A DNA stretch of 64,000 nucleotides, from contig JBFMHR010000005.1 in NCBI GenBank assembly GCA_040751795.1, forward strand, positions 1 to 64,000, read 5' to 3'. Below are positions 1 to 64,000 of the stretch, one piece after another. The translations under genes were made by a program, and so were the position numbers. Source of the stretch: Thermoplasmatota archaeon. GTDB lineage: Archaea; Thermoplasmatota; Thermoplasmata; UBA10834. The notes beneath the pieces were generated by a model. That model was not told where the DNA came from. It did not search any database and was given only the letters and a program-made list of their open reading frames with translations. Numbering within the stretch: position 1 is the stretch's first letter; the number at the start of each line of letters is the position of its first letter.

Positions 1-141
1 AGAGGTTTGTCCGCTAAACTCCCCAACCCGCGAACGAGATGAGAATCGCTGATAGGAGGCAGAAGAGAAAAGAAGAAGGAAAGTGATTTGGAAGAGGCGC
101 GAGGGCCTCTTCACATAGAGGTTTGCGGTCCGCGCGCCACC

Positions 142-3100
142 TCAGTCGACGACCGTCACGACGACCTCGATCCTGAACATGTCCGAGGACCCGAGGAAGC
201 CGAAGGTCGCCGCGCCGACGTACGTCCCGGCCACGGCCGGCACGCTCCAGTCGATCTGGAACCAGTGCACGCCCGTGCCGACTGGGGTCTCGATGCCGGT
301 GGCCTCGATGCTCGCGCCCTGGATGCCCTGCTTCACGCTCAGCCCGAAGTAGCCAGGGTCGTCCGAGACGGTGTAGCCGAGCACCTTGACCAGGTACTGC
401 CCGTCGGGCAGGTCCCTGAGCGTCAGCGTCTCCGAGGAGCCGCCCATGCCAACGTACCAGTACGGCTCGTCGAGCGTGGCTATCCCGTCCATGTTGACGT
501 CCTGCCACAGCCCGAGGTCGATGTCCGGGCACCCTGAGACCTCCCAGACGGAGACTATCAGGATGCTCGCCGTCTGGACGGTTATGGCCCTGGTGTACGC
601 CGCGTTGGCGAGGTCGGCCTCGAAGTCCGCCGAGAGCGGGTCCTGGTGGATAGCCTCGTGGTCCCACTCCACGGCTATGGTCGGGTCCACGCCTCCGCCC
701 GCTGCCTCGACCTCGCCGTCGACGGTGATGTCGTAGTAGGCGTCGACCGTGCCGGACACCGCGTCGCCGTCGGAGATGTCGACGTCGATCGACACCCCGT
801 CGGGGCTGACCTCGTTAAGGACGACCCACTTGGTCATGCCCTGGAACGACTCCCTGGGCTCGTCGCCTGCCATGAGCGGGCACCTGAGCACCACCGCGAA
901 CGGGGCGGGCGTGCCGAGCGCGTTCTCGTAGGCGCCCAGCGGGGCCGCTATTACCTCCTTGGCCTCGCCCGTGTTGGTGTACAGGCCGAACACTCCCGCG
1001 CCCATGTACCTCTCATCGCTGGACGCCACCGCCTTCTGGTAGAAGCCGGGGCCGTAGGGCGCGGCGAAGACCTGCTGGTCCGCCTCGTCAGGGTCCACGG
1101 CAACAGGCGCGAGCACGTGCACGTTGATGTCCGTGTCCGTCTCGCCCTCGTCCCACTCCACGGATGCCATCAGGTACGCGTCCTCGTCGGGCATCTCCGA
1201 GGGCAGCGACCAGTAGATGCGCCAGTCGCCGACCTCGAACCTCCACCACTTGTCGGACTCGCCCACGACGTCGTTGTTGTAGGGCGTGTCGAAGCACGAC
1301 TCTCCGCCGAACTCGAACTCGTACCCGGTCGCCGGGACGTTGATGAGTAACGGCATGCTCTGCACCCGGGCCCCGTCGCCGATGTAGACGGCCGCGCCGT
1401 ACGAGCCGACGGGCGCGTCCTCGGGCACGCTCACCTTGAGCTCCCACGAGACCTGCCCTCCGGCGGGCACCTCGACAGACAGGGAGTCCTGCCAGTCGTC
1501 CTCGCCGGCGAGGCTGACCTGCGCCCACGGGAACGCCTGCAGCGTGTAGTAGTCCAGCTGCACGTCGACCGGTATGCCCATGGTCGGGGTTATGGCCCGG
1601 ACCCTGACGATCATTCCGTCGGTCGTGCGCGCGAGCGGGTCCTTTATCATTATCTGGTTCACGTTGCACTGGGACCCGTCGACGCTGTACCTCAGGAGCT
1701 CCCAGTTGGAGCCCTTGACGTTCACGACGCCGTTGCCGTTCAGGTCGACCCAGTCGTGCACCTCGAGCCAGTACTCGAAGTCAGCGACGTAGTCCATGTT
1801 CGGGTCGAGCGACCTGATCGGCATGTACATCGTGACCTTCAGGAGGTCCGTCCCGTCCGGGATGTAGTCCGTGATGTCCAGCAGGATGTCGCCGGTCATC
1901 TTCGTCACCGACGGGATCACGTCGGAGCCGGTCCTGAGGAGCAGCTGGCTCGATATGCCGACCGTCGCGGCCTCGCCGCCGAAGTTGGTGGTCGTCACGA
2001 GCTCCACGTCCGACTCCCCTGGCAGTATGAAGTTCGGCGAGAACTCGTAGCTGACGCCGTCGAGGCCGCCCGGGTAGAGCGCCGCCTTGGCGAACATCTC
2101 GCCGTCGACAAGGGACACGACGCCCTCGGACCCGGCCATCGCGGAGGCGTAGGTGCCGGCGTTGAGCCAGCCCGCGCCCTGCTTGAACGGGTCGTACTTC
2201 ATGTCGTCCGCGGAGGCCATGAGCACCGCCTTGGCGTAGTCCTTGTCCGGGACCACGCCGGTCGCCAGCATGTACGCCTGGTATCCGAGCGCCGCGCCTC
2301 CGGCGGTCGTGGGCGTCGCGTGGCTCGTGCCGCTCCCCACCTGCAGGTGGGCCGCGCCGTTGCCTATGGTGCCGAGCTCGTCGGCGATGTTGAGTGGCAT
2401 CGGCTCCAGCGAGTACATGCCCGAGGCGATTATCTCGGCGTTCAGCTTGCCGTTCCTCCCTGGCCCCGAGTTGGAGAACGGGGCCACGTCGCCCCACTTC
2501 TGTTCGTCGGGTATGGTCTCGTAGCCGAGCCAGTACCTGTACTGCATGGTCGTGCCCGCTCCGACGTGGACCGAGGTCGCGTCGACGATGCTGTGCGCCG
2601 TGCCGTACCCCGGCCCGCCGTTGCCGGTCGACCAGAACCAGAGGGTCGGGCCCTGCATGGATATGGTCGTCGCAATCATGTCGAGCTCGGTGTAGCCCGC
2701 GTCGACCGCCGTGTCGGACCAGCCGTAGCTGTTGGTGACGAGGGTCGCCTCGTCCCCGGTCCCGGCCACGCCGTCGACGCCGAACTGTGCGAACATCCAC
2801 GCGTTCACCGTGCTGCCGGTGAAGGGTATGCAGATGAGCCTCGCGCCGGGGGCCATGCCCGCCAGCTGCCCGCCCATGGTGAAGCCCTGGGCGACGGCCG
2901 AGGACGATGTCATCGTCCCGTGTGTGCCCGCGTATGCGCCCATGAATGCGACCGCGTCGCCAGCGCCGGCGGTCCAGGTGGCCCCGTAGGTCCAGCCGGA
3001 GGCCGGGTAGACGTTCACGCCGTCGGCGATCCAGTACGCCATTCCGCCGGAGTAGTCGGCGAAGCCGTCCCCGGCGTTCCAGGCGCTGGTGTCGGTGAGG

Positions 3101-4113
3101 CCAGTTGATGCGTCGTAGAGGTCGAAGTAGGATATCTCGTCGCCCATGGTGCAGGGCTTGTCGTTGACGAACGAGAAGTCGCGCAGCACGTCGACATAGA
3201 CCATGTCGTACACGCCCGCGGTCGTCGAGTCCACGACCAGGACCGCGGCCGGCCCGCCCCATAGGGCGGCCAGGGTCGGGTCAGGGTGGTACCCGATGTG
3301 GTAGACGCCGCTCGCGCTCTTGACCTTGTTCCCGTCGATGTCGAGCAGGCCCTTGACCTTGTACTTGACGCCGTCGAACAGGATGCTCGTGCCCTTCTTG
3401 GCCGATACCTCGGTCGTCGTGTCGGCCATCCATCCGCCTATCTCGCCCCTGCTCCACTGGTTGGCGGCGTAGTCGTCGTAGGCGATGGGCCAGCCGGCGT
3501 AGGCGCCGGACTCGTACCTGGCCTGCTGCCCCTGCATGTCGGGGTGGGCCATGTCGAAGCCGTCGTCGATGACCGCGAGCAGGACGCCCTCTCCGTCGTA
3601 GCCGTCCTCCCACGCGTCCACCGCGCCGTGGACCACGTCTATGTCGTAGTCCTCCGGCATCGGGGCGACCGTGTCAATCGAAGGGACGTCCTTGACGAGG
3701 TCTGCGTCGGAGTCGTCGACGCTCGGCCTCTCGAAGGCCATTATGCCCGTGACGCCGTCCGCCGCCGCCAGGGCCGATATGGCCCCCGCGTCCAGGGACA
3801 TCAGGCTCACGGTCGGGATCCCGGCGAACTCCTTGCTCGCTATCTCCGGGAGCCCCATCGAGGCGAGCACGGCGTTGGCCGCCGCCCTCTCCTCGGCGAT
3901 CACATACACTTCAAAGGGGCCGTCGGACGCCGACATCAGCTCGGCCAGCGCCGGGTCCAGGCGCGCCCCGCTGCCATTCAGGCCCGCGCCGTCCGCCCCG
4001 CCCGCCGCGTCCACCGCGGCTGTCGGCGCCGAGCCGACGACCGCGAGGGCGGCGACGAACATGATCGAAGCGAAGACGACGCTCAGGCTAGCTCTCTTCA
4101 ACCTAGTGTTCAC
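142..4113 (-). CDS. Secreted subtilase (S8, pyrolysin-like) serine protease, 1323 aa
   Basis: N-terminal signal peptide; catalytic motifs AVIDDGFD, HGTMTSS, WSTGNGG and GSGTSHATP; long insert between Asp and His; C-terminal PPC-like domain; GTG start with upstream GGGGGGAG. Confidence 0.9.
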   Translation of the reverse strand: MNTRLKRASLSVVFASIMFVAALAVVGSAPTAAVDAAGGADGAGLNGSGARLDPALAELMSASDGPFEVYVIAEERAAANAVLASMGLPEIASKEFAGIPTVSLMSLDAGAISALAAADGVTGIMAFERPSVDDSDADLVKDVPSIDTVAPMPEDYDIDVVHGAVDAWEDGYDGEGVLLAVIDDGFDMAHPDMQGQQARYESGAYAGWPIAYDDYAANQWSRGEIGGWMADTTTEVSAKKGTSILFDGVKYKVKGLLDIDGNKVKSASGVYHIGYHPDPTLAALWGGPAAVLVVDSTTAGVYDMVYVDVLRDFSFVNDKPCTMGDEISYFDLYDASTGLTDTSAWNAGDGFADYSGGMAYWIADGVNVYPASGWTYGATWTAGAGDAVAFMGAYAGTHGTMTSSSAVAQGFTMGGQLAGMAPGARLICIPFTGSTVNAWMFAQFGVDGVAGTGDEATLVTNSYGWSDTAVDAGYTELDMIATTISMQGPTLWFWSTGNGGPGYGTAHSIVDATSVHVGAGTTMQYRYWLGYETIPDEQKWGDVAPFSNSGPGRNGKLNAEIIASGMYSLEPMPLNIADELGTIGNGAAHLQVGSGTSHATPTTAGGAALGYQAYMLATGVVPDKDYAKAVLMASADDMKYDPFKQGAGWLNAGTYASAMAGSEGVVSLVDGEMFAKAALYPGGLDGVSYEFSPNFILPGESDVELVTTTNFGGEAATVGISSQLLLRTGSDVIPSVTKMTGDILLDITDYIPDGTDLLKVTMYMPIRSLDPNMDYVADFEYWLEVHDWVDLNGNGVVNVKGSNWELLRYSVDGSQCNVNQIMIKDPLARTTDGMIVRVRAITPTMGIPVDVQLDYYTLQAFPWAQVSLAGEDDWQDSLSVEVPAGGQVSWELKVSVPEDAPVGSYGAAVYIGDGARVQSMPLLINVPATGYEFEFGGESCFDTPYNNDVVGESDKWWRFEVGDWRIYWSLPSEMPDEDAYLMASVEWDEGETDTDINVHVLAPVAVDPDEADQQVFAAPYGPGFYQKAVASSDERYMGAGVFGLYTNTGEAKEVIAAPLGAYENALGTPAPFAVVLRCPLMAGDEPRESFQGMTKWVVLNEVSPDGVSIDVDISDGDAVSGTVDAYYDITVDGEVEAAGGGVDPTIAVEWDHEAIHQDPLSADFEADLANAAYTRAITVQTASILIVSVWEVSGCPDIDLGLWQDVNMDGIATLDEPYWYVGMGGSSETLTLRDLPDGQYLVKVLGYTVSDDPGYFGLSVKQGIQGASIEATGIETPVGTGVHWFQIDWSVPAVAGTYVGAATFGFLGSSDMFRIEVVVTVVD

Positions 4114-4133
4114 AGTCTCTCCCCCCGTTGTCT

Positions 4134-4193
4134 CAGCATATTATTGTACAATTATGCTGCGCACCGGAGAGCGGACTTGCCGCTATTAAGTCC
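4134..4193 (-). promoter_or_regulatory. TATA-like box (TTAATA) followed by an AT-rich palindrome upstream of the S8 protease
   Basis: CAGCATA-TT-ATTGTACAAT-TATGCTG at 4134-4159; minus-strand CTTAATAG near 4183-4190. Confidence 0.5.
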
Positions 4194-4272
4194 TACCGGT
4201 CAGTAGGGCCCGGAGTGGTGCAAGGGACGAAATGAAAACGGGTAAAGGGTTTGCCGGGTTTGCGCGTCTAGC

Positions 4273-7200
4273 CTAGTCCTCCGGGGGCGGGGCGGGCTCG
4301 CTCCCGCCCTTCTTCCTGCTCAGCATGAACCAGACCACGACCAGGAGCACGATCGCCACGAGGAACAGCCCCACGGACATGTACATGAGCAGGTCCGCGA
4401 AGGCGTCCGCGTCGTCCACCCTGGTGTTCACGTCGTCCACGTCCTGCTGGACCTGGTCCTCGAGGGCGTCGATCTGCTCCTGGAGGTCGGCTATCTCCTG
4501 GAGGAGCGACTCGTTGAGGTCCCCGACCTGTCCGTCCAGGTCCGCCTGGAGGGCGTCGAGGTCATCCTGCAACGCATCTATCAGGCTCTGCAGCACCTCG
4601 TCGTCCGTGACGAGGTCGTCTATCTGGTCCTGCAGCCCGTCGACCAGGTCCTGGAGCTCGTCCGGCGTCACGTACACAGGCGGCTCGTAGGTCACCACGA
4701 TGCTCTGGCTCGCCGAGTTGCCTAGCGCGTCCTCCGCGACGACCGTCACTGTGTTGTCGCCCTCCGAGAGGGCGATGACCGCGCTGAAGCCCCCCGCGCC
4801 GTCCGCCGCCGACACGCCGTTGACCCAGACCTCCGCGGCCGGGTCGTCGACTGTGCCGGTGACGGTCACGGAAGCCTCCGTGACGACGTCCTGGTCGTCA
4901 GGCGAGGATATCACGGCGGCCGGCGCGGTCGTGTCGAGCACGACCGACACCTCGGCCGACGCGGTGTTGCCCACCCCGTCGGTCGCCTCGACGAGGAAGG
5001 TGTTGTCCCCCTCGGAGAGGGCGAAGGTGTCGGAGAAGGTCCCGTCCGGGTTCACGGAGACTGGGACGCCGTCTATGAGCAGCGTGGCGTCCTCGTCCGT
5101 CCATCCCGTGATGTCCACGGATGCCGCGGCCGTCGGCGACCCTACGTCCTCGACCCAGAGCCTGCAGTGCGTGTCCGACTCGATCATCTTGACCACCGAG
5201 GCGTGCACGCCGGCGTCGTTGACCGTTTCGATGGTCACTATGTTCAGGCCCTCCTGCAGCGCCAGCGCGCTCTCCTCGTAGTAGCCGTCCGAGTCGGACT
5301 CCACGTAGTACGAGTCCCACTCCGTCGTTATCGACACGTCGGAGTACGGGTCCGTGTAGCCCCTGACCAGCACCTCGGTGAGGTTGACGGTCGAGCTGTC
5401 GGGTATGGCGGTCCCGGTGCCCGGGTCGGCGAACTCCGCCCAGAACTCCTCGAACACGGAGTTCACGGAGAACTCGGCGTACTCGTACACCCAGTTCCAG
5501 TAGATGTCGCGGGCGTAGATCTCGAGGTAGTGTTCGCCCTGCGTGAGCGGGTAGTGCCACGCTATGGTGACGTTGGCGTCGTCGACCGAGGCGTACCACT
5601 GCATCTCCCAGATCCCGTCCAGGTAGACATAGAAGTCCCACGAGGCCCAGCCGGAGTAGAAGTTGGCGTGGTCGTTCACGTAGAACGACACCACCAGGTC
5701 CGTCGTGGGTATCGCGGAGCCGTCCGCCGGGGACAGGTTGTCTATCGAGGGCTCGCCCACGTCCGTGACGACCACCACGAACGGGATGCTGATGGAGTCG
5801 TCCGCCCCCAGGAACCCGATCGTGGCCCAGCCGACGAAGACCCCGACCCTCTCGGGCACGCTGTACGAGATGTTGAACTCGTGCGTGCCTGAGCCTGCCA
5901 GCGTCTCGTAGTCGGTCACCTCGATGTAACCGGGGACGCCCATCAGGACGGTCAGGTAGAAGTACCCTGGGTCGCCCGTGACATCGTACCCCAGCACCTT
6001 GATCAGGTACAGCCCGTCCTCTGGGTCCGGCAGCTCGAGGGTCTCCGACGACCCGTAGGCCCCGACGTACCAGTACGGCTCGGTGAGGTCCGCCACGTAG
6101 TCCATGTCCGCGTCGTACCACAGCGCGAGGTCTATGTCCGGGCAGCCCCAGTCCTCCTCGACGCTCACCATCAGGCTGTGGCTGTCCTCGACCCATATGC
6201 CCAGGGTGTACCACGCGTCGGCGAGGTCCGCCACGAAGTCCCCGGTCAGGGTGTCCTGGTAGATGGCCTGCGACCCGTAGTCGAATAGCTCGTACGGGCC
6301 CTCTCCGCCGCCCTTCACATCGACGGCGTCGGTGACGGTTATGTCGTACCACCCGCCCTCGTAGACGCCCGTGAGCGGGATGGCGCCCGGCTGCGGGGCG
6401 TCGAGCCACACGTCGGTGGGATCGTACCCGTTGAGCTCGATCAGCGTCGTGAACCCGTACAGGGTGTCCTGCGCGGAGTGGCCCGCCATCACCGGGCACC
6501 TGGTGAGGATCGCGAACGGCGCCGGGCCCGTGTTGTCGATGTACGGGCCGAGGTCGGCGGTCAAGACCTCCCTTGCCTCCCCGGTGTTGGTCCCTATCCC
6601 GAACGTGCCGGCGCCCATGTAGTCCTCGTCGCTAGAGGCGATGGGCTCCATGGCCATGTCCGGCGCTAGCGGTTCCCAGAACTGGTCCCAGCCGGACCAG
6701 ACCGAGGCGAGCACGTGCACGTTGACGTCGGTCGGCAGCTCCGTCCACTCGACCGTCGTCACCAGCTGCGCGTTGTACGATATCCAGTCGGAGGGCATGC
6801 TCCAGTACATCCTCCAGTCGCCCACCTCGAACCTCCAGCCCTTGTCAGCGAGGCCGCTGAAGTCGTTGTTGTAGGGCGTGTCGAAGTACGAGGGCCCTCC
6901 GAACTCGAACTCGTAGTCCGCCGCGGGCACGTTGATGACCACCGGGATGCTCTGGACCCTGGAGCCGTAGTCGACGTATATCGCCGCGCCGTAGGTCCCG
7001 ACCGGTGCGTCGAGCGGCACCTCCACCCTGACCACCCAGTCGAACGCGCTCGATATTCCCAGCGACACGTCGAGGCCCGTGGTCCACTCGGTCCCGCCCC
7101 ATGGCATGAAGGTTATCCACGGGAAGGTCTGCAGCTCGTAGTAGTCCATCTGCACCGAGATGTTCAGCCCGGCCGCGCCGTCGTAGGCCCGGACGCGGAC

Positions 7201-9777
7201 TATGAGCCCGTCGCTGGTCCTGTCCATCGGGTCCTTTATCATGACCTGGTTGTAGTTGCAGTTCTCCCCGTCGACGGTGTACCTGGACAGCTCCCAGTTC
7301 AGCGAGGAGGTGTTCATGACGCCGTCCGTGTCGAGGTCCAGCCAGTCATGCAGCTCCAGCCAGTACTGGGCGTTGGACATGTAGTCCGTCTCCGGGTCGA
7401 ACTCCTCGAAGGGCATGAACATGGTCACCTTCAGGAGGTCGGTCGAGGCGGGCACGTACCCCGTCACGTCAAGGAACACGTCGCCCGAGTCCGCGGTCTG
7501 CAGCTCGATCAGGTCGGAACCGGTCTTCAGCAGGATCTTGCTGGTCACGTTGAAGTCCACCGGGTTCGCAATGTCATAATTGATGGTCTCGACCACGTGC
7601 GTGTCGTCGACCTCCCCGGGCAGCAGGAAGTTCGGCGAGGTCTCGTACCTGTTGCCGTAGACGTATCCCGGGTAGAGCGCGGCCTTGGTGATCGCCGGCT
7701 CGTTCCAGCCGGAGAACAGCAGCGACCCGGCGACGCCGTAGCCGTCGTACATGGCGCCCATGAGCCTCGTGAAGCCGCTTGCGTTGAGCCAGCCCGCGCC
7801 CTGCTTGAACGGGTCGAAGTGCATGTCGTCCGCCGTCGCCATGAGCGCGGCCTTGGCGTAGTCGTAGTCCGGGTAGTAGCCGTACCAGTTGTAGAACGCG
7901 CTGTACCCCAGCGCCGCGCCGCCCGCGACCGTCGGGGTCGCGTGGCTCGTTCCGCTCCCGATCTGGAAGTGCACGTACCCGTCGCCGATGGACCCGAACG
8001 CGTCCCAGTTGTTGAGGGGCATCGGTTCGAGCGAGTAGGCGCCCGACGCGACGATCTCCGCATTCAGCTTGCCGTTCCTGCCTGGGCCGGAGTTGGAGAA
8101 CGGGACCACGTCGCCCCACTTCGTGTTGTCGTAGTCCTGCTCGTACCCGAGCCAGTAGCGGTACTGCATGGTGGTGCCCGCCCCCACGTGTATCGACGAG
8201 AAGTCCGTGACGGTGTGGGCGGTCCCGTACCCAGGCCCACCGTTGCCGGTCGACCAGGCCCAGAGGGTGTTCCCTCCGTAGAAGCGCGAGATGTAGCCGG
8301 TATACATGTCGTACAGGTCGTAGCCCGCCCATATCGCGGTGTCGGACCAGCCGTAGCTGTTGGAGCATATGTTTGCTTCGTCACCCGTGCCGGCCACACC
8401 ATCCGCGCCCAGCTCTGCGAAGAGCCATGGGTAGACGACCCCGCCCGTCATCGGTATCGTGATGAGCTTCGCGCCGGGGGCCATGCCGGTCAGCATGCCC
8501 CACATCGACGCGCCGGTCCCCAGCGCAGCGGAGGCGGTCATCGTGCCGTGGCTCTCGCCGAGGAAGAACTCCCCGACGAACGCGACGGCCTCCCCGCTCC
8601 CAGGCACCCACCAGTCGCCGTAGTAGATGCTACCGGGCAGGGCATATACCCCGTCGCTGATCCAGTAGACCATCCCACCGGAGAGGTCGGGGTATCCGTC
8701 ACCGGCGTTCCAGGCGGACCAGTCGAACAGGCCTGTCCCCGAGTCGTAGCAGTCGTAGTACGAGGTCTCGTCGCCCATCACGCAGGCCTTCTCGTCGGTG
8801 AAGTCGAAGTCGCAGTCGACGTCGACGTAGACGGTGTCGTAGTAGTAGGGCACGACAGAGTCGACGACGAGCACGCCGACGGGCGAGTCCATGATGTACG
8901 CCAGGTTGGCGTCCGTGTGCCAGCCGATGTGGTATTCGCCGCTCTGGCTCGTGACGGGGACGCCCAGCACGTCCGTCAGCCCGTCGATGTAGAAGTCGTA
9001 CCCGTCGAAGTAGGCGTATCCGAACCCGTCGTCCCATGTCCATTCGCTGGTGTCGGAGACCCATCCGCCGATCTCACCGTTGCCCCAAGCCTCGGCCGCC
9101 GCGTCGTCGTAGGATATCGGCCAGCCGTCGTACGGGCCGCCGTTGTACCTCGCCTGCTGCCCGAGCAGGTCCGGGTGCGCCATGTCGAAGCCCGTGTCGA
9201 TGACGGCGATGGTCACGTCGGTGCCATCGTAGCCCATCATCCACGCGTCCTCCGCGCCGTGCACGATGTCCACGTCGTAATCCTCCGGCTCGGGCGGGGC
9301 GGCCTTGAAGTCGGGTATCTGCAGGTCGGGATCGACCTCCGGCCGGTCGTACTGCACCGGGTAGTAGGTCAGGACCCTGTACACGCCCGGGTTCTCCGCC
9401 AGCGCCTTGATCTGTCCGGAGTCGAGGGTCATCTCCCTGACCGCCGGAAGCCCGGGTATCTCCACGCCCCCGATCAGGGGTAGCCCCTCGTCGAAGAGCA
9501 GGGGGTTCACGGCCTCCCGGTCCGATACGAAGACGGTCACCCTGAACGGCCCGTCGGACCTCGCGATCCTCTCGCTCAGCTCGGCGTCCATCTTCTCGGT
9601 GGGGTCCCTGACCGCCACCCCGTCGAAGACGCCGTAGTCGGGTGCGGGCTCGTCCGCGAGCGCCGCGTCGGCCCTGGCCGGCGCGGACGCCAACACGACG
9701 AAGGACGCCGTCACCATCAATGCCATCAGCAGAAAGCTCAAACTCGAACGTCTATACTCTCCAATCACAATCTTCAT
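4273..9777 (-). CDS. Membrane-anchored S8 (pyrolysin-like) protease with Ig-like repeats, coiled coil and C-terminal TM anchor
   Basis: Motifs AVIDTGFD, SHGTMTAS and GSGTSHATP; paralog of 142..4113; repeated 'L.EG.N' Ig-like modules; acidic heptad stretch; C-terminal TM followed by RKK. Start moved to ATG 9777 (MKIVIG), preceded by GAGGAGG. Confidence 0.9.
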   Translation of the reverse strand: MKIVIGEYRRSSLSFLLMALMVTASFVVLASAPARADAALADEPAPDYGVFDGVAVRDPTEKMDAELSERIARSDGPFRVTVFVSDREAVNPLLFDEGLPLIGGVEIPGLPAVREMTLDSGQIKALAENPGVYRVLTYYPVQYDRPEVDPDLQIPDFKAAPPEPEDYDVDIVHGAEDAWMMGYDGTDVTIAVIDTGFDMAHPDLLGQQARYNGGPYDGWPISYDDAAAEAWGNGEIGGWVSDTSEWTWDDGFGYAYFDGYDFYIDGLTDVLGVPVTSQSGEYHIGWHTDANLAYIMDSPVGVLVVDSVVPYYYDTVYVDVDCDFDFTDEKACVMGDETSYYDCYDSGTGLFDWSAWNAGDGYPDLSGGMVYWISDGVYALPGSIYYGDWWVPGSGEAVAFVGEFFLGESHGTMTASAALGTGASMWGMLTGMAPGAKLITIPMTGGVVYPWLFAELGADGVAGTGDEANICSNSYGWSDTAIWAGYDLYDMYTGYISRFYGGNTLWAWSTGNGGPGYGTAHTVTDFSSIHVGAGTTMQYRYWLGYEQDYDNTKWGDVVPFSNSGPGRNGKLNAEIVASGAYSLEPMPLNNWDAFGSIGDGYVHFQIGSGTSHATPTVAGGAALGYSAFYNWYGYYPDYDYAKAALMATADDMHFDPFKQGAGWLNASGFTRLMGAMYDGYGVAGSLLFSGWNEPAITKAALYPGYVYGNRYETSPNFLLPGEVDDTHVVETINYDIANPVDFNVTSKILLKTGSDLIELQTADSGDVFLDVTGYVPASTDLLKVTMFMPFEEFDPETDYMSNAQYWLELHDWLDLDTDGVMNTSSLNWELSRYTVDGENCNYNQVMIKDPMDRTSDGLIVRVRAYDGAAGLNISVQMDYYELQTFPWITFMPWGGTEWTTGLDVSLGISSAFDWVVRVEVPLDAPVGTYGAAIYVDYGSRVQSIPVVINVPAADYEFEFGGPSYFDTPYNNDFSGLADKGWRFEVGDWRMYWSMPSDWISYNAQLVTTVEWTELPTDVNVHVLASVWSGWDQFWEPLAPDMAMEPIASSDEDYMGAGTFGIGTNTGEAREVLTADLGPYIDNTGPAPFAILTRCPVMAGHSAQDTLYGFTTLIELNGYDPTDVWLDAPQPGAIPLTGVYEGGWYDITVTDAVDVKGGGEGPYELFDYGSQAIYQDTLTGDFVADLADAWYTLGIWVEDSHSLMVSVEEDWGCPDIDLALWYDADMDYVADLTEPYWYVGAYGSSETLELPDPEDGLYLIKVLGYDVTGDPGYFYLTVLMGVPGYIEVTDYETLAGSGTHEFNISYSVPERVGVFVGWATIGFLGADDSISIPFVVVVTDVGEPSIDNLSPADGSAIPTTDLVVSFYVNDHANFYSGWASWDFYVYLDGIWEMQWYASVDDANVTIAWHYPLTQGEHYLEIYARDIYWNWVYEYAEFSVNSVFEEFWAEFADPGTGTAIPDSSTVNLTEVLVRGYTDPYSDVSITTEWDSYYVESDSDGYYEESALALQEGLNIVTIETVNDAGVHASVVKMIESDTHCRLWVEDVGSPTAAASVDITGWTDEDATLLIDGVPVSVNPDGTFSDTFALSEGDNTFLVEATDGVGNTASAEVSVVLDTTAPAAVISSPDDQDVVTEASVTVTGTVDDPAAEVWVNGVSAADGAGGFSAVIALSEGDNTVTVVAEDALGNSASQSIVVTYEPPVYVTPDELQDLVDGLQDQIDDLVTDDEVLQSLIDALQDDLDALQADLDGQVGDLNESLLQEIADLQEQIDALEDQVQQDVDDVNTRVDDADAFADLLMYMSVGLFLVAIVLLVVVWFMLSRKKGGSEPAPPPED

Positions 9778-10079
9778 CCTCCTCGATCCTCCCCGGAGGG
9801 CGATTCGGGGGCGCGCCCTCCTGAAGCGGAATGTAACCACTTTACACTGTATATAACCGTATCGAGTTTCGGAGTACTGGCGCGCCCCTGTGTCATTGTT
9901 AATATTTGTCATGTCGAGGTTTGACTCGCAGCGGGGACAAGTGGCACCTCCGCGCCCGGCCTGGAGGGCTGCTTCTCGCCTCCGGGCGGCCCCCGGGCGC
10001 CGTAACTCGGAGCAAAGGTTGCGCGCAGCTCGTCAAATTTCAAGTACCGCAGGGTGTTACAGAGCATCGGAAAGACGGG

Positions 10080-11675
10080 ATGCGGCCGATGAGCGGGACT
10101 AGGGACGACCATTGGATGGTCCACAAGGGGGACCCTAAGAGCAGGCACTCTAGGGCCCACGAGATCGGGAAGTGGTTCAGCAAGCAGAGGGTCGGCCTCG
10201 TGCTCGGCCCCCTCCTGTTCCTCTCCCTGGCCCTGATGCCCGTCCCGGTGTCCATGGCAGACGCGGCCGCGAGCCTTCCTGTCCCGGCGGATTCCCGCGC
10301 CCCCCAGGTAGCGCTCGGCACGCTGCTTTGGGTACTAGTTTGGTGGGTGACGGAGTGCGTTCCCCTGGGCATTGCCGCGCTGATCCCTCCAGTCGTCTTC
10401 TCGATGTCCAGGATCGTGTCGTGGAAGACTTCCCTCACGGCGTTCACGGACCCGATCATCTGGATCTTCATGGCGGGTTTCGTGCTCGCGGCAGCCTTCA
10501 GGAAGTGGGACCTGGACAGGCGGATCGCGATCAGGCTGGGTCTGATCTACAGGGGGAGCAATCCGATGGTCGCCGCCTTCTTCGTCGCCGCCCTCCCGGT
10601 GTTCATACTCACCCTCACGGGCTCCATCACCGCCTCGACGGCGGTGGTGTTCCCCTTCCTCATCGCCTACCTGTCGATGGTTGGAATCAAATCCGGTAGC
10701 AAGTACAGCGAGGCGTGCATGCTCGTCCTGGCGCAGGCCGCCACGGCGGGCGCGATGCTCCTCCTCATCAGCACCCCGCCTAACCTCATAGCCAAGAGCA
10801 CCGCCCTCGAGTTCGCCGCTGTGGACCTCACCTTCCTCGACTGGCTCGTCGTGGGGACGCCCCATGCGATAATCGGCCTGCTCATCACCTGGTTCGTCGT
10901 TTTCAAGATCATCAAGCCTGAGGAGAAGACCGTCGCAGCCGATAAGTCGAAGATGATCGCCGTGGCGAAGCAGCTCGGGAGGATGAGCCGGGGCGAGAAG
11001 GTCGTGGCGGGCATGCTCGTGACCGCCGTGAGCCTGTGGATACTCCCCTCCGCGGTGAAGGTCGCGGCGCAGTACGCGACAGGCCTGCAGGGCCTGTCCG
11101 CCGACCTCACTGCCATCATGCCGGAGGCGATGCCCGCGGTCCTAATCATAATCCTCGCCGGGTTGATCAGGGTCAAGGGCGAGCCGGTCCTGAAGTGGGA
11201 CGAGATCGCGAGGGGCATCGACTGGAACGTGGTGTTCCTCTTCGGCGGCGGCATCGCCCTGGGCATCGGGCTCGCGGACAGCGGGTTCGCGACCTGGCTG
11301 GCGGACGGGGTGGCCTCCGCGATGGGCGACAGCCCGAGCGCCTGGGGCATATACGCCATCTCATGCGTGCTGGGCTTCTTACTCACATACGCGGCCTCGA
11401 ACACGGCGGCGGCCCTGATATCGTGCCCCATAGCCGCGACCCTCGCCCTGGGCGCCGGCATGACCGGGGCCGAGGTGCTGGCGCCGATTGTGGGCGCGGG
11501 GCTGGCCTGCTCCATCTCCAGCGCGATACCGTCTACGACCCCCCCGATGGCGATCGTCTACAGCTCCGGCTACGTCAAGATCTGGACCATGTTCAAGGTG
11601 GGCATCGTTTCGGACACGCTGAGACTCCTGGCGCTCATCGCCCTGGGCCCGCTCTTCACGAGCCTCCTCGTGTGA
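10080..11675 (+). CDS. DASS/SLC13 family (di/tricarboxylate or sulfate):sodium symporter
   Basis: Many TM helices; motifs WWVTECVPLG, STPPN, DWNVVFLFGGG, ASNTA and TPPMAIVYSSG; exact start uncertain. Confidence 0.85.
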   Translation: MRPMSGTRDDHWMVHKGDPKSRHSRAHEIGKWFSKQRVGLVLGPLLFLSLALMPVPVSMADAAASLPVPADSRAPQVALGTLLWVLVWWVTECVPLGIAALIPPVVFSMSRIVSWKTSLTAFTDPIIWIFMAGFVLAAAFRKWDLDRRIAIRLGLIYRGSNPMVAAFFVAALPVFILTLTGSITASTAVVFPFLIAYLSMVGIKSGSKYSEACMLVLAQAATAGAMLLLISTPPNLIAKSTALEFAAVDLTFLDWLVVGTPHAIIGLLITWFVVFKIIKPEEKTVAADKSKMIAVAKQLGRMSRGEKVVAGMLVTAVSLWILPSAVKVAAQYATGLQGLSADLTAIMPEAMPAVLIIILAGLIRVKGEPVLKWDEIARGIDWNVVFLFGGGIALGIGLADSGFATWLADGVASAMGDSPSAWGIYAISCVLGFLLTYAASNTAAALISCPIAATLALGAGMTGAEVLAPIVGAGLACSISSAIPSTTPPMAIVYSSGYVKIWTMFKVGIVSDTLRLLALIALGPLFTSLLV

Positions 11676-11796
11676 TCCGGGGACTTGGCGCGCGTCGGGG
11701 CAGGCGCGCGCGGCTGGGCGCGCGGGCGTGCCTCGCCCCTGCCGTATCATGATGTTATATAGCGGCCGCACCGACGTATCCTAACGGGGATGCGCA

Positions 11797-12975
11797 ATGC
11801 CGAAGAGCATCATCGAGGACGCGCTCGGTTCGAATGCGCCCGCCGACGGAGTGGGCGCTGACAAGGGCAGCCAGGAGAGGTCCGCAGAGGAGCTCGAGAT
11901 CGAGAGGATAGCGGAGGGCCTCAACGTCTGCATCAAGCTGGTCGGCTGCGGCGGTGCTGGCTCCAACACTGTCAACAGGTTCTTCGAGCAGGGCGTCTCC
12001 GGCGTACAGACCCTCGCCATCAACACGGATGCGAAGCACCTCCTCTCCGTGAAGGCCAGCAGGAAGATCCTTATCGGGAAGAACCTCACCCGCGGCCTGG
12101 GCGCTGGCGCTAAGCCCGAGGTCGGCGAGCGCGCCGCCATGGAGAACGAGCGCGAGCTCCAGGACTTCGTCAAGGGCTCCCAGATCGTCTTCGTCACCGC
12201 GGGCATGGGCGGCGGGACGGGCACCAGCAGCTCGTTCGTCGTCTCGCGCCTGGCCAGGGAGGCGAAGGCCCTCACGGTCGGCGTGGTCACGCTGCCGTTC
12301 AAGTCCGAGGGCGAGATGCGCATGGAGAACGCGACCGAGGGGCTGTCGCGCCTCGCGAAGGTGTGCGACACCACCATCGTCATCCCCAACGACACGCTGC
12401 TCGAGCTCGTCCCGAACCTGCCGGTCCAGGCGGCTTTCAAGGTCGCGGACGAGCTCCTCCTCCAGACCATATGCGGCCTCACCGAGATGCTCACCAAAGC
12501 GGGCCTGGTCAACGTCGACTACGCCGACCTCCGCACGATACTCGACGAGGGCGGGGTCTCGCTCATCGGAGTCGGGGAGGGCGAGGGCGCGCCGCTGGAC
12601 AGGATGGCCACGGCGGTCGACGAGGCCCTCACATCGCCACTGCTCGGCAGGATCGACCTGAAGGACGCCAAGGGCGCCCTCGTCAGGGTCGTGGGCGGCC
12701 CGGACATGACCATAGAGGAGGCGGCCAAGGCCGCGGAGATCATCTCGTCCAAGCTGAGGCCGGACGGCCGGCTCATCTGGGGCTGCTCCCTCGAGCAGGG
12801 CATGGAGGGGAGGGTCAAGGTGCTTCTCATCGTAACCGGGGCGAGGTCACAATACGTCCTCCTACGCGACGGCACGGAGCCCGTCATCCGAAGGACCAGC
12901 GAGGACTATCGGGGGGCGGTCAACGTGCCGTCGCGCATACACGAGGACGAGGACACGTCGTTCTTCGTCAGGTGA
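11797..12975 (+). CDS. ftsZ: Cell division protein FtsZ (archaeal paralog)
   Basis: GCGGAGSN, AINTD, GLGAG, GMGGGTGT, PFKSEG and T7 loop NVDYAD; TTATATA upstream near 11755. Confidence 0.92.
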   Translation: MPKSIIEDALGSNAPADGVGADKGSQERSAEELEIERIAEGLNVCIKLVGCGGAGSNTVNRFFEQGVSGVQTLAINTDAKHLLSVKASRKILIGKNLTRGLGAGAKPEVGERAAMENERELQDFVKGSQIVFVTAGMGGGTGTSSSFVVSRLAREAKALTVGVVTLPFKSEGEMRMENATEGLSRLAKVCDTTIVIPNDTLLELVPNLPVQAAFKVADELLLQTICGLTEMLTKAGLVNVDYADLRTILDEGGVSLIGVGEGEGAPLDRMATAVDEALTSPLLGRIDLKDAKGALVRVVGGPDMTIEEAAKAAEIISSKLRPDGRLIWGCSLEQGMEGRVKVLLIVTGARSQYVLLRDGTEPVIRRTSEDYRGAVNVPSRIHEDEDTSFFVR

Positions 12976-12977
12976 GC

Positions 12978-14882
12978 TCAGAGGCCCAGGAGGAGTTTCG
13001 AGGCGGCGCCGAGCGCGAACGCCAGCCCTATGGACCCGGCGGTCACGAGGGCCGTGCTCCTGAGCCCGAACTCCTTGAGCATGACAGCGAAGGCCGCGAG
13101 GCACGGCATGAACACCGCCATCACGAGGGCGAACGTGAACATCTGCTCAGGGCTGAGGTGGAGCGCCAGGTTGCTCGTCCCGAAGAGGACCATGAGCATC
13201 TGAAGGGCCATCTCCTTCCTGAGGATCCCGAATATGAGCGCCACTACGACCACACCTGGGAGGCCGAGCACCGCCATCATGACCGCTTCGGAGGGCTCGA
13301 TGAGCCTCTGCAGGACCCCCTCGGCCATGAGCATCTCGAGCACGATGCTCCCCGCCAGCAGCAGAGGGAACGCGATCGTGAGGAACTCCTTGACCCTCAG
13401 GTAGGTCTTCCTCAGCGTCTCCGTCGCCGAGGGCATCCGCAGGTCCGGTATCTCCACGAACAGCCCCGTGGGCTCGAACCTGATGGTCCTGTGCATGGCG
13501 AAGCCCAGCACGACCAGTATCGCCCCCAGGACCACGTATATCGCGAGGGCCCACTGGACGCCCGCGTAGTTGCCGACGGTGCCGATTATGATGGCCGTCT
13601 GCGCGGAGCAGGGGACGGCAATGGTGATGAGCGTCGCGAGTATGAGCCTCTCCCTCTTGGAGCCCATGGCCCTCGTTGCGAGTATCGCCGGGACGTTGCA
13701 CCCGAAGCCGACGACCATCGGGATGACGGCCCTGCCGTGCAGGCCGAGCCTGTGCATCACCCCGTCGAGGAGCGAGACGACCCTGACCAGGTAGCCCGTG
13801 TCCTCGAGGACTGCGAGCATGATGTAGAAGACCATTATGTACGGGATCACGAGCGCGAGCATCGCCTCGACGCTGAGGTAGACGCCCTCCGCCGCCCCCC
13901 TTGCCAGGCCGCTCGACAGCCCATCCCTGAACTCCTCGAACGGTGCCCGGAAAGCGTCCGTGTAAGCCCCGACCAGCAGCCCCTCCAGCGCCCCGCCGAC
14001 GAAGACCAGGACCAGGAAGACGGTTGCCAGCACGGCGATGAGGATCGGTATCCCCGTGGAGGGCCTCAGTGTGAGGTCGGAGAGCAGCCCCTCCTCCCTC
14101 TTCCTTCCGGTCGCCTTACCGACCACCTCGGACGCGATTCGCCCTGCCTCGCCGAACCTGTCCCTCTCGATGTGGACGATGATGTCCTCGCCGTGCTCCT
14201 TCAGGAACTCCTCCCTCATCGACTCGGAGGCCTTGACGGCCTCCGGGCCCGCCTTCCCGACGACCCGCCGGTCCTCCGTGAGCAACCTCAGCGACACCGC
14301 CCTCAGCGGCATCGGCCAGTCCTCCTCCTTGAGCAGGGCGGAGAGCTTGCGTATCATCGCCTCGATGTGCGAGTCGTACCTCACCTTGAACTTGCTCCTG
14401 CCCCTGAGCTGGACCGACGTGAACAGGAGCGAATCGATGCCCTCCCCCTTGGTGGCCACCGTGGGTACCGCGGGAATCATGAGGATGCGCTCGAGCCCGG
14501 CCACGTCCACGTCCCGCCCGCTCCTGCGCATCTCGTCGTACATGTTGAGCGACGCGACGACGTGGTACCCCGACTCTATGAGTTCGAAGAGCAGGACGAG
14601 GTTCCTCTCGAGCCGCGTGGTATCGAGGACGGCGATTACGGTGCCGGGCCTCCTCTCGAAGAGGAGGTCCGTGGCGACCCTCTCGTCATCCGTGTTGCCC
14701 GCCAGGGAGTAGGTCCCGGGGAGGTCGATGACCGTGATGGTGGAGCCCATGAACTTGGCCTTCCCCTCGGAGAACTCGACCGTGGTGCCGGGGTAGTTGG
14801 AGCTGATCACGCCGACGCCGGTGAGCCTGCTGAACAGGGCGCTCTTCCCCACGTTCGGGTTACCGGCCAGGGCGATTTCCAT
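12978..14882 (-). CDS. feoB: Ferrous iron transporter FeoB
   Basis: GNPNVGKS, NYPGTT, DLPGTYSL, LEDTGY, GFGCNVPA and PCSAQ; membrane domain. Confidence 0.95.
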   Translation of the reverse strand: MEIALAGNPNVGKSALFSRLTGVGVISSNYPGTTVEFSEGKAKFMGSTITVIDLPGTYSLAGNTDDERVATDLLFERRPGTVIAVLDTTRLERNLVLLFELIESGYHVVASLNMYDEMRRSGRDVDVAGLERILMIPAVPTVATKGEGIDSLLFTSVQLRGRSKFKVRYDSHIEAMIRKLSALLKEEDWPMPLRAVSLRLLTEDRRVVGKAGPEAVKASESMREEFLKEHGEDIIVHIERDRFGEAGRIASEVVGKATGRKREEGLLSDLTLRPSTGIPILIAVLATVFLVLVFVGGALEGLLVGAYTDAFRAPFEEFRDGLSSGLARGAAEGVYLSVEAMLALVIPYIMVFYIMLAVLEDTGYLVRVVSLLDGVMHRLGLHGRAVIPMVVGFGCNVPAILATRAMGSKRERLILATLITIAVPCSAQTAIIIGTVGNYAGVQWALAIYVVLGAILVVLGFAMHRTIRFEPTGLFVEIPDLRMPSATETLRKTYLRVKEFLTIAFPLLLAGSIVLEMLMAEGVLQRLIEPSEAVMMAVLGLPGVVVVALIFGILRKEMALQMLMVLFGTSNLALHLSPEQMFTFALVMAVFMPCLAAFAVMLKEFGLRSTALVTAGSIGLAFALGAASKLLLGL

Positions 14883-14894
14883 GCGCTCCCCACC

Positions 14895-15560
14895 TCACGC
14901 CCTGACCATGTGGAGGGCGCCGCCGATCTCCCTCGCCAGGGCGATCTTGGTCCCCTTCAGGGAGACGATTATCGGCCCGCCCATGGGCACCTTCTTCTCG
15001 ACCTTGACCTCGCTCCCCGGGACGAACCCCATGGCGAGTATGCGGCAGAGCTCGTCCTTGTCCTTGGACGCCAGGTGGGAGACGGTCCCGACGTCCCCCT
15101 CCCTGAACTCGACGAGGGGCACGGTCTCGTGGGTGCACTTCTCGCAGGCGATGCCTCGCTCGCACTTGGGTATGTGTTTCCCGTGCGGGCACTCCGAGGG
15201 GCGGTTGAGCATCCTGCAGAGCTGCCTCTCCGCCTCGTCGGTCAGGACGTGCTCCATCTTGCACGCCTGGAGGTGCCTCGACCTCCCCCTGATGCCGCAG
15301 AGGTCGTTGAGGAAGCGCTCGAGGAGGCGGTGCTTCCTGGTCACCTGCCTCGCGATCTTGAGGCCCTTCGGCGTGAGGGTCGCCCCCTTGTACCTCTCGT
15401 GCCTGACGTAGCCCTGCCTGGAGAGCTTCTGCATCATCTCGGTGGCGGAGGCCGGCGCGACCTCCATCGCCTTCGCGACGTCCGAGGTCTTGGCGACCCC
15501 GCCCTCCTCGGTGATGCTGTAGATGACCTTGAGGTACTGCTCGGCGATCTCGCTTACCAT
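14895..15560 (-). CDS. DtxR/MntR-family metal-dependent repressor with C-terminal FeoA domain
   Basis: EQYLKVIY, HTH, RKHRLLERFL, ACKMEH, CPHG, FeoA-like C-terminus; start placed at ATG 15560, downstream of the promoter. Confidence 0.92.
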   Translation of the reverse strand: MVSEIAEQYLKVIYSITEEGGVAKTSDVAKAMEVAPASATEMMQKLSRQGYVRHERYKGATLTPKGLKIARQVTRKHRLLERFLNDLCGIRGRSRHLQACKMEHVLTDEAERQLCRMLNRPSECPHGKHIPKCERGIACEKCTHETVPLVEFREGDVGTVSHLASKDKDELCRILAMGFVPGSEVKVEKKVPMGGPIIVSLKGTKIALAREIGGALHMVRA

Positions 15561-15570
15561 CGGGGAAGAG

Positions 15571-15600
15571 TTAGGTTGACCTAAATTATATACTTTTTCG
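15571..15600 (-). promoter_or_regulatory. BRE-TATA promoter with adjacent DtxR-type operator
   Basis: Minus strand CGAAAAAG-TATATAA-T-TTAGGTCAACCTAA; palindrome TTAGGT-TG-ACCTAA at 15571-15584 resembles DtxR/IdeR boxes. Confidence 0.8.
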
Positions 15601-15616
15601 CCCTTCCGGCCGGTGT

Positions 15617-15796
15617 TCACCCCTTCGAGTCTAGGTACCTCTTGAACGGGTAGGTCTTGAGCTTGATCTCGCCCTCGCCCGGGGGAGGGTACTCCTCCTC
15701 GTACTCCTTCGTGGCGATCGCGAGCTCCCTCTTCGTCAGGCGGTCAGCCTTGAGGCCGTAGTTCTGCGCAAGCCATGTGTCGAAGTCGAACTTCAG
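15617..15796 (-). CDS. Small hypothetical protein (about 59 aa)
   Basis: Codon usage typical of the genome; probable CTG start after GGTGG; follows the ATPase genes on the same strand. Confidence 0.5.
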   Translation of the reverse strand: MKFDFDTWLAQNYGLKADRLTKRELAIATKEYEEEYPPPGEGEIKLKTYPFKRYLDSKG

Positions 15797-15851
15797 CGTA
15801 CCACCGGGCACGAATCGTCCGCAGCGGGCATAAGCCTGCCCCCTCACGTCC

Positions 15852-16739
15852 TCAGACGGCCCCGAGCAGGGCCGCGACGCGCCTGTGGACGAGGGACATG
15901 GCGTGCGTCGCGGGGCTCGCGACGTTGTCCCCGGCCGTCCTCCCCTGCGCCATGGTCTTCGCGAGGACCTCGTCGTAGGGGATCCTCCCGAGGATGTGCG
16001 CCCCCTCGGCCGCCGCGTGCTCCTCCATCATGGCCGTGAGCCCATCGTTGATGTCCGCCTTGTTGACGACCAGCCCGGTCCTGAGCCCGAACCCCTTGGC
16101 GAGGTCGAGGATCCTCTTGGCGTCGCTGAACCCCGACTGCGTCGGCTCCGCGACTATGACCGCGAGGTCGGCCCCCGAGAGCGCCGATATGACGGGGCAG
16201 CCGATCCCGGGGGGGCCGTCCACTAGGATCGTGTCCGCGCCCTCCTCGTTGGCCACCGTCCGCGCCTTCTGCTTCACCATGGCGACGAGCCTCCCGGAGT
16301 TGTCCGCCCCCGGCTCGAGGAGGGCGTGGACCATCTTGCCGAAGGCCGTGTCGGAGACGAACCACTCCCCGACCCTCTTGTCGGCCATCATGACCGCCCC
16401 GCTCGGGCACACCCTGGCGCAGAGCGCGCACCCCTCGCAGCACTCCTCGTCTATCGCGACCTTCCTGATGCTCGGGTTGCCCAGGACCTTGACCGCGCCG
16501 AACCTGCAGACCTCGGCGCACCTGCCGCAGTTGGTGCACTTGGAGCTGAGGATCGTGGCGACCCTCATGCCCGAGAACCCCTCCCGCTGCAGGACCTTGG
16601 GCTGGAGGAGCAGGTGAAGGTTGGGCGCGTCGACGTCGCAGTCGGCGGTCACCGTCCTCTGCATCGCGGAGGCGAGGAAGCCCAGGAGCGTCGTCTTCCC
16701 GGTGCCGCCCTTGCCGCTGACGATGACCAGCTCCTTCAT
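15852..16739 (-). CDS. MinD-superfamily P-loop ATPase with inserted 2x[4Fe-4S] ferredoxin domain (COG1149)
   Basis: SGKGGTGKT, DCDVDAPN, CTNCGRCAEVC, CEGCALCARVCP and DGPPGIGCP. Confidence 0.9.
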   Translation of the reverse strand: MKELVIVSGKGGTGKTTLLGFLASAMQRTVTADCDVDAPNLHLLLQPKVLQREGFSGMRVATILSSKCTNCGRCAEVCRFGAVKVLGNPSIRKVAIDEECCEGCALCARVCPSGAVMMADKRVGEWFVSDTAFGKMVHALLEPGADNSGRLVAMVKQKARTVANEEGADTILVDGPPGIGCPVISALSGADLAVIVAEPTQSGFSDAKRILDLAKGFGLRTGLVVNKADINDGLTAMMEEHAAAEGAHILGRIPYDEVLAKTMAQGRTAGDNVASPATHAMSLVHRRVAALLGAV

Positions 16740-17569
16740 CGCCGCGCCCCCTTGAAGGCCCAGTCCCTGAGCCCCGCGAAGACGTCGCGGAACCTCGGGT
16801 CGCCTGCGATCAGCCCGCCCCTCGAGTACGCTTCAGCTATCCCCCGGTCGAGCGGGAGCCTCCCCACGACGGGGACCCTGTGGGCCCTGCAGAACCCGTC
16901 GACATCCGGCCCGGGCAGCCCGTCCTTGTTGATGAAGACGGCCGCGGGCACCTTGAGCTTCCTGGTCACCTCGAGGGCCAGCCTGAGGTCGTGCATCCCG
17001 AAGGGCGTCGGCTCTGTGACGAGCACGCAGGCGTCGGCGCCCTTGATGCTGGCCACGGCGGTGCACGCGGTCCCAGGGGGGCAGTCCATCACCACCGCCT
17101 CACGCTCAGGGGCGGCCTCCTTGACGCGCCTGATGAGCGGCGTGGCCGCAGCCTCGCCCACCCTCAGCCTGCCGTAGGTCAGGTCCAGCGCGCCGCCCTG
17201 GGTCCTCAGGACCTCCCCCAGGAGGTGGTCGACCTCGGTGATGGCCCCCTCGGGGCAGAGCAGCGAGCACGCCCCGCAGCCGTGGCAGAGCTCGTCGAAG
17301 ACCATGACCTCCTTGGGCAGCACCGCTATCGCGTGGAACTCGCAGACCTTCCTGCAGTTGCCGCAGAGGGTGCACTTCCTGGCGTCGACCCTCGGGACGC
17401 GCCTGAAGACCTGCTCCGCCTGCTCGCCGCCCGCCCTCGCGAATATGTAGCAGTTCGGCTCCTCGACGTCCAAGTCGACAAGGGCCGCCCCCTCCGTGAC
17501 CGCCGCCAGGTTGGTCGCGACCAGGGTCTTCCCGGTCCCGCCCTTGCCGCTGGCTACCGCTACCTTCGT
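16736..17569 (-). CDS. Second COG1149 MinD-like ATPase with ferredoxin insert
   Basis: KVAVASGKGGTGKT, DLDVEEPN, CTLCGNCRKVC, CHGCGACSLLCP and DCPPGTAC; codon at the expected start position is ACG. Confidence 0.88.
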   Translation of the reverse strand, partial: TKVAVASGKGGTGKTLVATNLAAVTEGAALVDLDVEEPNCYIFARAGGEQAEQVFRRVPRVDARKCTLCGNCRKVCEFHAIAVLPKEVMVFDELCHGCGACSLLCPEGAITEVDHLLGEVLRTQGGALDLTYGRLRVGEAAATPLIRRVKEAAPEREAVVMDCPPGTACTAVASIKGADACVLVTEPTPFGMHDLRLALEVTRKLKVPAAVFINKDGLPGPDVDGFCRAHRVPVVGRLPLDRGIAEAYSRGGLIAGDPRFRDVFAGLRDWAFKGARR

Positions 17570-17592
17570 GTTACCGCCCCTCGCCGTCGCCG

Positions 17593-17952
17593 TCAGTGAT
17601 GGTGTTCCTTGCAGGCGACGTCGTAAGTCGCGGCCTGCAGCTTCCCGTCGCGCCACATCTGGACCGCGTCCTTCACGGTCCCCGTCGCGCCGACGAACAC
17701 CTGCACGCCGAACGACTGGAGCATGTCTATCGCCTTGGGTCCGAGGCCGGAGCACACCAGGACCTTCGCGCCGGTCTTGGCGATGTGCTCCGGCGGCTTC
17801 CCGAGCCCGCCCATGTGCTCGCTCCTGTTCTTCACGACAGCGACCTGGCCGTTGTCCAGGTCGATGACCGTGAAGGTCGGCGCGCGGCCGAAGTGCTCGC
17901 ACACCAGATCGTCGTATCCGCCCTTCTCCATAGATGGTACGCAGACTTTCAT
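17593..17952 (-). CDS. NifB/NifX-family (Orange-protein-like) metallocluster-binding protein
   Basis: EHFGRAPTF, GLGPKA, C-terminal CKEHHH. Confidence 0.88.
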   Translation of the reverse strand: MKVCVPSMEKGGYDDLVCEHFGRAPTFTVIDLDNGQVAVVKNRSEHMGGLGKPPEHIAKTGAKVLVCSGLGPKAIDMLQSFGVQVFVGATGTVKDAVQMWRDGKLQAATYDVACKEHHH

Positions 17953-17989
17953 CCGTTCACTCTCCTTGGTCCCTCGATAGCGATGCCCC

Positions 17990-18127
17990 TCATCTCCTGT
18001 CCTTGAACCGCAGCCGCCAGCCTTCCCTGGCTATGTTGGACGAGCCGCAGCAGAAGCACTTCTCCGGCCTCTCGGGGAGGGCCATGTCCAGGCCGCAGTC
18101 CGCGCACCTGAACCTGAGGAGCCTCAT
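17990..18127 (-). CDS. Small Zn-ribbon protein (45 aa)
   Basis: MRLLRFRCADCG...KCFCCGSSNI; ATG overlaps the upstream stop (ATGA). Confidence 0.7.
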   Translation of the reverse strand: MRLLRFRCADCGLDMALPERPEKCFCCGSSNIAREGWRLRFKDRR

Positions 18128-18576
18128 TCGTCCCTCCCCCTGGCCGACGCGTCCCTCATTGCATTCCTGAACGCTATCACCGCCAGGCTCGCGCAGTGGA
18201 CGTGGTCCTCCGGCAGCCCTCCGAGGGACGCGACGAGCTCCTCGGGCCTGAGCGCTTTGGCATCCTCTGCCGTGAGCCCCGTCACCATCTTGGTGAGCCT
18301 GCTCCCGCAGGCGATGGTGGCGCCGCACCCGTCCGTGTAGAACGTGCACCCCGTCACCCTGCCGCCGTCGACCTTGACCCAGACCTGCATTGTGTCCCCG
18401 CAGAGCCCGTCCGCGAGCCCGTGGCCGTCCGCCCCGTCGAGGGGGCCGACGTTCGCGGGGTCCCTGAACTCGGCGACGACCTCCTTGGTGTAGACCCTGG
18501 AGTCCTCGGCCTCCATGGCGGTCACGATGTTCTCGACGAGCGTGTCGAGCTCCGAGGGGCCGTCCTTCCGGCTCAT
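18124..18576 (-). CDS. IscU/NifU-like Fe-S scaffold protein
   Basis: P.NVG, CGDTM, DGCGATIACGS and LGGLPEDHVHCA; ATGA-coupled start. Confidence 0.88.
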   Translation of the reverse strand: MSRKDGPSELDTLVENIVTAMEAEDSRVYTKEVVAEFRDPANVGPLDGADGHGLADGLCGDTMQVWVKVDGGRVTGCTFYTDGCGATIACGSRLTKMVTGLTAEDAKALRPEELVASLGGLPEDHVHCASLAVIAFRNAMRDASARGRDE

Positions 18577-18995
18577 GCCTGTCCCTGGCCCCCCCTCGGC
18601 CCGCGCCCGTGGCCATGGCCGTGGTGGCCCGGGGATGTGGAAGAAGAAGCCTCGCTCAGCTGGCCGGCCCTGTAGGCCTCGATCGCGGAGCCCACCGTGC
18701 CGGTGCACTTGACGAACATCCTGACCCCCCCAGCCGCGAGGACCCTGAACGCGTTCGGCCCTATGTCGCCGGTGACGACCGTGTCGACGCCCATGTCGAG
18801 CATCTGCTGCGCGGCCTGTATGCCGGCCCCGTTGCCGAGCACCTGGCCGGTGTTCCTCACGGCCCTGTGCCCGTCGCCGTCGAACACGACGAAGTAGGAG
18901 CACCTCCCGAACCTCGGGTCGATGGGCGAGTCCAGCGACTCGCCGGCCGAGCTGACCGCCACGCGCCTGCCATCCATATCAGCGCCTGTGACCAT
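18573..18995 (-). CDS. NifB/NifX-family protein with His/Gly-rich tail
   Basis: DPRFGRCSYF, GAGIQAAQ, GDIGPNAF, tail HHGHGHG. Confidence 0.88.
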   Translation of the reverse strand: MVTGADMDGRRVAVSSAGESLDSPIDPRFGRCSYFVVFDGDGHRAVRNTGQVLGNGAGIQAAQQMLDMGVDTVVTGDIGPNAFRVLAAGGVRMFVKCTGTVGSAIEAYRAGQLSEASSSTSPGHHGHGHGRGPRGGQGQA

Positions 18996-18999
18996 GGGA

Positions 19000-19173
19000 T
19001 CAATCCCCGCACTGGGTGCCCCTCATCTGCGAGCCGCACTTCGGGCACTTCGTCCTGTTGCAGGGCACCCCTCTGAGCGCGTGCGGCACCTCCGCCCCGC
19101 ACTCCGGGCACACGCACTTCCTGGAGCCGAACTCCAGGTCGCTCTCCGCCTCGCCGTAACCCTTCTCGTCCAT
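19000..19173 (-). CDS. Small Cys-rich protein (57 aa)
   Basis: CVCPECG..VPH.RGVPC...CPKCGSQM; GAGGG upstream of the ATG. Confidence 0.72.
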   Translation of the reverse strand: MDEKGYGEAESDLEFGSRKCVCPECGAEVPHALRGVPCNRTKCPKCGSQMRGTQCGD

Positions 19174-19187
19174 GGTACCGCCCTCGT

Positions 19188-19361
19188 TCACCGGTGCCAG
19201 CAGGGGCCCCGGCCGGCGCCCCTCCTGCCCCTGTCCTCGGCGGCCCTGTGGATGTTCCGGCAGCCGCACGACGGGCACGACATCGGCCTGCCCGTGCCGT
19301 ACGGCTCGTCCCACTTCCTCCCGCATCCGAAGCACTCGAACCTCCTCATGCCAGCCACCAT
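19188..19361 (-). CDS. Small Zn-ribbon protein (57 aa), not in the ORF track
   Basis: Translated by hand: MVAGMRRFECFGCGRKWDEPYGTGRPMSCPSCGCRNIHRAAEDRGRRGAGRGPCWHR*; AGGAGG upstream; fills the operon gap. Confidence 0.72.
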   Translation of the reverse strand: MVAGMRRFECFGCGRKWDEPYGTGRPMSCPSCGCRNIHRAAEDRGRRGAGRGPCWHR

Positions 19362-19365
19362 CCTC

Positions 19366-20208
19366 CTATCCCCCGCTCCCCTCGACGGCCTTCATGATCT
19401 TCGACGTGATCTCGTCGAACGCGCGTGCGTCGTCGTCGGAGCCGGCCGCGAACGGCTTCCCGTCGTCGCCGCTCCTGGCTATCTCCGGGCTCAGGGGCAG
19501 CTTGCCCAGCAGCGGGATGGAGAGGTCCTTGGTGGCCTTGGCCACGCCCCCGTCCTCGAAGAGCGGGATGTCCTTCCCGCAGTGCGGGCACTTCAGCCCG
19601 TACATGTTCTCGACGAGGCCGATGGGCCGCAGCCCGACGGCCTTGGCGAAGTTGATAGACTTCCTGACGCTCAGGAGGGCCACGTCCTGCGGAGTCGTGA
19701 CTATGACCGCGCCGTCGGGCGACGGCACCAGCTGGGCCGTGCTCAGGGGCTCGTCCCCCGTCCCGGGCGGCAGGTCGACCAGGAGGTAGTCCAGCTCCCC
19801 CCACTCGACCTCCTCCAGGAACTGCTTGATCGCTCCCATCTTGACGGGCCCCCTCCATATCACGGGGGAGTCCCTGTCGCTGAGCAGGAACGCAATCGAG
19901 ACGACCTTGATGGACGGCGGCACGTGGTAGGGGACAATCTTGCCCTTCGCGTCGACGCTCAGGGGCAGGTTCGGCAGCCCCAGAAGCTTCGGGACGCTGG
20001 GGCCGTGCATGTCCGCGTCCAGGAGCCCCACCCTCTTCCCCCTCTTCGCGAGGGCGGCCGCGAGGTTCACGGCGACCGTGGACTTGCCGACGCCGCCCTT
20101 GCCGCTCATCACGATGATCTTGTGCTTGACGCCCTTGAGGTTCTCCGCCGCTGACGACTTGGGCGGCGCCTGGGAGGGCGCGGCCTGCTTGCCTGTGAAG
20201 GCGCTCAT
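19366..20208 (-). CDS. mrp: Mrp/ApbC/NBP35 Fe-S cluster carrier ATPase
   Basis: SGKGGVGKST, DADMHGPS, WRGP, DLPPGTGD, TTPQ, ENM and CPHC. Confidence 0.93.
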   Translation of the reverse strand: MSAFTGKQAAPSQAPPKSSAAENLKGVKHKIIVMSGKGGVGKSTVAVNLAAALAKRGKRVGLLDADMHGPSVPKLLGLPNLPLSVDAKGKIVPYHVPPSIKVVSIAFLLSDRDSPVIWRGPVKMGAIKQFLEEVEWGELDYLLVDLPPGTGDEPLSTAQLVPSPDGAVIVTTPQDVALLSVRKSINFAKAVGLRPIGLVENMYGLKCPHCGKDIPLFEDGGVAKATKDLSIPLLGKLPLSPEIARSGDDGKPFAAGSDDDARAFDEITSKIMKAVEGSGG

Positions 20209-20228
20209 GGTCGGTCACCGCCCCCCTT

Positions 20229-20615
20229 TCAGCAGGTGAATACCCTGTCGGCGTCCACGGCCTCGGCGGCGAAGTCCATGAGGTTCACGAACTCGACGCC
20301 CTCGATGAACTGGTCCTTCCTTATCCCGCGCGCCTCCATGCAGGGTATGCAGACCTGGATCCTCCCGCCTCCCTGGGCGAAGGCGTCCATCATCTGCTTC
20401 ACGGGGGCCATGCCCTCGACCGGCCTGAGCTTCTCGGCGTACCCCTTCTGGGCGAGCTTGACGCCGTTCATGGTCAGGAACACCTTGGTCCTGATCCCGA
20501 GCGCCGCCGAGGCGCCCGCGCATGCGAACACCATGGTCGCCTTCTCAAGGTCCTCGTCCCCGTGCGTGCCCACCACGAGGAACGCCTTCTTCGAGTAGTC
20601 CGTCTTCTTGGCCAT
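20229..20615 (-). CDS. DsrE/DsrF-like sulfur-relay family protein
   Basis: VFLTMNGV, CIPCMEARG; size typical of the family. Confidence 0.8.
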   Translation of the reverse strand: MAKKTDYSKKAFLVVGTHGDEDLEKATMVFACAGASAALGIRTKVFLTMNGVKLAQKGYAEKLRPVEGMAPVKQMMDAFAQGGGRIQVCIPCMEARGIRKDQFIEGVEFVNLMDFAAEAVDADRVFTC

Positions 20616-20697
20616 CCTTATGCCTCGGACGTCCCTTGGCGTCCGTGGTTGAAGCCCTGTGCGGCGAACAGGTTAGCCGTGCGGGGGGCGGGCGGGC

Positions 20698-21333
20698 TCA
20701 GCACAGCTCGCCGATGTGGCTGGCAACGAGCTTCCTCTGCGCCCTCCTCAGCATGACGTCGAGGGTGGCCTTCGATATCTCCAGCCTCTTGGCGAGCTTG
20801 TCCAGGGTGATCTTCTTCGGGATCTCGAAGTACCCGAGCTCGAAGGCCATCTGGAGGACCCTCTCCTGGGCCACGGTGAGCTCGGACGCGGTCCTGAGGA
20901 CCGATATCTTCTCCACCTCGATCTGGCAGCCCAGGTCCCTGACCTTCGAGACCAGGTCCCTGAGGGCGGCGGCGTTCGGGGCGATGACGTTCCACTGCAT
21001 CATCCCCCCCTCCCTGTTGGACGCGGAGTCCATGAAGCAGCCGGAGTCGGCCATTAGCCTGCACGCGGCGCACCGCTCGAGCTCGACCGTGCCTATGTGC
21101 CTCCCCGGGCCCGCGGCGGTGAGCTGGACGTTGCAGTTGGGCTCGATGCCGCGTATCCTCTCGACCAGCTCCTCCTGGGAGACCCCGGGGTCGGTGTCGA
21201 TCTGGAGGAGGCTCTGCCCCCCGGTGCCGTTCTTGGGCACGCACTTGAGGATCCTGACCGAGAGGTCGCAGCTGCTGGTCAGGCAGCCGATCCAGTTGCC
21301 GGGTATCTTCACCAGGAGCGATGCGAACCTCAT
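20698..21333 (-). CDS. Bat-like (HTH_10) transcriptional regulator
   Basis: C-terminal LTVAQERVLQMAFELGYFEIPKKITLDKLAKRLEISKATLDVMLRRAQRKL. Confidence 0.88.
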   Translation of the reverse strand: MRFASLLVKIPGNWIGCLTSSCDLSVRILKCVPKNGTGGQSLLQIDTDPGVSQEELVERIRGIEPNCNVQLTAAGPGRHIGTVELERCAACRLMADSGCFMDSASNREGGMMQWNVIAPNAAALRDLVSKVRDLGCQIEVEKISVLRTASELTVAQERVLQMAFELGYFEIPKKITLDKLAKRLEISKATLDVMLRRAQRKLVASHIGELC

Positions 21334-21668
21334 CGCGTCCTCCCCTTCCTGCGCGCCCGTCCGTGCGGGCCGCCCCCGTCCTTGTGGGGCTGGTCCCTAG
21401 CGATCCTGAGCGCCACCCCCTCCGTGAGGGCCCTGGCCGTCTTGTACCTAGCGCCTGACAGGATGCGGTTGAAGGTGGGCTGCGAGACGTCCATCCTCTT
21501 GGCCGCCTCGGCCTGCGAGAGCATCTCCACGTCCGAGAGCCTCAGCGCCTCGAACTCGTCCAGGCCCATCTCGATGCTGGTGAGGCGGTCCATGGGCACG
21601 CCCTGGGGCTTGAACACGTTGAAGTCGGGGTCGCAGCAGACCCTCCGGCACCTCTTCGGCCTGGGCAT
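21330..21668 (-). CDS. DUF134-family DNA-binding protein (first gene of the operon)
   Basis: MPRPKRCRRV, FKPQGVP, DEFEALRL.D, SQAEAAKRM.VSQPTF. Confidence 0.9.
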   Translation of the reverse strand: MPRPKRCRRVCCDPDFNVFKPQGVPMDRLTSIEMGLDEFEALRLSDVEMLSQAEAAKRMDVSQPTFNRILSGARYKTARALTEGVALRIARDQPHKDGGGPHGRARRKGRTR

Positions 21669-21672
21669 CGAA

Positions 21673-21688
21673 ATGGATTATAATTCAT
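21673..21688. promoter_or_regulatory. Palindromic operator candidate just upstream of the DUF134 gene
   Basis: ATGGATTATAATTCAT, with 7 of 8 pairs complementary. Confidence 0.55.
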
Positions 21689-21771
21689 AACCTACTTGAA
21701 GGTTGCGCATGCGCCAGGCGGTGGATCGGCGAAAGACCGGGGTAAGTGGTTTGAGCGCGAGGGCGGGCCCG

Positions 21772-21975
21772 CTAGACGCCCGTCCTGTTCTGCGCGGGGT
21801 CTCCAGGGAAATCGTCGTCATCGAACGGGTTGTTGTTGTGCTCGTCATAGTACCCGGGGTCCTCCCCGTGGGTGTTCTGGTTCTGGTCCCCTCCCGCGGA
21901 GACGCTGTCTGTCGCGGACAGCGCCATTGCCGCGACGAGGCACGCCATGCCTATCGCCACAACCTTGGATATCAT
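21772..21975 (-). CDS. Small secreted acidic peptide (67 aa)
   Basis: Signal-peptide-like N-terminus (MISKVVAIGMACLVAAMALSA) followed by a D/N/Q-rich tail; GAGGGGT upstream. Confidence 0.5.
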   Translation of the reverse strand: MISKVVAIGMACLVAAMALSATDSVSAGGDQNQNTHGEDPGYYDEHNNNPFDDDDFPGDPAQNRTGV

Positions 21976-22288
21976 GACCCCTCGGATTCCATGCAGGGTA
22001 CTAGAGCGCGGCGAGCCGGTTCGCACGCGCTGTCTCTCAGGGGTGATTCTCGCGCGGCGCAAGAGATGCGGGATCCGCAGGCACTGGCAGGCCCGGGCGG
22101 ACCGATGGCTTAATGTATCCCGTCCCCGATAGGCCGGACGGTCGTGTAGACCAGGAGGTCCCCGGTTGTGATGTCCGAGAGAGTTCTACCAGCCGTGCCG
22201 GGGACCCTATAGAGCCGCATCGGGTTCCCGGGCTGTCGTGAGCCTGTTCTGAGAACGCCCAGCATATCCATAGAAACGGAATCCGAAG

Positions 22289-23029
22289 ATGCCAAACAAT
22301 CCATATCTGGACGCCAGCGTGCACTGGCGCATAAGGTCCGGTGCGCTCGACCTCCACGAGGCGGGCTACCGGTCGACGGCCGACGCCATACTCGAGTCGG
22401 GCCTGGCCACCGAGGTGGTCGGCCTGATCAGCGCGGGCAAGGAGGCGGACGTCTACCTCGCGGGCTACAGGGGCTCCCCGATAGCGGTCAAGTCCTACCG
22501 GCTCTACAGGACCTCCCACAGGGGAGGGGGGCCGATAAAGCAGGACTCGATGGGCTGGAAGGCAGCGAAGGAGTACGAGATGACCGCCCAGGCGTGGAGA
22601 GGAGGGGCCAGGGTGCCCGCCCCCGCCCGCAGGGTGGAGAACATGTTCAGCATGCGCTACCTCGGGGACGAGGAGCGCCCCGCCCCCAGGCTGAGCGACG
22701 TGCGGCTCGAGGACCCCGAGGGGTTCCTCGGTGCGGTCATGTCGGGCGTGGAGGCCCTGGCGAAGGCGGGGGTCGTCCACACGGACCTCAGTCCGTACAA
22801 CATCCTGGTCCACTCCGGCGACCCATGGTTCATCGACCTGTCCGAGGCCCTGCGCGTGGACCGCAGCGACGGCTCCCCGTGGGCGATGCTGACACGCGCG
22901 ACCGAGGCCCTGGGCGGCGGCATGTCCGCGCTCGGGAAGTACTTCGGCAGGTACGGCGTCGAGGTGGAGTCAGACGAGTTCGTCCGCAGGCTGGTGGACT
23001 CGCTCGACAGGTTCGGCGTCATGAGGTGA
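22289..23029 (+). CDS. RIO-family atypical Ser/Thr kinase
   Basis: ISAGKEADVY, AVKSYR, HTDLSPYNIL and IDLSEA. Confidence 0.88.
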   Translation: MPNNPYLDASVHWRIRSGALDLHEAGYRSTADAILESGLATEVVGLISAGKEADVYLAGYRGSPIAVKSYRLYRTSHRGGGPIKQDSMGWKAAKEYEMTAQAWRGGARVPAPARRVENMFSMRYLGDEERPAPRLSDVRLEDPEGFLGAVMSGVEALAKAGVVHTDLSPYNILVHSGDPWFIDLSEALRVDRSDGSPWAMLTRATEALGGGMSALGKYFGRYGVEVESDEFVRRLVDSLDRFGVMR

Positions 23030-23137
23030 CGGCCGGACCCCGTGCCCGCATCGCGCAGTCAGCGGACGCGCCCGAGGCGGCGCATCCCGATTGTTTATGA
23101 ACCCTCTCAGCGATTCCCTCACAAGGGGAGGCCGGCA

Positions 23138-23689
23138 GTGGTCGAGAACATCTTCGAGTCCAAGTGGTTCGTGGGCCAGGTCGAGAAGGAGGCAGACAGG
23201 GAGTACCTCTCGAACGGGGAGAGGATCGGCGAGGCGGTGGCCATCGCCGCATCGTTGCTGATGGTCGCCTTCTTCGCCATCCACCAGACCCGGCCGACGG
23301 GCTTCTTTACCAACGACTCGGCGGCACCGCTGGCCTACCTGGTCATCGTCTACGGCATGGTCCCGTCCGCGGTGAGGATGCTCCTCGGCAGGAGGAACAT
23401 CGCGAGGCCTCTGGAGGCCATCGGGATGCTCATATTCCTCGTCGTCTCGGTCTACCTGCTCGTCGAGTTCCCGTTCGACATGTCGAGGTTCGCCCAGCCC
23501 CTCCCGCACAGCATGGAGTTCCTCCTGGACTGGATCCCCGCGTCGCTCGTCAAGTGGGTTCTGGGCATCGGCGCCGCCGCCTGCGCCTTCTTCGGGCCCT
23601 ACACCCTCATGCTGTACCCGGCGGTGAAGAAGGTAGTGCCGACGGCCGAGGAGGTCAAGGGGCCGCCCAAGGACGCCCCGTCGGCGTGA
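23138..23689 (+). CDS. Hypothetical membrane protein (about 4 TM)
   Basis: Hydrophobic helices; GTG start after GGGGAGG. Confidence 0.65.
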   Translation: MVENIFESKWFVGQVEKEADREYLSNGERIGEAVAIAASLLMVAFFAIHQTRPTGFFTNDSAAPLAYLVIVYGMVPSAVRMLLGRRNIARPLEAIGMLIFLVVSVYLLVEFPFDMSRFAQPLPHSMEFLLDWIPASLVKWVLGIGAAACAFFGPYTLMLYPAVKKVVPTAEEVKGPPKDAPSA

Positions 23690-23723
23690 CGTCGGTCAGG
23701 GCCGTCCCTCGGGGGAACCGGAG

Positions 23724-23796
23724 TGGGCCCAACCGGATTCGAACCGGTGATCTACTCCGTGTAAGGGAGTTGTCATAGCCACTAGACCATGGGCCC
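23724..23796 (-). tRNA. tRNA-Val(UAC)
   Basis: GGGCCCA acceptor stem, anticodon arm ACTCC-CTTACAC-GGAGT, T-loop GGTTCGAATCC; BRE/TATA-like GAAACGTTTAAT upstream. Confidence 0.95.
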
Positions 23797-23929
23797 AGCC
23801 CGTCTATGCCATGTCCGCCATTAAACGTTTCCGATGGCCTCTGAGACATCCCCCCGTCCGATTCCGGCGGTGCCATGTTTTTTCTATCGATACCGCCATT
23901 CCAGGCCGTAGCCGAGGGGGGATAACACA

Positions 23930-26065
23930 CTGATCATTAACGCAGTTGGTGAGAGGGGAGTCTGCAAGCTGGCCGCGGTGTTTGCGGTCCTGCTGATGGT
24001 GACCTCCGCGGTCGCGCTAGGAGCCTCCGGCAAAGGCAAGCCGGCGAGGTTCACGGCGGAGGAGACCGCGTTCATGGATAGCCTGGACAACGAGTACGCG
24101 ATGGCCGTGACCGAGTATCTGGTCGGGGGCGGGCGCGTGGTCGCCGGCACCGAGAAGGCGCTGCGGACCGCCGAATGGATAAAGGGCCAGATGGTGACGG
24201 AGTGCGGCCTCGACCCGGCCATGGTCTACCTGGAGAGCTTCCCGCTGGTGGGCTGGGACATTGACGAGCTCACGGCCGGGTACAGCGTCGGCAGGACGCT
24301 GCTCGAAATCGACATTGGTGGCGTGTGGGTCGAGATTCCCGCCGCGCAATGCTCGAAGGGGGACGGCACCGGCCCCGACGGGGTGACGACCGCGGTGGTC
24401 GACGTCGGCGATGGCAAGCTGAACGACTTCGAAAAGCTCGCGCCGGGAGAGCTGGAGGGCAAGGTCGTACTGTTCACTAGGACCGACCTGATGTTCTACT
24501 GCACGCCCGTCCTCTTCATGGCCGCCGAGAGGGGCGCGGTCGGGGCGATATGCCACTTCCCGAAGACCCCGGACTCGGAACTCAAGATCGACATAAGCGA
24601 CGAGGCTCTGCCGCTGGTGTACATCACGGACGACGACGCGGCGGCGATCCGCGGCATGCTGGAGGTCGGCCCGGTGACGTGCCACTACGTCGTGGACAAC
24701 CAGTACCAGGAGCTGCCTCTCTCCACAGGCCACAACGTGATCGGGATGATCAGGGGGTCGGAGCTCCCAGAGGAGTACGTCTACGTGGGGGCCCACTTCG
24801 ACCACTGGTTCACGAGCGCCGCCGACGACAACGCCGGGATCGGCTCGATGCTCTCGATGATCAAGGCTTTCAAGGACTCGGGGCTGCAGCCGAGGCGGAC
24901 GATGGTGTTCGCGGCCTTCGACTCCGAGGAGCTCGGCGGATGGCAGGACACCTGGTACGACTGGTGCATGGGCTCCTACTCCCACATCGTGGAGACCCTC
25001 GACGGGCAGGTGCTGAACGGGGACCGGCCCGGCAAGATCGTCGCGATGTTCAACATGGACGTCATCGGGACCGAGGGCGCCATAGTCTACGTCGAATCGA
25101 CCCCCGACCTGACCAAGTTCGTGAAGAAGGCCGCCTTCGACTCCGGGCTCATAGCCACCGCCCCGATGACCTACGTGTACTGGCCGCCGTCGTCCTATGA
25201 CGACTGGCCCTTCTATATGGCGGGCGTGCCCTGCACCGAGACTGCCTGGTGGGGGGAGGAGTACGACAAACTCTACCACACCACCGGGGACACGATGGTG
25301 AGCCTGAACGAGGCCTATGTGAGGGTGAACACGGTCTTCAACGGGCTGATGGCCATGAGGATGGCACAGGCGTCCGTCCTCCCCTACGACCTCCCGGAGA
25401 ACGCGGAGGTCGTCCAGACGGGGTTGGAGTCGCTCTTTGCAGTCGACCCGGAGGCGAGGACGATGTCCGACCTGTCCCTGTTACAAGGCGGCTTGGACGC
25501 GTACGTATCTGAGATCGACAGGCTCAGCCGCCTGGCGGACAGAGGGACTGTGGACCCCGACCTGCTCAACAGGAAGATGATGGAGTCGGCCCTGGAGCTG
25601 AACGCGGCCATGTTCGACTGGGACCTGACCGCCTGGATACCTGGGTGGACCGGGATATTCGTGCTCAACAACCCGGCGACGGACCTGTACAACATGAAGG
25701 GTGCGATATCCGCGCTCCGCGCGAGCGACGGCGAGACGGCCCTGGACCTGCTTACGGACGTGACCACGATGAAGTGGGGCAGGTTCGTCGACTACGAGGC
25801 GTACCTCGGCGTCATGGACTACATCTACTACGTCCCCGAGGACCACCTGCTCTGGGGCGGCGGGTTCCTCCCGCCCCACTCCGACGTGCACCAGGAGTAC
25901 TTCTCCATAGCCGACAAGGTGGGGTCGGGGTCCATGGACTTCTCCGCGGAGATCACCTCGCTGGAGCAGCTCGTGGCGGAGCTCTACGGCGCCATCGACG
26001 TCATCGCGGACGAGCTCGGCCTCGCCCTCTACGCGGCAGCGGGAGTCCTGTCGGAAGCCAGGTGA
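23930..26065 (+). CDS. Secreted M28 metallopeptidase with PA domain
   Basis: GAHFDHW, AADDNAG, DSEELG, NMDVIG and YHTTGD; signal peptide; start either CTG 23930 (after GAGGGGG) or GTG 23978. Confidence 0.87.
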   Translation: MIINAVGERGVCKLAAVFAVLLMVTSAVALGASGKGKPARFTAEETAFMDSLDNEYAMAVTEYLVGGGRVVAGTEKALRTAEWIKGQMVTECGLDPAMVYLESFPLVGWDIDELTAGYSVGRTLLEIDIGGVWVEIPAAQCSKGDGTGPDGVTTAVVDVGDGKLNDFEKLAPGELEGKVVLFTRTDLMFYCTPVLFMAAERGAVGAICHFPKTPDSELKIDISDEALPLVYITDDDAAAIRGMLEVGPVTCHYVVDNQYQELPLSTGHNVIGMIRGSELPEEYVYVGAHFDHWFTSAADDNAGIGSMLSMIKAFKDSGLQPRRTMVFAAFDSEELGGWQDTWYDWCMGSYSHIVETLDGQVLNGDRPGKIVAMFNMDVIGTEGAIVYVESTPDLTKFVKKAAFDSGLIATAPMTYVYWPPSSYDDWPFYMAGVPCTETAWWGEEYDKLYHTTGDTMVSLNEAYVRVNTVFNGLMAMRMAQASVLPYDLPENAEVVQTGLESLFAVDPEARTMSDLSLLQGGLDAYVSEIDRLSRLADRGTVDPDLLNRKMMESALELNAAMFDWDLTAWIPGWTGIFVLNNPATDLYNMKGAISALRASDGETALDLLTDVTTMKWGRFVDYEAYLGVMDYIYYVPEDHLLWGGGFLPPHSDVHQEYFSIADKVGSGSMDFSAEITSLEQLVAELYGAIDVIADELGLALYAAAGVLSEAR

Positions 26066-26128
26066 GCGCCCGCGGGTCCGGTGAAACCACTTCCATTCTC
26101 CCTTTCTACGCTCTGAGAGGAAGCGGCC

Positions 26129-26722
26129 TTACAATGCTCGCTCGCCGGCGAGCCTGTACCCTTCGGAGAAGGCCCTCATGTTCTCGGCCAGGTTCCTCTG
26201 GATGTTCTGTCCGATCGCGGCCTCGAAGTGCGTCCGCCCCAGCCCGGTGAGCCCGGTCCCGGCGAGGGCGCCGACCATGACGATGTTGGACGACATCGGG
26301 ACCCCGGAGCCCGCGGCCGTCCCGGCCGCGTCGACCAGCAGGAGGGACTTTGCCTCCCGGAGGACCCGCTCGGCGACCTCTTGCTCGGTGGGGTACCTGG
26401 ACTTCTGCGATGAGACGCTCAGCGGGACTATCCTCTCCTTCGAGCTGACGACCGCGGTGGCCTTCGACGCCTTGCACAGCGCCCTGAGGGTCTCGAGCAG
26501 CTCTAGGGAGAGTATCACGTCCGCGCGGCGGTCGTCGATCAGGGCGCCCGCGCGCCTGCCTATCCTCGCCGTGCAGACGACGGACCCGCCCCTCTGGGCC
26601 ATCCCGTGCGTCTCGCTCAGGACGACCTCCTCCCCGGCGAGGAGCGCGGCGTCGCCTATGATCTTCGATGCGGTGATGATGCCCTGGCCCCCGACGCCGA
26701 CGATGTAGACGTCCGTCATCAC
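26129..26722 (-). CDS. iorB: Indolepyruvate:ferredoxin oxidoreductase beta subunit
   Basis: GVGGQG and SETHGMAQRGGSV; coupled to iorA. Confidence 0.93.
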   Translation of the reverse strand: MMTDVYIVGVGGQGIITASKIIGDAALLAGEEVVLSETHGMAQRGGSVVCTARIGRRAGALIDDRRADVILSLELLETLRALCKASKATAVVSSKERIVPLSVSSQKSRYPTEQEVAERVLREAKSLLLVDAAGTAAGSGVPMSSNIVMVGALAGTGLTGLGRTHFEAAIGQNIQRNLAENMRAFSEGYRLAGERAL

Positions 26723-28563
26723 GGAACCTCCTTGATCGCCTTGTACGGGCACACCTGGGCGCAGACCCCGCAGCCGGCGCAGAGCGCGTCATCTATAGTC
26801 TGTACCTTGTCGATGCTCGATATGGCGGGGCACTGGAACTTGGTGACGCAGGTCCTGCACTTCTTGCAGGCCTCCTGGTCGATGAAGTGCTTCCTCAGTA
26901 TGGCGCCGCCCTCGTCCCTCTCGGCGATGAGGGCGCACTCCCTGCGGGCGACGATCACGCTCACGCCAGGCTGGGCGAGGGCCTCCTTGACCGCCTCGAC
27001 CATGGCGGCGGTGTCGTAGGGGTCGACGGCCTTCAGCCACTTGACGCCGCACCCCCTGACCAGGTCCTCGATGGACAGCATCACCGCGGACGGGTTGCAC
27101 GGGTCCCTCGCAGTGCCCGGGTGGGGCTGGTGCCCCGTCATGGCGGTGGTGCGGTTGTCGAGTATCATCAGCAGGAACCTGTGGCCCTGGTGGACCGCGT
27201 TGACGAGCCCGGGTATCCCGGCGTGGAAGAAGGTCGAGTCGCCTATGAACGCTATGACGGGGAGGTCGTTGACCTTCGCCAGGCCGCCGGCCGTCCCGAC
27301 GCTCGAGCCCATGCAGACCAGCAGGTCCGCCGCGCTGTAGGGCGGCGCTACTCCGAGGGTGTAGCACCCGATGTCGGTGGCGAACAGCGCCTTCCTGTTC
27401 GTGGCCTTGTTGACCGCGTAGTATGTCGCGCTGTGGGGGCAGCCCGCGCAGAGGACCGGCGGGCGCGTGGGCAGGTCCTGAGGCAGCTCGCACTCCGGTG
27501 GCTCGTCTGCCCGGGCCGAGAAGGCGGCCGAGAGCGCCTTGGAGACGATCGCCTGGTCGAACTCGTACGCCCTCGGGAGGAGGCCGTCCATCTTGCCCAG
27601 CAGCTTCGTCCCCAGCCCCGCGTGCTGGGCCAGGCTCCTGACCTGGACCTCAAGGAAGGGCTCGAGCTCCTCCACGACGACGACCCTGTCGTGCTTGCCC
27701 AGGAAGTCGAGGACGAGCTTGGACGGCAATGGGTTGGTGAAGCCCAGCTTGAGCACGTCGACGTCCAACGCCATGTCCTTCGCTGCATCGAGAGAGTAGT
27801 TGGCGGCTGCGGAGGACGTGATGATCCCGAGCCTCCCGCCCCTGCCGACCGCGACGACCCTGTTGAACTCTGACCCCGCGGCCATCGCCTCGGCCTTCGA
27901 GAGGTTCTCCAGGAGCACGAGGTGCCTCGCCCTTGCGACGGCCGGGACGGTGACGAACCTGGTCGGCTCCTTGACGAACTCCTTCTTCCTCGGGCCGACG
28001 GAGATGGTCCCGACCTTCACCGGGCCCCGCACGTGGGAGACCCTGGTCGTCGTGCGCAGGATTACCGGCTGGCCCAGCTCCTCCGAGACCTCGAAGGCCT
28101 TCTTGACCATGTCATAGCACTCCTGGGGCGACGACGGTTCGAAGAGCGGGAAGCCGCCGAAGAGCGCATAGTATCTGTTGTCCTGCTCGTTCTGGCTCGA
28201 GTGGCACGACGGGTCGTCCGCGGTGACGAGGACGAACCCGCCCCTGGTGCCCGTGTACGCGAAGGTCATGATGGCGTCGGAGGCCACGTTCACGCCCACG
28301 TGCTTCATGCTGACCATGGCGCGCAGGCCGGACGCCGCTGCGCCGATGGCGACCTCCGCGGCGACCTTCTCGTTCGTGGAGTATTCGAAGTAGATGCCGG
28401 CCTTCCCGGCGGCCCTGGCCAGGGTGTCCCCGATCTCCGAGGCCGGGGTGCCCGGGTAGGTGGTGGCGACGGACAGGCGCGCCTCGAGGGCGCCCCTCGC
28501 GATCGCCTCGTTGCCCATGAGGAGCACGGTGCTCCCGGGTGCCGCCTCCAGTATCCTGCTCAT
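26719..28563 (-). CDS. iorA: Indolepyruvate:ferredoxin oxidoreductase alpha subunit
   Basis: LMGNEAIARG, YPGTP, NEKVA, MKHVG, HSSQNEQD, LCAGCPH, GDSTFFH and C-terminal 2x[4Fe-4S]; start at MSRILE. Confidence 0.95.
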   Translation of the reverse strand: MSRILEAAPGSTVLLMGNEAIARGALEARLSVATTYPGTPASEIGDTLARAAGKAGIYFEYSTNEKVAAEVAIGAAASGLRAMVSMKHVGVNVASDAIMTFAYTGTRGGFVLVTADDPSCHSSQNEQDNRYYALFGGFPLFEPSSPQECYDMVKKAFEVSEELGQPVILRTTTRVSHVRGPVKVGTISVGPRKKEFVKEPTRFVTVPAVARARHLVLLENLSKAEAMAAGSEFNRVVAVGRGGRLGIITSSAAANYSLDAAKDMALDVDVLKLGFTNPLPSKLVLDFLGKHDRVVVVEELEPFLEVQVRSLAQHAGLGTKLLGKMDGLLPRAYEFDQAIVSKALSAAFSARADEPPECELPQDLPTRPPVLCAGCPHSATYYAVNKATNRKALFATDIGCYTLGVAPPYSAADLLVCMGSSVGTAGGLAKVNDLPVIAFIGDSTFFHAGIPGLVNAVHQGHRFLLMILDNRTTAMTGHQPHPGTARDPCNPSAVMLSIEDLVRGCGVKWLKAVDPYDTAAMVEAVKEALAQPGVSVIVARRECALIAERDEGGAILRKHFIDQEACKKCRTCVTKFQCPAISSIDKVQTIDDALCAGCGVCAQVCPYKAIKEVP

Positions 28564-28702
28564 CCGGACATGGAACCGGTCCGCACGGCAAATACCTTTC
28601 CGAGCTAGAGGGAAATGACCTGAGGGGTCGGGACCTACCAACGGCCCCGTCGCACGCGCATGAGAAATCACCGTTAAATATCCCGGCGCTGTTCGCGTAC
28701 CG

Positions 28703-29974
28703 TTGGCTGGACGGACGGTAGCGGAGAAGGTCATAGGCAGGGCCGCGGGGACGGCGGACGCCCGGGCGGGGGAGGTCGTTGAGGCGTACCCAGACCTGCT
28801 CATGTCGCACGAGAACACGTACCTCGTGGGCAAGGCGTTCAAGGAGATCGGTGTCAAGAAGCTCTACGACCCGGACCGCGTGGCGGTGGTCCTGGACCAC
28901 CGGGCGCCCGCCAACACCGTCGAGACGGCCGCGGCGCACTCGCACATAAGGAAGATGGTGAAGGACCTCGGCATCAGGCACTTCTACGACGTCGGGGCGG
29001 GGATATGCCACCAGGTCCTAGTCGAGGAGCACCTGGCCAAGCCGGGGCAGCTGATAGTCGGGACGGACTCCCACACGAGCACCGCGGGTGCCGTCGGCGC
29101 ATTCGCCACGGGCATAGGCGCCACGGAGATGGCGGGGGCGTGGGCCACGGGGTACCTGTGGCTGAAGGTCCCGGAGACGGTCCGGGTGCACATGAGGGGT
29201 CACCTCGAGAAGGCGGTGTTCCCCAAGGACATCTCCCTCCACCTCGCGTCGGTCATGGGGCCGTCGGGGGCGGAGTACAGGTGCGTGGAGTTCGACGGCA
29301 TATTCCTCTTCGACGTTTCCATTTCCGGGAGGATGGTCCTCTGCAACATGGCGACGGAGCTGGGCGCCAAGGCCGCGATAGCCCCGGCGGACTCGACGTT
29401 CTCCACATGGTCGCCAGAGCACTGCGGCCCCCAGGGGCACGCCTGCAGGTCGGACCCGGACGCCCGCTTCGTGGAGAAGATCGAGCTGGAGGCGGAGAGG
29501 GTCCAGCCCATGGTCTCCGGCCCTGACAGGGTGGAGGCCGCCGCCCCGGTGGACAAGTTCCAGGGGGTGAGGGTCGACCAGGCCTTCATCGGCACCTGCA
29601 CCAACGGGCGCCTGGAGGACCTCATCGCCGCGTCGTGGGTACTGAAGGGGAACAAGGTCGCCCCGGGGGTGAGGCTGCTGGTCGCCCCGGCCTCGAGGAA
29701 CGTGCTCACGACTGCTATGGACATGGGCGTCGCGCAGACGATCGTGGCGGCGGGGGGGACGATCCTGCCGCCCGGCTGCGGACCCTGCCTCGGCGCGCAC
29801 GGGGGCGTCATGGGGCCGGGCGAGGTGTGCATCTCGTCGGGCAACAGGAACTTCAAGGGGAGGATGGGCTCGGGCGAGGCCGAGGTGTACATCGCCAGCC
29901 CGGCGACGGTCGCCGCGAGCGCCATGACCGGGACCATCACCGACCCGAGGGGGTGGCTCACTGTCGACCTCTAG
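28703..29974 (+). CDS. leuC: 3-isopropylmalate dehydratase/homoaconitase large subunit
   Basis: DH, GICHQ, DSHT, GTCTNGR, GCGPCLG and NRNF; LeuC versus HacA not resolved. Confidence 0.88.
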   Translation: MAGRTVAEKVIGRAAGTADARAGEVVEAYPDLLMSHENTYLVGKAFKEIGVKKLYDPDRVAVVLDHRAPANTVETAAAHSHIRKMVKDLGIRHFYDVGAGICHQVLVEEHLAKPGQLIVGTDSHTSTAGAVGAFATGIGATEMAGAWATGYLWLKVPETVRVHMRGHLEKAVFPKDISLHLASVMGPSGAEYRCVEFDGIFLFDVSISGRMVLCNMATELGAKAAIAPADSTFSTWSPEHCGPQGHACRSDPDARFVEKIELEAERVQPMVSGPDRVEAAAPVDKFQGVRVDQAFIGTCTNGRLEDLIAASWVLKGNKVAPGVRLLVAPASRNVLTTAMDMGVAQTIVAAGGTILPPGCGPCLGAHGGVMGPGEVCISSGNRNFKGRMGSGEAEVYIASPATVAASAMTGTITDPRGWLTVDL

Positions 29975-30461
29975 CGGGAGGGTTTGGAGGTTCGGGGACG
30001 ACGTCAACACGGACCTGATCATCCCGGGGAGGCACCTGGGCAGCTACGACCCGGCCCACCTCGCGCGGCACGCGATGGAGGGGCTCAGCGAGAGATTCGC
30101 GGAGGAGGTCCGCCCGGGGGACATCATAGTGGCTGGGAGTAACTTCGGCTGCGGCTCGAGCAGGGAGCAGGCGGTCGTCGCGCTGAAGGCCGCTGGCGTG
30201 TCGGCCGTCGTGGCGCGGTCCTTCGCGCGGATATTCTACAGGAACGCCGTGAACCTGGGCCTGATGGTGCTCGTGTCGGAAGCCGCGTGCGAGGCGTTCG
30301 CCGACGGCGAGAGGGCCCGGGTGGACATCGGGGAGCTCGCAATCATGTCCGATGACGGGTCCAGGAAGGCGGACATCGAGGAGGTCCCTGGGCACGTCGC
30401 CGCGATACTGCGCTCGGGGGGCCTCGTGCCCCACCTTAGGGCGCGCATCGGCGGGGGGTAG
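29961..30461 (+). CDS. leuD: 3-isopropylmalate dehydratase/homoaconitase small subunit
   Basis: [18 protein letters not shown] lies upstream of the ORF-track start; [11 protein letters not shown] and [14 protein letters not shown]; start is CTG 29961. Confidence 0.88.
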
Positions 30462-30468
30462 TCAGATG

Positions 30469-33400
30469 TCACTGCCCCTCAGGGACATGAGGCGTGTCCT
30501 CAGGGACCCTGTTCCTGCGGGCTGCGCCCTTCTTCGTGAAGAGGACGAACATCGCGATGACCATGATGACCGGCACCGCGAGGTCCTGGAACTCGGGTAT
30601 CCTGTCGATTATTATCACGGCCGAAGTGCCGGGGTTCTGCGTCCACTGCCAGCATATCATTGACTCCCCGCTGGCCGAGTAGATGGCGCTGATGTACTGG
30701 ATCTCATAACCCGACTCGCTGTTGATCGTGAAGACCGAGGACCAGCTCCCGCTGGACCTTATCTTCCCCATGACGTCGAGGCTGTCCATCTGGTACCAGG
30801 CGGCATACAGGTCCCCCGTAGAGGTATCTAGGGATATCGTCGGATATCTCTGGCCGATGGAGTCGGCCGATGTGTCGAGCTGCAAAGCGGAGGACCACGA
30901 GCTCGCGTCCCGGTATCTGTACCAGATGTGGGGCTTCTCGATGGAGCTGGACTTGGTCGCGTCGCCGTAGACGACATGGACATAGCCGCTGGAATCCACC
31001 ACCGCGCATGCGGGCGCAGTATCGACGAACGTGAATGTGCCGGTGGCGTCGTATATCGCCTCCTCCGAGCCCCAAGTGGGGCTGGTGTATTTCCTGGCGG
31101 CGACATGGGAGTCGTAGTTGTACACCGCCCAGACGTTGCTGCCCGAGCCCGCAGGGAGGATGGAGCCCTTGAGGGTGGAGGTGCTGGAATCCGTCGCGAG
31201 CATGTTCCCCGTCCAGTACCAGGACGAGACGCTGTCGGTGGAGACGCTCCTGAACGCTGAGAGGTCCCACTTCCCGCCGCCCGTGCTGAGGGTCTGGTTC
31301 GTTACGAGTATCCAGAGGTATCCGTTCGTGTCCTTGGTTATGAAGGAGTTCTTGCTGTTCATGTTGATGGCGCTCACGGACCTGGTCGAATCGCTGCCCG
31401 CCCAGGTGATCGCGTGCGTGCTCGGCGAGACGCTCCCTCTCTGGAGGTAGATATTGGCGGAGTTCGAACCCGTGTCGCCGACCGCGTACACCACGTTGTT
31501 GGCGGAGTCGTACCAGACGGAGGCCTTGAGCACGCCGTTCGTCGAGAACACCCGGTTGTCGGAGTTGCTCCAGGTGGTCCCATCGGTGCTGTATTCGTAC
31601 TTGGTGTTGCTGCCGTCGTAGTAGAAGCTCCAGTAGTTGGTTCCGTCGTGGAAGACCTTCCTCTGGTTCGAGCTCTCAGTCGAGACCCCGGACCCGATCT
31701 GCACGGTCCAGGTCCTCATCGCCATCGCGTAGGTCTGGTCCGAGGCCTGGTCATTCTGGCCCGTCCAGTCGGTCGTCTCGATTATGAAGTCGACCTGCCC
31801 CGCCCCGCCGATGACGGACGAGGCGACCCCGACCTCCATCCTGCTCTCGTCCTTGGCCGCATCCGCCTCCGAGGTGAGCAGGACCCACTCGCCGTCGTCG
31901 TAGGCCCTGACCGTCACCGAGGAGACCTCGTAGCACAGGCCGCTGACCTGTATCATGTAGTCGGCGCCGATCGTGTAGGAGCCCGCCGCCATGTACTTCC
32001 CAGATGCGTCGGAGCGGTCGGAGTCGATGAATATCCTGATGTAGTCCTCCGCGGTCTTCCTGACGGGCACGACCGTGCCGCCGCCCCCGCTCCCCGAGGG
32101 GACCGCGCAGGCCTTGGGGATGTACACGCCGGCGCAGATCTCGTCGTAGACGCTGACGTAGAAGAACGCGTCGCCCCCGGTGCTGTTGGCCCCGACCTCG
32201 TCGATGTCGACGTTGGGGTTCTCCACCAGGGAGCCGTCCTGGTCCTTCACCGTCTTGTTGGTCCAGTCGGCGAAGGCGCCGTCTATCGTTATGCCCGCCG
32301 GCGGGCCGGCCACGTAGGCGCTCGCCGGTGCGCCCCTTATGATGACGTCCGTGAAGGTCGACGTGATGCCCTCCAGGACGACGCTGGCCGACACGAAGTC
32401 CCCGGGCGCCAGCCCGGAGGTGTCCACCCGGACGTCAACCACATGCGCCTCGCCCACCTCGAGGGAGAAGGGCTGTATCTGGCCGGAGACGTCAGCGCCG
32501 ACCGTCTCCGGCACGACGGCGCTGACCGTCCCGTCCTCGCCGTCGCATGTGAACCTGAGCCTGAGGAGGTCCGCGTCCGCCGACGCCGGGACTATGCCGT
32601 CGTCCGAGACGCCCGGGGCCAGCTCCTGCTGGACCACGAGCAGCCCGCCCGCGAGGGAGACCGGGTAGCTCGCGCTCTTGACGGCCTCCTCGTCCTGGGA
32701 GGTGAGCATCGCCTTGGCGGAGACGTTCAGGGCGCTGGGGAGGGACGCCTTCGCCTCGAGGCGGTCCCCGTCCAGGCCGCAGGGCACGTAGCCGGCGGTG
32801 GCCCACGAGTTCCAGTCGGCCTGGTCGTCGCCGTCGGGGTCGTACGCCGAGAGCATCGACGACTGGACGGAGTCGTTCCAGCCGAACACCTCGACCATGT
32901 AGTCCGCCCCCACGCCGCCGAGCAGATAGCCCGTCTCGGGCGAGGAGTCCTGGTCGATGAACCACACGAACCTCTGGGCGTCCGTCCCGGACATCAGGTC
33001 GCCCGTCCCGTGGACGTAGAAGTAGACGTCGTGCGAGTAGGTAGCGAAGGACCACTCCACCACGTCCGCAGCTACGCCGGTGGTGGTGCTCGTGACGCTG
33101 AACATGGACGCCTCCTCCCAGTCGGCGAAGTCCCCGTCGACCGAGTAGGGCCCGTCGTCGCCCATGTCCGAGATGTGGAGGTAGCTGGGGACGATGATCG
33201 CCACCGCTATGAGGACCGCGATGAACTGCCAGCGCATGTATATCGGGAGCCTGCGCCTCGCGCCCCTGCCGCGGCGCCTGGCGCCGAGGCCGTTGGACGC
33301 GCCCGTGCCGTTCACGAGGTCCTTGCCGTTGACGGCCCCGATCCCGTTGACGAAGTGGACGCCGTTGGTCTGGCCCATGCCGTTGATGGCGCCGCGGCCG

Positions 33401-34467
33401 TTGATCGCCCCCCTCCCGTTTATCGCGCCGCGCCCGTTGATGGCCCCTCTCCCGTTTATGGCGCCCCTGCCGTTTATGGCACCCCTTCCGTTGATGGCGC
33501 CTCTGCCGTTGACGGCGCCCCTGGTGCCCGACGGGCCGAGGCCGTTGACCATGTGCACGCCGTTGGTCTGCCCGCGTCCGTTGACCTGCCCCCTGCCGTT
33601 GATGGCGCCGGCTCCGTTGGTCATGCTGACGCCGTTGGACCTCCCGGCGCGGACGGTCGCCGCCCCTGCGGGCATCTGGGTGACCAGGCCGCGCTCGCCC
33701 TCGGCGACGACGGGCTCGGGCGGCTTAGGCGCCCTGAGCGGCTCGCGGGAGGGGAGGGCCTCCTCTTCCTCGGGCTCCTCGTCCTCGAAGGCGACGCCGC
33801 AGAAGGGGCAGTTGGACGCGTCGAACGTCACGACCGCGCCGCAGATGGGGCACGCCGCCTTCTCGGCGTCGTACTCCTCCTCGGCCTCCCCCTCCGCGGG
33901 GGCGAGCTCGGGCTCGGGGGCCGGCGCCTCGGGCTCGGGCGCAGGTGCCTCCTCCTCCGGCTCCTCGGCCTCGAACTCCGCGCCGCAGCCCGGGCACGCG
34001 GTGTCGTAGATCGAGACCACGTGCTGGCACACGGGGCAGAGCGCCTCCTCATCGCCTTCTGCCTGAGGCTCCGGGGGGGCCTCCGGGGGAGGCTGCCGCT
34101 CACCCTCGACGGGCTCGGCGGGTACGTCTCTGGGGGCCGCCGTCTGGGCGGTGATTGGTGCAGAATCAGGCTCCGATGGACGTTTCTTGACCTGCCCGTC
34201 CGTCTTCAGGTCCTCGATCTCCTCGACGATCTTGTCGAGGGCCTTCTGCCACAGCTGCTCCTCGGCGTTCTCCACGAAGTTGTCGAAGCCGATCTGGCAG
34301 GAGGGACAGGCCTCAAGGAAGGGGGAGACGGGGGTGCTGCAGAAGGGGCACTCGAGCTTGATGTCCGGCCCGAACTTGAGCTTGCATCTAGGGCATTCGC
34401 TCTCCAACCCTGAAACCCTGAGGCTGCAGCCTGGGCAAGAGAATATCCTGGGCCTTATGCGGTTCAT
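30469..34467 (-). CDS. Large surface protein: 4 Zn ribbons, xxxxNG hexapeptide repeats, TM, duplicated DGxFxDW domains, beta-rich C-domain, PEF-CTERM
   Basis: 8 CPxC motifs, acidic Pro-rich linkers, 19 NG units, basic stretch then TM, IPEF plus TM plus basic tail. Confidence 0.85.
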   Translation of the reverse strand: MNRIRPRIFSCPGCSLRVSGLESECPRCKLKFGPDIKLECPFCSTPVSPFLEACPSCQIGFDNFVENAEEQLWQKALDKIVEEIEDLKTDGQVKKRPSEPDSAPITAQTAAPRDVPAEPVEGERQPPPEAPPEPQAEGDEEALCPVCQHVVSIYDTACPGCGAEFEAEEPEEEAPAPEPEAPAPEPELAPAEGEAEEEYDAEKAACPICGAVVTFDASNCPFCGVAFEDEEPEEEEALPSREPLRAPKPPEPVVAEGERGLVTQMPAGAATVRAGRSNGVSMTNGAGAINGRGQVNGRGQTNGVHMVNGLGPSGTRGAVNGRGAINGRGAINGRGAINGRGAINGRGAINGRGAINGRGAINGMGQTNGVHFVNGIGAVNGKDLVNGTGASNGLGARRRGRGARRRLPIYMRWQFIAVLIAVAIIVPSYLHISDMGDDGPYSVDGDFADWEEASMFSVTSTTTGVAADVVEWSFATYSHDVYFYVHGTGDLMSGTDAQRFVWFIDQDSSPETGYLLGGVGADYMVEVFGWNDSVQSSMLSAYDPDGDDQADWNSWATAGYVPCGLDGDRLEAKASLPSALNVSAKAMLTSQDEEAVKSASYPVSLAGGLLVVQQELAPGVSDDGIVPASADADLLRLRFTCDGEDGTVSAVVPETVGADVSGQIQPFSLEVGEAHVVDVRVDTSGLAPGDFVSASVVLEGITSTFTDVIIRGAPASAYVAGPPAGITIDGAFADWTNKTVKDQDGSLVENPNVDIDEVGANSTGGDAFFYVSVYDEICAGVYIPKACAVPSGSGGGGTVVPVRKTAEDYIRIFIDSDRSDASGKYMAAGSYTIGADYMIQVSGLCYEVSSVTVRAYDDGEWVLLTSEADAAKDESRMEVGVASSVIGGAGQVDFIIETTDWTGQNDQASDQTYAMAMRTWTVQIGSGVSTESSNQRKVFHDGTNYWSFYYDGSNTKYEYSTDGTTWSNSDNRVFSTNGVLKASVWYDSANNVVYAVGDTGSNSANIYLQRGSVSPSTHAITWAGSDSTRSVSAINMNSKNSFITKDTNGYLWILVTNQTLSTGGGKWDLSAFRSVSTDSVSSWYWTGNMLATDSSTSTLKGSILPAGSGSNVWAVYNYDSHVAARKYTSPTWGSEEAIYDATGTFTFVDTAPACAVVDSSGYVHVVYGDATKSSSIEKPHIWYRYRDASSWSSALQLDTSADSIGQRYPTISLDTSTGDLYAAWYQMDSLDVMGKIRSSGSWSSVFTINSESGYEIQYISAIYSASGESMICWQWTQNPGTSAVIIIDRIPEFQDLAVPVIMVIAMFVLFTKKGAARRNRVPEDTPHVPEGQ
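33289..33640 (-). repeat. Intragenic 18-bp degenerate tandem repeat encoding (RGAING)n
   Basis: CCGTT recurs every 18 nt from 33362 to 33506; synonymous codons vary between copies. Confidence 0.9.
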
Positions 34468-34628
34468 CGTCTCCTGCGTCCGTGGTTATCTCTGGGGTGA
34501 GCGCGTGTGCTCACTTGGGGGGATACTGGTCAGTAGTGTCTCCTTTGTCCCATCCGTATGCTAAACGGCGCAAAGGGTATTATTCCTTTGCCGTTGTTCT
34601 CGCCCATGATAACGAAACTGGGGATAAA

Positions 34629-34736
34629 ATGGCTGGCTTCTACATCGGCGACCCGCTCGGATACCTCGGGCTCGCGATAGTCCTCTTCCTGATAGTGTAC
34701 CTCCTGCTGAGGATCCTGACGCACAGGCACGGATGA
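34629..34736 (+). CDS. Single-TM microprotein (35 aa)
   Basis: MAGFYIGDPLGYLGLAIVLFLIVYLLLRILTHRHG; GGGG upstream. Confidence 0.45.
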   Translation: MAGFYIGDPLGYLGLAIVLFLIVYLLLRILTHRHG

Positions 34737-34811
34737 GCCCGCTCACCTCCAGGAGGTCATCTCCTCCGCCCCGCCAAAGGATATTATACGCCAGCCCAAT
34801 CCCTGTACAAC

Positions 34812-34888
34812 GGGCCCGTGGGGTAGCTAGGATATCCTTCTGGCCTTCGAAGCCGGAAACGTGGGTTCAAATCCCACCGGGCCCGCCA
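34812..34888 (+). tRNA. tRNA-Arg(UCG) with encoded CCA
   Basis: GGGCCCG/CGGGCCC acceptor stem, anticodon loop CTTCGAA, T-arm GTGGG-TTCAAAT-CCCAC; TATTATA upstream. Confidence 0.95.
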
Positions 34889-34955
34889 TCCGTCCGCTCC
34901 TCACCATACACAAGCTAGATGAACCACCCTCGGCATCCGGCCTTCGGAGCTGCAC

Positions 34956-35489
34956 ATGCTGAAGGGCCGCAATGTCAACCTGGAGATCGCCGAGAAGGGC
35001 GACCTCGCGACGCTCAAGGAGTGGATGAACGACGTCGAGTTCATGGGCGACTTCGAGTCCTTCGACCAGTCCTCCCTCGGGGACATGGAGAAGCAGTACG
35101 AACAGAAGGGCGACTCGCAGTGGTTCTTCGTCCAGAAGAAGGACGGCACCAGGATCGGGTACATAGCCCACTTCAGGTCCAAGGGCTGCATCGCGATAGG
35201 ATACCTGTTCGTCAAGGGCGAGAGGGGCAAGGGGTACGGCACGGAGGCCGTCCAGGTCATGGTGGACTACCTCTTCCTCCACAAGGACACGGTCCGGGTG
35301 CAGGCGGAGATCCACCCTGACAACGTCGCGTCGCGGCGCGTCCTCGAGAAGGCGGGGTTCCAGTTCGAGGGGCGCATCCGGAAGTCGTTCTTCAGCCGCG
35401 GCGTCTACAGGGACACGGCCTTGTACAGCATCCTGCGCGAGGAGTGGAAGGCGCCCAAGGTGCTCCCCCTGGGGCACGTCGGCACCTGA
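34956..35489 (+). CDS. GNAT family (RimJ/RimL) N-acetyltransferase
   Basis: ERGKGYGTEA and NVASRRVLEKAGFQFEG. Confidence 0.9.
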   Translation: MLKGRNVNLEIAEKGDLATLKEWMNDVEFMGDFESFDQSSLGDMEKQYEQKGDSQWFFVQKKDGTRIGYIAHFRSKGCIAIGYLFVKGERGKGYGTEAVQVMVDYLFLHKDTVRVQAEIHPDNVASRRVLEKAGFQFEGRIRKSFFSRGVYRDTALYSILREEWKAPKVLPLGHVGT

Positions 35490-35553
35490 ACGCCTGAGAT
35501 GTCACCGTGGCCTTTATGAAGCGACGGGATGGTTCATAACCCGGAATTGGCTG

Positions 35554-36654
35554 GTGGATTCATTGGATTATGCCTACTGGATAGTCCTGTCGTCCGTGCC
35601 CATGGTAGCATGGCTCGTGCTGTATGCGCTCGTCTCCGTCCGTTCGAGGAAGGGGGACATCGAGATGCGCGTGAACCGGTTCGCCATCACCGGCGCCTTC
35701 CTCGCGCTGGTCTCGTTCGCCACCGGATGGTCCGCGATCGAGTCCGGCTATGACTGGTCGGCGACGACCCAGATGGTGTTCTTCCTGCTCCTCACCTATC
35801 CTGTCGCGATCATCACCCCGTTGGCCGGGGTGGGGCAGGCGGGCGTCCTGCTGTGGGTGCTCGCATGGGTGCAGGAGCAGGACGCGGCCATCGGGATGTG
35901 GCCAGGATACGTGCTGGCGTGGATCTCAACGGCGTTCATGGTCGCGGGGATGGTCTGGCCATCCGGGATGTCCAGGGAGCGCGCAAGGCAGGACCTGAGC
36001 GACCGGCTCCTCACCATGACTGTCAGGAGGCCGTCCGGGCAGTGGATGCCCGGGAACCGCGCCCTGGCCTATGTGCTGTCGGTGGTGATCATCGCCGCTG
36101 CCGGCCTCTCACTCGTCTTCGGACGCGGCCTCGACGCCCCCCTCCTTCTGGTCGTCTGCCTTGCCTTCGTGCTGTACCTCCTCAGGGTGAACCCTCTCGC
36201 TGGGGTCCTTGCAGGGAGCCTACCCCGCGTCGCATCCGCGCCGCCACGTACCACGGGAGGGTCGCCCATGGCGTGGGTGGCCTTCCTGGGGGCTTCCTTC
36301 GCGGCCGCGGTCGTCGTCATCGGCGTCGCAGCCTCCTCGTTCGGCTCGTCCGGCCTGTCCGGAGAGGAGAGGACGTCGGTGCTCGTCTGGGGCGGGGCGC
36401 TGCTCGCCATCCTGGCGCCCTCGGCGGTCATCGCGTACCGCCGGGCCGCCGAGCCGTCGCTGCCAAGGAGCGCGGTGACCGCCACCGTGGTCATCTTCTC
36501 CGTCCTCATGCTCATGTCTGCGGTCTCACTCTACAGCTCCCTTGTCCTATTCATGTCCGCGACGGAGCTGCTGTTCCTGGCAGGCCTGGTGCTGGTGGGC
36601 ATACCGGTGCTGTTCCTCCAGGGGACCGGTGCCCGGGGAGAGGCGGCCGGCTGA
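35554..36654 (+). CDS. Hypothetical polytopic membrane protein
   Basis: About 10 hydrophobic segments; no recognisable motif. Confidence 0.65.
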   Translation: MDSLDYAYWIVLSSVPMVAWLVLYALVSVRSRKGDIEMRVNRFAITGAFLALVSFATGWSAIESGYDWSATTQMVFFLLLTYPVAIITPLAGVGQAGVLLWVLAWVQEQDAAIGMWPGYVLAWISTAFMVAGMVWPSGMSRERARQDLSDRLLTMTVRRPSGQWMPGNRALAYVLSVVIIAAAGLSLVFGRGLDAPLLLVVCLAFVLYLLRVNPLAGVLAGSLPRVASAPPRTTGGSPMAWVAFLGASFAAAVVVIGVAASSFGSSGLSGEERTSVLVWGGALLAILAPSAVIAYRRAAEPSLPRSAVTATVVIFSVLMLMSAVSLYSSLVLFMSATELLFLAGLVLVGIPVLFLQGTGARGEAAG

Positions 36655-36718
36655 GGCCCAGGCCCCCGGTGGGAGAGCGCGGGCCATCCGCCCGCGGCGA
36701 GATGATAGAAAGAGTGCA

Positions 36719-36738
36719 GGGGAGGGCGGCCCCTCCCC
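36719..36738. terminator. GC hairpin between convergent genes
   Basis: GGGGAGGG-CGGC-CCCTCCCC; pyrimidine run follows on the minus strand. Confidence 0.45.
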
Positions 36739-36755
36739 CTGTCGGGTTTCGCGCC

Positions 36756-37928
36756 TTAGTTGTAGTCCGCGAGGAAGTCGTACCAGCCGGTGTCGACGGC
36801 GAAGTCGAGGCCCGCGTAGACGTAGGACCACGACGACCAGTCCCAGTCCGAGCCCCACCAGATGGAGATGCCCCCGCACATGGTGGTGCTCCCGGCGTTG
36901 TCGAGGCAGATCACCATGCCGTCGACCGCCGCGATCACCGCCTGGCACAGCGCCCTGAGCTCGGGGTCGGTTATCTTGGAGCTCGCCAGCAGCTTGCTGC
37001 AGAGGTCGGACATGTCCACCTGGGACTTCGTGTAGAACACCGAGTAGGTGTCCCTCACCGCGGCCTTGTAGGCCCTGTAGTACGCGCCGAGGTTGGCGTG
37101 TATCTCGTCGCACCACGCGTCTATCGTCGCCATGGACTGGGACAGGGTCCCGAGCTTGATGGCGCTTAGCGTCGCGTAGTAGTATTCGGTCCTCGGGTCG
37201 TAGTACTGGGCCCACCCGGCTATCATGTCGTTCGCGACCTGGTCCGGAGTCCTCGCCGGGTCCAAGGCGACGGGCGTGAACATGAAGTCGTACGGGAAGC
37301 CGTCGCCCGCGACGGTCTCCACCGAGGCGACCAGGATGTCCACGAGCCCGGTCTCGGACACCGCGTACGCCGTCTCGACGCTCGCCATCGAGCACGCGTC
37401 GCACGAGAGGATGTCGATGTACGCGCCGGCGCCGACTATGGCCGCCTTCAGCTCGTCCAGGTACATCCAGTCGTCCGAGGTGTCGTCCCCGCAGAAGCCG
37501 TTCCAGGCGCTCCCGTGGTCCCAGAGGTCCACGAGCAGGTTCTCTGACGGGTACCGCAAGGTCGTCTGCTCGATCACCCACTGCAGCGTCGCCCCGTCCC
37601 CGAAGTTCATCTCAGGGAAGGTCTCGACGATCTGCGCGTCGCCCCCTTCGACAACCCACAGCTCCGTCCCCGGGTACTCCAGCCGGTCGACGAAGGCGAC
37701 TATGTTCACCCCGGCGCTCGCCGGGATGTTCTGCAGGTAGAGGAGGCTGAGCCCCTCCCAGTATGTGTCGAAGTTGTTGTCCGCGTCTATGTACAGGCTG
37801 ATTGTCCAGGGGGCGACACCCTCCGCCGAGGCCCTCCCTGTCAGCCCTCCCGCCATGAAGACGGCGGGGAGGACGAGACAGAGGGAGACGACGGCGCAGG
37901 CTGATGCCCCGCGTAGTCCCCTATTCAT
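36756..37928 (-). CDS. Secreted clostripain-family (C11) cysteine peptidase
   Basis: Signal peptide, YIDADNN, EMNFGD, WDHGSAW (His), DACSMAS (Cys), GFPYD. Confidence 0.88.
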   Translation of the reverse strand: MNRGLRGASACAVVSLCLVLPAVFMAGGLTGRASAEGVAPWTISLYIDADNNFDTYWEGLSLLYLQNIPASAGVNIVAFVDRLEYPGTELWVVEGGDAQIVETFPEMNFGDGATLQWVIEQTTLRYPSENLLVDLWDHGSAWNGFCGDDTSDDWMYLDELKAAIVGAGAYIDILSCDACSMASVETAYAVSETGLVDILVASVETVAGDGFPYDFMFTPVALDPARTPDQVANDMIAGWAQYYDPRTEYYYATLSAIKLGTLSQSMATIDAWCDEIHANLGAYYRAYKAAVRDTYSVFYTKSQVDMSDLCSKLLASSKITDPELRALCQAVIAAVDGMVICLDNAGSTTMCGGISIWWGSDWDWSSWSYVYAGLDFAVDTGWYDFLADYN

Positions 37929-38017
37929 GTAGTTCCCCCACTCTGCACGGCCGAAGCGGCCGTGCCAGGCGCCGCATGCCCGTCCGACGTCTTAAATGAA
38001 TCCATCCGTGCGGGCGG

Positions 38018-38782
38018 TCAGGCCAGCTCCGTCTCCCGGAAGAGGTACGCCCCGAGAAGGACGAAGCACGCCGCGAGGGCCAGAAGCACGAGCGCCGACG
38101 CCCCGGGGTCCGTCGCCTCGGCGAAGGCGCCCATGGAGCCGTAGTCCGCCCAGCCCGAGCCGACGCTCCTCAGGTAGTGCTTCACGGAGACCTTCTGGAT
38201 CGCCCCGGGGAGGGAGCCGATGAACCCCTCCCATATGAACGCGTAGAAGAGGCCGAAGTACACGGGCCTCTTGATCAGCACGCTCACCGCCAGGAACAGG
38301 GCGGAGTAGACGAACGAGCCCACGACGACCAGGGCGGTGAACTCCCCCCAGGCCTCGAGCGCCTCCCCGCCGAGGTCGACCTGGGCGAAGTAGGCGAGGA
38401 AGCCCGCCGCGTTGACGGCGACCATCGAGATAGAGACTGTGAGCGCGAGGGGGATGTAGTACCCGACGTACGAGAACGCCCTGTCCAGGGGCGCGGTCGC
38501 GACGTGTGTGATGCTCCTGTCGTCGATCTCGTCCCGGATGAGCGAGGTCCCGTAGATCATCGCCATCACGGGCATGAAGAAGAAGAGTATGAGCACGTCC
38601 AGGAGGTCCGTGCCGTCCGCAATGGCCGCGCCTTCCTGCGAGCCGGCGTACCCCATGACCGCGGCCACGAAGGCCGCCACGAGGATGCTGATCAGGACCT
38701 TCCTGCTGAGCACCAGCTTCTTCATGAAGTGCCGGGTGATGGCCACGATGCCAGTGAGAGCGTCCCTGAGGTCCATGTTCAC
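38018..38782 (-). CDS. ABC-2 type exporter permease
   Basis: Six TM segments, DEIDDRSI motif; coupled to the ATPase gene. Confidence 0.82.
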   Translation of the reverse strand: MNMDLRDALTGIVAITRHFMKKLVLSRKVLISILVAAFVAAVMGYAGSQEGAAIADGTDLLDVLILFFFMPVMAMIYGTSLIRDEIDDRSITHVATAPLDRAFSYVGYYIPLALTVSISMVAVNAAGFLAYFAQVDLGGEALEAWGEFTALVVVGSFVYSALFLAVSVLIKRPVYFGLFYAFIWEGFIGSLPGAIQKVSVKHYLRSVGSGWADYGSMGAFAEATDPGASALVLLALAACFVLLGAYLFRETELA

Positions 38783-39699
38783 CGCCCCACCAGGTACCTG
38801 AATATGGCCTCCAGGTTGTCGTCCAGGCTGTACATCTTGGTCACCGAGCACCCCGTCCCCTCGACCAGCGCGGGCAGCCTCGTGAAGAAGTCGTCCGGCC
38901 TGGAGACCTGCACCGTTATGCCCCTGCGGTCCTGGTTGTACGCCACGGAGACGGTGAACCCCTCGTCCAGGAGCGCCTTGGCGAGCGCGTCCACCCCGTC
39001 GCCCTCGATGACAATGTTGTGCGGGTGCTTGTCTATCAGGTCCCTTATCTCCGATATGTCGCCGGTCGCCACCGCCCTGCCCTTGTAGATGAGCACCACG
39101 TTGTGGGTCATCCTCTCGATCTCGAAGAGGACGTGCGACGAGACGATGACGTCGTGCCCGCTCTCCCTGTGGAGCCTCCCGACCAGGTCTATGAGCTCCC
39201 TGCGGACGAGCGGGTCGGTCCCGCTCAGGGGCTCGTCCAGGATCAGCAGGTCCGGGTCGTGGAGGAGCGCCCCGGCGATCTTCATCCTCTGCTTCATGCC
39301 CTTGCTGTAGCCGCCGATCCTCCGGTCCATGGCCTTCTCCATCTCGACGAGGCGGGCGACCTCGGAGATGCGGGCGGAGAGCCTGTCGCCGTTGATTGCA
39401 TGGAGCCCGCCGAGGAGCGAGAGGTACTCGCGCCCGGTGGCCTCGTCCGGGAGGCTCTCGTAGTCCGGGCAGAAGCCGATCGACCGGTGCAGCCCGGGGT
39501 TCTTCCAGGGCGTCTGTCCCAGCACCCTTATCTTCCCGGTGCTCGGCGTGATGAGGCCGAGGGCGAGCTTGAACAGGGTGCTCTTCCCGGCCCCGTTGGG
39601 GCCGACTATCCCGGTGATGCCCTTCCGCACCTCCAGGGTGAAGTTGTTGAGGCCGATGACCTCCCCGTACCACTTGCTGAGGCCGTACGCCTCCATCAC
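38779..39699 (-). CDS. ABC transporter ATP-binding protein
   Basis: GPNGAGKST, YSKGMKQR, LDEP and SSH. Confidence 0.92.
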   Translation of the reverse strand: MMEAYGLSKWYGEVIGLNNFTLEVRKGITGIVGPNGAGKSTLFKLALGLITPSTGKIRVLGQTPWKNPGLHRSIGFCPDYESLPDEATGREYLSLLGGLHAINGDRLSARISEVARLVEMEKAMDRRIGGYSKGMKQRMKIAGALLHDPDLLILDEPLSGTDPLVRRELIDLVGRLHRESGHDVIVSSHVLFEIERMTHNVVLIYKGRAVATGDISEIRDLIDKHPHNIVIEGDGVDALAKALLDEGFTVSVAYNQDRRGITVQVSRPDDFFTRLPALVEGTGCSVTKMYSLDDNLEAIFRYLVGR

Positions 39700-39725
39700 G
39701 AGGCCGGATCCGCCGGGTGCCGCCT

Positions 39726-40559
39726 CTATCCTCCCACCACCTGTCTCTTGAGCTTGAGGTAGACCACGACCGCAGGGACGCACACGAACGCCGTCATGAA
39801 GACCGCGAGGGCCGGCCAGTCCACGTAGTCAGGGGTCTCGACGCCGAAGATCCAGCCCGAGGCGAACGAGAGGGCGTCGGCGGGGCTGATGACCCTCCAT
39901 GCGGGGTCGAACTCTGCGAATATCTCCGCGACTATCAGCAGCACGAAGAACGACATGAAGGTCCCCACGGCGGCGTAGCTCTTCCTCTTGGTGAATGAGG
40001 ACATCATCAGCCCGTAGGGCACGAAGAAGACCGTCATGACCGCGCCCGCGGCGACCGTCCTGGCGAGCACGCCCGCGCTGCCAGCGTAGTCGTCCCCGGA
40101 CTGGGTGGCGACCGCTGCGACGGCGACGGCCACTGGAGGGAGGAGGCACATGATGCTCATCACCAGCAGCGACGCGGCCCCCTTCCCGACGAGGTAGTCC
40201 CTGACCTTGACCGCCCTGGAGAAGTAGAGCACGAACGAGCGGCCGGCGAGGTCCTCGGATATCAGGTCGGAGGTGACCACGGCCGCGAGCAGTATCGCGA
40301 ATATCGAGAGCGTGTTGCCCGAGCCCATGTAGTCGAACATGGTCTGGGCATCGAGCCCCTCGTGCGGGGCGATGACGGTGAATATGAGCTGGAACGCGTG
40401 CAGGAAGAGGAACCCGAGGGCCAGTATCACCAGGACGCCGATGGCCTTCATCTTGTGCCGGAAGACGCTCCTCGCGATGACGTACATCCTCCTGTCCTGG
40501 GCGCTCCTCTCGCCCTTCCAGGCGCTGTACTCGATGGGGTTAATCCCCACTCGGCCCAC
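39726..40559 (-). CDS. ABC-2 type exporter permease
   Basis: TM helices, LISED...LYFSR...DYLVGK. Confidence 0.82.
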   Translation of the reverse strand: MGRVGINPIEYSAWKGERSAQDRRMYVIARSVFRHKMKAIGVLVILALGFLFLHAFQLIFTVIAPHEGLDAQTMFDYMGSGNTLSIFAILLAAVVTSDLISEDLAGRSFVLYFSRAVKVRDYLVGKGAASLLVMSIMCLLPPVAVAVAAVATQSGDDYAGSAGVLARTVAAGAVMTVFFVPYGLMMSSFTKRKSYAAVGTFMSFFVLLIVAEIFAEFDPAWRVISPADALSFASGWIFGVETPDYVDWPALAVFMTAFVCVPAVVVYLKLKRQVVGG

Positions 40560-41526
40560 CCCCTTGGAACGCCTGCAGGAAGACGTCCTCCAGGCTCATG
40601 CGGTCAGGGGTGTAGCTCCTGACCTGCACCCCGTGCTCCCTCGCGAGGCCGAAGATGCCCCTGCCGTCCCCGCAGCCGCGCACCGAGAAGGAAGCCTGGC
40701 CGACGCCCTCATCCGCCTTCTTGACGACCGTGCAGGCGGCGCCCAGGGCGCGCGCGAAAAGCTCAAGCGCCTTTGCATCGCCCCTGACGGTGAGGTTCTG
40801 GAGCCCCTCCTCGCCGGCCATGAGCGCCCCCATCCGTCCGTCCCTGACGAGGCGGCCATCGCTGATGATGATCGCGTGGCCGCAGACCCTCTCGACCTCC
40901 TGGAGGATGTGCGATGAGACTATGATGGTCTTCCCGGTCGCGCCGATCCTCCTCACGAGGTCGAGCATCTCCTCGCGCCCGTTGGGGTCCATCCCGCTCG
41001 TCGGCTCGTCCAGGAACAGGAGCGCGGGGTCGTGCACTATGGCCTGCGCGAGCTTGACCTTCTGCTTCATTCCGGTCGAGTACGATTTGACCAGCCGGTA
41101 CCTCTCCTCGCCGATGCCGACGAAGTCGAGGACCTCGTGGCACCTCTGCATCGCGTCGCGCTGCCCCATCCCGGATATCTGCCCCATGTACGAGACGAGC
41201 TCCACGGAGCTCATGGACGGTATGAGGCAGTCGTGCTCGGGCATGTAGCCGATGTCGTCCCTGATGCGGAGGCTCTCGGTCTGCGAGTCGAGGCCGCCGA
41301 CGGAGATGCTCCCCCTCTCGAGGGGCACGAGGCCGAGCGAGGCCTTGATGAACGTGCTCTTGCCAGCGCCGTTCGGGCCGAGCAGGCCGATGACCCCCTC
41401 GGGGATGTCGGCCGTGAAGCCGTTCAGCGCGACGACCTGCCCGAACCGGACGGTGACGTCCTTCGCGGAGAGCCGGTGGGCCCCTGCCGTCCCGTCCGCT
41501 GCGGCGCCATCGCCCGCCGTGGTCAT
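40540..41526 (-). CDS. ABC transporter ATP-binding protein
   Basis: GPNGAGKST, YSTGMKQK, LDEPTSG and SSH. Confidence 0.92.
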   Translation of the reverse strand: MTTAGDGAAADGTAGAHRLSAKDVTVRFGQVVALNGFTADIPEGVIGLLGPNGAGKSTFIKASLGLVPLERGSISVGGLDSQTESLRIRDDIGYMPEHDCLIPSMSSVELVSYMGQISGMGQRDAMQRCHEVLDFVGIGEERYRLVKSYSTGMKQKVKLAQAIVHDPALLFLDEPTSGMDPNGREEMLDLVRRIGATGKTIIVSSHILQEVERVCGHAIIISDGRLVRDGRMGALMAGEEGLQNLTVRGDAKALELFARALGAACTVVKKADEGVGQASFSVRGCGDGRGIFGLAREHGVQVRSYTPDRMSLEDVFLQAFQGGGPSGD

Positions 41527-41579
41527 CCGTGGGGCATCGGCATCGCCGATATATCAGTTGAGGGCGGAATCCCGCCGGC

Positions 41580-42545
41580 TCATTCCAGGAGGGCCGTCCC
41601 GACCACCCTGAGCTTCCCGCCCTCGAGGTACGCGAGGACCGCCTTCGAGCCTGGCGGGAAGGCGAGCGGCTTCTGAAGGGAGAGGGACAGGCGCGGCCTC
41701 CTCCGGTCCCCCGTGTCTGAGACGCCCGCGACCCTGGCGGGCACGAACTGCATCCAGTGCCCGACATGGAGGACCATCCCCTCGGCGATCGGGTTGAGCC
41801 AGTACTTGACGACCTCCGCGACGCAGGTCAGCTCGTTCCTCGCGACCAGCGCGGGGTCCGTGGTGAGGACGGCGCCCCTGTCCAGCTCCTGGGCGGTGAT
41901 GCCCTTGAGCGCCAGGCCCACCCTGTCCCCCTTGACGGCCCAGTCGAAGTCGTCGTCGTGCTTCTGTATGGACCTTATGTCAGCCCTCTTGTCGTCCGGC
42001 AGGACCCTGAGCGAATCGTGCTTCCTGATGTGCCCGTCCGCGACGCGCCCGAGGACGACCGTGCCGACCCCCTTCACGTCGAAGTGGTGGTCCACCGGAA
42101 CGGAGCCGCGCGACGGCCCCTCCGGCTCCTGGCCCCCGGCCTTCTCCGCCTCCGCGAGGAGCATCTCCCGGAGGGCGGTGTGGTCGTCCTGGACCACCTC
42201 GTACGCCTCCAGGGCAGTGCCCCTCACGAACGGGGCGAGCTGGTCCACGGTGATGTAGTTCCTCAGGACCATCCAGCCCCTGCGCACGCCGACGCAGTCC
42301 AGCATGACGATGGTCTCGCCGAGGACGGGGCTGATCTGGTCGACGACGACGAGCGCCGCGTCGGCCATGGATGCGCAGTGGAAGAGCGTGGAGAGCCTCT
42401 CGGGGTACTTCGTCGGCTCGACGAACGTGACGGTGGCCTCCCCCCTCTTGATGTCGAAGAAGGTCATGTCCGAGGCGGTCGACCTCTTCCCCAGGTCCCT
42501 GGCGTAGTCCGGGGCGCCGACGACCACCACTGTGAGGTTCGCCAT
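41580..42545 (-). CDS. Archaeal SelB-like (SelB-II) EF-Tu-family protein with degenerate G-domain
   Basis: DHHFDVKGVGTVVLG, IRSIQKHD and GDRVGLALKG; no canonical GHVDHGK P-loop. Confidence 0.8.
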   Translation of the reverse strand: MANLTVVVVGAPDYARDLGKRSTASDMTFFDIKRGEATVTFVEPTKYPERLSTLFHCASMADAALVVVDQISPVLGETIVMLDCVGVRRGWMVLRNYITVDQLAPFVRGTALEAYEVVQDDHTALREMLLAEAEKAGGQEPEGPSRGSVPVDHHFDVKGVGTVVLGRVADGHIRKHDSLRVLPDDKRADIRSIQKHDDDFDWAVKGDRVGLALKGITAQELDRGAVLTTDPALVARNELTCVAEVVKYWLNPIAEGMVLHVGHWMQFVPARVAGVSDTGDRRRPRLSLSLQKPLAFPPGSKAVLAYLEGGKLRVVGTALLE

Positions 42546-42613
42546 GCGGTCAGGGGTAGGCGGGGTCCCTAATTATCCTTTATCAAGCGACGCTGCGCAG
42601 AACGATGCTCCGC

Positions 42614-42931
42614 TCACCTGAGCTTCGAGTGCTGGTCCAGGACCATGCATATCTCGCTGCTGACGTCGTGGCTGACGACGCCGGTCTTCTCCTGGTCCCT
42701 GACGTAGTCCCTGGCCGAGGCTATGGAGATGCGGGACGCCTTGGCTATGACGCTGGCGATGATCGTGCGGGCGACGGCCTCGTCCACCTCGTAGTGGGCC
42801 ATGATCTCCCTGAGGCCGTACTTCACCGAGTTCAACCTCCCCACGTTGAGCATCGTGGTCTTCTCGTTCTCGCGCGGGGCGTACCTCCTCGGCTCGTTCC
42901 TTCTCTTGCCCCTGTAACCAGTGCGCCGCAT
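42614..42931 (-). CDS. Hypothetical basic protein (105 aa)
   Basis: Coding-like codon usage; upstream TTTAAGTA and GGAG. Confidence 0.65.
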   Translation of the reverse strand: MRRTGYRGKRRNEPRRYAPRENEKTTMLNVGRLNSVKYGLREIMAHYEVDEAVARTIIASVIAKASRISIASARDYVRDQEKTGVVSHDVSSEICMVLDQHSKLR

Positions 42932-43014
42932 CGCCAACGGTATCTCTCCGGATGGGTATCCAAACGGGCCAGTCATACTTAAATCTTCACTGAAATCCGT
43001 GCCAGTGGGTGGAA

Positions 43015-43719
43015 TCAGGCATCCTTCCTCTGGTCGGTGTGTATGGTCGGCTCGTCCCACTTGAACGCCCGCTGGCAGGTGTCGGGCCCCAGCTTGACGT
43101 CGAAGAGGCCGGCCCTCTTGCCGTACACGAGGGCCAGCATCAGGCCGACGACGGCCACCAGGGCCAGGGCGGTGGCGATCCCGGGCTGGAGGACGAAGCT
43201 CTCTGTGATCTCGACCCTCAGGAGGTCCCAGACCGGGTCCATGAGGCTCTCCCCCTTCGTCAGGTGCGCCCCTATGGAGCCGGTGGCGCCCGTCACGCCC
43301 ATCGCCGCCGCGGCCACCAGCACGTAGACCGCCGCCATCGCGGGGCATGTCCAGAGCCCTCTGCCGAACCTGAACCTGATGAAAACCACCATGGACCAGA
43401 GCGCCATGGAGAAGACCGTCAGCGTGATCTTGTTGCGCACGTCCTCCGGGACTATCAGGTCCTCGAGGGGCCACGCGTACATTCCCGTGTATGTCGAGAG
43501 GAACATGCCTATGAGGCCGCCGACGGCCGCGACGTACCCGGTCGCCTCGGCATACCCCCTGACCTTCATGGCGAGGTCGACCAGGGACTTGGGGAACCTG
43601 TTCCTGTAGCGGACGACGACCTGCGACGCGGCGACAGCGACGATGCACACGAAGGCCAGCGTGAGCATGCCCCCGTGTATCTCGGCCGTGAGGGAGTGCA
43701 GCGACGACATGCTGACCAT
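43015..43719 (-). CDS. Membrane protein with His residues in TM segments (DUF2231-like, possibly heme b-binding)
   Basis: About 5 TM, EIHGG and GSIGAHL; ATG directly abuts the upstream stop. Confidence 0.65.
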   Translation of the reverse strand: MVSMSSLHSLTAEIHGGMLTLAFVCIVAVAASQVVVRYRNRFPKSLVDLAMKVRGYAEATGYVAAVGGLIGMFLSTYTGMYAWPLEDLIVPEDVRNKITLTVFSMALWSMVVFIRFRFGRGLWTCPAMAAVYVLVAAAAMGVTGATGSIGAHLTKGESLMDPVWDLLRVEITESFVLQPGIATALALVAVVGLMLALVYGKRAGLFDVKLGPDTCQRAFKWDEPTIHTDQRKDA

Positions 43720-44682
43720 CTATCTCGACCTCCTCTCGACGACGCGCTTCCTGATGAACAGGGCCATGACGACCATGATCCCCACGACGCAGACGATGAT
43801 CACCGCGCCGGCGCCGATGGTGACCACCCACTCCAGCATCGATACCAGCTCCGACTCGTTGTCGACGAACACCGCGATCTCCTTGCTCACCGAGTCGCCG
43901 GTCGAGTCGACCACCGTGACTATTATCACATGGCCGCCCTCGGTCATGTTGGTCGTGTCAACGGTCCAGCTGAACGGGGCGGAGGCGAGCTCGCTCACGA
44001 CGGTCCCATCGATCTTCAGTGTGGCGGACTCGATCTCGTCCACGCTGACGATGTTGGCGTTTATCGTGAGGTTGCCCGACACCGTTGCGGAGTTCGAGGG
44101 CGAGGTTATGACGACCGTGGGGATGTTGGCGACGGGGTCGCCGTCGCCCCCGTCGTCGCCGCCGGAGTAGTCGGTGACGGTGAAGACGAGGCCGGCCGAG
44201 TAGTCGTTCGCGTAGGTCCCGGGGCCTCCGTGCATCTCCCTCGCGAAGAGGACGTGCACGCCGAGGCTGGACGGCGCAGTGAGGTCCCACGACATGGACA
44301 CGGAGCCCTGGTAGTCGGAGACCTCGTAGTAGTTGTAGGTCGTCGACCCGCTGGGGTCGGCGACGATGGCCCATCCGTCGGCGGAGGGCTGGCTGTTCGT
44401 GTAGGTGGTGGAAGACACGATCATTACTCCGAGCGGCGAGTCGTCCGCCTCCCCGCCGGAGACACCGACGGTCAGGGTCAGCGCCCCGCCCGGCGCGGGG
44501 GTCACGTTGGTGGCGCTCATGGTCATGACCGACGTGCTGGTGGCGTCGTGGCAGGAGCCGCCGCAGTCGTACTCGAGGTCGTCGCTGTCGACTCCTCCTG
44601 GGTTGGCGTATATGCCAGGAGACATGACTATCGCGGCCAGGACCACTCCCATGACGAGAACGAGCAGGTTGCCCTTCCTCAG
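43720..44682 (-). CDS. Secreted, C-terminally anchored protein with CX3CH heme c-like motif, Reeler-like and Ig-like domains
   Basis: Signal peptide, CGGSCH at 44548-44565, WDLTAP, Ig-like domain (VDTTNMTEGGH), C-terminal TM plus RKR; probable CTG start after GAGGGGG. Confidence 0.75.
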   Translation of the reverse strand: MRKGNLLVLVMGVVLAAIVMSPGIYANPGGVDSDDLEYDCGGSCHDATSTSVMTMSATNVTPAPGGALTLTVGVSGGEADDSPLGVMIVSSTTYTNSQPSADGWAIVADPSGSTTYNYYEVSDYQGSVSMSWDLTAPSSLGVHVLFAREMHGGPGTYANDYSAGLVFTVTDYSGGDDGGDGDPVANIPTVVITSPSNSATVSGNLTINANIVSVDEIESATLKIDGTVVSELASAPFSWTVDTTNMTEGGHVIIVTVVDSTGDSVSKEIAVFVDNESELVSMLEWVVTIGAGAVIIVCVVGIMVVMALFIRKRVVERRSR

Positions 44683-44723
44683 ACTCTCTCCCCCTCGGCC
44701 CTTGAGCTCCCGGGCCCTCCGCC

Positions 44724-44747
44724 CGATAACGGGGTTATCGTTAATAA
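44724..44747. promoter_or_regulatory. Perfect 7-3-7 inverted repeat next to a TATA box in the cytochrome/ccmF divergent region
   Basis: CGATAAC-GGG-GTTATCG at 44724-44740, adjacent to TTAATAA at 44741-44747. Confidence 0.55.
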
Positions 44748-44833
44748 TCGTTTTGAGTTCGTCGCGCCCTCGCCTCCGACCGCCACTGATTAAATATGGC
44801 GAACCTGTTCCTGAGACACTGGGGGCGAGTTCC

Positions 44834-46870
44834 GTGGCTCCGGGGAACATCCTTCTTGCGATGAGCGTGATATTCTCAGTCGCCTCGGCTCTGCTGTCCG
44901 TACCTCGGATCGCAATGATGGTTCCCGCAAGAAGGTTGGTGGCCGAGTGGCTTATGGTCCTCTCGTTCCTCTCCATCACAGGGGCCCTCGCCCTCATCGT
45001 GCACGCCTTCACATCGTTGGACTTCTCGGTCCTATACGTCTGGGAGCACTCGTCCTCGGACCTGGACCCGCTGTACAGGCTCTCGGCAGTCTGGGCCGGA
45101 GGCGGTGGCTCCCTCCTGCTGTGCACGTGGTTCATCTCCTTGTCATGGCTCATCTCCTCAGCCATGATCTATCAGGGGAACGTCAGCGCAGGGAAACAGA
45201 GGCCTGGGGCAAGGTTCGCATCAGTGTCCTCGGCAATCATGTCCGTCTTGGTCGCCTTTTTCGCATTCACTGTCCTCATGTCCGGCGTCTTCGACAAGAC
45301 CCCCGCCGCGTCCCTCGCTGCAAACCCTGATGGCCTGGGCCTGGATACACTCCTTCAGTCTCCGGAGATGGTCCTCCACGCGCCCCTGATACTCGGCGCA
45401 TATGCCGCGCTCTGCTCGGTGTTCGCGTCGTCGGCCGCACATCTCGTCACGGGTGATCGTCACTGGCACAGGGTCTCTCTCCCGTGGGGAAGGTTCGCCT
45501 GGGTGACGCTGACCGCCGGAATCGGCCTAGGGGCCGTGTGGGCGTACTATGTCATCGGCTGGGGAGGCTACTGGTCCTGGGATCCGGTGGAAACCGCCTC
45601 GCTCGTCCCGTGGCTCATGGTGACGGCCTTCCTGCACACACAGCAGAGGCAACTCCAGAAGGAGGAGTACCCGGTCGCGTCTCCGATGTTCGGAATGCTC
45701 TCGCTCGTGGGGGTCGTGTTCGTCTCCTTCGTCGTGCGCGCGGGAGGGCTGTGGAGCTCCTCGGTGCATGACTACGGCGCCTCGTCGGAGTCATCGGCCG
45801 TGGCCAGGCTCGCCTTGCTGCTGTCGAAGGATCCGTCAGTCGCGGGCGTCCTCGTCTTCATGCTCGCCCTGCTGGCCGCATCGCTCATCCTGTCGTTCCG
45901 CGCGAGCAGGAGGCTCGGCCCGTCCCAGCCAGTGGGCGCGCCGCCGAGGCTGAGCGGGTACGTCACGGACCGCAACAACATGTTCGCGGCAGTGGTCCTC
46001 ATCGCCCTGTCCGCGTCGGTGGCCGTCGCGCTGATGCTCAAGACCGTCGGGTCGGACGCGGCCGCGACCTACGCGGAGCTCGACCAGAAGATGACCGCGC
46101 TCTTCGTCGCGCTCATGGTCGCCCTCGCCCTCTGCATGGCCTGGAGGCTCGTGGGGAGGGAGCGCGCCCTCCCGATGGTCCTGGCCCTGGTCGTGGCCTC
46201 GGCCGTGCTCGCGGCCGTGGCGGCGTGGACCGGCGCCGTCGACGGCGCGGTGGCCTTCGCGCTGCCGTCGTGCTGCCTGGTGATAGTCGCCTCTTCTGTG
46301 AGGCTGGCACAGACTCTGTCGAAGGGGCCCGGCAGGAGCAGGGCCTACAGGGCCGGGGCGCAGGTCGCGCACATCGGGGTCGCCCTTCTCATCGCGGCGT
46401 TCGTGGTCTCGTCCAACATGCAGTCGTACCCTGCCCAGGGCCCAGAGGTGGCGCTGGGGGTCGGGGGCCAGGTGTCGGTCGGTGACTACGTGGTCGAGTT
46501 CGTCCGCATGGACTTCAGCTACGATGTCGATGGACGCCCCGCCGGCGTGACGATGGTCAGGACGGCCTACGTGGACATCTACGAGGGCGAGAGGCTCGTC
46601 CAGGTCGATGTCCCCCTGGAGGTGCTGTACGGCGGGAACGAGGCCGCGGGTTACTACGAGCTAGAGAGGGTGGCCTTCGTCGACTCCTCCATCTCCGGGG
46701 ACCTCTACCTGAGCTACGCGGTCATGTCCTACGATGTCATCCTGCTGCACGCGAAGGTGGTCCCTGCGATGTGGGCGCTATGGGCCGGCGCGCTCCTCCT
46801 GATCTCCGGGATGGCCGTCCGCATGTGGGCCTTCGGCCCGACCGAGGCGGCCTCCCGCGAGGACGCCTAG
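44834..46870 (+). CDS. ccmF: Cytochrome c heme lyase CcmF/NrfE
   Basis: DFSVLYV, WAG.GSLLL, LHAP, WAYYVIGWGGYWSWDPVETASLVPWL, SVHD and HIG; GTG start. Confidence 0.9.
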   Translation: MAPGNILLAMSVIFSVASALLSVPRIAMMVPARRLVAEWLMVLSFLSITGALALIVHAFTSLDFSVLYVWEHSSSDLDPLYRLSAVWAGGGGSLLLCTWFISLSWLISSAMIYQGNVSAGKQRPGARFASVSSAIMSVLVAFFAFTVLMSGVFDKTPAASLAANPDGLGLDTLLQSPEMVLHAPLILGAYAALCSVFASSAAHLVTGDRHWHRVSLPWGRFAWVTLTAGIGLGAVWAYYVIGWGGYWSWDPVETASLVPWLMVTAFLHTQQRQLQKEEYPVASPMFGMLSLVGVVFVSFVVRAGGLWSSSVHDYGASSESSAVARLALLLSKDPSVAGVLVFMLALLAASLILSFRASRRLGPSQPVGAPPRLSGYVTDRNNMFAAVVLIALSASVAVALMLKTVGSDAAATYAELDQKMTALFVALMVALALCMAWRLVGRERALPMVLALVVASAVLAAVAAWTGAVDGAVAFALPSCCLVIVASSVRLAQTLSKGPGRSRAYRAGAQVAHIGVALLIAAFVVSSNMQSYPAQGPEVALGVGGQVSVGDYVVEFVRMDFSYDVDGRPAGVTMVRTAYVDIYEGERLVQVDVPLEVLYGGNEAAGYYELERVAFVDSSISGDLYLSYAVMSYDVILLHAKVVPAMWALWAGALLLISGMAVRMWAFGPTEAASREDA

Positions 46871-47112
46871 TCGCCGCTGCCTCCCCTTCCCCTTTTCGGC
46901 GAGAGCTTCTCCTCCTCCGCCTCCTCGACAGGGTAGAGCCTCGCCCCGCACTTCCTGCACAGCCTCTCGCTGGCCGGGTTCGCAGCGTCGCACTCGGGGC
47001 ACCTGGTGACCCCGGAAGCTATCCTCCTCAGTTGCCTGAGCCTGTCCGGGTCCATCCTGTACATGGTCGCCAGGAGCGCGTCCCTCTCCTTCTCCGTCCG
47101 CTGGGCCGCCAT
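46867..47112 (-). CDS. Small Zn-ribbon protein
   Basis: CPECDAAN...CRKCGARL; GGGAGG upstream. Confidence 0.7.
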   Translation of the reverse strand: MAAQRTEKERDALLATMYRMDPDRLRQLRRIASGVTRCPECDAANPASERLCRKCGARLYPVEEAEEEKLSPKRGRGGSGD

Positions 47113-47147
47113 GGTCCTCCCGGACGTGGGATCGCGTGCAGGGACGA

Positions 47148-47186
47148 TAAAAAAATGGGTTCTCGGGCCCCGCAGCGGCGGGGCCC
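47148..47186 (-). terminator. Hairpin plus T-tract terminator of the aminotransferase gene
   Basis: GGGCCCCGC-N4-GCGGGGCCC followed by T7 on the minus strand. Confidence 0.65.
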
Positions 47187-47206
47187 TTCGGGTTTGTAGG
47201 GTGCGC

Positions 47207-48550
47207 TCAGTCCGCGCGGTCCTTGTCGACCTTCTTGATGCACTCCTCGAGTATGTCCATGCCCGTCCAGAGCTGCTCCTCGGGTATGTTGAGGGGCGGG
47301 ATGTACCTCGTGACGGACTTGCCGCAGGGCAGGAGCATCAGGCCCTTCTTGAAGGCGAGCTCCGTGATCCGGTCCCGGCTCTTGGCCGCGTGCTTCTTGG
47401 TCTTCCTGTCCTGGACGAACTCGTGGGCCAGCATCATGCCGACGCCCCTCGTGTCGCCGATGATGTCGTACTTGTCCTGCATCTCGACGAGCCTCTTCTT
47501 GGCCTCCTTGCCGAGCTTGGTCGCGCGGTCCAGGAGCTTCTCCTCCTCGAGGACGTTCAGTGTGGCAATCCCTGCCGCGTGGGACAGCGACGCCCCGCCG
47601 AAGGTGTTGGAGTGCCTGCCGTACCTGTCGAAGTTGAGCTTCGCGTCGACGATGGTCGCGCCGAGCGGCAGCCCGCCGCCGAGCGACTTGGCGCTGCAGA
47701 TGATGTCGGGCGCGACGTCGAAGTGCTCGCAGGCCCACATCTTCCCGGTCCTGCCCATGCCGGACTGGACCTCGTCGTCGATGAAGAGGCACTTGTACTT
47801 CCTCGTCAGGTTGAAGACGCCCTGCACGAACTCCTTCGGGGGCACGACGTACCCGCCCTCGCCCTGGATGACCTCCATGCTTATCGCGGCGAGGTCGTTC
47901 GGCGGGATCTGGTTCTCGAAGTAGACGTCCTCGATCGCGCTGACGCAGCGCATCCCGCAGGACGGGTACTCGAGGTTGTACAGGCACCTGTAGCAGTACG
48001 CGTACGGGACGTGGAAGACGCCGGGCATCAGGGTGGCGGTGTAGCCCTCCCTCTGGACCCACTTGCTGGCCGTCAGCGACATCGCGCCGGCCGTCCTGCC
48101 GTGGAAAGCGCCCATGAAGTCCATCAGGACCTGCTTCCCCGTGGCCCTCTTGGCGATCTTGATCGCCGACTCGACCGACTCTGCGCCGGTGTTGGAGAAG
48201 AAGACCATCTTCTTGTTCTTCCCGGGGGCGGACTTGGCCAGCCTCTCGGCCATCTCGTTCTGCAGCTTGCAGTAGAAGTCCGTGCCCGCGACGTGCGTAT
48301 ACTTGTCGACCTGGTCCTTTATGGCGGCGACGACCTTCGGGTGCCTCGCCCCGACGTTCAGGACGCCCACGCCGGCGTAGAAGTCGATGTACTTGTTGCC
48401 GTCGATGTCCTCTATGACCGAGCCCTCGGCCTTCTTGAAGACGAGCGGCCAGGACTTGGTGGCCTTCACTATCCACTCGTCGTCCTTGGCTACGGCCTTC
48501 TTGGCCTCCGGTCCCGGCGGCTCCACTTTGATGTCTGGCACTTTGACCAT
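47207..48550 (-). CDS. Class III PLP aminotransferase (4-aminobutyrate/ornithine type)
   Basis: GAESVE, FHGRT, EVIQGEGG, DEVQSGMGRTG and SAKSLGGGLP. Confidence 0.92.
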   Translation of the reverse strand: MVKVPDIKVEPPGPEAKKAVAKDDEWIVKATKSWPLVFKKAEGSVIEDIDGNKYIDFYAGVGVLNVGARHPKVVAAIKDQVDKYTHVAGTDFYCKLQNEMAERLAKSAPGKNKKMVFFSNTGAESVESAIKIAKRATGKQVLMDFMGAFHGRTAGAMSLTASKWVQREGYTATLMPGVFHVPYAYCYRCLYNLEYPSCGMRCVSAIEDVYFENQIPPNDLAAISMEVIQGEGGYVVPPKEFVQGVFNLTRKYKCLFIDDEVQSGMGRTGKMWACEHFDVAPDIICSAKSLGGGLPLGATIVDAKLNFDRYGRHSNTFGGASLSHAAGIATLNVLEEEKLLDRATKLGKEAKKRLVEMQDKYDIIGDTRGVGMMLAHEFVQDRKTKKHAAKSRDRITELAFKKGLMLLPCGKSVTRYIPPLNIPEEQLWTGMDILEECIKKVDKDRAD

Positions 48551-48823
48551 CGTAGAACACTCCCTTGTGATGCCGTAAGCGAATGACTGATAAATCGATT
48601 ATGGTAATACACGAATCCCCGGCCCGAAAATAATCCGATTTCGAACATCTGGATACGATAACCGGAAGGTTCTCGGAGCCCGAGGCCCTCGTGCGCGCAC
48701 GGGAGGGCGGGGAGGAGGACTGGGCCGCGCCGTTCAGGCCGTCCCCACCACCAAGGCCGTCGCTCCCCCAAACGTATATAAAGGGGTCACATTTTAGGGG
48801 TTAACTCCGCCGAGGATGACTCC

Positions 48824-49000
48824 TTGAGGTACACTAGGTTTGAGAGGGCCAGGATTGTAGGCGCCCGAGCGCTCCAGATAAGCATGGGCTCGCCGGTCCT
48901 CATCGAGCTCAAGGACGAGGGCATCGTAGACCCCATAGAGATCGCGATACGCGAGTACGACATGGGCGTCATCCCGATGACGGTCAAGCGCGAGACATGA
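48824..49000 (+). CDS. rpoK: RNA polymerase subunit Rpo6 (K), not in the ORF track
   Basis: Translated by hand: [58 protein letters not shown]; TTG start; TATATAAA near 48776. Confidence 0.93.
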
Positions 49001-49012
49001 CGAGGTATCACG

Positions 49013-49651
49013 ATGGATGATGAGGCCGTAGAGACGCAGCCACAGGAGGAGCAGACGAGCCAGCTGCTCATACCGGAGGAGGTCTACCTCACATCCGGAG
49101 TCCACATCGGCACCCAGCAGAAGAGCGCCGACATGAAGGAGTTCATCTTCAAGGTAAGGACCGACGGCCTGTACGTCCTCGACGTCAAGAAGACCGACGA
49201 CAGGATAAGGGTCGCGGCCAGCTTCCTCGCGAGGTACGACCCGGCGAAGATACTGGTCGTCTCGGCGAGGCAGTACGGGCAGAAGCCCGCCAAGGTCTTC
49301 GCGAAGACCCTGGGCGCGGCCGTGGTCGCGGGCAGGTTCGTCCCCGGCTCGCTCACCAACCCGATCCTCCCGCACTTCATCGAACCGGAGGTCATATTCG
49401 TCACCGACCCGGCGGCGGACGAGCAGGCCCTGAGGGAGGCCCTGAGCGTCGGCATACCGATCGTGGGCATCTGCGACGCCAACAACGAGACGAGGCACGT
49501 GGACCTCGTCGTGCCGTCGAACAACAAGGGCAGGCGCGCCCTCGCGACGGTCTACTGGCTCCTGACCAGGGAGATCCTGAAGGCCAGGGGCACGGTCAAG
49601 ACGGACGACGACTTCAAGATGACCGTCGACGACTTCGAGGCCTCGCTCTGA
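49013..49651 (+). CDS. rps2: 30S ribosomal protein uS2 (archaeal)
   Basis: [21 protein letters not shown] and [10 protein letters not shown]. Confidence 0.96.
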
Positions 49652-49891
49652 GGCGTGTCGGGCCTGGCATTCTCCCGTTATCCGGGGAATCAATCATGAA
49701 CCACGCTGAAGGCTCACGGATGTGTTCTCCGCCAGCAAGGGATACGCACACGCATCACGGGTGAGCGTGATTCTCGCGCATGCTGCGACATTGCCCAAGG
49801 TCTGCGACAGCCCACGCAGCTGCGATCGGACCGCAGTTTTGTGGCAATAGTGATAAAATATATATGAATGGACTAACAATTATTGCACAGA

Positions 49892-50812
49892 ATGTACGCC
49901 CTGAACAAGAACGAGCTGCGCGTGTTCCGGCTCGTATGCGACGGCCATGGCTCGGTGACGGAGCTCAGTGAGGCCACCGGCTTATCGGTCATCTCCATCT
50001 ACAGGATAGTCCAATCGCTGTCATCGAAGAAGCTGGCGACGAGCCAGAGGCGCGGCAAGACCAAAGTGGTGTCCAGAAGCCTGCACGGCCACTCGAGGGC
50101 TCTGGCCACGTACCTCGAGGGGAACCTCCGGCCGATCGAACCGCTGATTGGCACGCGGCTCCTCGTGATGCTCTCCGCCTCAAGGAATGCGAAGGCGATG
50201 GAGAGGATCGCGAAGGAGACACGGCTCGCCGAGGAATCCGTGCGCAGGATCGTCTGGACGTTGAAGGGGTTCGGGGCGGTGAACCAGGAGGGCGACAGGG
50301 TCTCGGTACCTCCATCGGACATCGCCCTTACGCGGTTCCTGAGGGACTTCTCTGAGGGGGCCTGCGCCGCGTTCCTGGAGGACATAGCCTCGTCTGGAAC
50401 GATAATGTGGAGCGAGGGACTGCAGTTCATATTCGCCACCCGCGAGCCGTTCGATGCGCCGGGGGTGCGCGAGACGGCGATAACAGCGATGTCGCGGCAC
50501 GGACTCCAGTTCCTGTCGGACACCAGGTACGGGTACTACGCATACTGGAGGCCCAGCCTCGGGCCGGAGGACATTGCTCTGCACAATGTCCTGATAGACA
50601 CCAACAGCTCAAGGGGCATCGCGTACAGTCTGCTCTTCCTGCAGAAGATGGGCTACAGGGAAGGCTACCTGCGCAGGCAAGGGGACGCGGTGGGCGCGGG
50701 CGAGCTCACCGAGCAGATGGACCGGTACCTCGGCGGAGGGAATGTCGGGAACCCGTTCTTCCCGACGAGGGCCGACATGCGGGAGTTGCGCGAGCAATAC
50801 GGGGTGAGGTGA
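49892..50812 (+). CDS. Tandem winged-HTH protein, putative antitoxin/regulator
   Basis: N-terminal HTH (SVTELSEATGLSVISIYRIV) and a second HTH-like segment; translationally linked to the NTase gene. Confidence 0.7.
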   Translation: MYALNKNELRVFRLVCDGHGSVTELSEATGLSVISIYRIVQSLSSKKLATSQRRGKTKVVSRSLHGHSRALATYLEGNLRPIEPLIGTRLLVMLSASRNAKAMERIAKETRLAEESVRRIVWTLKGFGAVNQEGDRVSVPPSDIALTRFLRDFSEGACAAFLEDIASSGTIMWSEGLQFIFATREPFDAPGVRETAITAMSRHGLQFLSDTRYGYYAYWRPSLGPEDIALHNVLIDTNSSRGIAYSLLFLQKMGYREGYLRRQGDAVGAGELTEQMDRYLGGGNVGNPFFPTRADMRELREQYGVR

Positions 50813-50815
50813 ACG

Positions 50816-51643
50816 ATGCCTGCCCAGCTCGGGAGCGCCGAGGTCCTCTCAATCATGGAGAAGGCCGGGGCCATCTGCAGGAACGAGGTCCGGGCCTATA
50901 TGGTCGGAGGAGGGGCGATGGCCCTCAGGGGCGAGAAGGACGCCACGAAGGATGTGGACCTCATAGTGCGGTCTCCGGCCGAGGCGGAGGATCTCAAGAG
51001 GGCCTTCGAGTCCATGGGGTTCGCTGTCAACGCCAGAAAGCCCGAGGAGTGTCACGCGCTCGTCGACGCAACGATATTATCCGCCCCGACAGGGCTGCGC
51101 GCGGACATCTTCGTCGGGAAGGTATGCAACAGGCTCAGGCTCTCCGATGGCATGATTCGGAGAGCGGAGCTGGTGGACAGATGGGGAGGGATCACCCTGT
51201 ACATCTGCTCGAGAGAGGACATCTTCCTCCTCAAGAGCGTGACTGAGAGGTCGAGAGACCTCGACGACATGATCACGCTGTTCAGGAAGGGGCTGGACCG
51301 GGGCATAATCCTCGAGGAGTGCGAGGATCAGGCGGACCCCGCCGGTCTTGGCAATAGCAGCATCTGGGAGGCGTTCCTCCTGACCAAGGTAGAGGAGATG
51401 GAGAAGAGGCACGGAGTGAGCGTGCCCTGGAAGAGGGGCCTGAGGGCGAGGGCCGAGATGAAGCTGGGCGCTCAGCACCTGCTCAGGCTCGTCGGAGGAG
51501 GTGCGAGTACGATCAGGGACCTCGCGGCTGAGATGGGCGAGACGCCGGAGTTCGTCAGCAGATGCCTCCGCTACCTCGAGGAGACCGGCGAGATAGAGAT
51601 CGATAGGGGTGCCAGGCCTCACCGGGTCAGAGCGTCAGAGTAG
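50816..51643 (+). CDS. Pol-beta-superfamily nucleotidyltransferase (DUF6036/AbiEii-like) with C-terminal HTH
   Basis: GGGAM...ATKDVD, DIFLLK...RSRDLDD; C-terminal wHTH. Confidence 0.75.
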   Translation: MPAQLGSAEVLSIMEKAGAICRNEVRAYMVGGGAMALRGEKDATKDVDLIVRSPAEAEDLKRAFESMGFAVNARKPEECHALVDATILSAPTGLRADIFVGKVCNRLRLSDGMIRRAELVDRWGGITLYICSREDIFLLKSVTERSRDLDDMITLFRKGLDRGIILEECEDQADPAGLGNSSIWEAFLLTKVEEMEKRHGVSVPWKRGLRARAEMKLGAQHLLRLVGGGASTIRDLAAEMGETPEFVSRCLRYLEETGEIEIDRGARPHRVRASE

Positions 51644-51781
51644 AAGCCCCCTCGGAGGCGACCTCCGGTCATGGCGGAATCGACCATTTCCCGTTCATCG
51701 AGATACGCGACGGCCCGTTCCCGCTCCTCCAGAAAGCTATTATCCGGCCGCGGCTCTTATCGCCGTGGGGATGATGTCGTC

Positions 51782-52597
51782 ATGAGGCGTCCAGCAGTGG
51801 CCGGCCAGTTCTACGAGGGCGACGAGCGCTCGCTGAGGAAGCAGATAGACGCCTGCTACCTGGGACCGCTGGGCCCCGGGAGGCTGCCCGAGCTGAGGGC
51901 GGGCCCGAGGAAGGTCCTCGGGGGCGTCGCGCCCCACGCAGGCTACATGTTCTCGGGCATGGTCGCCGCGCACCTTTACTCCCGGATTGCCGAGGACGGC
52001 TTCGCCAAGACATTCGTGATCATAGGGCCGAACCACACGGGCCGCGGCTCGGGGATGGCGATGTCCCTCGACGACTTCGAGACCCCGTTCGGCGTCGCCA
52101 AGGTCGACCAGGTGCTCGCGCGCGCGATGAGGAGGGACCTGGTCGATGTGGACCCCGAAGCGCACCACTTCGAGCACTCCATAGAAGTGCAGATACCTTT
52201 TCTGCAACACATATCCAAGGACTTCAAGATCGTCCCCCTCTGCATGGGCTTCCAGGACTTCGAAGCATCCAGGGCGGTCGGCGAGGTCATACGCGACGCC
52301 GTCAAGGGGAGGGACGCGGTCGTCATCGCCTCCACGGACATGTCGCACTACGTGTCCCCCGGGACCGCTAAGGCCAAGGACGGCAAGGCGCTCAAGAAGG
52401 TCGAGGCCATGGACCCGAAGGGGCTCAGCGAGGTCGTGGGCGACGAGAACATCTCCATGTGCGGCTACGGGCCCGTGATGGCGACGATGGTCGCGTGCGG
52501 CGGCGGGAAGGCCAGGGTGCTGAAGTACGCGACGTCCGGGGACGTGCGCCCGATGGCGGACGTCGTCGGCTACGCGTCCGTGGTCATTGAGAAGTGA
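51782..52597 (+). CDS. MEMO1-family protein (AmmeMemoRadiSam protein B)
   Basis: RRPAVAGQFY, PHAGY, GPNHTG, EHSIEVQ, STDMSHY and SMCG. Confidence 0.93.
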   Translation: MRRPAVAGQFYEGDERSLRKQIDACYLGPLGPGRLPELRAGPRKVLGGVAPHAGYMFSGMVAAHLYSRIAEDGFAKTFVIIGPNHTGRGSGMAMSLDDFETPFGVAKVDQVLARAMRRDLVDVDPEAHHFEHSIEVQIPFLQHISKDFKIVPLCMGFQDFEASRAVGEVIRDAVKGRDAVVIASTDMSHYVSPGTAKAKDGKALKKVEAMDPKGLSEVVGDENISMCGYGPVMATMVACGGGKARVLKYATSGDVRPMADVVGYASVVIEK

Positions 52598-53175
52598 GGG
52601 GGGTCCTGACCATCAGACTGCCGTTCAAGCTGCCCCGGGTGACATCCGGGGCCGTGCTCCTGATGTTCGCCCTGACCGCGGTCTGGGCGGCGCTGGTCGT
52701 CCTCGCCCCGCTCATGGTCCCGGCGGGGACGCTGACCGACCTCTCTGGACGGGTGGGGTTCCACGACAACGACCTCCTCCTCGACGAGCTGTCTCCGCTG
52801 CCCCACGCGATCTACTGGATCGGCGACGCGGAGTGCCACCAGCTCGCCAACAGGAGCTTCTTCCTCAACGACAACCAGATGCCCTTCTGCGCGCGCGACG
52901 TCGGCCTCTTCGTGGGCCTCGCCCTCGCCTCGGGGGTCGTGACGTTCATAAGGTACAAGGTGAACCCGCTGCTGGTGCTCGCGGGCCTCGTCCCCATAGG
53001 CCTGGACGGGGGGATCCAGCTCGTGACGGAGTACGAGTCCAACAACCTGCTGAGGGTCGCCACGGGCCTGCTGGCCGGCGCGGCCCTGGCCCTGCTCATG
53101 GCCCACTTCGTGTTCGCCCTCCAGGAGGACAGGCCGCGGGACCGGACCGAGGGGAAGGACCCGCCGTGCCAGTAA
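52594..53175 (+). CDS. DUF2085-family membrane protein
   Basis: ECHQ...RSF...QMPFCARDVG, DGG.Q and SNNLLR..TG. Confidence 0.82.
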   Translation: MRGVLTIRLPFKLPRVTSGAVLLMFALTAVWAALVVLAPLMVPAGTLTDLSGRVGFHDNDLLLDELSPLPHAIYWIGDAECHQLANRSFFLNDNQMPFCARDVGLFVGLALASGVVTFIRYKVNPLLVLAGLVPIGLDGGIQLVTEYESNNLLRVATGLLAGAALALLMAHFVFALQEDRPRDRTEGKDPPCQ

Positions 53176-53263
53176 TCATGGATACCATTTAATAATTTTA
53201 AAACCCTCCAGGACTGGGACGGTGGGATATACCCACCGTCCCGGAGAATGGTGAGGTGGAGAG

Positions 53264-53596
53264 ATGACATCGGAACCGGGGGCCGCACCGACGAGGAACT
53301 GCGTATCCTGCGGCAGGGCGATCTCGTGGGACGCGAACGTATGTCCGTACTGCGGGCACGACTTCAGGGCCGCGCCGAGCTATGCACCGAAGGAGTCGAT
53401 CAGCGACGGCATGAAGATACTGCTGTACATACTGTCGTTCCTGTTCTTCATAATCGGGATCATAGTCGGCATAATCTACTACACGAAGCCGGAGCCCGAG
53501 CTGAAGGAGTTCGGCAAGATGTGCATAATACTCGCCGTGGTGGGTGCACTCATCGGGGGCCTGTGCTACTGCATAGGCTTCGCCGCGGTGCTCTGA
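53264..53596 (+). CDS. Zn-ribbon plus 2-3 TM protein
   Basis: RNCVSCGRAISWDANVCPYCGHDF followed by TM helices. Confidence 0.8.
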   Translation: MTSEPGAAPTRNCVSCGRAISWDANVCPYCGHDFRAAPSYAPKESISDGMKILLYILSFLFFIIGIIVGIIYYTKPEPELKEFGKMCIILAVVGALIGGLCYCIGFAAVL

Positions 53597-53690
53597 GGTG
53601 CGGCGGCGCCAAACCTCTTCCGCAAACCCCTCTTGCGTTTAACCCCCCTCTGCGAACTGTTAACTCCGGGCCGGGCCATCCAGGTCCCGG

Positions 53691-54362
53691 ATGGAAGCGT
53701 TCTTCGACCTCCTGACGTTCCTGGGCTCCTCCGTCTGCCACCAGATCGCCGAGCGCTCCTACACCTTCGGGGACCACCAGATGCCCCTCTGCGCCAGGTG
53801 CATGGGCATCCACGTCGGCTTCCTGGTCTCGGCGGCGCTCCTCTGGGCGGGTGCACTCCGGCACGCCTCGGGCCTGCCACGGATGCGCGACCTGGTCCTG
53901 CTCTGCGCCGTCATGTCCGTGGCCGTCGCCGACGCCCTTCTCTCCTATTCGGGCATCTCCCCCTCTGACAACCTGCGCAGGACGCTCAGCGGCCTATGCC
54001 TTGGCGTGGCTCTGCCGTTCATCCTCTTCCCGATCATGAACACGGTCCTCTCCCCGGGGCGCGACCCGCGCGGCCCGATATCGCGGCCCATCGACTGGCT
54101 CAGGCCCGCGGCAGCCTACGCGATAGGGGCGTCGGCCATCCTCGGGGCGCCGTCGGCCCTCGCCCTCTTCGCGGCCGTGTCGGCCGCCGGCGTCGTCGGC
54201 CTGTTCCTCACCTTCTCCTGCGGCATCATGACCATACTGTCGCTCGCCCTGGAGCGCAGGCGCATCGCCCCGAAGTGGCTCGCGCTCATGTCCATTGCCG
54301 TCGCGGCGTCGGCCCTGACGGCGTCTGCGCTGTTCCACAACACCTTCCTGCCCGACGTATGA
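53691..54362 (+). CDS. DUF2085-family membrane protein (second copy)
   Basis: VCHQIAERSY...QMPLCARCMG and SDNLRR. Confidence 0.8.
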   Translation: MEAFFDLLTFLGSSVCHQIAERSYTFGDHQMPLCARCMGIHVGFLVSAALLWAGALRHASGLPRMRDLVLLCAVMSVAVADALLSYSGISPSDNLRRTLSGLCLGVALPFILFPIMNTVLSPGRDPRGPISRPIDWLRPAAAYAIGASAILGAPSALALFAAVSAAGVVGLFLTFSCGIMTILSLALERRRIAPKWLALMSIAVAASALTASALFHNTFLPDV

Positions 54363-54474
54363 GGAGGGCGCCAGAGGCGGCGCGGGGTGGCACACCAGGG
54401 CAAGTGTTTTAAGGCACGGAAGGCGCTCTCAAACCAGCCGCGGCGGCACGGCCGCGGCGGAAAAGGTGGCATGA

Positions 54475-54921
54475 ATGACATCGACGCCTGCACAGGCCCC
54501 GACGAGGAACTGCGTCTCCTGCGGGAGGTCCATATCTTGGGATGCGAACGTTTGCCCGTACTGCGGGCACGACTACCGCGTGGTCATGGCGGGCGCCCCC
54601 CCGCAGAAGAAGGAGAGCGCCATGCCCGTGATTGGCGGGATACTGATACTGATCGTCGGCATCGCCTACCTGGGCATCGGCGGGCTGATCGCGGCCGCCG
54701 GCGGCTCCGTCCTCTGGATGGACATGGAGGGCTCCGAGTTCGCCGTCGCGTGCGGCGCGATCGTGCTGCTGCTCGGGGTCCTGGTGCTGCTGGGCGGGAT
54801 ATTCGCCATACAGAGGAGGCACTTCGGCCTGGCCCTGGTCGCGGGCATATTCGCCCTGCCCAGCGTCCTGGGGATCATAGGCCTGATCCTCATCATCGTC
54901 TCGAGGGAAGAGTTCCGTTGA
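54475..54921 (+). CDS. Zn-ribbon plus TM protein (paralog)
   Basis: RNCVSCGRSISWDANVCPYCGHDY, nearly identical to the 53264 protein but with a different TM part. Confidence 0.8.
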   Translation: MTSTPAQAPTRNCVSCGRSISWDANVCPYCGHDYRVVMAGAPPQKKESAMPVIGGILILIVGIAYLGIGGLIAAAGGSVLWMDMEGSEFAVACGAIVLLLGVLVLLGGIFAIQRRHFGLALVAGIFALPSVLGIIGLILIIVSREEFR

Positions 54922-54974
54922 GGCGGGCGTAGGCCCGAAACCCGACCGCACCTGGGCGCCCCGCGGCGCCCGGG

Positions 54975-55898
54975 TCAGATCCTCTTCATCATCCCGAGCT
55001 CCGGCTCGTAGACGTCCCCCTTGTCAAGGAGGCTCGCCACGACCTCCTCGAGCCTGACCTTGTCGATCTTCTTGGCCTTGGCCGCCTCGACGACCCTGTC
55101 CCAGGGGGCGCCCTTGCCCCCGGCGTCCAGCTTCTCGATGATCGCCAGGACGGTGCCCTCCTCGTCCGCGCCGACGCCGACCTCGGTCATCTCCCCCTCG
55201 GCCTCCTGCGCCTTCGGCGCGGCGGGGGCCGGGGCCTTCGCCTGCACGCGCGTGGCCGGCCTCTCCTCGCCGGACCACTTGCCCGGAAGGACGGACGAGA
55301 GCGCGTCGCGGACCGAGTCCCTGAACCTGTCGAGGTCGATGTCCTTGTAGTACTCGAGGGCGCGGACCACGCCGTCCGCCAGGTTCTCCGGGTATCCCAG
55401 CTTCATGAGCTCCCCCACGCTCGGCTGCGCCATCTGCATCGCGTCCTTCATGGCCGATATCCTCACCAGGGTGCTCTTCGCGGTCTCGAGTATCCAGTAG
55501 TCCCTCGCGGCCGCGTCCACCTCGACCACGCGCTCGGGCCTGATGCTCAGGTACTTGACGCCCTCCTCGGGGGTGTAGGCCCTGCTCTTCCCGACGATGG
55601 CCGCGAACGCGGGCGGGGACATCTTGGAGAGCGATGCCGCGGCGGCGGGCTGGTACTCGCCCGCAGATACGTAGAACGTTCCGGTGGGGTCCGCGATCCG
55701 GGCCCGGTACCTGGGCTTCCCCTCCTCGCCTATGCTCTCTATGTCCGTGGCGACGCCCACGACCAGCATGCGGTTGACCTTGGCCCCAAGCGGGGTGATG
55801 ACGTACGAGGTGGGCTTCTCCCCCTCGCCCGTGTACTCGAGCGTCGAGGAGTTGTACTCCTCGGAGAAGAGGCGCCACGCGACCTCGCGGGCGTTCAT
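54975..55898 (-). CDS. RPA-associated OB-fold protein (COG3390, RPA32-like)
   Basis: REVAWR, TPLGAKVNR, DPTGTF, YQP, C-terminal wHTH (YEPELG); ATGA-coupled to rpa. Confidence 0.87.
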   Translation of the reverse strand: MNAREVAWRLFSEEYNSSTLEYTGEGEKPTSYVITPLGAKVNRMLVVGVATDIESIGEEGKPRYRARIADPTGTFYVSAGEYQPAAAASLSKMSPPAFAAIVGKSRAYTPEEGVKYLSIRPERVVEVDAAARDYWILETAKSTLVRISAMKDAMQMAQPSVGELMKLGYPENLADGVVRALEYYKDIDLDRFRDSVRDALSSVLPGKWSGEERPATRVQAKAPAPAAPKAQEAEGEMTEVGVGADEEGTVLAIIEKLDAGGKGAPWDRVVEAAKAKKIDKVRLEEVVASLLDKGDVYEPELGMMKRI

Positions 55899-57214
55899 CG
55901 GCTCTCCTCCATCTCCACGAGGAGGCGCTCGACCTCGGCCCGCACGTCCTCCGTGCCGGCCGCGGCCTCGTTCACGATCATGGACAGGCCGTACTCGTCG
56001 GACGTGACGTTCCCGGTGAGGGTGAGGACCCTGAGCAGGAGCGCGTCCTCGACCATGTCCCTGACGACGTCGAGGTTCATGGACTTCTTGGCGGCCTCCA
56101 TGCACTCGTCCAGGGTGCGCCCTATGAGCCTCTCCGTGAGCTCCCGCCCCACGACCGCGCTCACCGCGCCGCTGCCGTCGTCGACGATGGTCTTGACCCT
56201 CAGGTCCGGGGTGCCGTCGACCCGGCCGTGGACCTTGCACGAGCCCTTCTGGAGTGCGCGCCTGCAGTCCGGGCACCTCATGATGAGGCCGGAGCCGTCC
56301 CTGACCTCTATCACCGCGCCCTTCACCGTCGCGTCGGCCGCGCCGCCCCTCGAGGCGACCTCGGATATCATCGACACCGCGCTCTTCTGGAGCTCCTCCG
56401 CCGACGGGAACTTCTCCTTGACCTTGAGGACCTCCGCCCGCTCGTCGAAGTTGAGCTGGGGTATGCCCCTCCAGCCCTTGACGGTGGCCTTGGAGATCCT
56501 GAGGATGTCCCCCTCCTTGACCTTGAAGTCGGACCAGGCGGTGAACTGGACCTTGCCGCTCTCGTCCGCGATGACGCCGGAGAAGATCCTCTTCTGCTCG
56601 CCCTTGACGGTCACGTCCCTCCCCTCCACGGAGAGGACGCGGCCCTTGACCTGGACGTAGCCCATGCCCTCCCTGAGCTCCGCCACAGTGGCGACCTTGG
56701 GAGGCCCGTCCGCCACCTGGACGTCCTTGATGGTCTCAGGGTCCTCCTTCCTGATGGTGACCCTGGTGCCGAAGTTGACCTGGACCCTCCCCTGGTACTC
56801 GCGGGTGTAGGCCCCCTTGACCGAGATGACCTCGCCCTTGGAGAGCTCCAGCCCCTCCGTCTCCCAGGCGGTGTAGGGCAGCGTCGTGGAGTCGTCCCCG
56901 ACGAAGCCGTAGATGATCCTCTTCTTCTCGCCCTTGGAGGTGATCTCCTTGCCGTTCGCGGACAGCACCTTGGCGACGAAGTCCACGTTGGGCTCGTTCG
57001 GCCTCAGCTCGGCGAGCTTCCTCTGGAACCCGACCGAGAAGGACTCCGGGTCCCCGCCGTGCTTCTTCACGATGGTCTTCTTGGCCATCGGGATGCTGAG
57101 CCTGTACACGTCGACGTACTTCCTCAGCTCCTCTTCGATCTCCTCTTCAGTCAGCTTGTCCCCGAGCGCCCTGGCGACTTCTTGTACGTAGGGCGCTAGA
57201 TTCTGTATCTCCAT
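55895..57214 (-). CDS. rpa: Replication protein A (multi-OB-fold, Zn finger)
   Basis: Repeated GD.S/ADESG..FTAW OB folds; CPDC...C.VHG Zn finger. Confidence 0.9.
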   Translation of the reverse strand: MEIQNLAPYVQEVARALGDKLTEEEIEEELRKYVDVYRLSIPMAKKTIVKKHGGDPESFSVGFQRKLAELRPNEPNVDFVAKVLSANGKEITSKGEKKRIIYGFVGDDSTTLPYTAWETEGLELSKGEVISVKGAYTREYQGRVQVNFGTRVTIRKEDPETIKDVQVADGPPKVATVAELREGMGYVQVKGRVLSVEGRDVTVKGEQKRIFSGVIADESGKVQFTAWSDFKVKEGDILRISKATVKGWRGIPQLNFDERAEVLKVKEKFPSAEELQKSAVSMISEVASRGGAADATVKGAVIEVRDGSGLIMRCPDCRRALQKGSCKVHGRVDGTPDLRVKTIVDDGSGAVSAVVGRELTERLIGRTLDECMEAAKKSMNLDVVRDMVEDALLLRVLTLTGNVTSDEYGLSMIVNEAAAGTEDVRAEVERLLVEMEESR

Positions 57215-57321
57215 GATACGTCCCCCAATGTTCAGGAGCAGCCGTTCGTCCCTGTGCTGCTCGCCTCATGACTGAGGCCCGGCGATATAAATGGATGCAC
57301 TGCGGGCAGGCGAAAGTACCT

Positions 57322-58080
57322 TCACGCCGGAGGGCGGCCGATGTTCCTGATCCTGTCCGCGCTCCAGACCATCAGGGAGATCTCCTCCCTGCTGAGTATG
57401 GAGTCGATCCCCTCGTACCTCTCCTTCAGTATCTGGACCGCGCCGGAGTGGACCTCGTCCGGGACCTCCCACTGCTCGGAGAACGTCCTCGCCTCGTAGT
57501 TGTGCAGGAGCGCGCCCACGTCGACCGCCTTCTCCTGGACGGTTATGACCGAGACGGAGTCGGGCTGGATGAGGTCCACGAGCTCCCTCTCCATGGGGCC
57601 CGCGTGCTTCACCTCGAAGCCGAGGTCCTTGCACGTCCCGGCGTACATCCTCCTGATCTCCTCGGCCTCCGACCTCCCCTTGTCCGATACGACGGACAGG
57701 AGGGAGGTCCTCGTCACCCTCCCGACCTCCCTCAGCGCGGAGCGCCAGGCCGGTATGAGGTGGATGAGGTGCACGCTGAGGGCGTAGTCGAAGGAGGCGT
57801 CCCTGAACGGGAGGGCGCACGCGTCGCCCCTCACCAGGCCGGCGACGCCCTTGGACGCCGCCTTCTGGAGCATCAGCCTGGCGACGTCTATCCCCACGAC
57901 CTCGAACCCCCTCCTCTGGAGGGGCATGGCGAACCTGCCGGTGCCGACGCCGTCGTCGAGGACGCTGGCGCAGGGCGCCATCGCCTTCTCGACCGCGTCC
58001 ACGATCTTGGACATGATTGCGTCCGGATAGGAGCGCGTCTCGTCGAACTTGTCCGCGATCCGGTCGAAGGACTTCGCCAT
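57322..58080 (-). CDS. Class I SAM-dependent methyltransferase
   Basis: VLDDGVGTG and GDACALPFRDASFD. Confidence 0.9.
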   Translation of the reverse strand: MAKSFDRIADKFDETRSYPDAIMSKIVDAVEKAMAPCASVLDDGVGTGRFAMPLQRRGFEVVGIDVARLMLQKAASKGVAGLVRGDACALPFRDASFDYALSVHLIHLIPAWRSALREVGRVTRTSLLSVVSDKGRSEAEEIRRMYAGTCKDLGFEVKHAGPMERELVDLIQPDSVSVITVQEKAVDVGALLHNYEARTFSEQWEVPDEVHSGAVQILKERYEGIDSILSREEISLMVWSADRIRNIGRPPA

Positions 58081-58342
58081 CCTGCCTGCCTTCCCGGGTA
58101 CGTCATCCCCCTCCCGGGTAGTTCAATGAATCGCTCAAGGCCGCGGGGGGCGGCGCCTAGCACGTCCGCCGGATTGAAGCGCGTTCGACTGCGCATGGCT
58201 GGCATGCTATTCATCTTCACGGGGCCCAGGACGAGTTCTGGAGATTGCGACGTCCGTCCGTGACGAATAGCCGAAAGTCAACCACACACGATAAATACAT
58301 ATCAGCGCAATATGGGCCAGCAACAGCGACTGGGGGGTTTTC

Positions 58343-58747
58343 ATGGCTACTGAGTTCGAGATTTCTGTCTCGGGTCCGACGAAGAATCTGCTGGACGCGA
58401 TAGGCGTCCTGTCGAGCCAGCTGGTCAACCTGGAGACCGTGGCCACGGCCAAGGTCGAGGACAGGTACGTCGTCCGGTTCCTCACCGGCAACGACGACGA
58501 GTGCAGGGGCGCCTTCATGAAGGCGGACCTGCCCTTCAAGGAGAGGAAGGTCCTCGTGCTGGACGTCTTCAACAGGCCCGGGCAGTGGCTCAGGGCCGCG
58601 AGGTGCCTCACGGACGGCGGCGTGGAGCTCGAGGGGAGCTACCTGCTCGGCCAGAAGAACGACCGGCTCAGGTTCGTCTTCGGCGTCAGCGACTACGAGA
58701 AGGCCAAGAAGATCGTCGGCCAGATCACCGACTGCTCCCTGGACTGA
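58343..58747 (+). CDS. Tandem ACT-domain protein (COG4747-like)
   Basis: Two ACT-like repeats, NRPG motif. Confidence 0.75.
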   Translation: MATEFEISVSGPTKNLLDAIGVLSSQLVNLETVATAKVEDRYVVRFLTGNDDECRGAFMKADLPFKERKVLVLDVFNRPGQWLRAARCLTDGGVELEGSYLLGQKNDRLRFVFGVSDYEKAKKIVGQITDCSLD

Positions 58748-58765
58748 GGCCAGGGGGAGCCGCGC

Positions 58766-58963
58766 GTGTGCGAGTCGTCGGTCTACCTCCTCAGGGGCGG
58801 GGAGAAGGTCCTGGTAATGAAGGAGGCCGGGAGGCTGCAGGTCTCCGGCGATGGCATCGTCTGCGTGAGCGCCATGGGCGAGAGGGTCGAGGTCCCGGGC
58901 GCGGAGATCGCAGACGCGAACCTGATCAGGCACGAGATAGTCCTCAGGCCGAGGGGTGAGTGA
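58766..58963 (+). CDS. cooT: CooT-family nickel chaperone
   Basis: N-terminal MCES (Cys2), about 65 aa, C-terminal RHEI; adjacent to cooC. Confidence 0.85.
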   Translation: MCESSVYLLRGGEKVLVMKEAGRLQVSGDGIVCVSAMGERVEVPGAEIADANLIRHEIVLRPRGE

Positions 58964-59771
58964 GGGCCTGTCCCTGAAGGTGGCCGTCGCCGGGAAGGGG
59001 GGCGTGGGAAAGACCACCGTGGCCGGCTCGCTGGCGAGGGTCTGGGCGGCGGAGGGGCGGAGGGTCCTCGCCGTTGACGCGGACCCGGCCGCGCACCTGC
59101 ACTCGGTGCTGGGCATACCCAGGTCCGCGATGCCGAAGCCGATCTCCGAGGAGCTGGACCTCATCGAGGAGAGGACCGGGGCGCGCCCCGGGGCGGCGCT
59201 CGGCCCGTTCTTCAAGCTCAACCCGCGGGTGGACGACATCCCGGACAGGTACTCGGCGACGGGCCCGGACGGGGTCCGCCTCATCGTCCTCGGGACGATA
59301 AGGGCCGCCGGGTCGGGATGCTTCTGCCCCGAGAACGCCCTGCTCAGGGGCCTCCTGGAGCACATCGTGCTGGAGAGGGACGACGCGGTCGTGGTCGACA
59401 TGGAGGCCGGGCTGGAGCAGTTCGGCCGCTCGACCTGCAGGGGCGTGGACCTCCTGCTCATAGTTGTCGAGCCAGGGAGCAGGTCCGTGGACACGGCGGC
59501 CCGGATGGCCGCGCTCGCAAGTGAGATGGGCGTCCCGAGGACCGCCGTCGTGGGGAACAGGGTGGGACCGGGGGAGGAGGCCGCGCTCAGGGGGCTCCTG
59601 GACGCGCGCTCCCTGGAGCTGGCCTTCTCCTTCCCACGCTCGGAGGCCGTGGCGAGGGCGGACCTCGAGTGCCGCTCCCCGTTCGACCCCCCCGAGGGGG
59701 ACGCCTGGGCCGCGGACGTCGGACGCCTATCGAACGTGGTTTCAAGGTTGGCGGGTGAGGGCGGCGGTTGA
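58956..59771 (+). CDS. cooC: CooC/AcsF nickel-insertion ATPase
   Basis: GKGGVGKTT, DADP, GCFCPEN and DMEAGLE. Confidence 0.92.
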   Translation: MSEGLSLKVAVAGKGGVGKTTVAGSLARVWAAEGRRVLAVDADPAAHLHSVLGIPRSAMPKPISEELDLIEERTGARPGAALGPFFKLNPRVDDIPDRYSATGPDGVRLIVLGTIRAAGSGCFCPENALLRGLLEHIVLERDDAVVVDMEAGLEQFGRSTCRGVDLLLIVVEPGSRSVDTAARMAALASEMGVPRTAVVGNRVGPGEEAALRGLLDARSLELAFSFPRSEAVARADLECRSPFDPPEGDAWAADVGRLSNVVSRLAGEGGG

Positions 59772-60096
59772 AGGGACGTCCCCTCGGTCGGCAGGAGCCG
59801 TACACGCCCGGCAAAGAAAACGTATTAGTAGCAACATCTGCATTCGTCGGATGCCGACAGGAAAGCGGCGACAGACAGCGAGCCAGACATGGATGTGCGT
59901 GGGGTGGAAGGAGACAGGACGGGCATTGGGTGCCCCGGCCGGCCCGAATCGGGCGGAAGGGGCGCCACGGGCGACTCGGGGACGGCGTTCCGCGCTCGCG
60001 GACGCCATCGCAAACCGTGCGAATGACACTGAGTTACTGACAGCCTGACGCGTCCTCGCATCCTTAGGACCCCGCGACTGCAGGAGGGAGGTCCCG

Positions 60097-63000
60097 GTGG
60101 GAGCTGAAACGGAGGACAAGGCCGCCAGGCCCGGGGAAGGGGCCAAGGCGGGCGGGAAGTGGGTCTGCGAGTGCTGGGACCAGAGCTGCCAGAGCATGTT
60201 CACGGAGGTGCACGAGGGCGGCATCGCCACCGTCATGGACCGGGCGCCCGACCAGGGGGCCCAGTGCAGGTTCGGCTCCCTCGGCCTCTGCTGCAGGATA
60301 TGCCTCCAGGGGCCATGCAGGATCAACCCCATGGGCAAGGCGCCCACGACGGGCATCTGCGGCGCCCGGGACTACACCATTGTCGCGAGGTACATAGACC
60401 GAATGATAGCCGGCGGGACGGCGTCCCACTCCGCCCACGGCAAGGAGATCGCCCACGTGCTGATGGGCGTGGCCGAGGGCAGGGTCAGGGACTACAGGGT
60501 CACGGACCAGGCGAAGCTCGAGGCGGTCGCGAAGAAGCTCGGGCTCCAGGCGCAGGGCAAGTCCGCCTCGGCCCTCGCCCTCGAGGTCGCGCGCGTCGCC
60601 ATGGAGGACTACTCCAGGTACGAGGAGCACCCCCTCAGGTTCCTCGCCTCCAGCGTCACCAAGGGGAGGATGCGCACATGGGACTTCAACGCCGTCCTCC
60701 CGTCGAACATCGAGACGGCCATCACCAACGTCCTGCACAGGACCGCCATGGGGGTCGACGCGGACCCTGTCCCGATACTCTTCGGCGGCATCGAGTGCGC
60801 CCTCGCCGACTACACGGGCGCGCAGATCTCGTCAGACCTGAGCGACGCCCTCTTCGGCACCCCCAAGCTGGTGCTGAGCGAGGTCAACCTCGCCGTGCTG
60901 GACAAGGGGAGCATCAACGTCGCGGTCCACGGGCACAACCCCCTCCTCAGCGACCTCATGGTCGACGTAGCGCGTGAGATGGCCGACGTCGCGAAGAAGG
61001 CCGGGGCCGAGCGGTTCAACATCGTGGGCGTCTGCTGCACGGGCAACGAGATACTCATGCGCAAGGGCGTCCCCATCGCGTCGAACGTACTGGCCCAGGA
61101 GCTCGTGCTCCTGAGCGGGCTCCTGGACGCGATGGTCCTGGACTACCAGTGCTTCCTGCCGTCCCTCGCGTCGCTGGCGAAGTGCGTCCACACCAGGATG
61201 ATCACCACCGAGGAGGTCGCGAGGCTCGTCGGCGACACGCACATAGAGGTCGTGCCCGAGAGGGCCAAGGAGGCGGCGAGGGAGATCCTCAGCATGGCCG
61301 CCGAGGCGTTCAAGCGCCGCGGGAAGGTCCAGAGGCTCCCGGACATCAGGCCCAGGAGGACCGTCGCGGGCTTCAGCCTCGAGCAGATGAGGCACCTCTT
61401 CGCGGCCAAGAAGCCGGACGACCCGTTCCAGCACCTGGTGGACAACATACAGAGCGGGAACGTGCGCGGCCTCGTCCTCTTCGCGGGGTGCAAGAGCATG
61501 CGCGCCAAGGACAACGAGGACGTGATCACCATCGCCAGGGAGCTCCTGAAGAAGGACGTCCTCGTCCTCACGACCGGGTGCAACGCCATCGAGCTGGCCC
61601 GGGCGGGCTTCATGGACCCCGCGATGGTCAAGGAGCTCGCGGGCGAGGGGCTGCAGTCGTTCCTGAGCGACCTGGCCAAGGCAGCGAGCGTCAAGGACGG
61701 CCTGCCCTGCGTGTGGCACATAGGCTCCTGCGTCGACAACCCGAGGTACGCGAACCTCGCGACCGAGGTGTCCAACAGGCTCGGGGCCGACATAGACAAG
61801 ATCCCCTTCGTCGCGGCCGCGCCCGAGGCGATGCACGAGAAGGCAGTGTCGATAGGCACGTGGGCCGTCGCCATGGGCTTCCCGGTGCATGTCGGCACGA
61901 TCAACTACCTCTACGGCAGCTCCCTGGTCACCGAGGTCCTCGAGAACACCGCCAGGGACGTCTACGGGGGCTACTTCATATTCGAGACCGACCCCCTTGA
62001 GGCCGCGAAGAGGCTCTACTCCGCCATAGAGTACAGGCGGTGGCGGCTCGACCTCACCGACCCGGAGATGGAGCGCGCGTCGCACTACGACGGCCCCCCG
62101 CAGAAGGTGACCAAGGAGAGGCTCTTCAAGATGGCCGTCGAGGGCTCGATCATCGCCACTGGCTACGCCGACGTCCTCCTCAGCCACGCGCTCAGGAGGC
62201 ACGGCCCGGACAAGAAGGTCGAGTTCCCAGAGACCGGGTACCAGCTCCCGAGCCTCTTCGCCTGGCTGGGCAGGGACTGCACCCGCCTCGGGGACCTCCC
62301 CGCGCTCCTGGGCGAGGCCCGCTCCAAGATAGTCGAGGAGCCGACCTTCGAGGCGGCCGTCGCCTCGGGCGAGGCGACCATGATCGCCGCGGAGATAGTC
62401 GAGGCGCTGAAGTACATCGACAACCCGGCGCCGTACGAGGGCACCATGTACTGCGGCTTCGTGCCCGACAGGGTGCTCCGCCAGCTGGGCATAGCCTTCG
62501 TCGACGACACCATCCCGGGTGCGGCCGTGTTCGTCGGCAGGGCGAGCGACACCAAGAAGCTCGCCGCGATGATCCGCGACTGCCAGAACAAGGGCATGCT
62601 CATCATCGCCACATACGACATCATCAAGCAGCTCAAGGACGAGAACGTCGCCATGGGCCTGGACAGGATGCTCTACCCCGTGGGGGAGTTCACCCAGGCC
62701 ATCCACGGCCTGAACTTCGCCATCAGGGCGGCCCTCTCGTTCGGCGGCGTCCAGAAGGGCGACAGGCAGGGGCTCATCAACTACCTCTCGAAGAGGCCCA
62801 AGGTGTTCGTCCTCCAGCTCGGCCCGCTCGACCACATCAAGGTCGCAGCGGAGTTCGCGGTGATGTTCAACGGCTCCCCGACCATAACCGACCAGGACGT
62901 CGAGGCCATCCCCGACAAGTACGTCGTGCAGAAGAACATGGAGGAGATGATCTCCACCGCGATAGAGGTCAGGGGATGCAGGATCAAGCTCGGGGCGGTC

Positions 63001-64000
63001 GACCTGCCCGTCGCGTACGGGCCGGCGTTCGAGGGCGAGACCATCCGCCGGCCGGACATGCACGTCGAGGCGGGCGGCCCGTCGAAGACCATCGCCTTCG
63101 AGCTCCTGAGGATGAGGCCGGCCGAGGAGGTCCAGGACGGCAAGGTCAACTTCATAGGCAAGGACGTGGACGAGCTCCCCGAGGGCTCGTCGACGCACCT
63201 CGGCATCCTGGTGAAGGTGTACGGCAAGAACATGCAGAAGGACTTCGAGTCGGTCCTGGAGCGCAGGATACACCAGTTCGCCAACTTCGCCGAGGGCTTC
63301 TGGCACACAGGCCAGAGGAACCTCCTCTGGGTCCGCCTGAGCAAGAGCTCCGTGAAGGCGGGGCTGAGGCTGAGGCACATAGGCGACATCCTGATCACCA
63401 AGATGAAGCAGGAGTTCGGGGCGATAGTGACCAAGATCGAGGTCACGGTGGTCACGGACGAGGCGGAGCTGAGGAAGCACCTGGACGAGGCGAGGGAGGC
63501 CTACGCCGAGAGGGACGCGAGGATAGCGGACCTCACGGACGAGAAGGTCGACACCTTCTACACCTGCACCCTGTGCCAGACCTTCGCCCCCGGCCACGTG
63601 TGCATAGTGACGCCCGAGCGCCTGGGCCTCTGCGGCGCCATCAACTGGCTCGACGCGAAGGCGTCCTTCCAGATCGCCCCGACGGGCCCGAACAACCCCG
63701 TGCAGAAGAGGGAGACGATCGACGAGGTCAAGGGGCAGTGGGCGGGGGTGAACGAGGCCGTGGCGGCCAAGACCCAGGGGAGGTTGCAGAAGTTCAGCGC
63801 CTACACGATGGTCGAGGACCCGATGACCTCGTGCGGCTGCTTCGAGTGCATCGTTGCCGTGTCGCCTGACCTGCAGGGCGTGGTCGTGGTCAACAGGGAG
63901 TACGCGGGCATGACGCCCCTGGGGATGACCTTCTCGACGCTCGCCGGCTCGGTCGGCGGCGGCATCCAGACGCCCGGGTTCATAGGCGTCGGGAGGAGGT
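60097..64000 (+). CDS. acsA-acsB: Fused CO dehydrogenase (CooS/AcsA)-acetyl-CoA synthase (AcsB), partial, continues past the window end
   Basis: GTG after GGAGGGAGG; no stop read in frame. CODH motifs: CRFGSLGLCCRICLQGPC..GICG, HSAH, HGHN, CCTGN, DYQC, AGC, TGC, GSC and EKA. ACS motifs: FPETGYQLP, GFVPD..LR.LG...VD.TIPG, CTLCQTFAPGHVC..PERLGLCGA and PMTSCGCFE. Confidence 0.93.
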   Translation, partial: MGAETEDKAARPGEGAKAGGKWVCECWDQSCQSMFTEVHEGGIATVMDRAPDQGAQCRFGSLGLCCRICLQGPCRINPMGKAPTTGICGARDYTIVARYIDRMIAGGTASHSAHGKEIAHVLMGVAEGRVRDYRVTDQAKLEAVAKKLGLQAQGKSASALALEVARVAMEDYSRYEEHPLRFLASSVTKGRMRTWDFNAVLPSNIETAITNVLHRTAMGVDADPVPILFGGIECALADYTGAQISSDLSDALFGTPKLVLSEVNLAVLDKGSINVAVHGHNPLLSDLMVDVAREMADVAKKAGAERFNIVGVCCTGNEILMRKGVPIASNVLAQELVLLSGLLDAMVLDYQCFLPSLASLAKCVHTRMITTEEVARLVGDTHIEVVPERAKEAAREILSMAAEAFKRRGKVQRLPDIRPRRTVAGFSLEQMRHLFAAKKPDDPFQHLVDNIQSGNVRGLVLFAGCKSMRAKDNEDVITIARELLKKDVLVLTTGCNAIELARAGFMDPAMVKELAGEGLQSFLSDLAKAASVKDGLPCVWHIGSCVDNPRYANLATEVSNRLGADIDKIPFVAAAPEAMHEKAVSIGTWAVAMGFPVHVGTINYLYGSSLVTEVLENTARDVYGGYFIFETDPLEAAKRLYSAIEYRRWRLDLTDPEMERASHYDGPPQKVTKERLFKMAVEGSIIATGYADVLLSHALRRHGPDKKVEFPETGYQLPSLFAWLGRDCTRLGDLPALLGEARSKIVEEPTFEAAVASGEATMIAAEIVEALKYIDNPAPYEGTMYCGFVPDRVLRQLGIAFVDDTIPGAAVFVGRASDTKKLAAMIRDCQNKGMLIIATYDIIKQLKDENVAMGLDRMLYPVGEFTQAIHGLNFAIRAALSFGGVQKGDRQGLINYLSKRPKVFVLQLGPLDHIKVAAEFAVMFNGSPTITDQDVEAIPDKYVVQKNMEEMISTAIEVRGCRIKLGAVDLPVAYGPAFEGETIRRPDMHVEAGGPSKTIAFELLRMRPAEEVQDGKVNFIGKDVDELPEGSSTHLGILVKVYGKNMQKDFESVLERRIHQFANFAEGFWHTGQRNLLWVRLSKSSVKAGLRLRHIGDILITKMKQEFGAIVTKIEVTVVTDEAELRKHLDEAREAYAERDARIADLTDEKVDTFYTCTLCQTFAPGHVCIVTPERLGLCGAINWLDAKASFQIAPTGPNNPVQKRETIDEVKGQWAGVNEAVAAKTQGRLQKFSAYTMVEDPMTSCGCFECIVAVSPDLQGVVVVNREYAGMTPLGMTFSTLAGSVGGGIQTPGFIGVGRR

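Follow-up and report, generated by a model that had tools for sequence, protein, structure and literature searches.

How does an archaeal chromosome come to carry a set of Wood-Ljungdahl genes of bacterial type, and in what form are they carried there? The locus lies on a contig of an uncultured Thermoplasmata archaeon, of which we analysed a stretch of 64,000 nucleotides (the window), and an earlier note had read positions 58343-64000 as a carbonyl branch with acsAB behind an ACT gene, cooT and cooC. Genes for the ACT protein, CooT and CooC are all there, as is the beginning of the one for CO dehydrogenase/acetyl-CoA synthase (CODH/ACS), and the enzymes are bacterial-type, but those limits cut both the last gene and the cluster short (Table 1), and the two enzymes are encoded by one open reading frame: CO dehydrogenase and acetyl-CoA synthase form a single 1380-residue protein, which is the little-noticed feature of the locus. 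We consider it probable that the cluster supplies the carbonyl branch for a complete Wood-Ljungdahl pathway of bacterial kind that depends on folate and is native to this chromosome, with a single-chain AcsAB derived from adjacent acsA and acsB and with a Bacillota-related source as the most likely one.

Part of this was already in print, as far as the accessible portions of the sources go. An H4F Wood-Ljungdahl pathway with acsA-E was published for MAGs of Ca. Gimiplasmatales (UBA10834), with a gene set of Fhs, FolD, MTHFR, acsA-E, acetate-CoA ligase and Hdr/Mvh (Zinke et al. preprint 2020; mSystems 2024, PMC11264602), and AcsB in archaea of the Thermoplasmatota appeared in a 2026 preprint. 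Judged by its nearest named relative, the present genome belongs to that taxonomic order, and it has the same gene set; the novelty of the locus was thus overrated. In their accessible portions, the first two sources hold nothing on a fusion, a bacterial affinity of the genes or an ACT-cooT-cooC leader, and the word "fused" occurs 0 times in both. The fusion has been little noticed: within the accessible literature it was found only in a supplementary table, Supplementary Table 1 of a 2019 paper, where OGS41472.1 and OGS44063.1 (hosts Euryarchaeota archaeon RBG_16_62_10 and RBG_13_57_23) occupy two rows without analysis, described as fused, of clade F, with a type II D-cluster, a complete C-cluster and an N-terminal Cys3 motif. 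Likened by these descriptors, they have the same architecture as the protein described here.

Table 1. Features of the locus and its surroundings, in window coordinates
Feature	Position	Strand	Size, basis or remark
rps2	about 49088-49579	+	archaeal neighbour
Archaeal replication protein A / SSB (rpa)	55895-57214	-	NF005554 386 bits, below cut-off 447
Conserved ORF	57268-58263	+	331 aa; between rpa and ACT gene
Stand-alone tandem-ACT protein	58343-58747	+	134 aa; first gene of cluster; predicted fold
cooT, CODH nickel chaperone	58766-58963	+	65 aa; PF10133
cooC-like MinD/CbiA P-loop ATPase	58956-59771	+	271 aa; putative CODH nickel-insertion factor
Conserved block with TATA-like AT-rich core	59814-59858	.	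inside 325-nt cooC-acsAB spacer
Fused acsA::acsB	60097-64239 (past window end 64000)	+	1380 aa
CODH domain of acsA::acsB	about 60178-62052	+	
Linker of acsA::acsB	about 62053-62121	+	
ACS domains (A1-A3) of acsA::acsB	from about 62122	+	

The fused frame runs without a stop for 1301 residues to the end of the window and closes further along the contig. Its residues 28-652 are a CooS-type CODH (TIGR01702, 644 bits, cut-off 478) that lacks the CdhA signature, as the earlier note had stated (TIGR00314, 52 bits where the cut-off is 781). Residues 26-652 align almost gap-free with residues 8-633 of ChCODH-II (1su6), and all D-, B- and C-cluster ligands, which we take to be C39, C47; C48, C51, C56, C70; and H261, C295, C333, C446, C476, C526 of that enzyme, are identical in the alignment, as are the presumed acid-base residues H93 and K563. 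The remainder, residues 674-1380, matches bacterial AcsB across its full length (NF040764, 840 bits, cut-off 800), including the N-terminal domain that had been read as retained: PF18537, in the CODH-binding A1 domain with its CO tunnel, falls at residues 695-774, and residues 673-1378 align with 18-728 of the Moorella alpha subunit (1oao_C). The motifs CxxCx8Cx9C and Cys-Gly-Cys, presumably those of the A-cluster, are present in the translation and invariant across 10 aligned ACS halves. The protein is thus a CooS-type CODH and a three-domain AcsB in a single polypeptide, and by alignment the catalytic residues appear intact in both halves.

Compared with AcsA/AcsB of Moorella thermoacetica and Carboxydothermus hydrogenoformans (PDB 1mjg, 1oao, 1ru3, 7zkj), the CooS-type CODH is shared (the CODH chains of 1mjg and 7zkj score 603-627 bits), the three-domain ACS is the same (806-818 bits to bacterial AcsB, aligned end to end), all cluster ligands are kept, and the same partners AcsC, AcsD, AcsE, RACo and CooC are encoded, whereas the archaeal host has both subunits in one chain with a linker of 15-30 residues, the fusion and its closest relative bear an extra N-terminal Cys3 motif, and the archaeal cluster is led by an ACT-pair gene and cooT. 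With the archaeal ACDS (CdhABCDE; PDB 9c0s) the chemistry is the same and the A2-A3 core is homologous to CdhC (TIGR00316, 393 bits; 356 bits to 9c0s_E, which aligns to residues 969-1373 only), but CdhC is without A1, the CODH is not CdhA, and the methyl route is the H4F one (AcsE, Fhs, FolD, MetF) and not that of H4MPT. An archaeal Cdh complex was rejected on the TIGR00314 score, the presence of A1 and a search of the genome (92.8% complete) that found neither Ftr nor Mch. McrA was likewise looked for there and not found.

A long frame of this sort could be a sequencing or frameshift artefact, with AcsA and AcsB made separately, and the broken frames in some related loci (L013, L015, L017) and the one unfused protein (P0151) inside the fused clade lend themselves to that reading. 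We judge it very improbable, given that frames of at least 1300 aa (1375-1450 aa) recur in 29 of the 301 genomes sampled in the class, that all four domains are present in all 120 protein clusters listed (of 417 matches, from many sources, within a length band of 759-2415 aa), and that the linker varies among relatives yet stays in frame. Both domains share one frame at 10 of 22 archaeal loci and at 0 of 58 bacterial ones. The fusion is real and conserved, and makes up one compact archaeal family. Stopping just short of calling it probable, we suggest that the single-chain CODH-ACS originated a single time, in Archaea, from an acsA-acsB pair of bacterial style, that it is now standard in whole Thermoplasmata families and has also moved to a second archaeal phylum (G041, a record labelled Halobacteriota), and that ACS proteins of ~990 aa in Methanomassiliicoccales-labelled genomes are decayed fusions that kept the synthase and lost the CO dehydrogenase. 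If so, such a naturally covalent enzyme would turn CO2 into acetyl-CoA as a compact machine of fixed stoichiometry; to our knowledge, nobody has purified one.

The best solved relatives, and the named non-archaeal ones, are bacterial, as would be expected had bacterial DNA been misjoined to an archaeal contig or the contig mis-binned, but that explanation is effectively refuted by the setting of the genes. The cluster sits 58-71 kb into a contig of 276 kb, and the archaeal neighbours named in the earlier note, rpa and rps2, are confirmed beside it, rpa with weaker matches to further replication factor A and SSB models. Codon usage had been described as native, and composition agrees: the tetranucleotide distances of 12-kb windows over the cluster are typical for the genome, lying between the 47th and 65th percentiles of 461 genome windows. 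The order rpa-ORF-ACT-cooT-cooC-acsAB is repeated in three named relatives (L003, L004 and L005), with rpa at 64-80% identity and, at the equivalent place, the 331-aa ORF, which is without a match in Pfam or NCBIfam, at 29-40%. The closest of them, L003 (isolate UBA10834, from which the order takes its name), has 86% identity in ACS and the same gene order, and by it we judge the host order to be Ca. Gimiplasmatales (UBA10834). Metagenome contigs from other studies, some 95-96% identical, span 56913-59024, 58995-60941 and 58032-61500 and so bridge the stretch from rpa to cooC, where a chimeric assembly had been feared, and the gene is present in 28 of the 39 sampled genomes of the family. The cluster is native to the archaeal chromosome and correctly assembled.

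Separate phylogenies of the two halves, which the earlier note had called for, place both with Bacillota acsA-acsB and apart from CdhA/CdhC. In the ACS tree the archaeal sequences are monophyletic (24 rows, support 100), with a Bacillota group as their sister (support 96), and a second free ACS tree again joins Archaea to that group (support 97). In the CODH tree the archaeal halves are likewise monophyletic (support 99) and attach to that Bacillota group (support 100). Because each of the two groups, archaeal and Bacillota, is monophyletic with respect to the other, no direction can be read from the topology; the archaeal clade might be an old sister of all bacterial AcsA/AcsB, with the root between the two, or Bacillota might have received theirs from Archaea. 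For the ACS half, a tree in which all 54 bacterial AcsB are kept as one group against archaeal AcsB and CdhC scores 13.35 log-likelihood units above the free quick tree (p-AU 0.705), a root that is also one of two options in the accessible part of the 2026 preprint, and the position of the CdhC root shifts between data sets. Applied to the CODH half, the constraint of bacterial monophyly is rejected (lnL -48.3, p-AU 1.2e-5, against an outgroup of two long paralogues only, with branches of 2.2 changes per site), the free ACS trees hold Archaea with the Bacillota group, and the AcsB type is patchy in the class (60 of 301 genomes, 8 of 33 families), all of which make a history of this kind unlikely in our view. 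The old inter-domain transfer proposed earlier is thus supported in part. With bacterial monophyly rejected for the one and the root ambiguous for the other, transfer from Bacteria is favoured, not proven: the whole set would most likely have come long ago from a Bacillota-related bacterium and then been inherited, lost and passed among archaea. At the sister Bacillota loci acsA immediately precedes acsB, and this order, together with the variable linker, suggests that the fusion arose by read-through, once the stop codon and the spacer separating the adjacent genes had been lost.

Beyond the window the cluster continues with acsD, acsC, a second cooC, acsV (RACo), acsE and a DUF3786 gene. The AcsC/AcsD (CoFeSP) and AcsE set is matched at 515 bits (NF003195), 338 bits (NF003376) and 284 bits (NF005719, cut-off 259), and AcsV has all four RACo Pfam domains while scoring 567 bits with NF040756, below its cut-off of 800. 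A second contig carries FDH, Fhs, FolD and MetF with HdrA/MvhD, which answers for H4F the question of H4F versus H4MPT that had been posed of this genome. By homology to the Moorella and Carboxydothermus enzymes, AcsAB would probably dimerise through its CODH domain as the covalent counterpart of the bacterial alpha2-beta2 enzyme; its C-cluster would reduce CO2 to CO, which would pass through an A1-domain tunnel to the Ni-Ni-[4Fe-4S] A-cluster and combine there with a methyl group and CoA into acetyl-CoA. That methyl group, supplied by the enzymes of the second contig, would be moved from methyl-H4F to the corrinoid protein AcsC/AcsD by AcsE, with AcsV reactivating the corrinoid and with CooT and the two CooC-type ATPases loading nickel. 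An ATP-grasp_5 (Acd-like) gene (191 bits), resembling ADP-forming acetyl-CoA synthetases, could yield acetate and ATP; acetate kinase was not found in a search of the genome.

CODH/ACS is reversible, and the pathway might be mainly oxidative or serve methyl-group metabolism (methylotrophic acetogenesis, acetate or CO oxidation) instead of autotrophic CO2 fixation. Genes for an AMP-forming acetate-CoA ligase, a formate/lactate-type MFS transporter and a carbonic anhydrase adjoin fhs/folD/FDH and would suit such a role, and the accessible part of the mSystems 2024 study (PMC11264602) proposes methylotrophic acetogenesis for the order, whereas that of Zinke et al. (preprint 2020) suggests autotrophy; as the sequence itself does not settle which way the pathway runs, we hold the oxidative or methyl-directed role to be possible rather than probable.

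Of the leader genes, the first encodes a protein without a Pfam or NCBIfam match at default thresholds, its similarity to Pfam ACT_8 proteins staying under the cut-off (E 0.2, 11.9 bits against 23.5). Its AF2 model (pLDDT 83.4) nonetheless supports a predicted tandem-ACT fold of two beta-alpha-beta-beta-alpha units, similar in fold and size to the stand-alone tandem-ACT protein BT0572, the best solved match in Foldseek (2f06_A, E 4.7e-9, TM 0.76), which is followed by ACT domains of aspartokinase and SerB; in the ESM Atlas, all the matches listed (of 30) were ACT-carrying clusters, the first scoring 0.91. Counterparts occur in L003-L005 only, at 60-65% identity, and the coupling of expression or activity to amino-acid levels that had been proposed for this protein is speculation. 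CooT passes its family threshold clearly (E 1.7e-13, 51.1 bits, gathering cut-off 27) and begins M-C-E, with Cys2 presumably the Ni-binding residue. The cooC-like ATPase matches profiles of CbiA/MinD-type families only, and carries GKGGVGKT (a deviant Walker A P-loop) and C-F-C, a CxC which we take to be the CooC metal site; it is 40-53% identical to genes adjoining acs clusters at more than 25 bacterial loci. In the spacer that follows, the conserved block has invariant columns in a four-species alignment, matches no Rfam family and is likely an internal promoter or operator, and GGAGG stands immediately before the GTG start of acsA::acsB. Contigs from RNA libraries cover small parts of the cluster genes, a weak hint of transcription.

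The locus is a real, complete and native acetyl-CoA pathway of bacterial, folate-linked type in an archaeon. The earlier note had read it as ACT-cooT-cooC-acsAB, a description that was right overall, except that acsA and acsB are one gene (a CODH half, a linker and an ACS half with domains A1-A3, all in one frame) and that the end it assigned truncates this gene: the frame has zero stops inside the window and is completed further along the 276,140-bp contig, of which the window is the first 64 kb. The genome comprises 2.05 Mb in 53 contigs (1.15% contaminated), with GC of 0.61-0.68 across all contigs.

Features of the acetyl-CoA pathway locus, its archaeal neighbours, and the methyl-branch cluster on C1, another contig of the same genome
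Feature	Position	Strand	Remarks
rps2	about 49.1-49.6 kb		inside window
rpa	55895-57214	-	inside window
gene for predicted tandem-ACT protein	from 58343	+	134 aa; leading gene of the cluster
cooT	58766-58963	+	
cooC-like ATPase gene	58956-59771	+	
cooC-acsAB spacer	59772-60096		325 nt
acsAB	60097-64239 (contig)	+	GTG start; 1380 residues
acsD	64255-65205 (contig)		downstream of acsAB
acsC	65198-66532 (contig)		
second cooC-like gene	about 66533-67285 (contig)	-	
acsV/RACo	67282-69186 (contig)	-	
acsE	69315-70091 (contig)		NF005719, 284 bits (cut-off 259)
DUF3786 gene			downstream part of same cluster
HdrA-like gene + formate dehydrogenase alpha	C1 cluster		TIGR01591, 826 bits (dehydrogenase)
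MFS formate/lactate-type transporter + carbonic anhydrase	C1 cluster		
AMP-forming acetate-CoA ligase	C1 cluster		
FolD + Fhs	C1 cluster		
second HdrA-like gene, MvhD, 234-aa ORF, MetF	C1 cluster		ORF without assignment

Both archaeal neighbours, rpa and rps2, were located in the window, and in tetranucleotide composition the cluster does not stand out from the genome (47th-65th percentile among 461 genome windows), in keeping with the native-looking codon usage described in the earlier note. The order rpa, unknown ORF, ACT, cooT, cooC, acsAB, acsD, acsC, cooC2, acsV, acsE, DUF3786 recurs in two of the closest relatives (L004 and L005), and in the third, isolate UBA10834 (L003), up to the end of its contig. 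Contigs from three other studies, at roughly 95-96% identity, span 56913-59024, 57218-59700, 58032-61500 and 58995-60941. Together with the shared gene order, these bridging contigs practically rule out a chimera joined somewhere between rpa and cooC. Among public sequencing runs, none contained more than 0.35 of the window's sampled words. Elsewhere in the window, three large ORFs with high GC3 (142-4113, 4273-9912 and 30469-34467, all on the minus strand; 1323, 1879 and 1332 aa) had no NCBIfam match at E 1e-10.

Both halves of the fused protein are of bacterial type. Residues 28-652 form a CooS-type Ni-CODH (TIGR01702, 644 bits, cut-off 478), whereas its match to the CdhA model, at 52 bits, falls far short of the 781 required, as expected from the initial reading of a CODH distinct from archaeal CdhA. 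The CODH half matched ChCODH-II and the CODH chains of both bacterial complexes with 646, 627 and 605 bits, and its alignment conserves all putative D-, B- and C-cluster ligands and acid-base catalysts. Residues 674-1380 form a full bacterial AcsB (NF040764, 840 bits, cut-off 800), in which Pfam/NCBIfam searches found CODH_A_N, CdhC and ACS_CODH_B_C domains. This half aligns over its full length with the enzymes of Carboxydothermus (818 bits) and Moorella (806 bits), residues 673-1378 pairing with 18-728 of Moorella alpha, whereas the region aligned with an archaeal CdhC chain is confined to residues 969-1373; the long N-terminal domain that the earlier note had recognized is thus present. All ten ACS halves that were aligned carry the A-cluster motifs CxxCx8Cx9C and CGC unchanged, and an N-terminal Cys3 motif (C24, C26, C31) occurs, among twelve aligned proteins, in this protein and its closest relative only.

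Phylogenies of the two halves point to a common history with Bacillota as closest relatives. For ACS, a quick IQ-TREE search under LG+C20 PMSF (92 rows, rooted on 14 CdhC sequences drawn from a sample of the phylum of genome G041) united the 24 archaeal rows in a single clade with support 100. This clade sits deep within Bacteria, where its sister (support 96) is a set of Bacillota (Moorellales, Syntrophomonadaceae, Dethiobacter, Clostridiaceae and Oscillospiraceae), and the fused forms make up one subclade (14 rows, support 98) that includes one unfused protein. In the CODH tree (46 rows) the archaeal clade (support 99) again joins this Bacillota group (support 100). An alternative root, proposed in a 2026 preprint, may hold instead. 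With all 54 bacterial ACS sequences constrained to monophyly, the log-likelihood rose by 13.35 units over that of the free quick tree (p-AU 0.705), and in a reduced set (51 rows, quick tree) the CdhC root shifts to a trichotomy beside the Archaea-Bacillota pair. However, with three extra CooS paralogues added, the CODH half rejects the same constraint (lnL -48.3, p-AU 1.2e-5), with an outgroup of two very-long-branch sequences. We therefore regard acquisition from Bacteria as somewhat the likelier direction. The proposal of an old inter-domain transfer thus holds in part, in the Bacillota affinity of both halves and the CODH result, while the ACS trees fix neither the direction nor the age of the crossing. 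Separately, the fused genes P0106, P0122, L013, L015 and L019, which bear the labels Bathyarchaeia, Halobacteriota, Methanobacteriota and Euryarchaeota, differ from one another by no more than ~0.1 changes per site, and such closeness under differing labels would reflect either recent transfer or inconsistent bin labels.

The single-chain CODH-ACS is the sole feature worth a bench test. A protein search limited to 759-2415 aa returned 417 matches, and all of the 120 listed carry CODH and three ACS domains; they are mostly 1330-1390 aa long, share 55-89% identity (the window's own entry excepted) and, where named, are all archaeal (Thermoplasmata, Methanomassiliicoccales, Halobacteriota and one Bathyarchaeia label). 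Across the 80 genome loci compared, CODH and ACS share a single frame in 10 of 22 archaeal and 0 of 58 bacterial loci. Within the class, 60 of 301 sampled genomes have an AcsB-type gene, with frames of at least 1300 aa in 29 (25 from the window's own family and four from one other family). The fused gene was also found in 7 of 61 genomes sampled from the phylum of G041 (record labelled Halobacteriota), six frames being 1375-1407 aa and G041's own 1145 aa, cut by a frame break; about 31 of the same 61 genomes have classical CdhC, and none was found in five fused-gene genomes labelled Halobacteriota or Euryarchaeota. After clustering at 50% identity, the best 150 representatives include only three that cross the junction, and the fusion is therefore one compact family. 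The junction itself is 15-30 residues of variable length and sequence that separate the conserved CODH end (YRRW.L) from the beginning of A1. Since acsA lies directly upstream of acsB in the nearest bacterial loci, the fusion is accounted for if a stop codon and a short spacer were lost. The gene is missing from several fairly complete genomes of the window's genus or family (G004, G013, G015, G018 and G023), including one in a single contig at 98% completeness (G018), so that parts of the family either lost the cluster or never acquired it.

In the openly available articles and preprint main texts that were searched, the AcsA-AcsB fusion appeared solely in a supplementary table of Inoue et al.; it is thus on record there, without analysis. 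A literature match to D. autotrophicum as a described AcsA-AcsB fusion proved irrelevant. For enzymology, a naturally single-chain CODH/ACS with all predicted metal sites intact, widespread in uncultured archaea, could ease heterologous expression and structural study of CO channelling.

Other ACS forms were encountered alongside the fusion. ACS proteins of ~985-1010 aa with a ~290-aa N-terminal extension (L011:4132-7095, L023:2122-5085, P0214, P0230, P0232, P0233, P0236 and P0243) come from MAGs labelled Methanomassiliicoccales or Methanomethylophilaceae. The last ~100 residues of the extension align weakly but colinearly with the CODH end (best 13 bits), the phmmer alignment passing through the junction, and the extension may be a decayed CODH half. 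Unfused archaeal AcsB occurs at five loci (L009, L010, L012, L026 and L031) of Methanomassiliicoccaceae-labelled genomes, with no CODH gene found within 7 kb upstream. AcsB frames of 1150-1280 aa with the ACS N-terminal and a long C-terminal extension (bacterial L071:6959-10423 and L080:6704-10438; P0250, P0255 and P0260, which have neither name nor source) would represent another kind of fusion. Intein and LAGLIDADG domains (PF14890, PF14528) occur in P0087, P0103, P0158 and P0216, fused or ACS proteins that are ~500 aa longer.

For the methyl branch, the H4F-versus-H4MPT check suggested by the earlier note came out as H4F: FolD, Fhs and MetF are encoded on C1, and searches of this genome (92.8% complete) found no Ftr, Mch or McrA. 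The genome does encode an ATP-grasp_5 protein resembling ADP-forming acetyl-CoA synthetases, and a search of it for acetate kinase found none. The archaeon may also mature c-type cytochromes, as hinted by a CcmF/NrfE-like haem lyase homologue in the window (44405-46870, plus strand), which scores 195 bits with TIGR00353, less than the cut-off.

Much of this is already in print. Zinke et al. (bioRxiv 2020) describe Wood-Ljungdahl genes, ACS/CODH among them, from MAGs of order UBA10834, and suggest an autotrophic way of life; a later study (mSystems 2024, PMC11264602) equates the order with Ca. Gimiplasmatales, lists Fhs, FolD, MTHFR, acsA-E and acetate-CoA ligase, and proposes methylotrophic acetogenesis; and the 2026 preprint places AcsB in Bathyarchaeota, Methanomicrobia, Methanomassiliicoccales, Thermoplasmatota, Halobacteria and Heimdallarchaea. 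With the pathway in UBA10834 and archaeal AcsB both published, the main claim of a bacterial-type carbonyl branch in an archaeon is thus a known one. The window's closest named relative is isolate UBA10834 (86% ACS identity, shared gene order), and as to this pathway its organism is typical of its order. It is a further well-assembled case in the known picture of a folate-type acetyl-CoA pathway in non-methanogenic relatives of Methanomassiliicoccales, with nearest kin in Bacillota, a picture relevant to the number of times that the core of carbon fixation has passed between domains.

Around acsAB, an Rfam search of the 20-kb locus, cooC-acsAB spacer included, gave zero family matches. A ~45-nt block of that spacer (about 59814-59858) is nearly invariant in four species and has an AT-rich, TATA-like core; the rest is poorly conserved. 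A 1542-aa antisense frame (60832-64000, minus strand, continuing to contig 65460) overlaps acsAB and acsD and is regarded as a shadow frame, as is common where GC is high. The product of the leading gene had no family match at normal thresholds (Pfam, NCBIfam), ACT_8 reaching E 0.2 only. A structural model based on four homologues shows a pair of beta-alpha-beta-beta-alpha units at pLDDT 83.4; its closest match is BT0572, a tandem-ACT protein (E 4.7e-9, TM 0.76), followed by ACT domains of SerB and aspartokinases, and the matches listed from a language-model search were all ACT-pair clusters. These matches support the predicted ACT fold, as first proposed for this protein. Among the 80 loci, the ACT-cooT-cooC leader occurs in the three closest relatives only.

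Follow-up and report, generated by a model that had tools for sequence, protein, structure and literature searches.

A single-chain bacterial-type CODH/ACS, very probably natural, in a Thermoplasmatota archaeon

The window analysed here, a stretch of 64,000 nucleotides from a Thermoplasmatota contig, very probably carries a natural gene for a single-chain CODH/ACS of bacterial type (AcsA-AcsB), and its host is a non-methanogenic archaeon. The reading frame, its conservation, its intact ligands, the operon around it and its place as the sole CODH and the sole ACS over cut-off are matters of direct observation. What is new is the fused single chain; the two-subunit bacterial CODH/ACS with the same halves was already known. 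CODH/ACS ranks with the oldest enzyme complexes and with those most sensitive to oxygen, and it is central to acetogenesis, to methanogenesis and to debates on the origin of metabolism.

The reading frame and its two halves

The first-pass annotation described a frame that runs from a GTG through a full CooS/AcsA and, across a linker without a stop, into AcsB, and it asked for the contig to be extended. Each part of this description was borne out. The fusion ORF (60097..64000, +) begins with GTG at 60097 and remains open up to the end of the window, a run of 1,301 codons, with no stop codon between CODH and ACS. When the same contig was extended the stop was found beyond the window, at contig position 64237-64239, so that the chain totals 1,380 aa; the extension also supplied the ACS C-terminus and, after it, acsD, acsC, acsE, cooC and RACo. 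By direct reading, a Shine-Dalgarno-like box, GGAGGGAGG, lies at 60083..60091 (+), with 6 nt between the end of the box and the GTG. Homologues among the protein clusters are 1,357-1,388 aa long and have four Pfam domains identical to those of the fusion ORF.

The Ni-CODH (CooS/AcsA) moiety occupies residues 28-652 (60178..62052, +). Over this span the NCBIfam profile TIGR01702 (CooS), whose cut-off is 478, scores 644.3 bits, or 646.7 when the genome is scanned, and Pfam Prismane covers residues 64-633. For a CdhA-type CODH the protein falls below the cut-off, as TIGR00314 gives 51.7 bits against 781.3. The CODH half aligns with residues 8-633 of 1su6_A and with 32-662 of 1mjg_A, and its alignment with solved CODH-II is end to end. 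In the 1su6_A alignment every ligand that had been claimed for the D-cluster (2 Cys), the B-cluster (4 Cys) and the C-cluster (His and 5 Cys) is conserved, together with the catalytic His and Lys. We take these to be, in 1su6_A numbering, C39/47; C48/51/56/70; H261, C295, C333, C446, C476 and C526; and H93 and K563, numbers that were matched by counting along the printed alignment.

Residues 673-1380 make up a complete bacterial-type AcsB, which aligns with residues 17-728 of the 730-residue chain 7zkj_B. Its domain A1 (residues 673-961; 62113..62979, +) aligns with 9fu4_B 17-310 and with the N-terminal third of both 7zkj_B and 1oao_C, and contains Pfam CODH_A_N at 695-774. Domains A2 and A3 (residues 967-1380; 62995..64000, +, where the window end corresponds to residue 1301) align with 3git_A 7-419 and match Pfam CdhC at 970-1124 and ACS_CODH_B_C from 1136. 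On the copy cut by the window end, NF040764 (AcsB) scores 839.7 bits over residues 682-1300, above its cut-off of 800; the match to TIGR00316 (cdhC) covers residues 969-1299. The A-cluster cysteines, C-x2-C-x8-C-x9-C and C-G-C, sit at CTLC, HVC, LCG and SCGC, and all of them, as had been noted, are kept in the alignment with 7zkj_B and 1ru3_A.

The protein can thus be aligned end to end with the AcsA2AcsB2 enzymes of Moorella thermoacetica (1MJG, 1OAO) and Carboxydothermus hydrogenoformans (7ZKJ, 1RU3), at 806-818 bits for the ACS half and 603-627 bits for the CODH half. It has in common with them the three ACS domains, including A1, and the ligands of the D-, B-, C- and A-clusters, and its locus has the same accessory set of acsC, acsD, acsE, cooC and RACo. 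The bacterial enzyme, however, consists of two polypeptides from adjacent genes, whereas here a single chain of 1,380 codons is encoded in an archaeal host. Comparison with the archaeal ACDS (CdhABCDE) gives a different picture: the overall chemistry is the same and the catalytic cores are homologous, but the CODH is CooS-type rather than CdhA-type, the methyl branch of the host is folate-type, and a second ACS locus was not found in the host genome.

In bacterial enzymes A1 is the domain that docks on CODH. The accessible portion of one preprint (bioRxiv 10.64898/2026.07.07.736967) describes it as carrying the CO tunnel there, describes CdhC as lacking A1, and reports an archaeal ACS in which an extra N-terminal prismane-fold, A1-like module is attached to a CdhC-type ACS beside an archaeal-type CODH; an AcsA-AcsB fusion is not mentioned in that portion. 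Judged against that account, the A1 domain present here (673-961) is absent from the CdhC of archaeal ACDS. The ACS with the A1-like module likewise shows a prismane-fold addition at the ACS N-terminus, but in our protein a whole catalytic CODH has been joined to an AcsB that already bears A1.

Host and gene neighbourhood

The SSU of the host fits the archaeal model (1505 bits) better than the bacterial one (1097.5). The claim of a single-polypeptide CODH-ACS in an archaeon is well supported, and both active sites are intact in the alignments. The claim that the enzyme is not of the archaeal CdhA/B/C kind also holds, the type being CooS/AcsB: in the 92.8%-complete genome no CdhA exceeds the cut-off (best match 30.7 bits, TIGR00314). 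One CooS locus over cut-off and one CdhC-domain locus were detected in this genome, and a second CODH or ACS was not found. The host genome gave no match to McrA. Fhs, FolD and MTHFR are present and point to a tetrahydrofolate methyl branch.

Directly upstream of the fusion gene lies a CooC-like P-loop ATPase (58956..59771, +) with Pfam CbiA, ArsA_ATPase, ParA and NifH-type matches, a putative accessory protein for Ni insertion. Of the 44 fused loci with room of 1.1 kb or more, 30 have a cooC homologue upstream of the fusion. Downstream follow acsD, acsC, a second cooC-like gene, RACo, an acsE-like gene and DUF3786; the cluster holds two CbiA/ParA-type ATPases, and its other products include proteins with Pfam CdhD (316 aa), CdhD + FeS (444 aa), Pterin_bind (258 aa) and RACo domains (634 aa). 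Where there is enough room, acsD and acsC come next in all but one of the fused loci (35/36).

The junction and the fate of the chain

In bacteria, acsA and acsB frequently share a frame with no more than one to a few codons between them, and a single error could therefore mimic a fusion. It must be considered, then, whether an error of sequencing or assembly has erased a stop or a frameshift between two ordinary neighbouring genes, or whether the locus is decaying; frame breaks do exist elsewhere in the homologous loci L034, L038, L042 and L048. The data argue against such a reading, which we regard as extremely improbable. The same junction is open, in many assemblies, in 47 of 79 related loci. 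In three of these 47 (L034, L038 and L042) the frame is broken, or ends early, at another point of the gene, and L048 is additionally open at the junction but has a stop later in the gene. Of the 49 genomes of the window's order, 32 have an open junction and none has the split form; across the class, the fusion is present in 39 of 401 genomes and split acsA/acsB in 11. All 24 bacterial loci examined have a stop between acsA and acsB. Two independent studies supply contigs that run across the junction; they show 47-48 substitutions, no gaps and no stop. Of the 40 differences listed, 35 fall at codon position 3. The intact catalytic ligands and the fixed length of the linker in clade A are also at odds with error or decay, and as far as sequence goes an artefact or pseudogene is refuted. 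In the one possible RNA run, X20 (its RNA nature is a guess), the flanks alone were covered, by contigs that are 90-99% alike and therefore from relatives.

The first-pass annotation took fused forms to be a rare oddity, noted in bacteria. This view finds no support here. With the order counts given above, the fusion is the standard form of this archaeal family, and at least two deep clades of archaea have it. No fused form was found among 401 sampled genomes of Moorella's phylum. Prismane and ACS domains occur together in 117 of the 120 protein clusters listed. Among the matches listed from a library of 1.84 billion proteins, the fused forms belong to one narrow lineage with archaeal labels and none falls outside it. 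We found no description of an AcsA-AcsB fusion in the literature searched. Relatives with split genes, which had been named as a finding that would count against the fusion, do exist, in 5 of the 79 loci; they constitute their own clade and the fusion is not undermined by them.

The linker comprises 24 residues (652-675; 62050..62121, +) between the conserved CODH motif YRRWRL (646-651) and the ACS helix LFKMAVEG..., which starts at L676. Its length is constant inside clade A, but between clades it varies from about 18 to 29 residues and its sequence is variable; in L050 it carries a 40-residue insert, a pentapeptide repeat rich in T, P and D. Because length and sequence vary in this way, and in view of the L050 repeat, the linker probably behaves as a flexible tether. 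Substitutions in it affect every codon position, most often the third and least often the second (3 > 1 > 2). In Moorella, 12 residues of the C-terminal tail of AcsA and 17 of the long N-terminal head of AcsB fall outside the alignments, 29 in all; in the fusion these two free tails give way to a shorter bridge, with 15 unaligned residues between the halves.

A real fusion gene might nevertheless yield an ordinary two-subunit enzyme, if the 150-kDa precursor were cut in the linker, for example by a clostripain-like C11 peptidase, or if ACS were also made from an internal start. The linker is variable, acidic and proline-rich and therefore probably exposed; a C11 peptidase gene lies inside the cluster (contig position 70835-72127), and by our reading its best orthologue is no more than 10 kb from the fusion in 15 genomes of family f1. 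However, C11 paralogues are numerous (16 matches in the host genome), close orthologues are also found in family members without a detected fusion (e.g. G043, G044 and G014), and the best-matching C11 gene of genus g4 does not lie close to the fusion. As for an internal start, the ATG proposed at 62068 exists and encodes Met658, and AAGGAGAGG lies 10-18 nt upstream of Met679. Yet the Met658 position is M, V, L or I among fused homologues and Met679 is replaced by T in L024 and by K in clade B. Since neither is kept across the fused clades, a comparison of ATG/Met starts reveals no conserved means of making ACS separately. Within the window there is one in-frame GTG, at residue 671. The AAGGAG stretch encodes a conserved K-E of the ACS head and therefore needs no other explanation. 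Finally, a form with a decayed CODH remains in frame, which suggests selection on the single chain. Processing to two subunits seems to us unlikely.

Proposed working and history

On tunnel geometry, dimer state, flux direction and origin by deletion we infer as follows. The CODH half would reduce CO2 to CO at its C-cluster, and the ACS half, on its flexible tether of ~24 residues, would combine CO, CoA and a methyl group into acetyl-CoA, a reaction that would also be reversible. The methyl donor to ACS would be the co-encoded corrinoid Fe-S protein (AcsC/AcsD), which AcsE would load from methyl-tetrahydrofolate. CODH enzymes are dimers, and the holoenzyme therefore probably consists of two 150-kDa chains, a homodimer that would correspond to the bacterial alpha2beta2 complex. 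The fixed 1:1 stoichiometry that had been proposed follows directly from the fusion. The hard-wired CO channel put forward with it is a conjecture. In the bacterial enzyme it is the CODH-A1 interface that builds the tunnel, and a tether that is flexible and variable does not make a channel by itself. A single gene that fixes stoichiometry and assembly offers a ready-made construct, appealing for structural studies and for heterologous expression, and the single chain permits a direct test of the role of ACS mobility and subunit exchange in CO channelling.

CODH/ACS is reversible, and the chain, although real, could be mainly oxidative, cleaving acetyl-CoA or oxidising CO rather than serving autotrophic synthesis. 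Published genome descriptions of the lineage, in the portions available, favour mixotrophy and methylotrophic acetogenesis over strict autotrophy (PMC11264602, PMC9239135). No feature of the sequence fixes direction, however; the methyl branch is complete, and the corrinoid protein, RACo and AcsE are compatible with either. We consider a mainly oxidative role possible but not the probable one.

The closest non-fused relatives are the split archaeal acsA/acsB (L053-L056 and L059; families f15 and f21), with 59-61% identity (L059, 55%) over the junction-region query. They have the short ACS head in common with the fusion, and acsD is downstream in four of the five. In contrast to the fusion, their genes are in different frames and overlap by a few bases, and their CODH tail is ~19 residues longer after YWTGET. 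This tail (RRWKLGI.D.E.VYWTGET...) is homologous to the clade-B linker, and in all fused clades the first position of ACS corresponds to residue 2 of the split form. Most likely, then, the fusion arose in an archaeal lineage that would already have possessed bacterial-type acsA and acsB, adjacent and overlapping, and lost by a short deletion the last part of the CODH tail together with the stop codon and the start codon of ACS. In both trees the split and fused archaeal forms make up one archaeal clade with support of 100. The CODH tree groups the split clade with fused clade B (support 89), and the AU test does not reject a single fused clade (p = 0.104), so the trees appear compatible with either a single or a multiple origin of the fusion.

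Decayed forms bear on the age of the fusion. In L085, a relative, an intact ACS is still fused in frame to what is left of a decayed CODH, and we count this toward that age; genus g56 contributes six genomes with a decayed CODH remnant fused to ACS. Methanomassiliicoccales hold acsBCD, according to the available part of bioRxiv 10.1101/2020.04.21.054031, and relatives in the same class (L087) have AcsB, AcsD and AcsC without an adjacent CODH. The acsBCD-only relatives lack a functional CODH, whereas that of the fusion protein is complete.

A more far-reaching proposal, which we offer tentatively, is that the single-chain CODH/ACS is no trivial joining of two genes but a distinct and ancient archaeal form, an obligate (AcsA-AcsB)2 homodimer whose ACS never dissociates or is shared and whose CODH body is a structural platform for ACS. 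If so, the coupling of the large ACS domain movements to CO delivery would be altered, and the platform role would explain why a dead CODH remnant is kept fused in frame to an intact ACS in methanogenic relatives (L085). The lineage would then hold both a streamlined CO2-to-acetyl-CoA module and a new "pseudo-CODH-scaffolded" ACS.

That one archaeal class holds split, fused, intein-invaded and CODH-decayed bacterial-type forms indicates a long history of their own inside archaea, and such a history bears on published arguments as to whether archaeal AcsB-type enzymes were transferred or are ancestral. Annotation pipelines label the fused proteins as either CODH or ACS, and with such single-function labels, length-filtered surveys can miss one function. 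One survey, in the part available, kept COG1614 sequences of 350-762 aa for its acsB/cdhA profile (PMC13240472).

The fused reading frame and its linker

The 64,000 bases of the window form the start of a 276-kb contig (C45) in a genome of 2.05 Mb (53 contigs, 92.8% complete, 1.15% contamination). The first-pass annotation had proposed a frame running from GTG 60097 through a CODH and on into AcsB. This frame is in fact open for 1,301 codons, to the end of the window, and on the contig it continues to position 64239, for a total of 1,380 aa. Upstream of the GTG there is a GGAGGGAGG box, with 6 nt between its end and the start codon. Profile searches match the CODH half to TIGR01702, the anaerobic CODH catalytic subunit (residues 28-652, 644 bits against a cut-off of 478), and the ACS half to NF040764, the bacterial AcsB (residues 682-1300, 840 bits against a cut-off of 800, the latter score being that of the truncated protein that stops at the window end). 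The Pfam domains Prismane, CODH_A_N, CdhC and ACS_CODH_B_C are all four found. Among solved structures, CODH-II (residues 8-633) and Moorella AcsA (32-662) align with the CODH half, and Carboxydothermus ACS (17-728) and Moorella ACS (18-728) with the ACS half. In these alignments all ligands of the D-, B- and C-clusters are kept, as are the six cysteines of the A-cluster and the catalytic His and Lys, which bears out the full set of cluster ligands claimed earlier; they were located by counting along the alignments from the ligand residue numbers. By every sequence criterion, the two halves are members of the CooS/AcsA and AcsB families. A search of the ESM Atlas with the fusion protein returned a cluster of its own type (score 0.98, 67 members) and stand-alone CODH clusters, and nothing else.

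The last conserved element of the CODH is YRRWRL (residues 646-651) and the first ACS helix starts at L676. The linker is made up of the 24 residues in between (nt 62050-62121) and contains no stop, in agreement with the stop-free stretch placed earlier at about 62030-62130. In bacterial relatives AcsA ends about 18 residues past the equivalent of YRRWRL, and AcsB has a head of about 20 residues ahead of the equivalent first helix. Between the two structure-aligned blocks the fusion has 15 residues, and the free tails of the Moorella proteins amount to 12 + 17 = 29. Linker length ranges from about 18 to 29 residues and differs between clades. Within clade A, the fused archaeal group that includes the window, every codon position of the linker shows variation (0.88, 0.67 and 1.0 of sites at the three positions), and the flanking sequence is far more constrained. 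In locus L050 of clade B, the second fused group (fused ORF 630-4883), the linker holds a 40-residue insert of T/P/D-rich pentapeptide repeats (PDITT/LDSTT-like). Because of this insert, the differences in length and the variability at every codon position, the linker behaves as a flexible tether rather than as a domain. No internal Met from which a separate ACS could start is conserved among the fused homologues; Met658 varies, and Met679 is replaced by T in locus L024 and by K in clade B.

CODH with A1, the N-terminal domain of ACS, is a textbook pair. If the fusion works as the bacterial enzyme does, its chains would dimerise through the CODH part, A1 would dock on the CODH part, and CO would travel through an internal tunnel to the A-cluster, there to meet the methyl group delivered by a corrinoid protein. 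The bacterial CODH/ACS complex consists of two polypeptides and the fusion of one, and judged from sequence this is the only defining feature of the complex in which the two differ. Since the linker behaves as a tether, the fusion fixes the stoichiometry and the proximity of CODH and ACS, and the 1:1 ratio proposed in the first-pass annotation follows from one chain carrying both halves. The fusion alone is no demonstration of a "hard-wired" CO channel.

Recurrence and distribution of the open junction

A scan of one genome per species yielded 79 related loci, at each of which the junction was then checked for stop codons. A single open frame crosses it in 47 loci, all with archaeal labels; nine of these are short or cut by contig ends, and in L034, L038 and L042 the gene is interrupted elsewhere, by a frame break or an early stop. 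In one further locus, L048, the junction is open and an in-frame stop follows about 170 codons later. All 24 loci with bacterial labels have a stop between the genes, which are often in the same frame and one to a few codons apart, and two loci (L058, L072) were too short for a call. The remaining five loci (L053-L056, L059) are archaeal and carry two genes in different frames. Of the 49 genomes in the window's order (G000 included), 34 are matched; in 32 of these a single match free of stops runs across the linker, and the split form was found in none of the 49.

A stop or an indel at the junction had been named as a possible flaw. Contigs assembled in two separate studies span 61400-62800 unbroken; their substitutions number 47 and 48, and neither has a gap. 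Codon position 3 accounts for 35 of the 40 differences listed (29 more exist), both linker differences included. In X20, a read data set guessed to be RNA, contigs 90-99% alike lie over the flanks and not over the junction. In a word-indexed protein collection the junction region is also matched by 155 protein clusters, and 117 of the 120 listed combine Prismane with at least one ACS domain. The recurrence of the open junction in relatives, the independent contigs, the third-position bias and these clusters together lead us to set aside an artefact of sequencing or assembly.

In a class-wide sample of 401 genomes (G000 included), 80 gave a match. A genome was counted as fused only if one match spans the linker without an internal stop; in G049, for instance, the figure of 1417 aa for the frame spans a TAA lying between two matches. 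On this basis 39 genomes are fused (32 in family f1, 4 in f4 and 1 each in f33, f35 and f26), 11 are split (f15 and f21), 6 combine a decayed CODH remnant with ACS (genus g56 of f26), about 15 have ACS only (mainly f6 and f30), 7 have a weak CODH-only match and 2 (G645, G489) are of unclear type. Judged from sequence, this is a widespread, conserved and natural single-chain CODH/ACS, and its class also holds split relatives and others with an intein or a decayed CODH. Two f1 genomes, G022 (98% complete, 1 contig) and G020 (96% complete), have no match to the fusion, so the CODH/ACS module is patchy within this family.

In the phylum of Moorella, a sample of 401 genomes gave 340 matches in 136 genomes. 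A fused protein is expected to stand at the top of this list by score. Among the 150 matches listed none crosses the junction free of stops, and the five that do cross it hold 1-2 TAA codons. In a representative library of 1.84 billion proteins there were 625 matches to the junction segment, and of the 150 listed only five cross the linker: P0099 (1,375 aa), P0123 (1,141 aa), P0126, which is of the remnant type (991 aa), and the short fragments P0203 and P0225. Judged by the matches listed, the fused form is thus one narrow lineage at the level of 50% identity. The rare bacterial fusions mentioned in the first-pass annotation did not materialise among the matches listed for either the phylum or the library, and the 11 organism-named clusters among the 120 listed are all archaeal. 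Public databases already contain these fused proteins, annotated with either or both of the two functions. No description of an AcsA/CooS-AcsB fusion was found in the literature searched, and one may stand in Adam et al. 2018 or in PMC6344411 (Supplementary Table 1).

Host, pathway and gene neighbourhood

The host had been taken to be an archaeon, and its SSU rRNA agrees, scoring 1505 bits with the archaeal model against 1097.5 bits with the bacterial one. The nearest named homologue, from a Thermoplasmata MAG, is 97% identical over the junction region, and loci named UBA10834 and RBG_19FT_COMBO_56_21 share a well-supported clade with the window's protein. Passages of PMC9239135 and PMC11264602 place these names in Candidatus Gimiplasmatales and credit such genomes with acsA-E and the folate methyl branch. 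Because the basis is one protein together with labels, placement of the host in this group is only probable. The window's genome has one CooS locus over the cut-off and one ACS-domain locus, and the fusion is its sole CODH and sole ACS over the cut-off. No CdhA-type match exceeds the cut-off in this genome (best 30.7 bits) and McrA has no match there. Fhs, FolD and MTHFR are clustered on contig C1.

A cooC-like gene (58956-59771) lies upstream of the fusion. Extension along the contig recovered the ACS C-terminus, with its stop at 64239, and, downstream of the fusion, the accessory genes anticipated earlier: acsD (316 aa), acsC (444 aa) and an acsE-like pterin-binding protein (258 aa), together with a second cooC-like gene and RACo on the other strand. 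At the sequence level the accessory genes are intact, as are the catalytic modules of both halves. Thirty-six fused loci have at least 2.3 kb of room, and in 35 of these acsD and acsC come after the fusion. Further along the contig, past the window end, a DUF3786 protein (contig 70105-70722; 10105-10722 in locus L003) comes directly after the acsE-like gene, and a C11 (clostripain-family) peptidase (contig 70835-72127; L003:10835-12127) ends the cluster. This peptidase is a weak candidate for an enzyme that would process the linker, in which case the two halves would be separated. C11 peptidases are much expanded here, with 16 matches in the window's genome and up to 21 in relatives. By our reading of the matches, 15 f1 genomes have the best orthologue of the acs-cluster copy no more than 10 kb from the fusion, and orthologues are also present in genomes that gave no match to the fusion.

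History of the fusion and variant forms

Separate trees of the CODH and ACS halves, of 60 rows each, were made with a quick IQ-TREE run and SH-aLRT support. Nine loci that were short or had no cut motif were left out (L023, L035, L036, L038, L042, L074, L075, L079, L080). The bacterial rows are those returned by the pattern scan, all labelled Bacillota, and no donor lineage is claimed. Both trees separate an archaeal clade (41 rows) from Bacillota (19 rows) at support 100. The archaeal rows comprise clade A (26 rows, window included), clade B (11 rows, labelled Methanomassiliicoccales, Thermoplasmatota, Halobacteriota, Methanomicrobia, Euryarchaeota and one Bathyarchaeia) and a split clade (4 rows). 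The ACS tree does not resolve these three from one another, and in the CODH tree the split clade groups with clade B at support 89. Constraining all fused rows to stay together costs 13.75 log-likelihood units (AU p = 0.104), and a single origin of the fusion is therefore not rejected. The tail of the split-form CODH and the clade-B linker have the motif RRW.LGI...E..YW.G.T in common, and the first ACS position in every fused clade corresponds to residue 2 of the split ACS. These two features fit a fusion that would have arisen by a small deletion at the point where the stop of one gene and the start of its neighbour overlap. The history may be one fusion, one fusion with a later fission, or two parallel fusions.

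In many of the Bacillota loci L061-L084 (e.g. L065:5190-5192), acsA and acsB are in frame and a single stop or a few codons apart, so that one point mutation could fuse the genes. Phylum labels are inconsistent among loci L040-L045, L052 and L057. For example, the ACS half of L041, labelled Candidatus Bathyarchaeia, is nearly identical to those of loci labelled Euryarchaeota, Methanomicrobia and Methanobacteriota (branch lengths of about 0.01).

Further variant forms occur among the relatives. In genome G587 (f26, genus g56), L085:2335-5409 on the minus strand encodes a 1,024-aa protein composed of a decayed CODH remnant, a linker and an intact ACS. It aligns continuously with residues 557-1379 of the window's protein at 52% identity; its catalytic-lysine motif is lost, its first 227 residues show no similarity, and it has no Prismane Pfam match. 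The gene is followed by acsD and acsC, and similar frames are found in G799, G545, G759, G611 and G593. In G803, L086:2221-7911 (minus strand) encodes a fused CODH-ACS of 1,896 aa that carries an intein with a LAGLIDADG domain, as do the proteins P0085 and P0088. The intein interrupts the C-x2-C motif of the A-cluster, so that the motif's second cysteine becomes the +1 extein residue. An acsBCD-only arrangement, with no adjacent CODH, is seen at L087:2282-4417 (minus strand, G599) and in about 15 genomes of f6, f30 and other families. In these genomes AcsB is about 710-760 aa long, apart from two frames of 969 and 998 aa, and acsD and acsC lie alongside.
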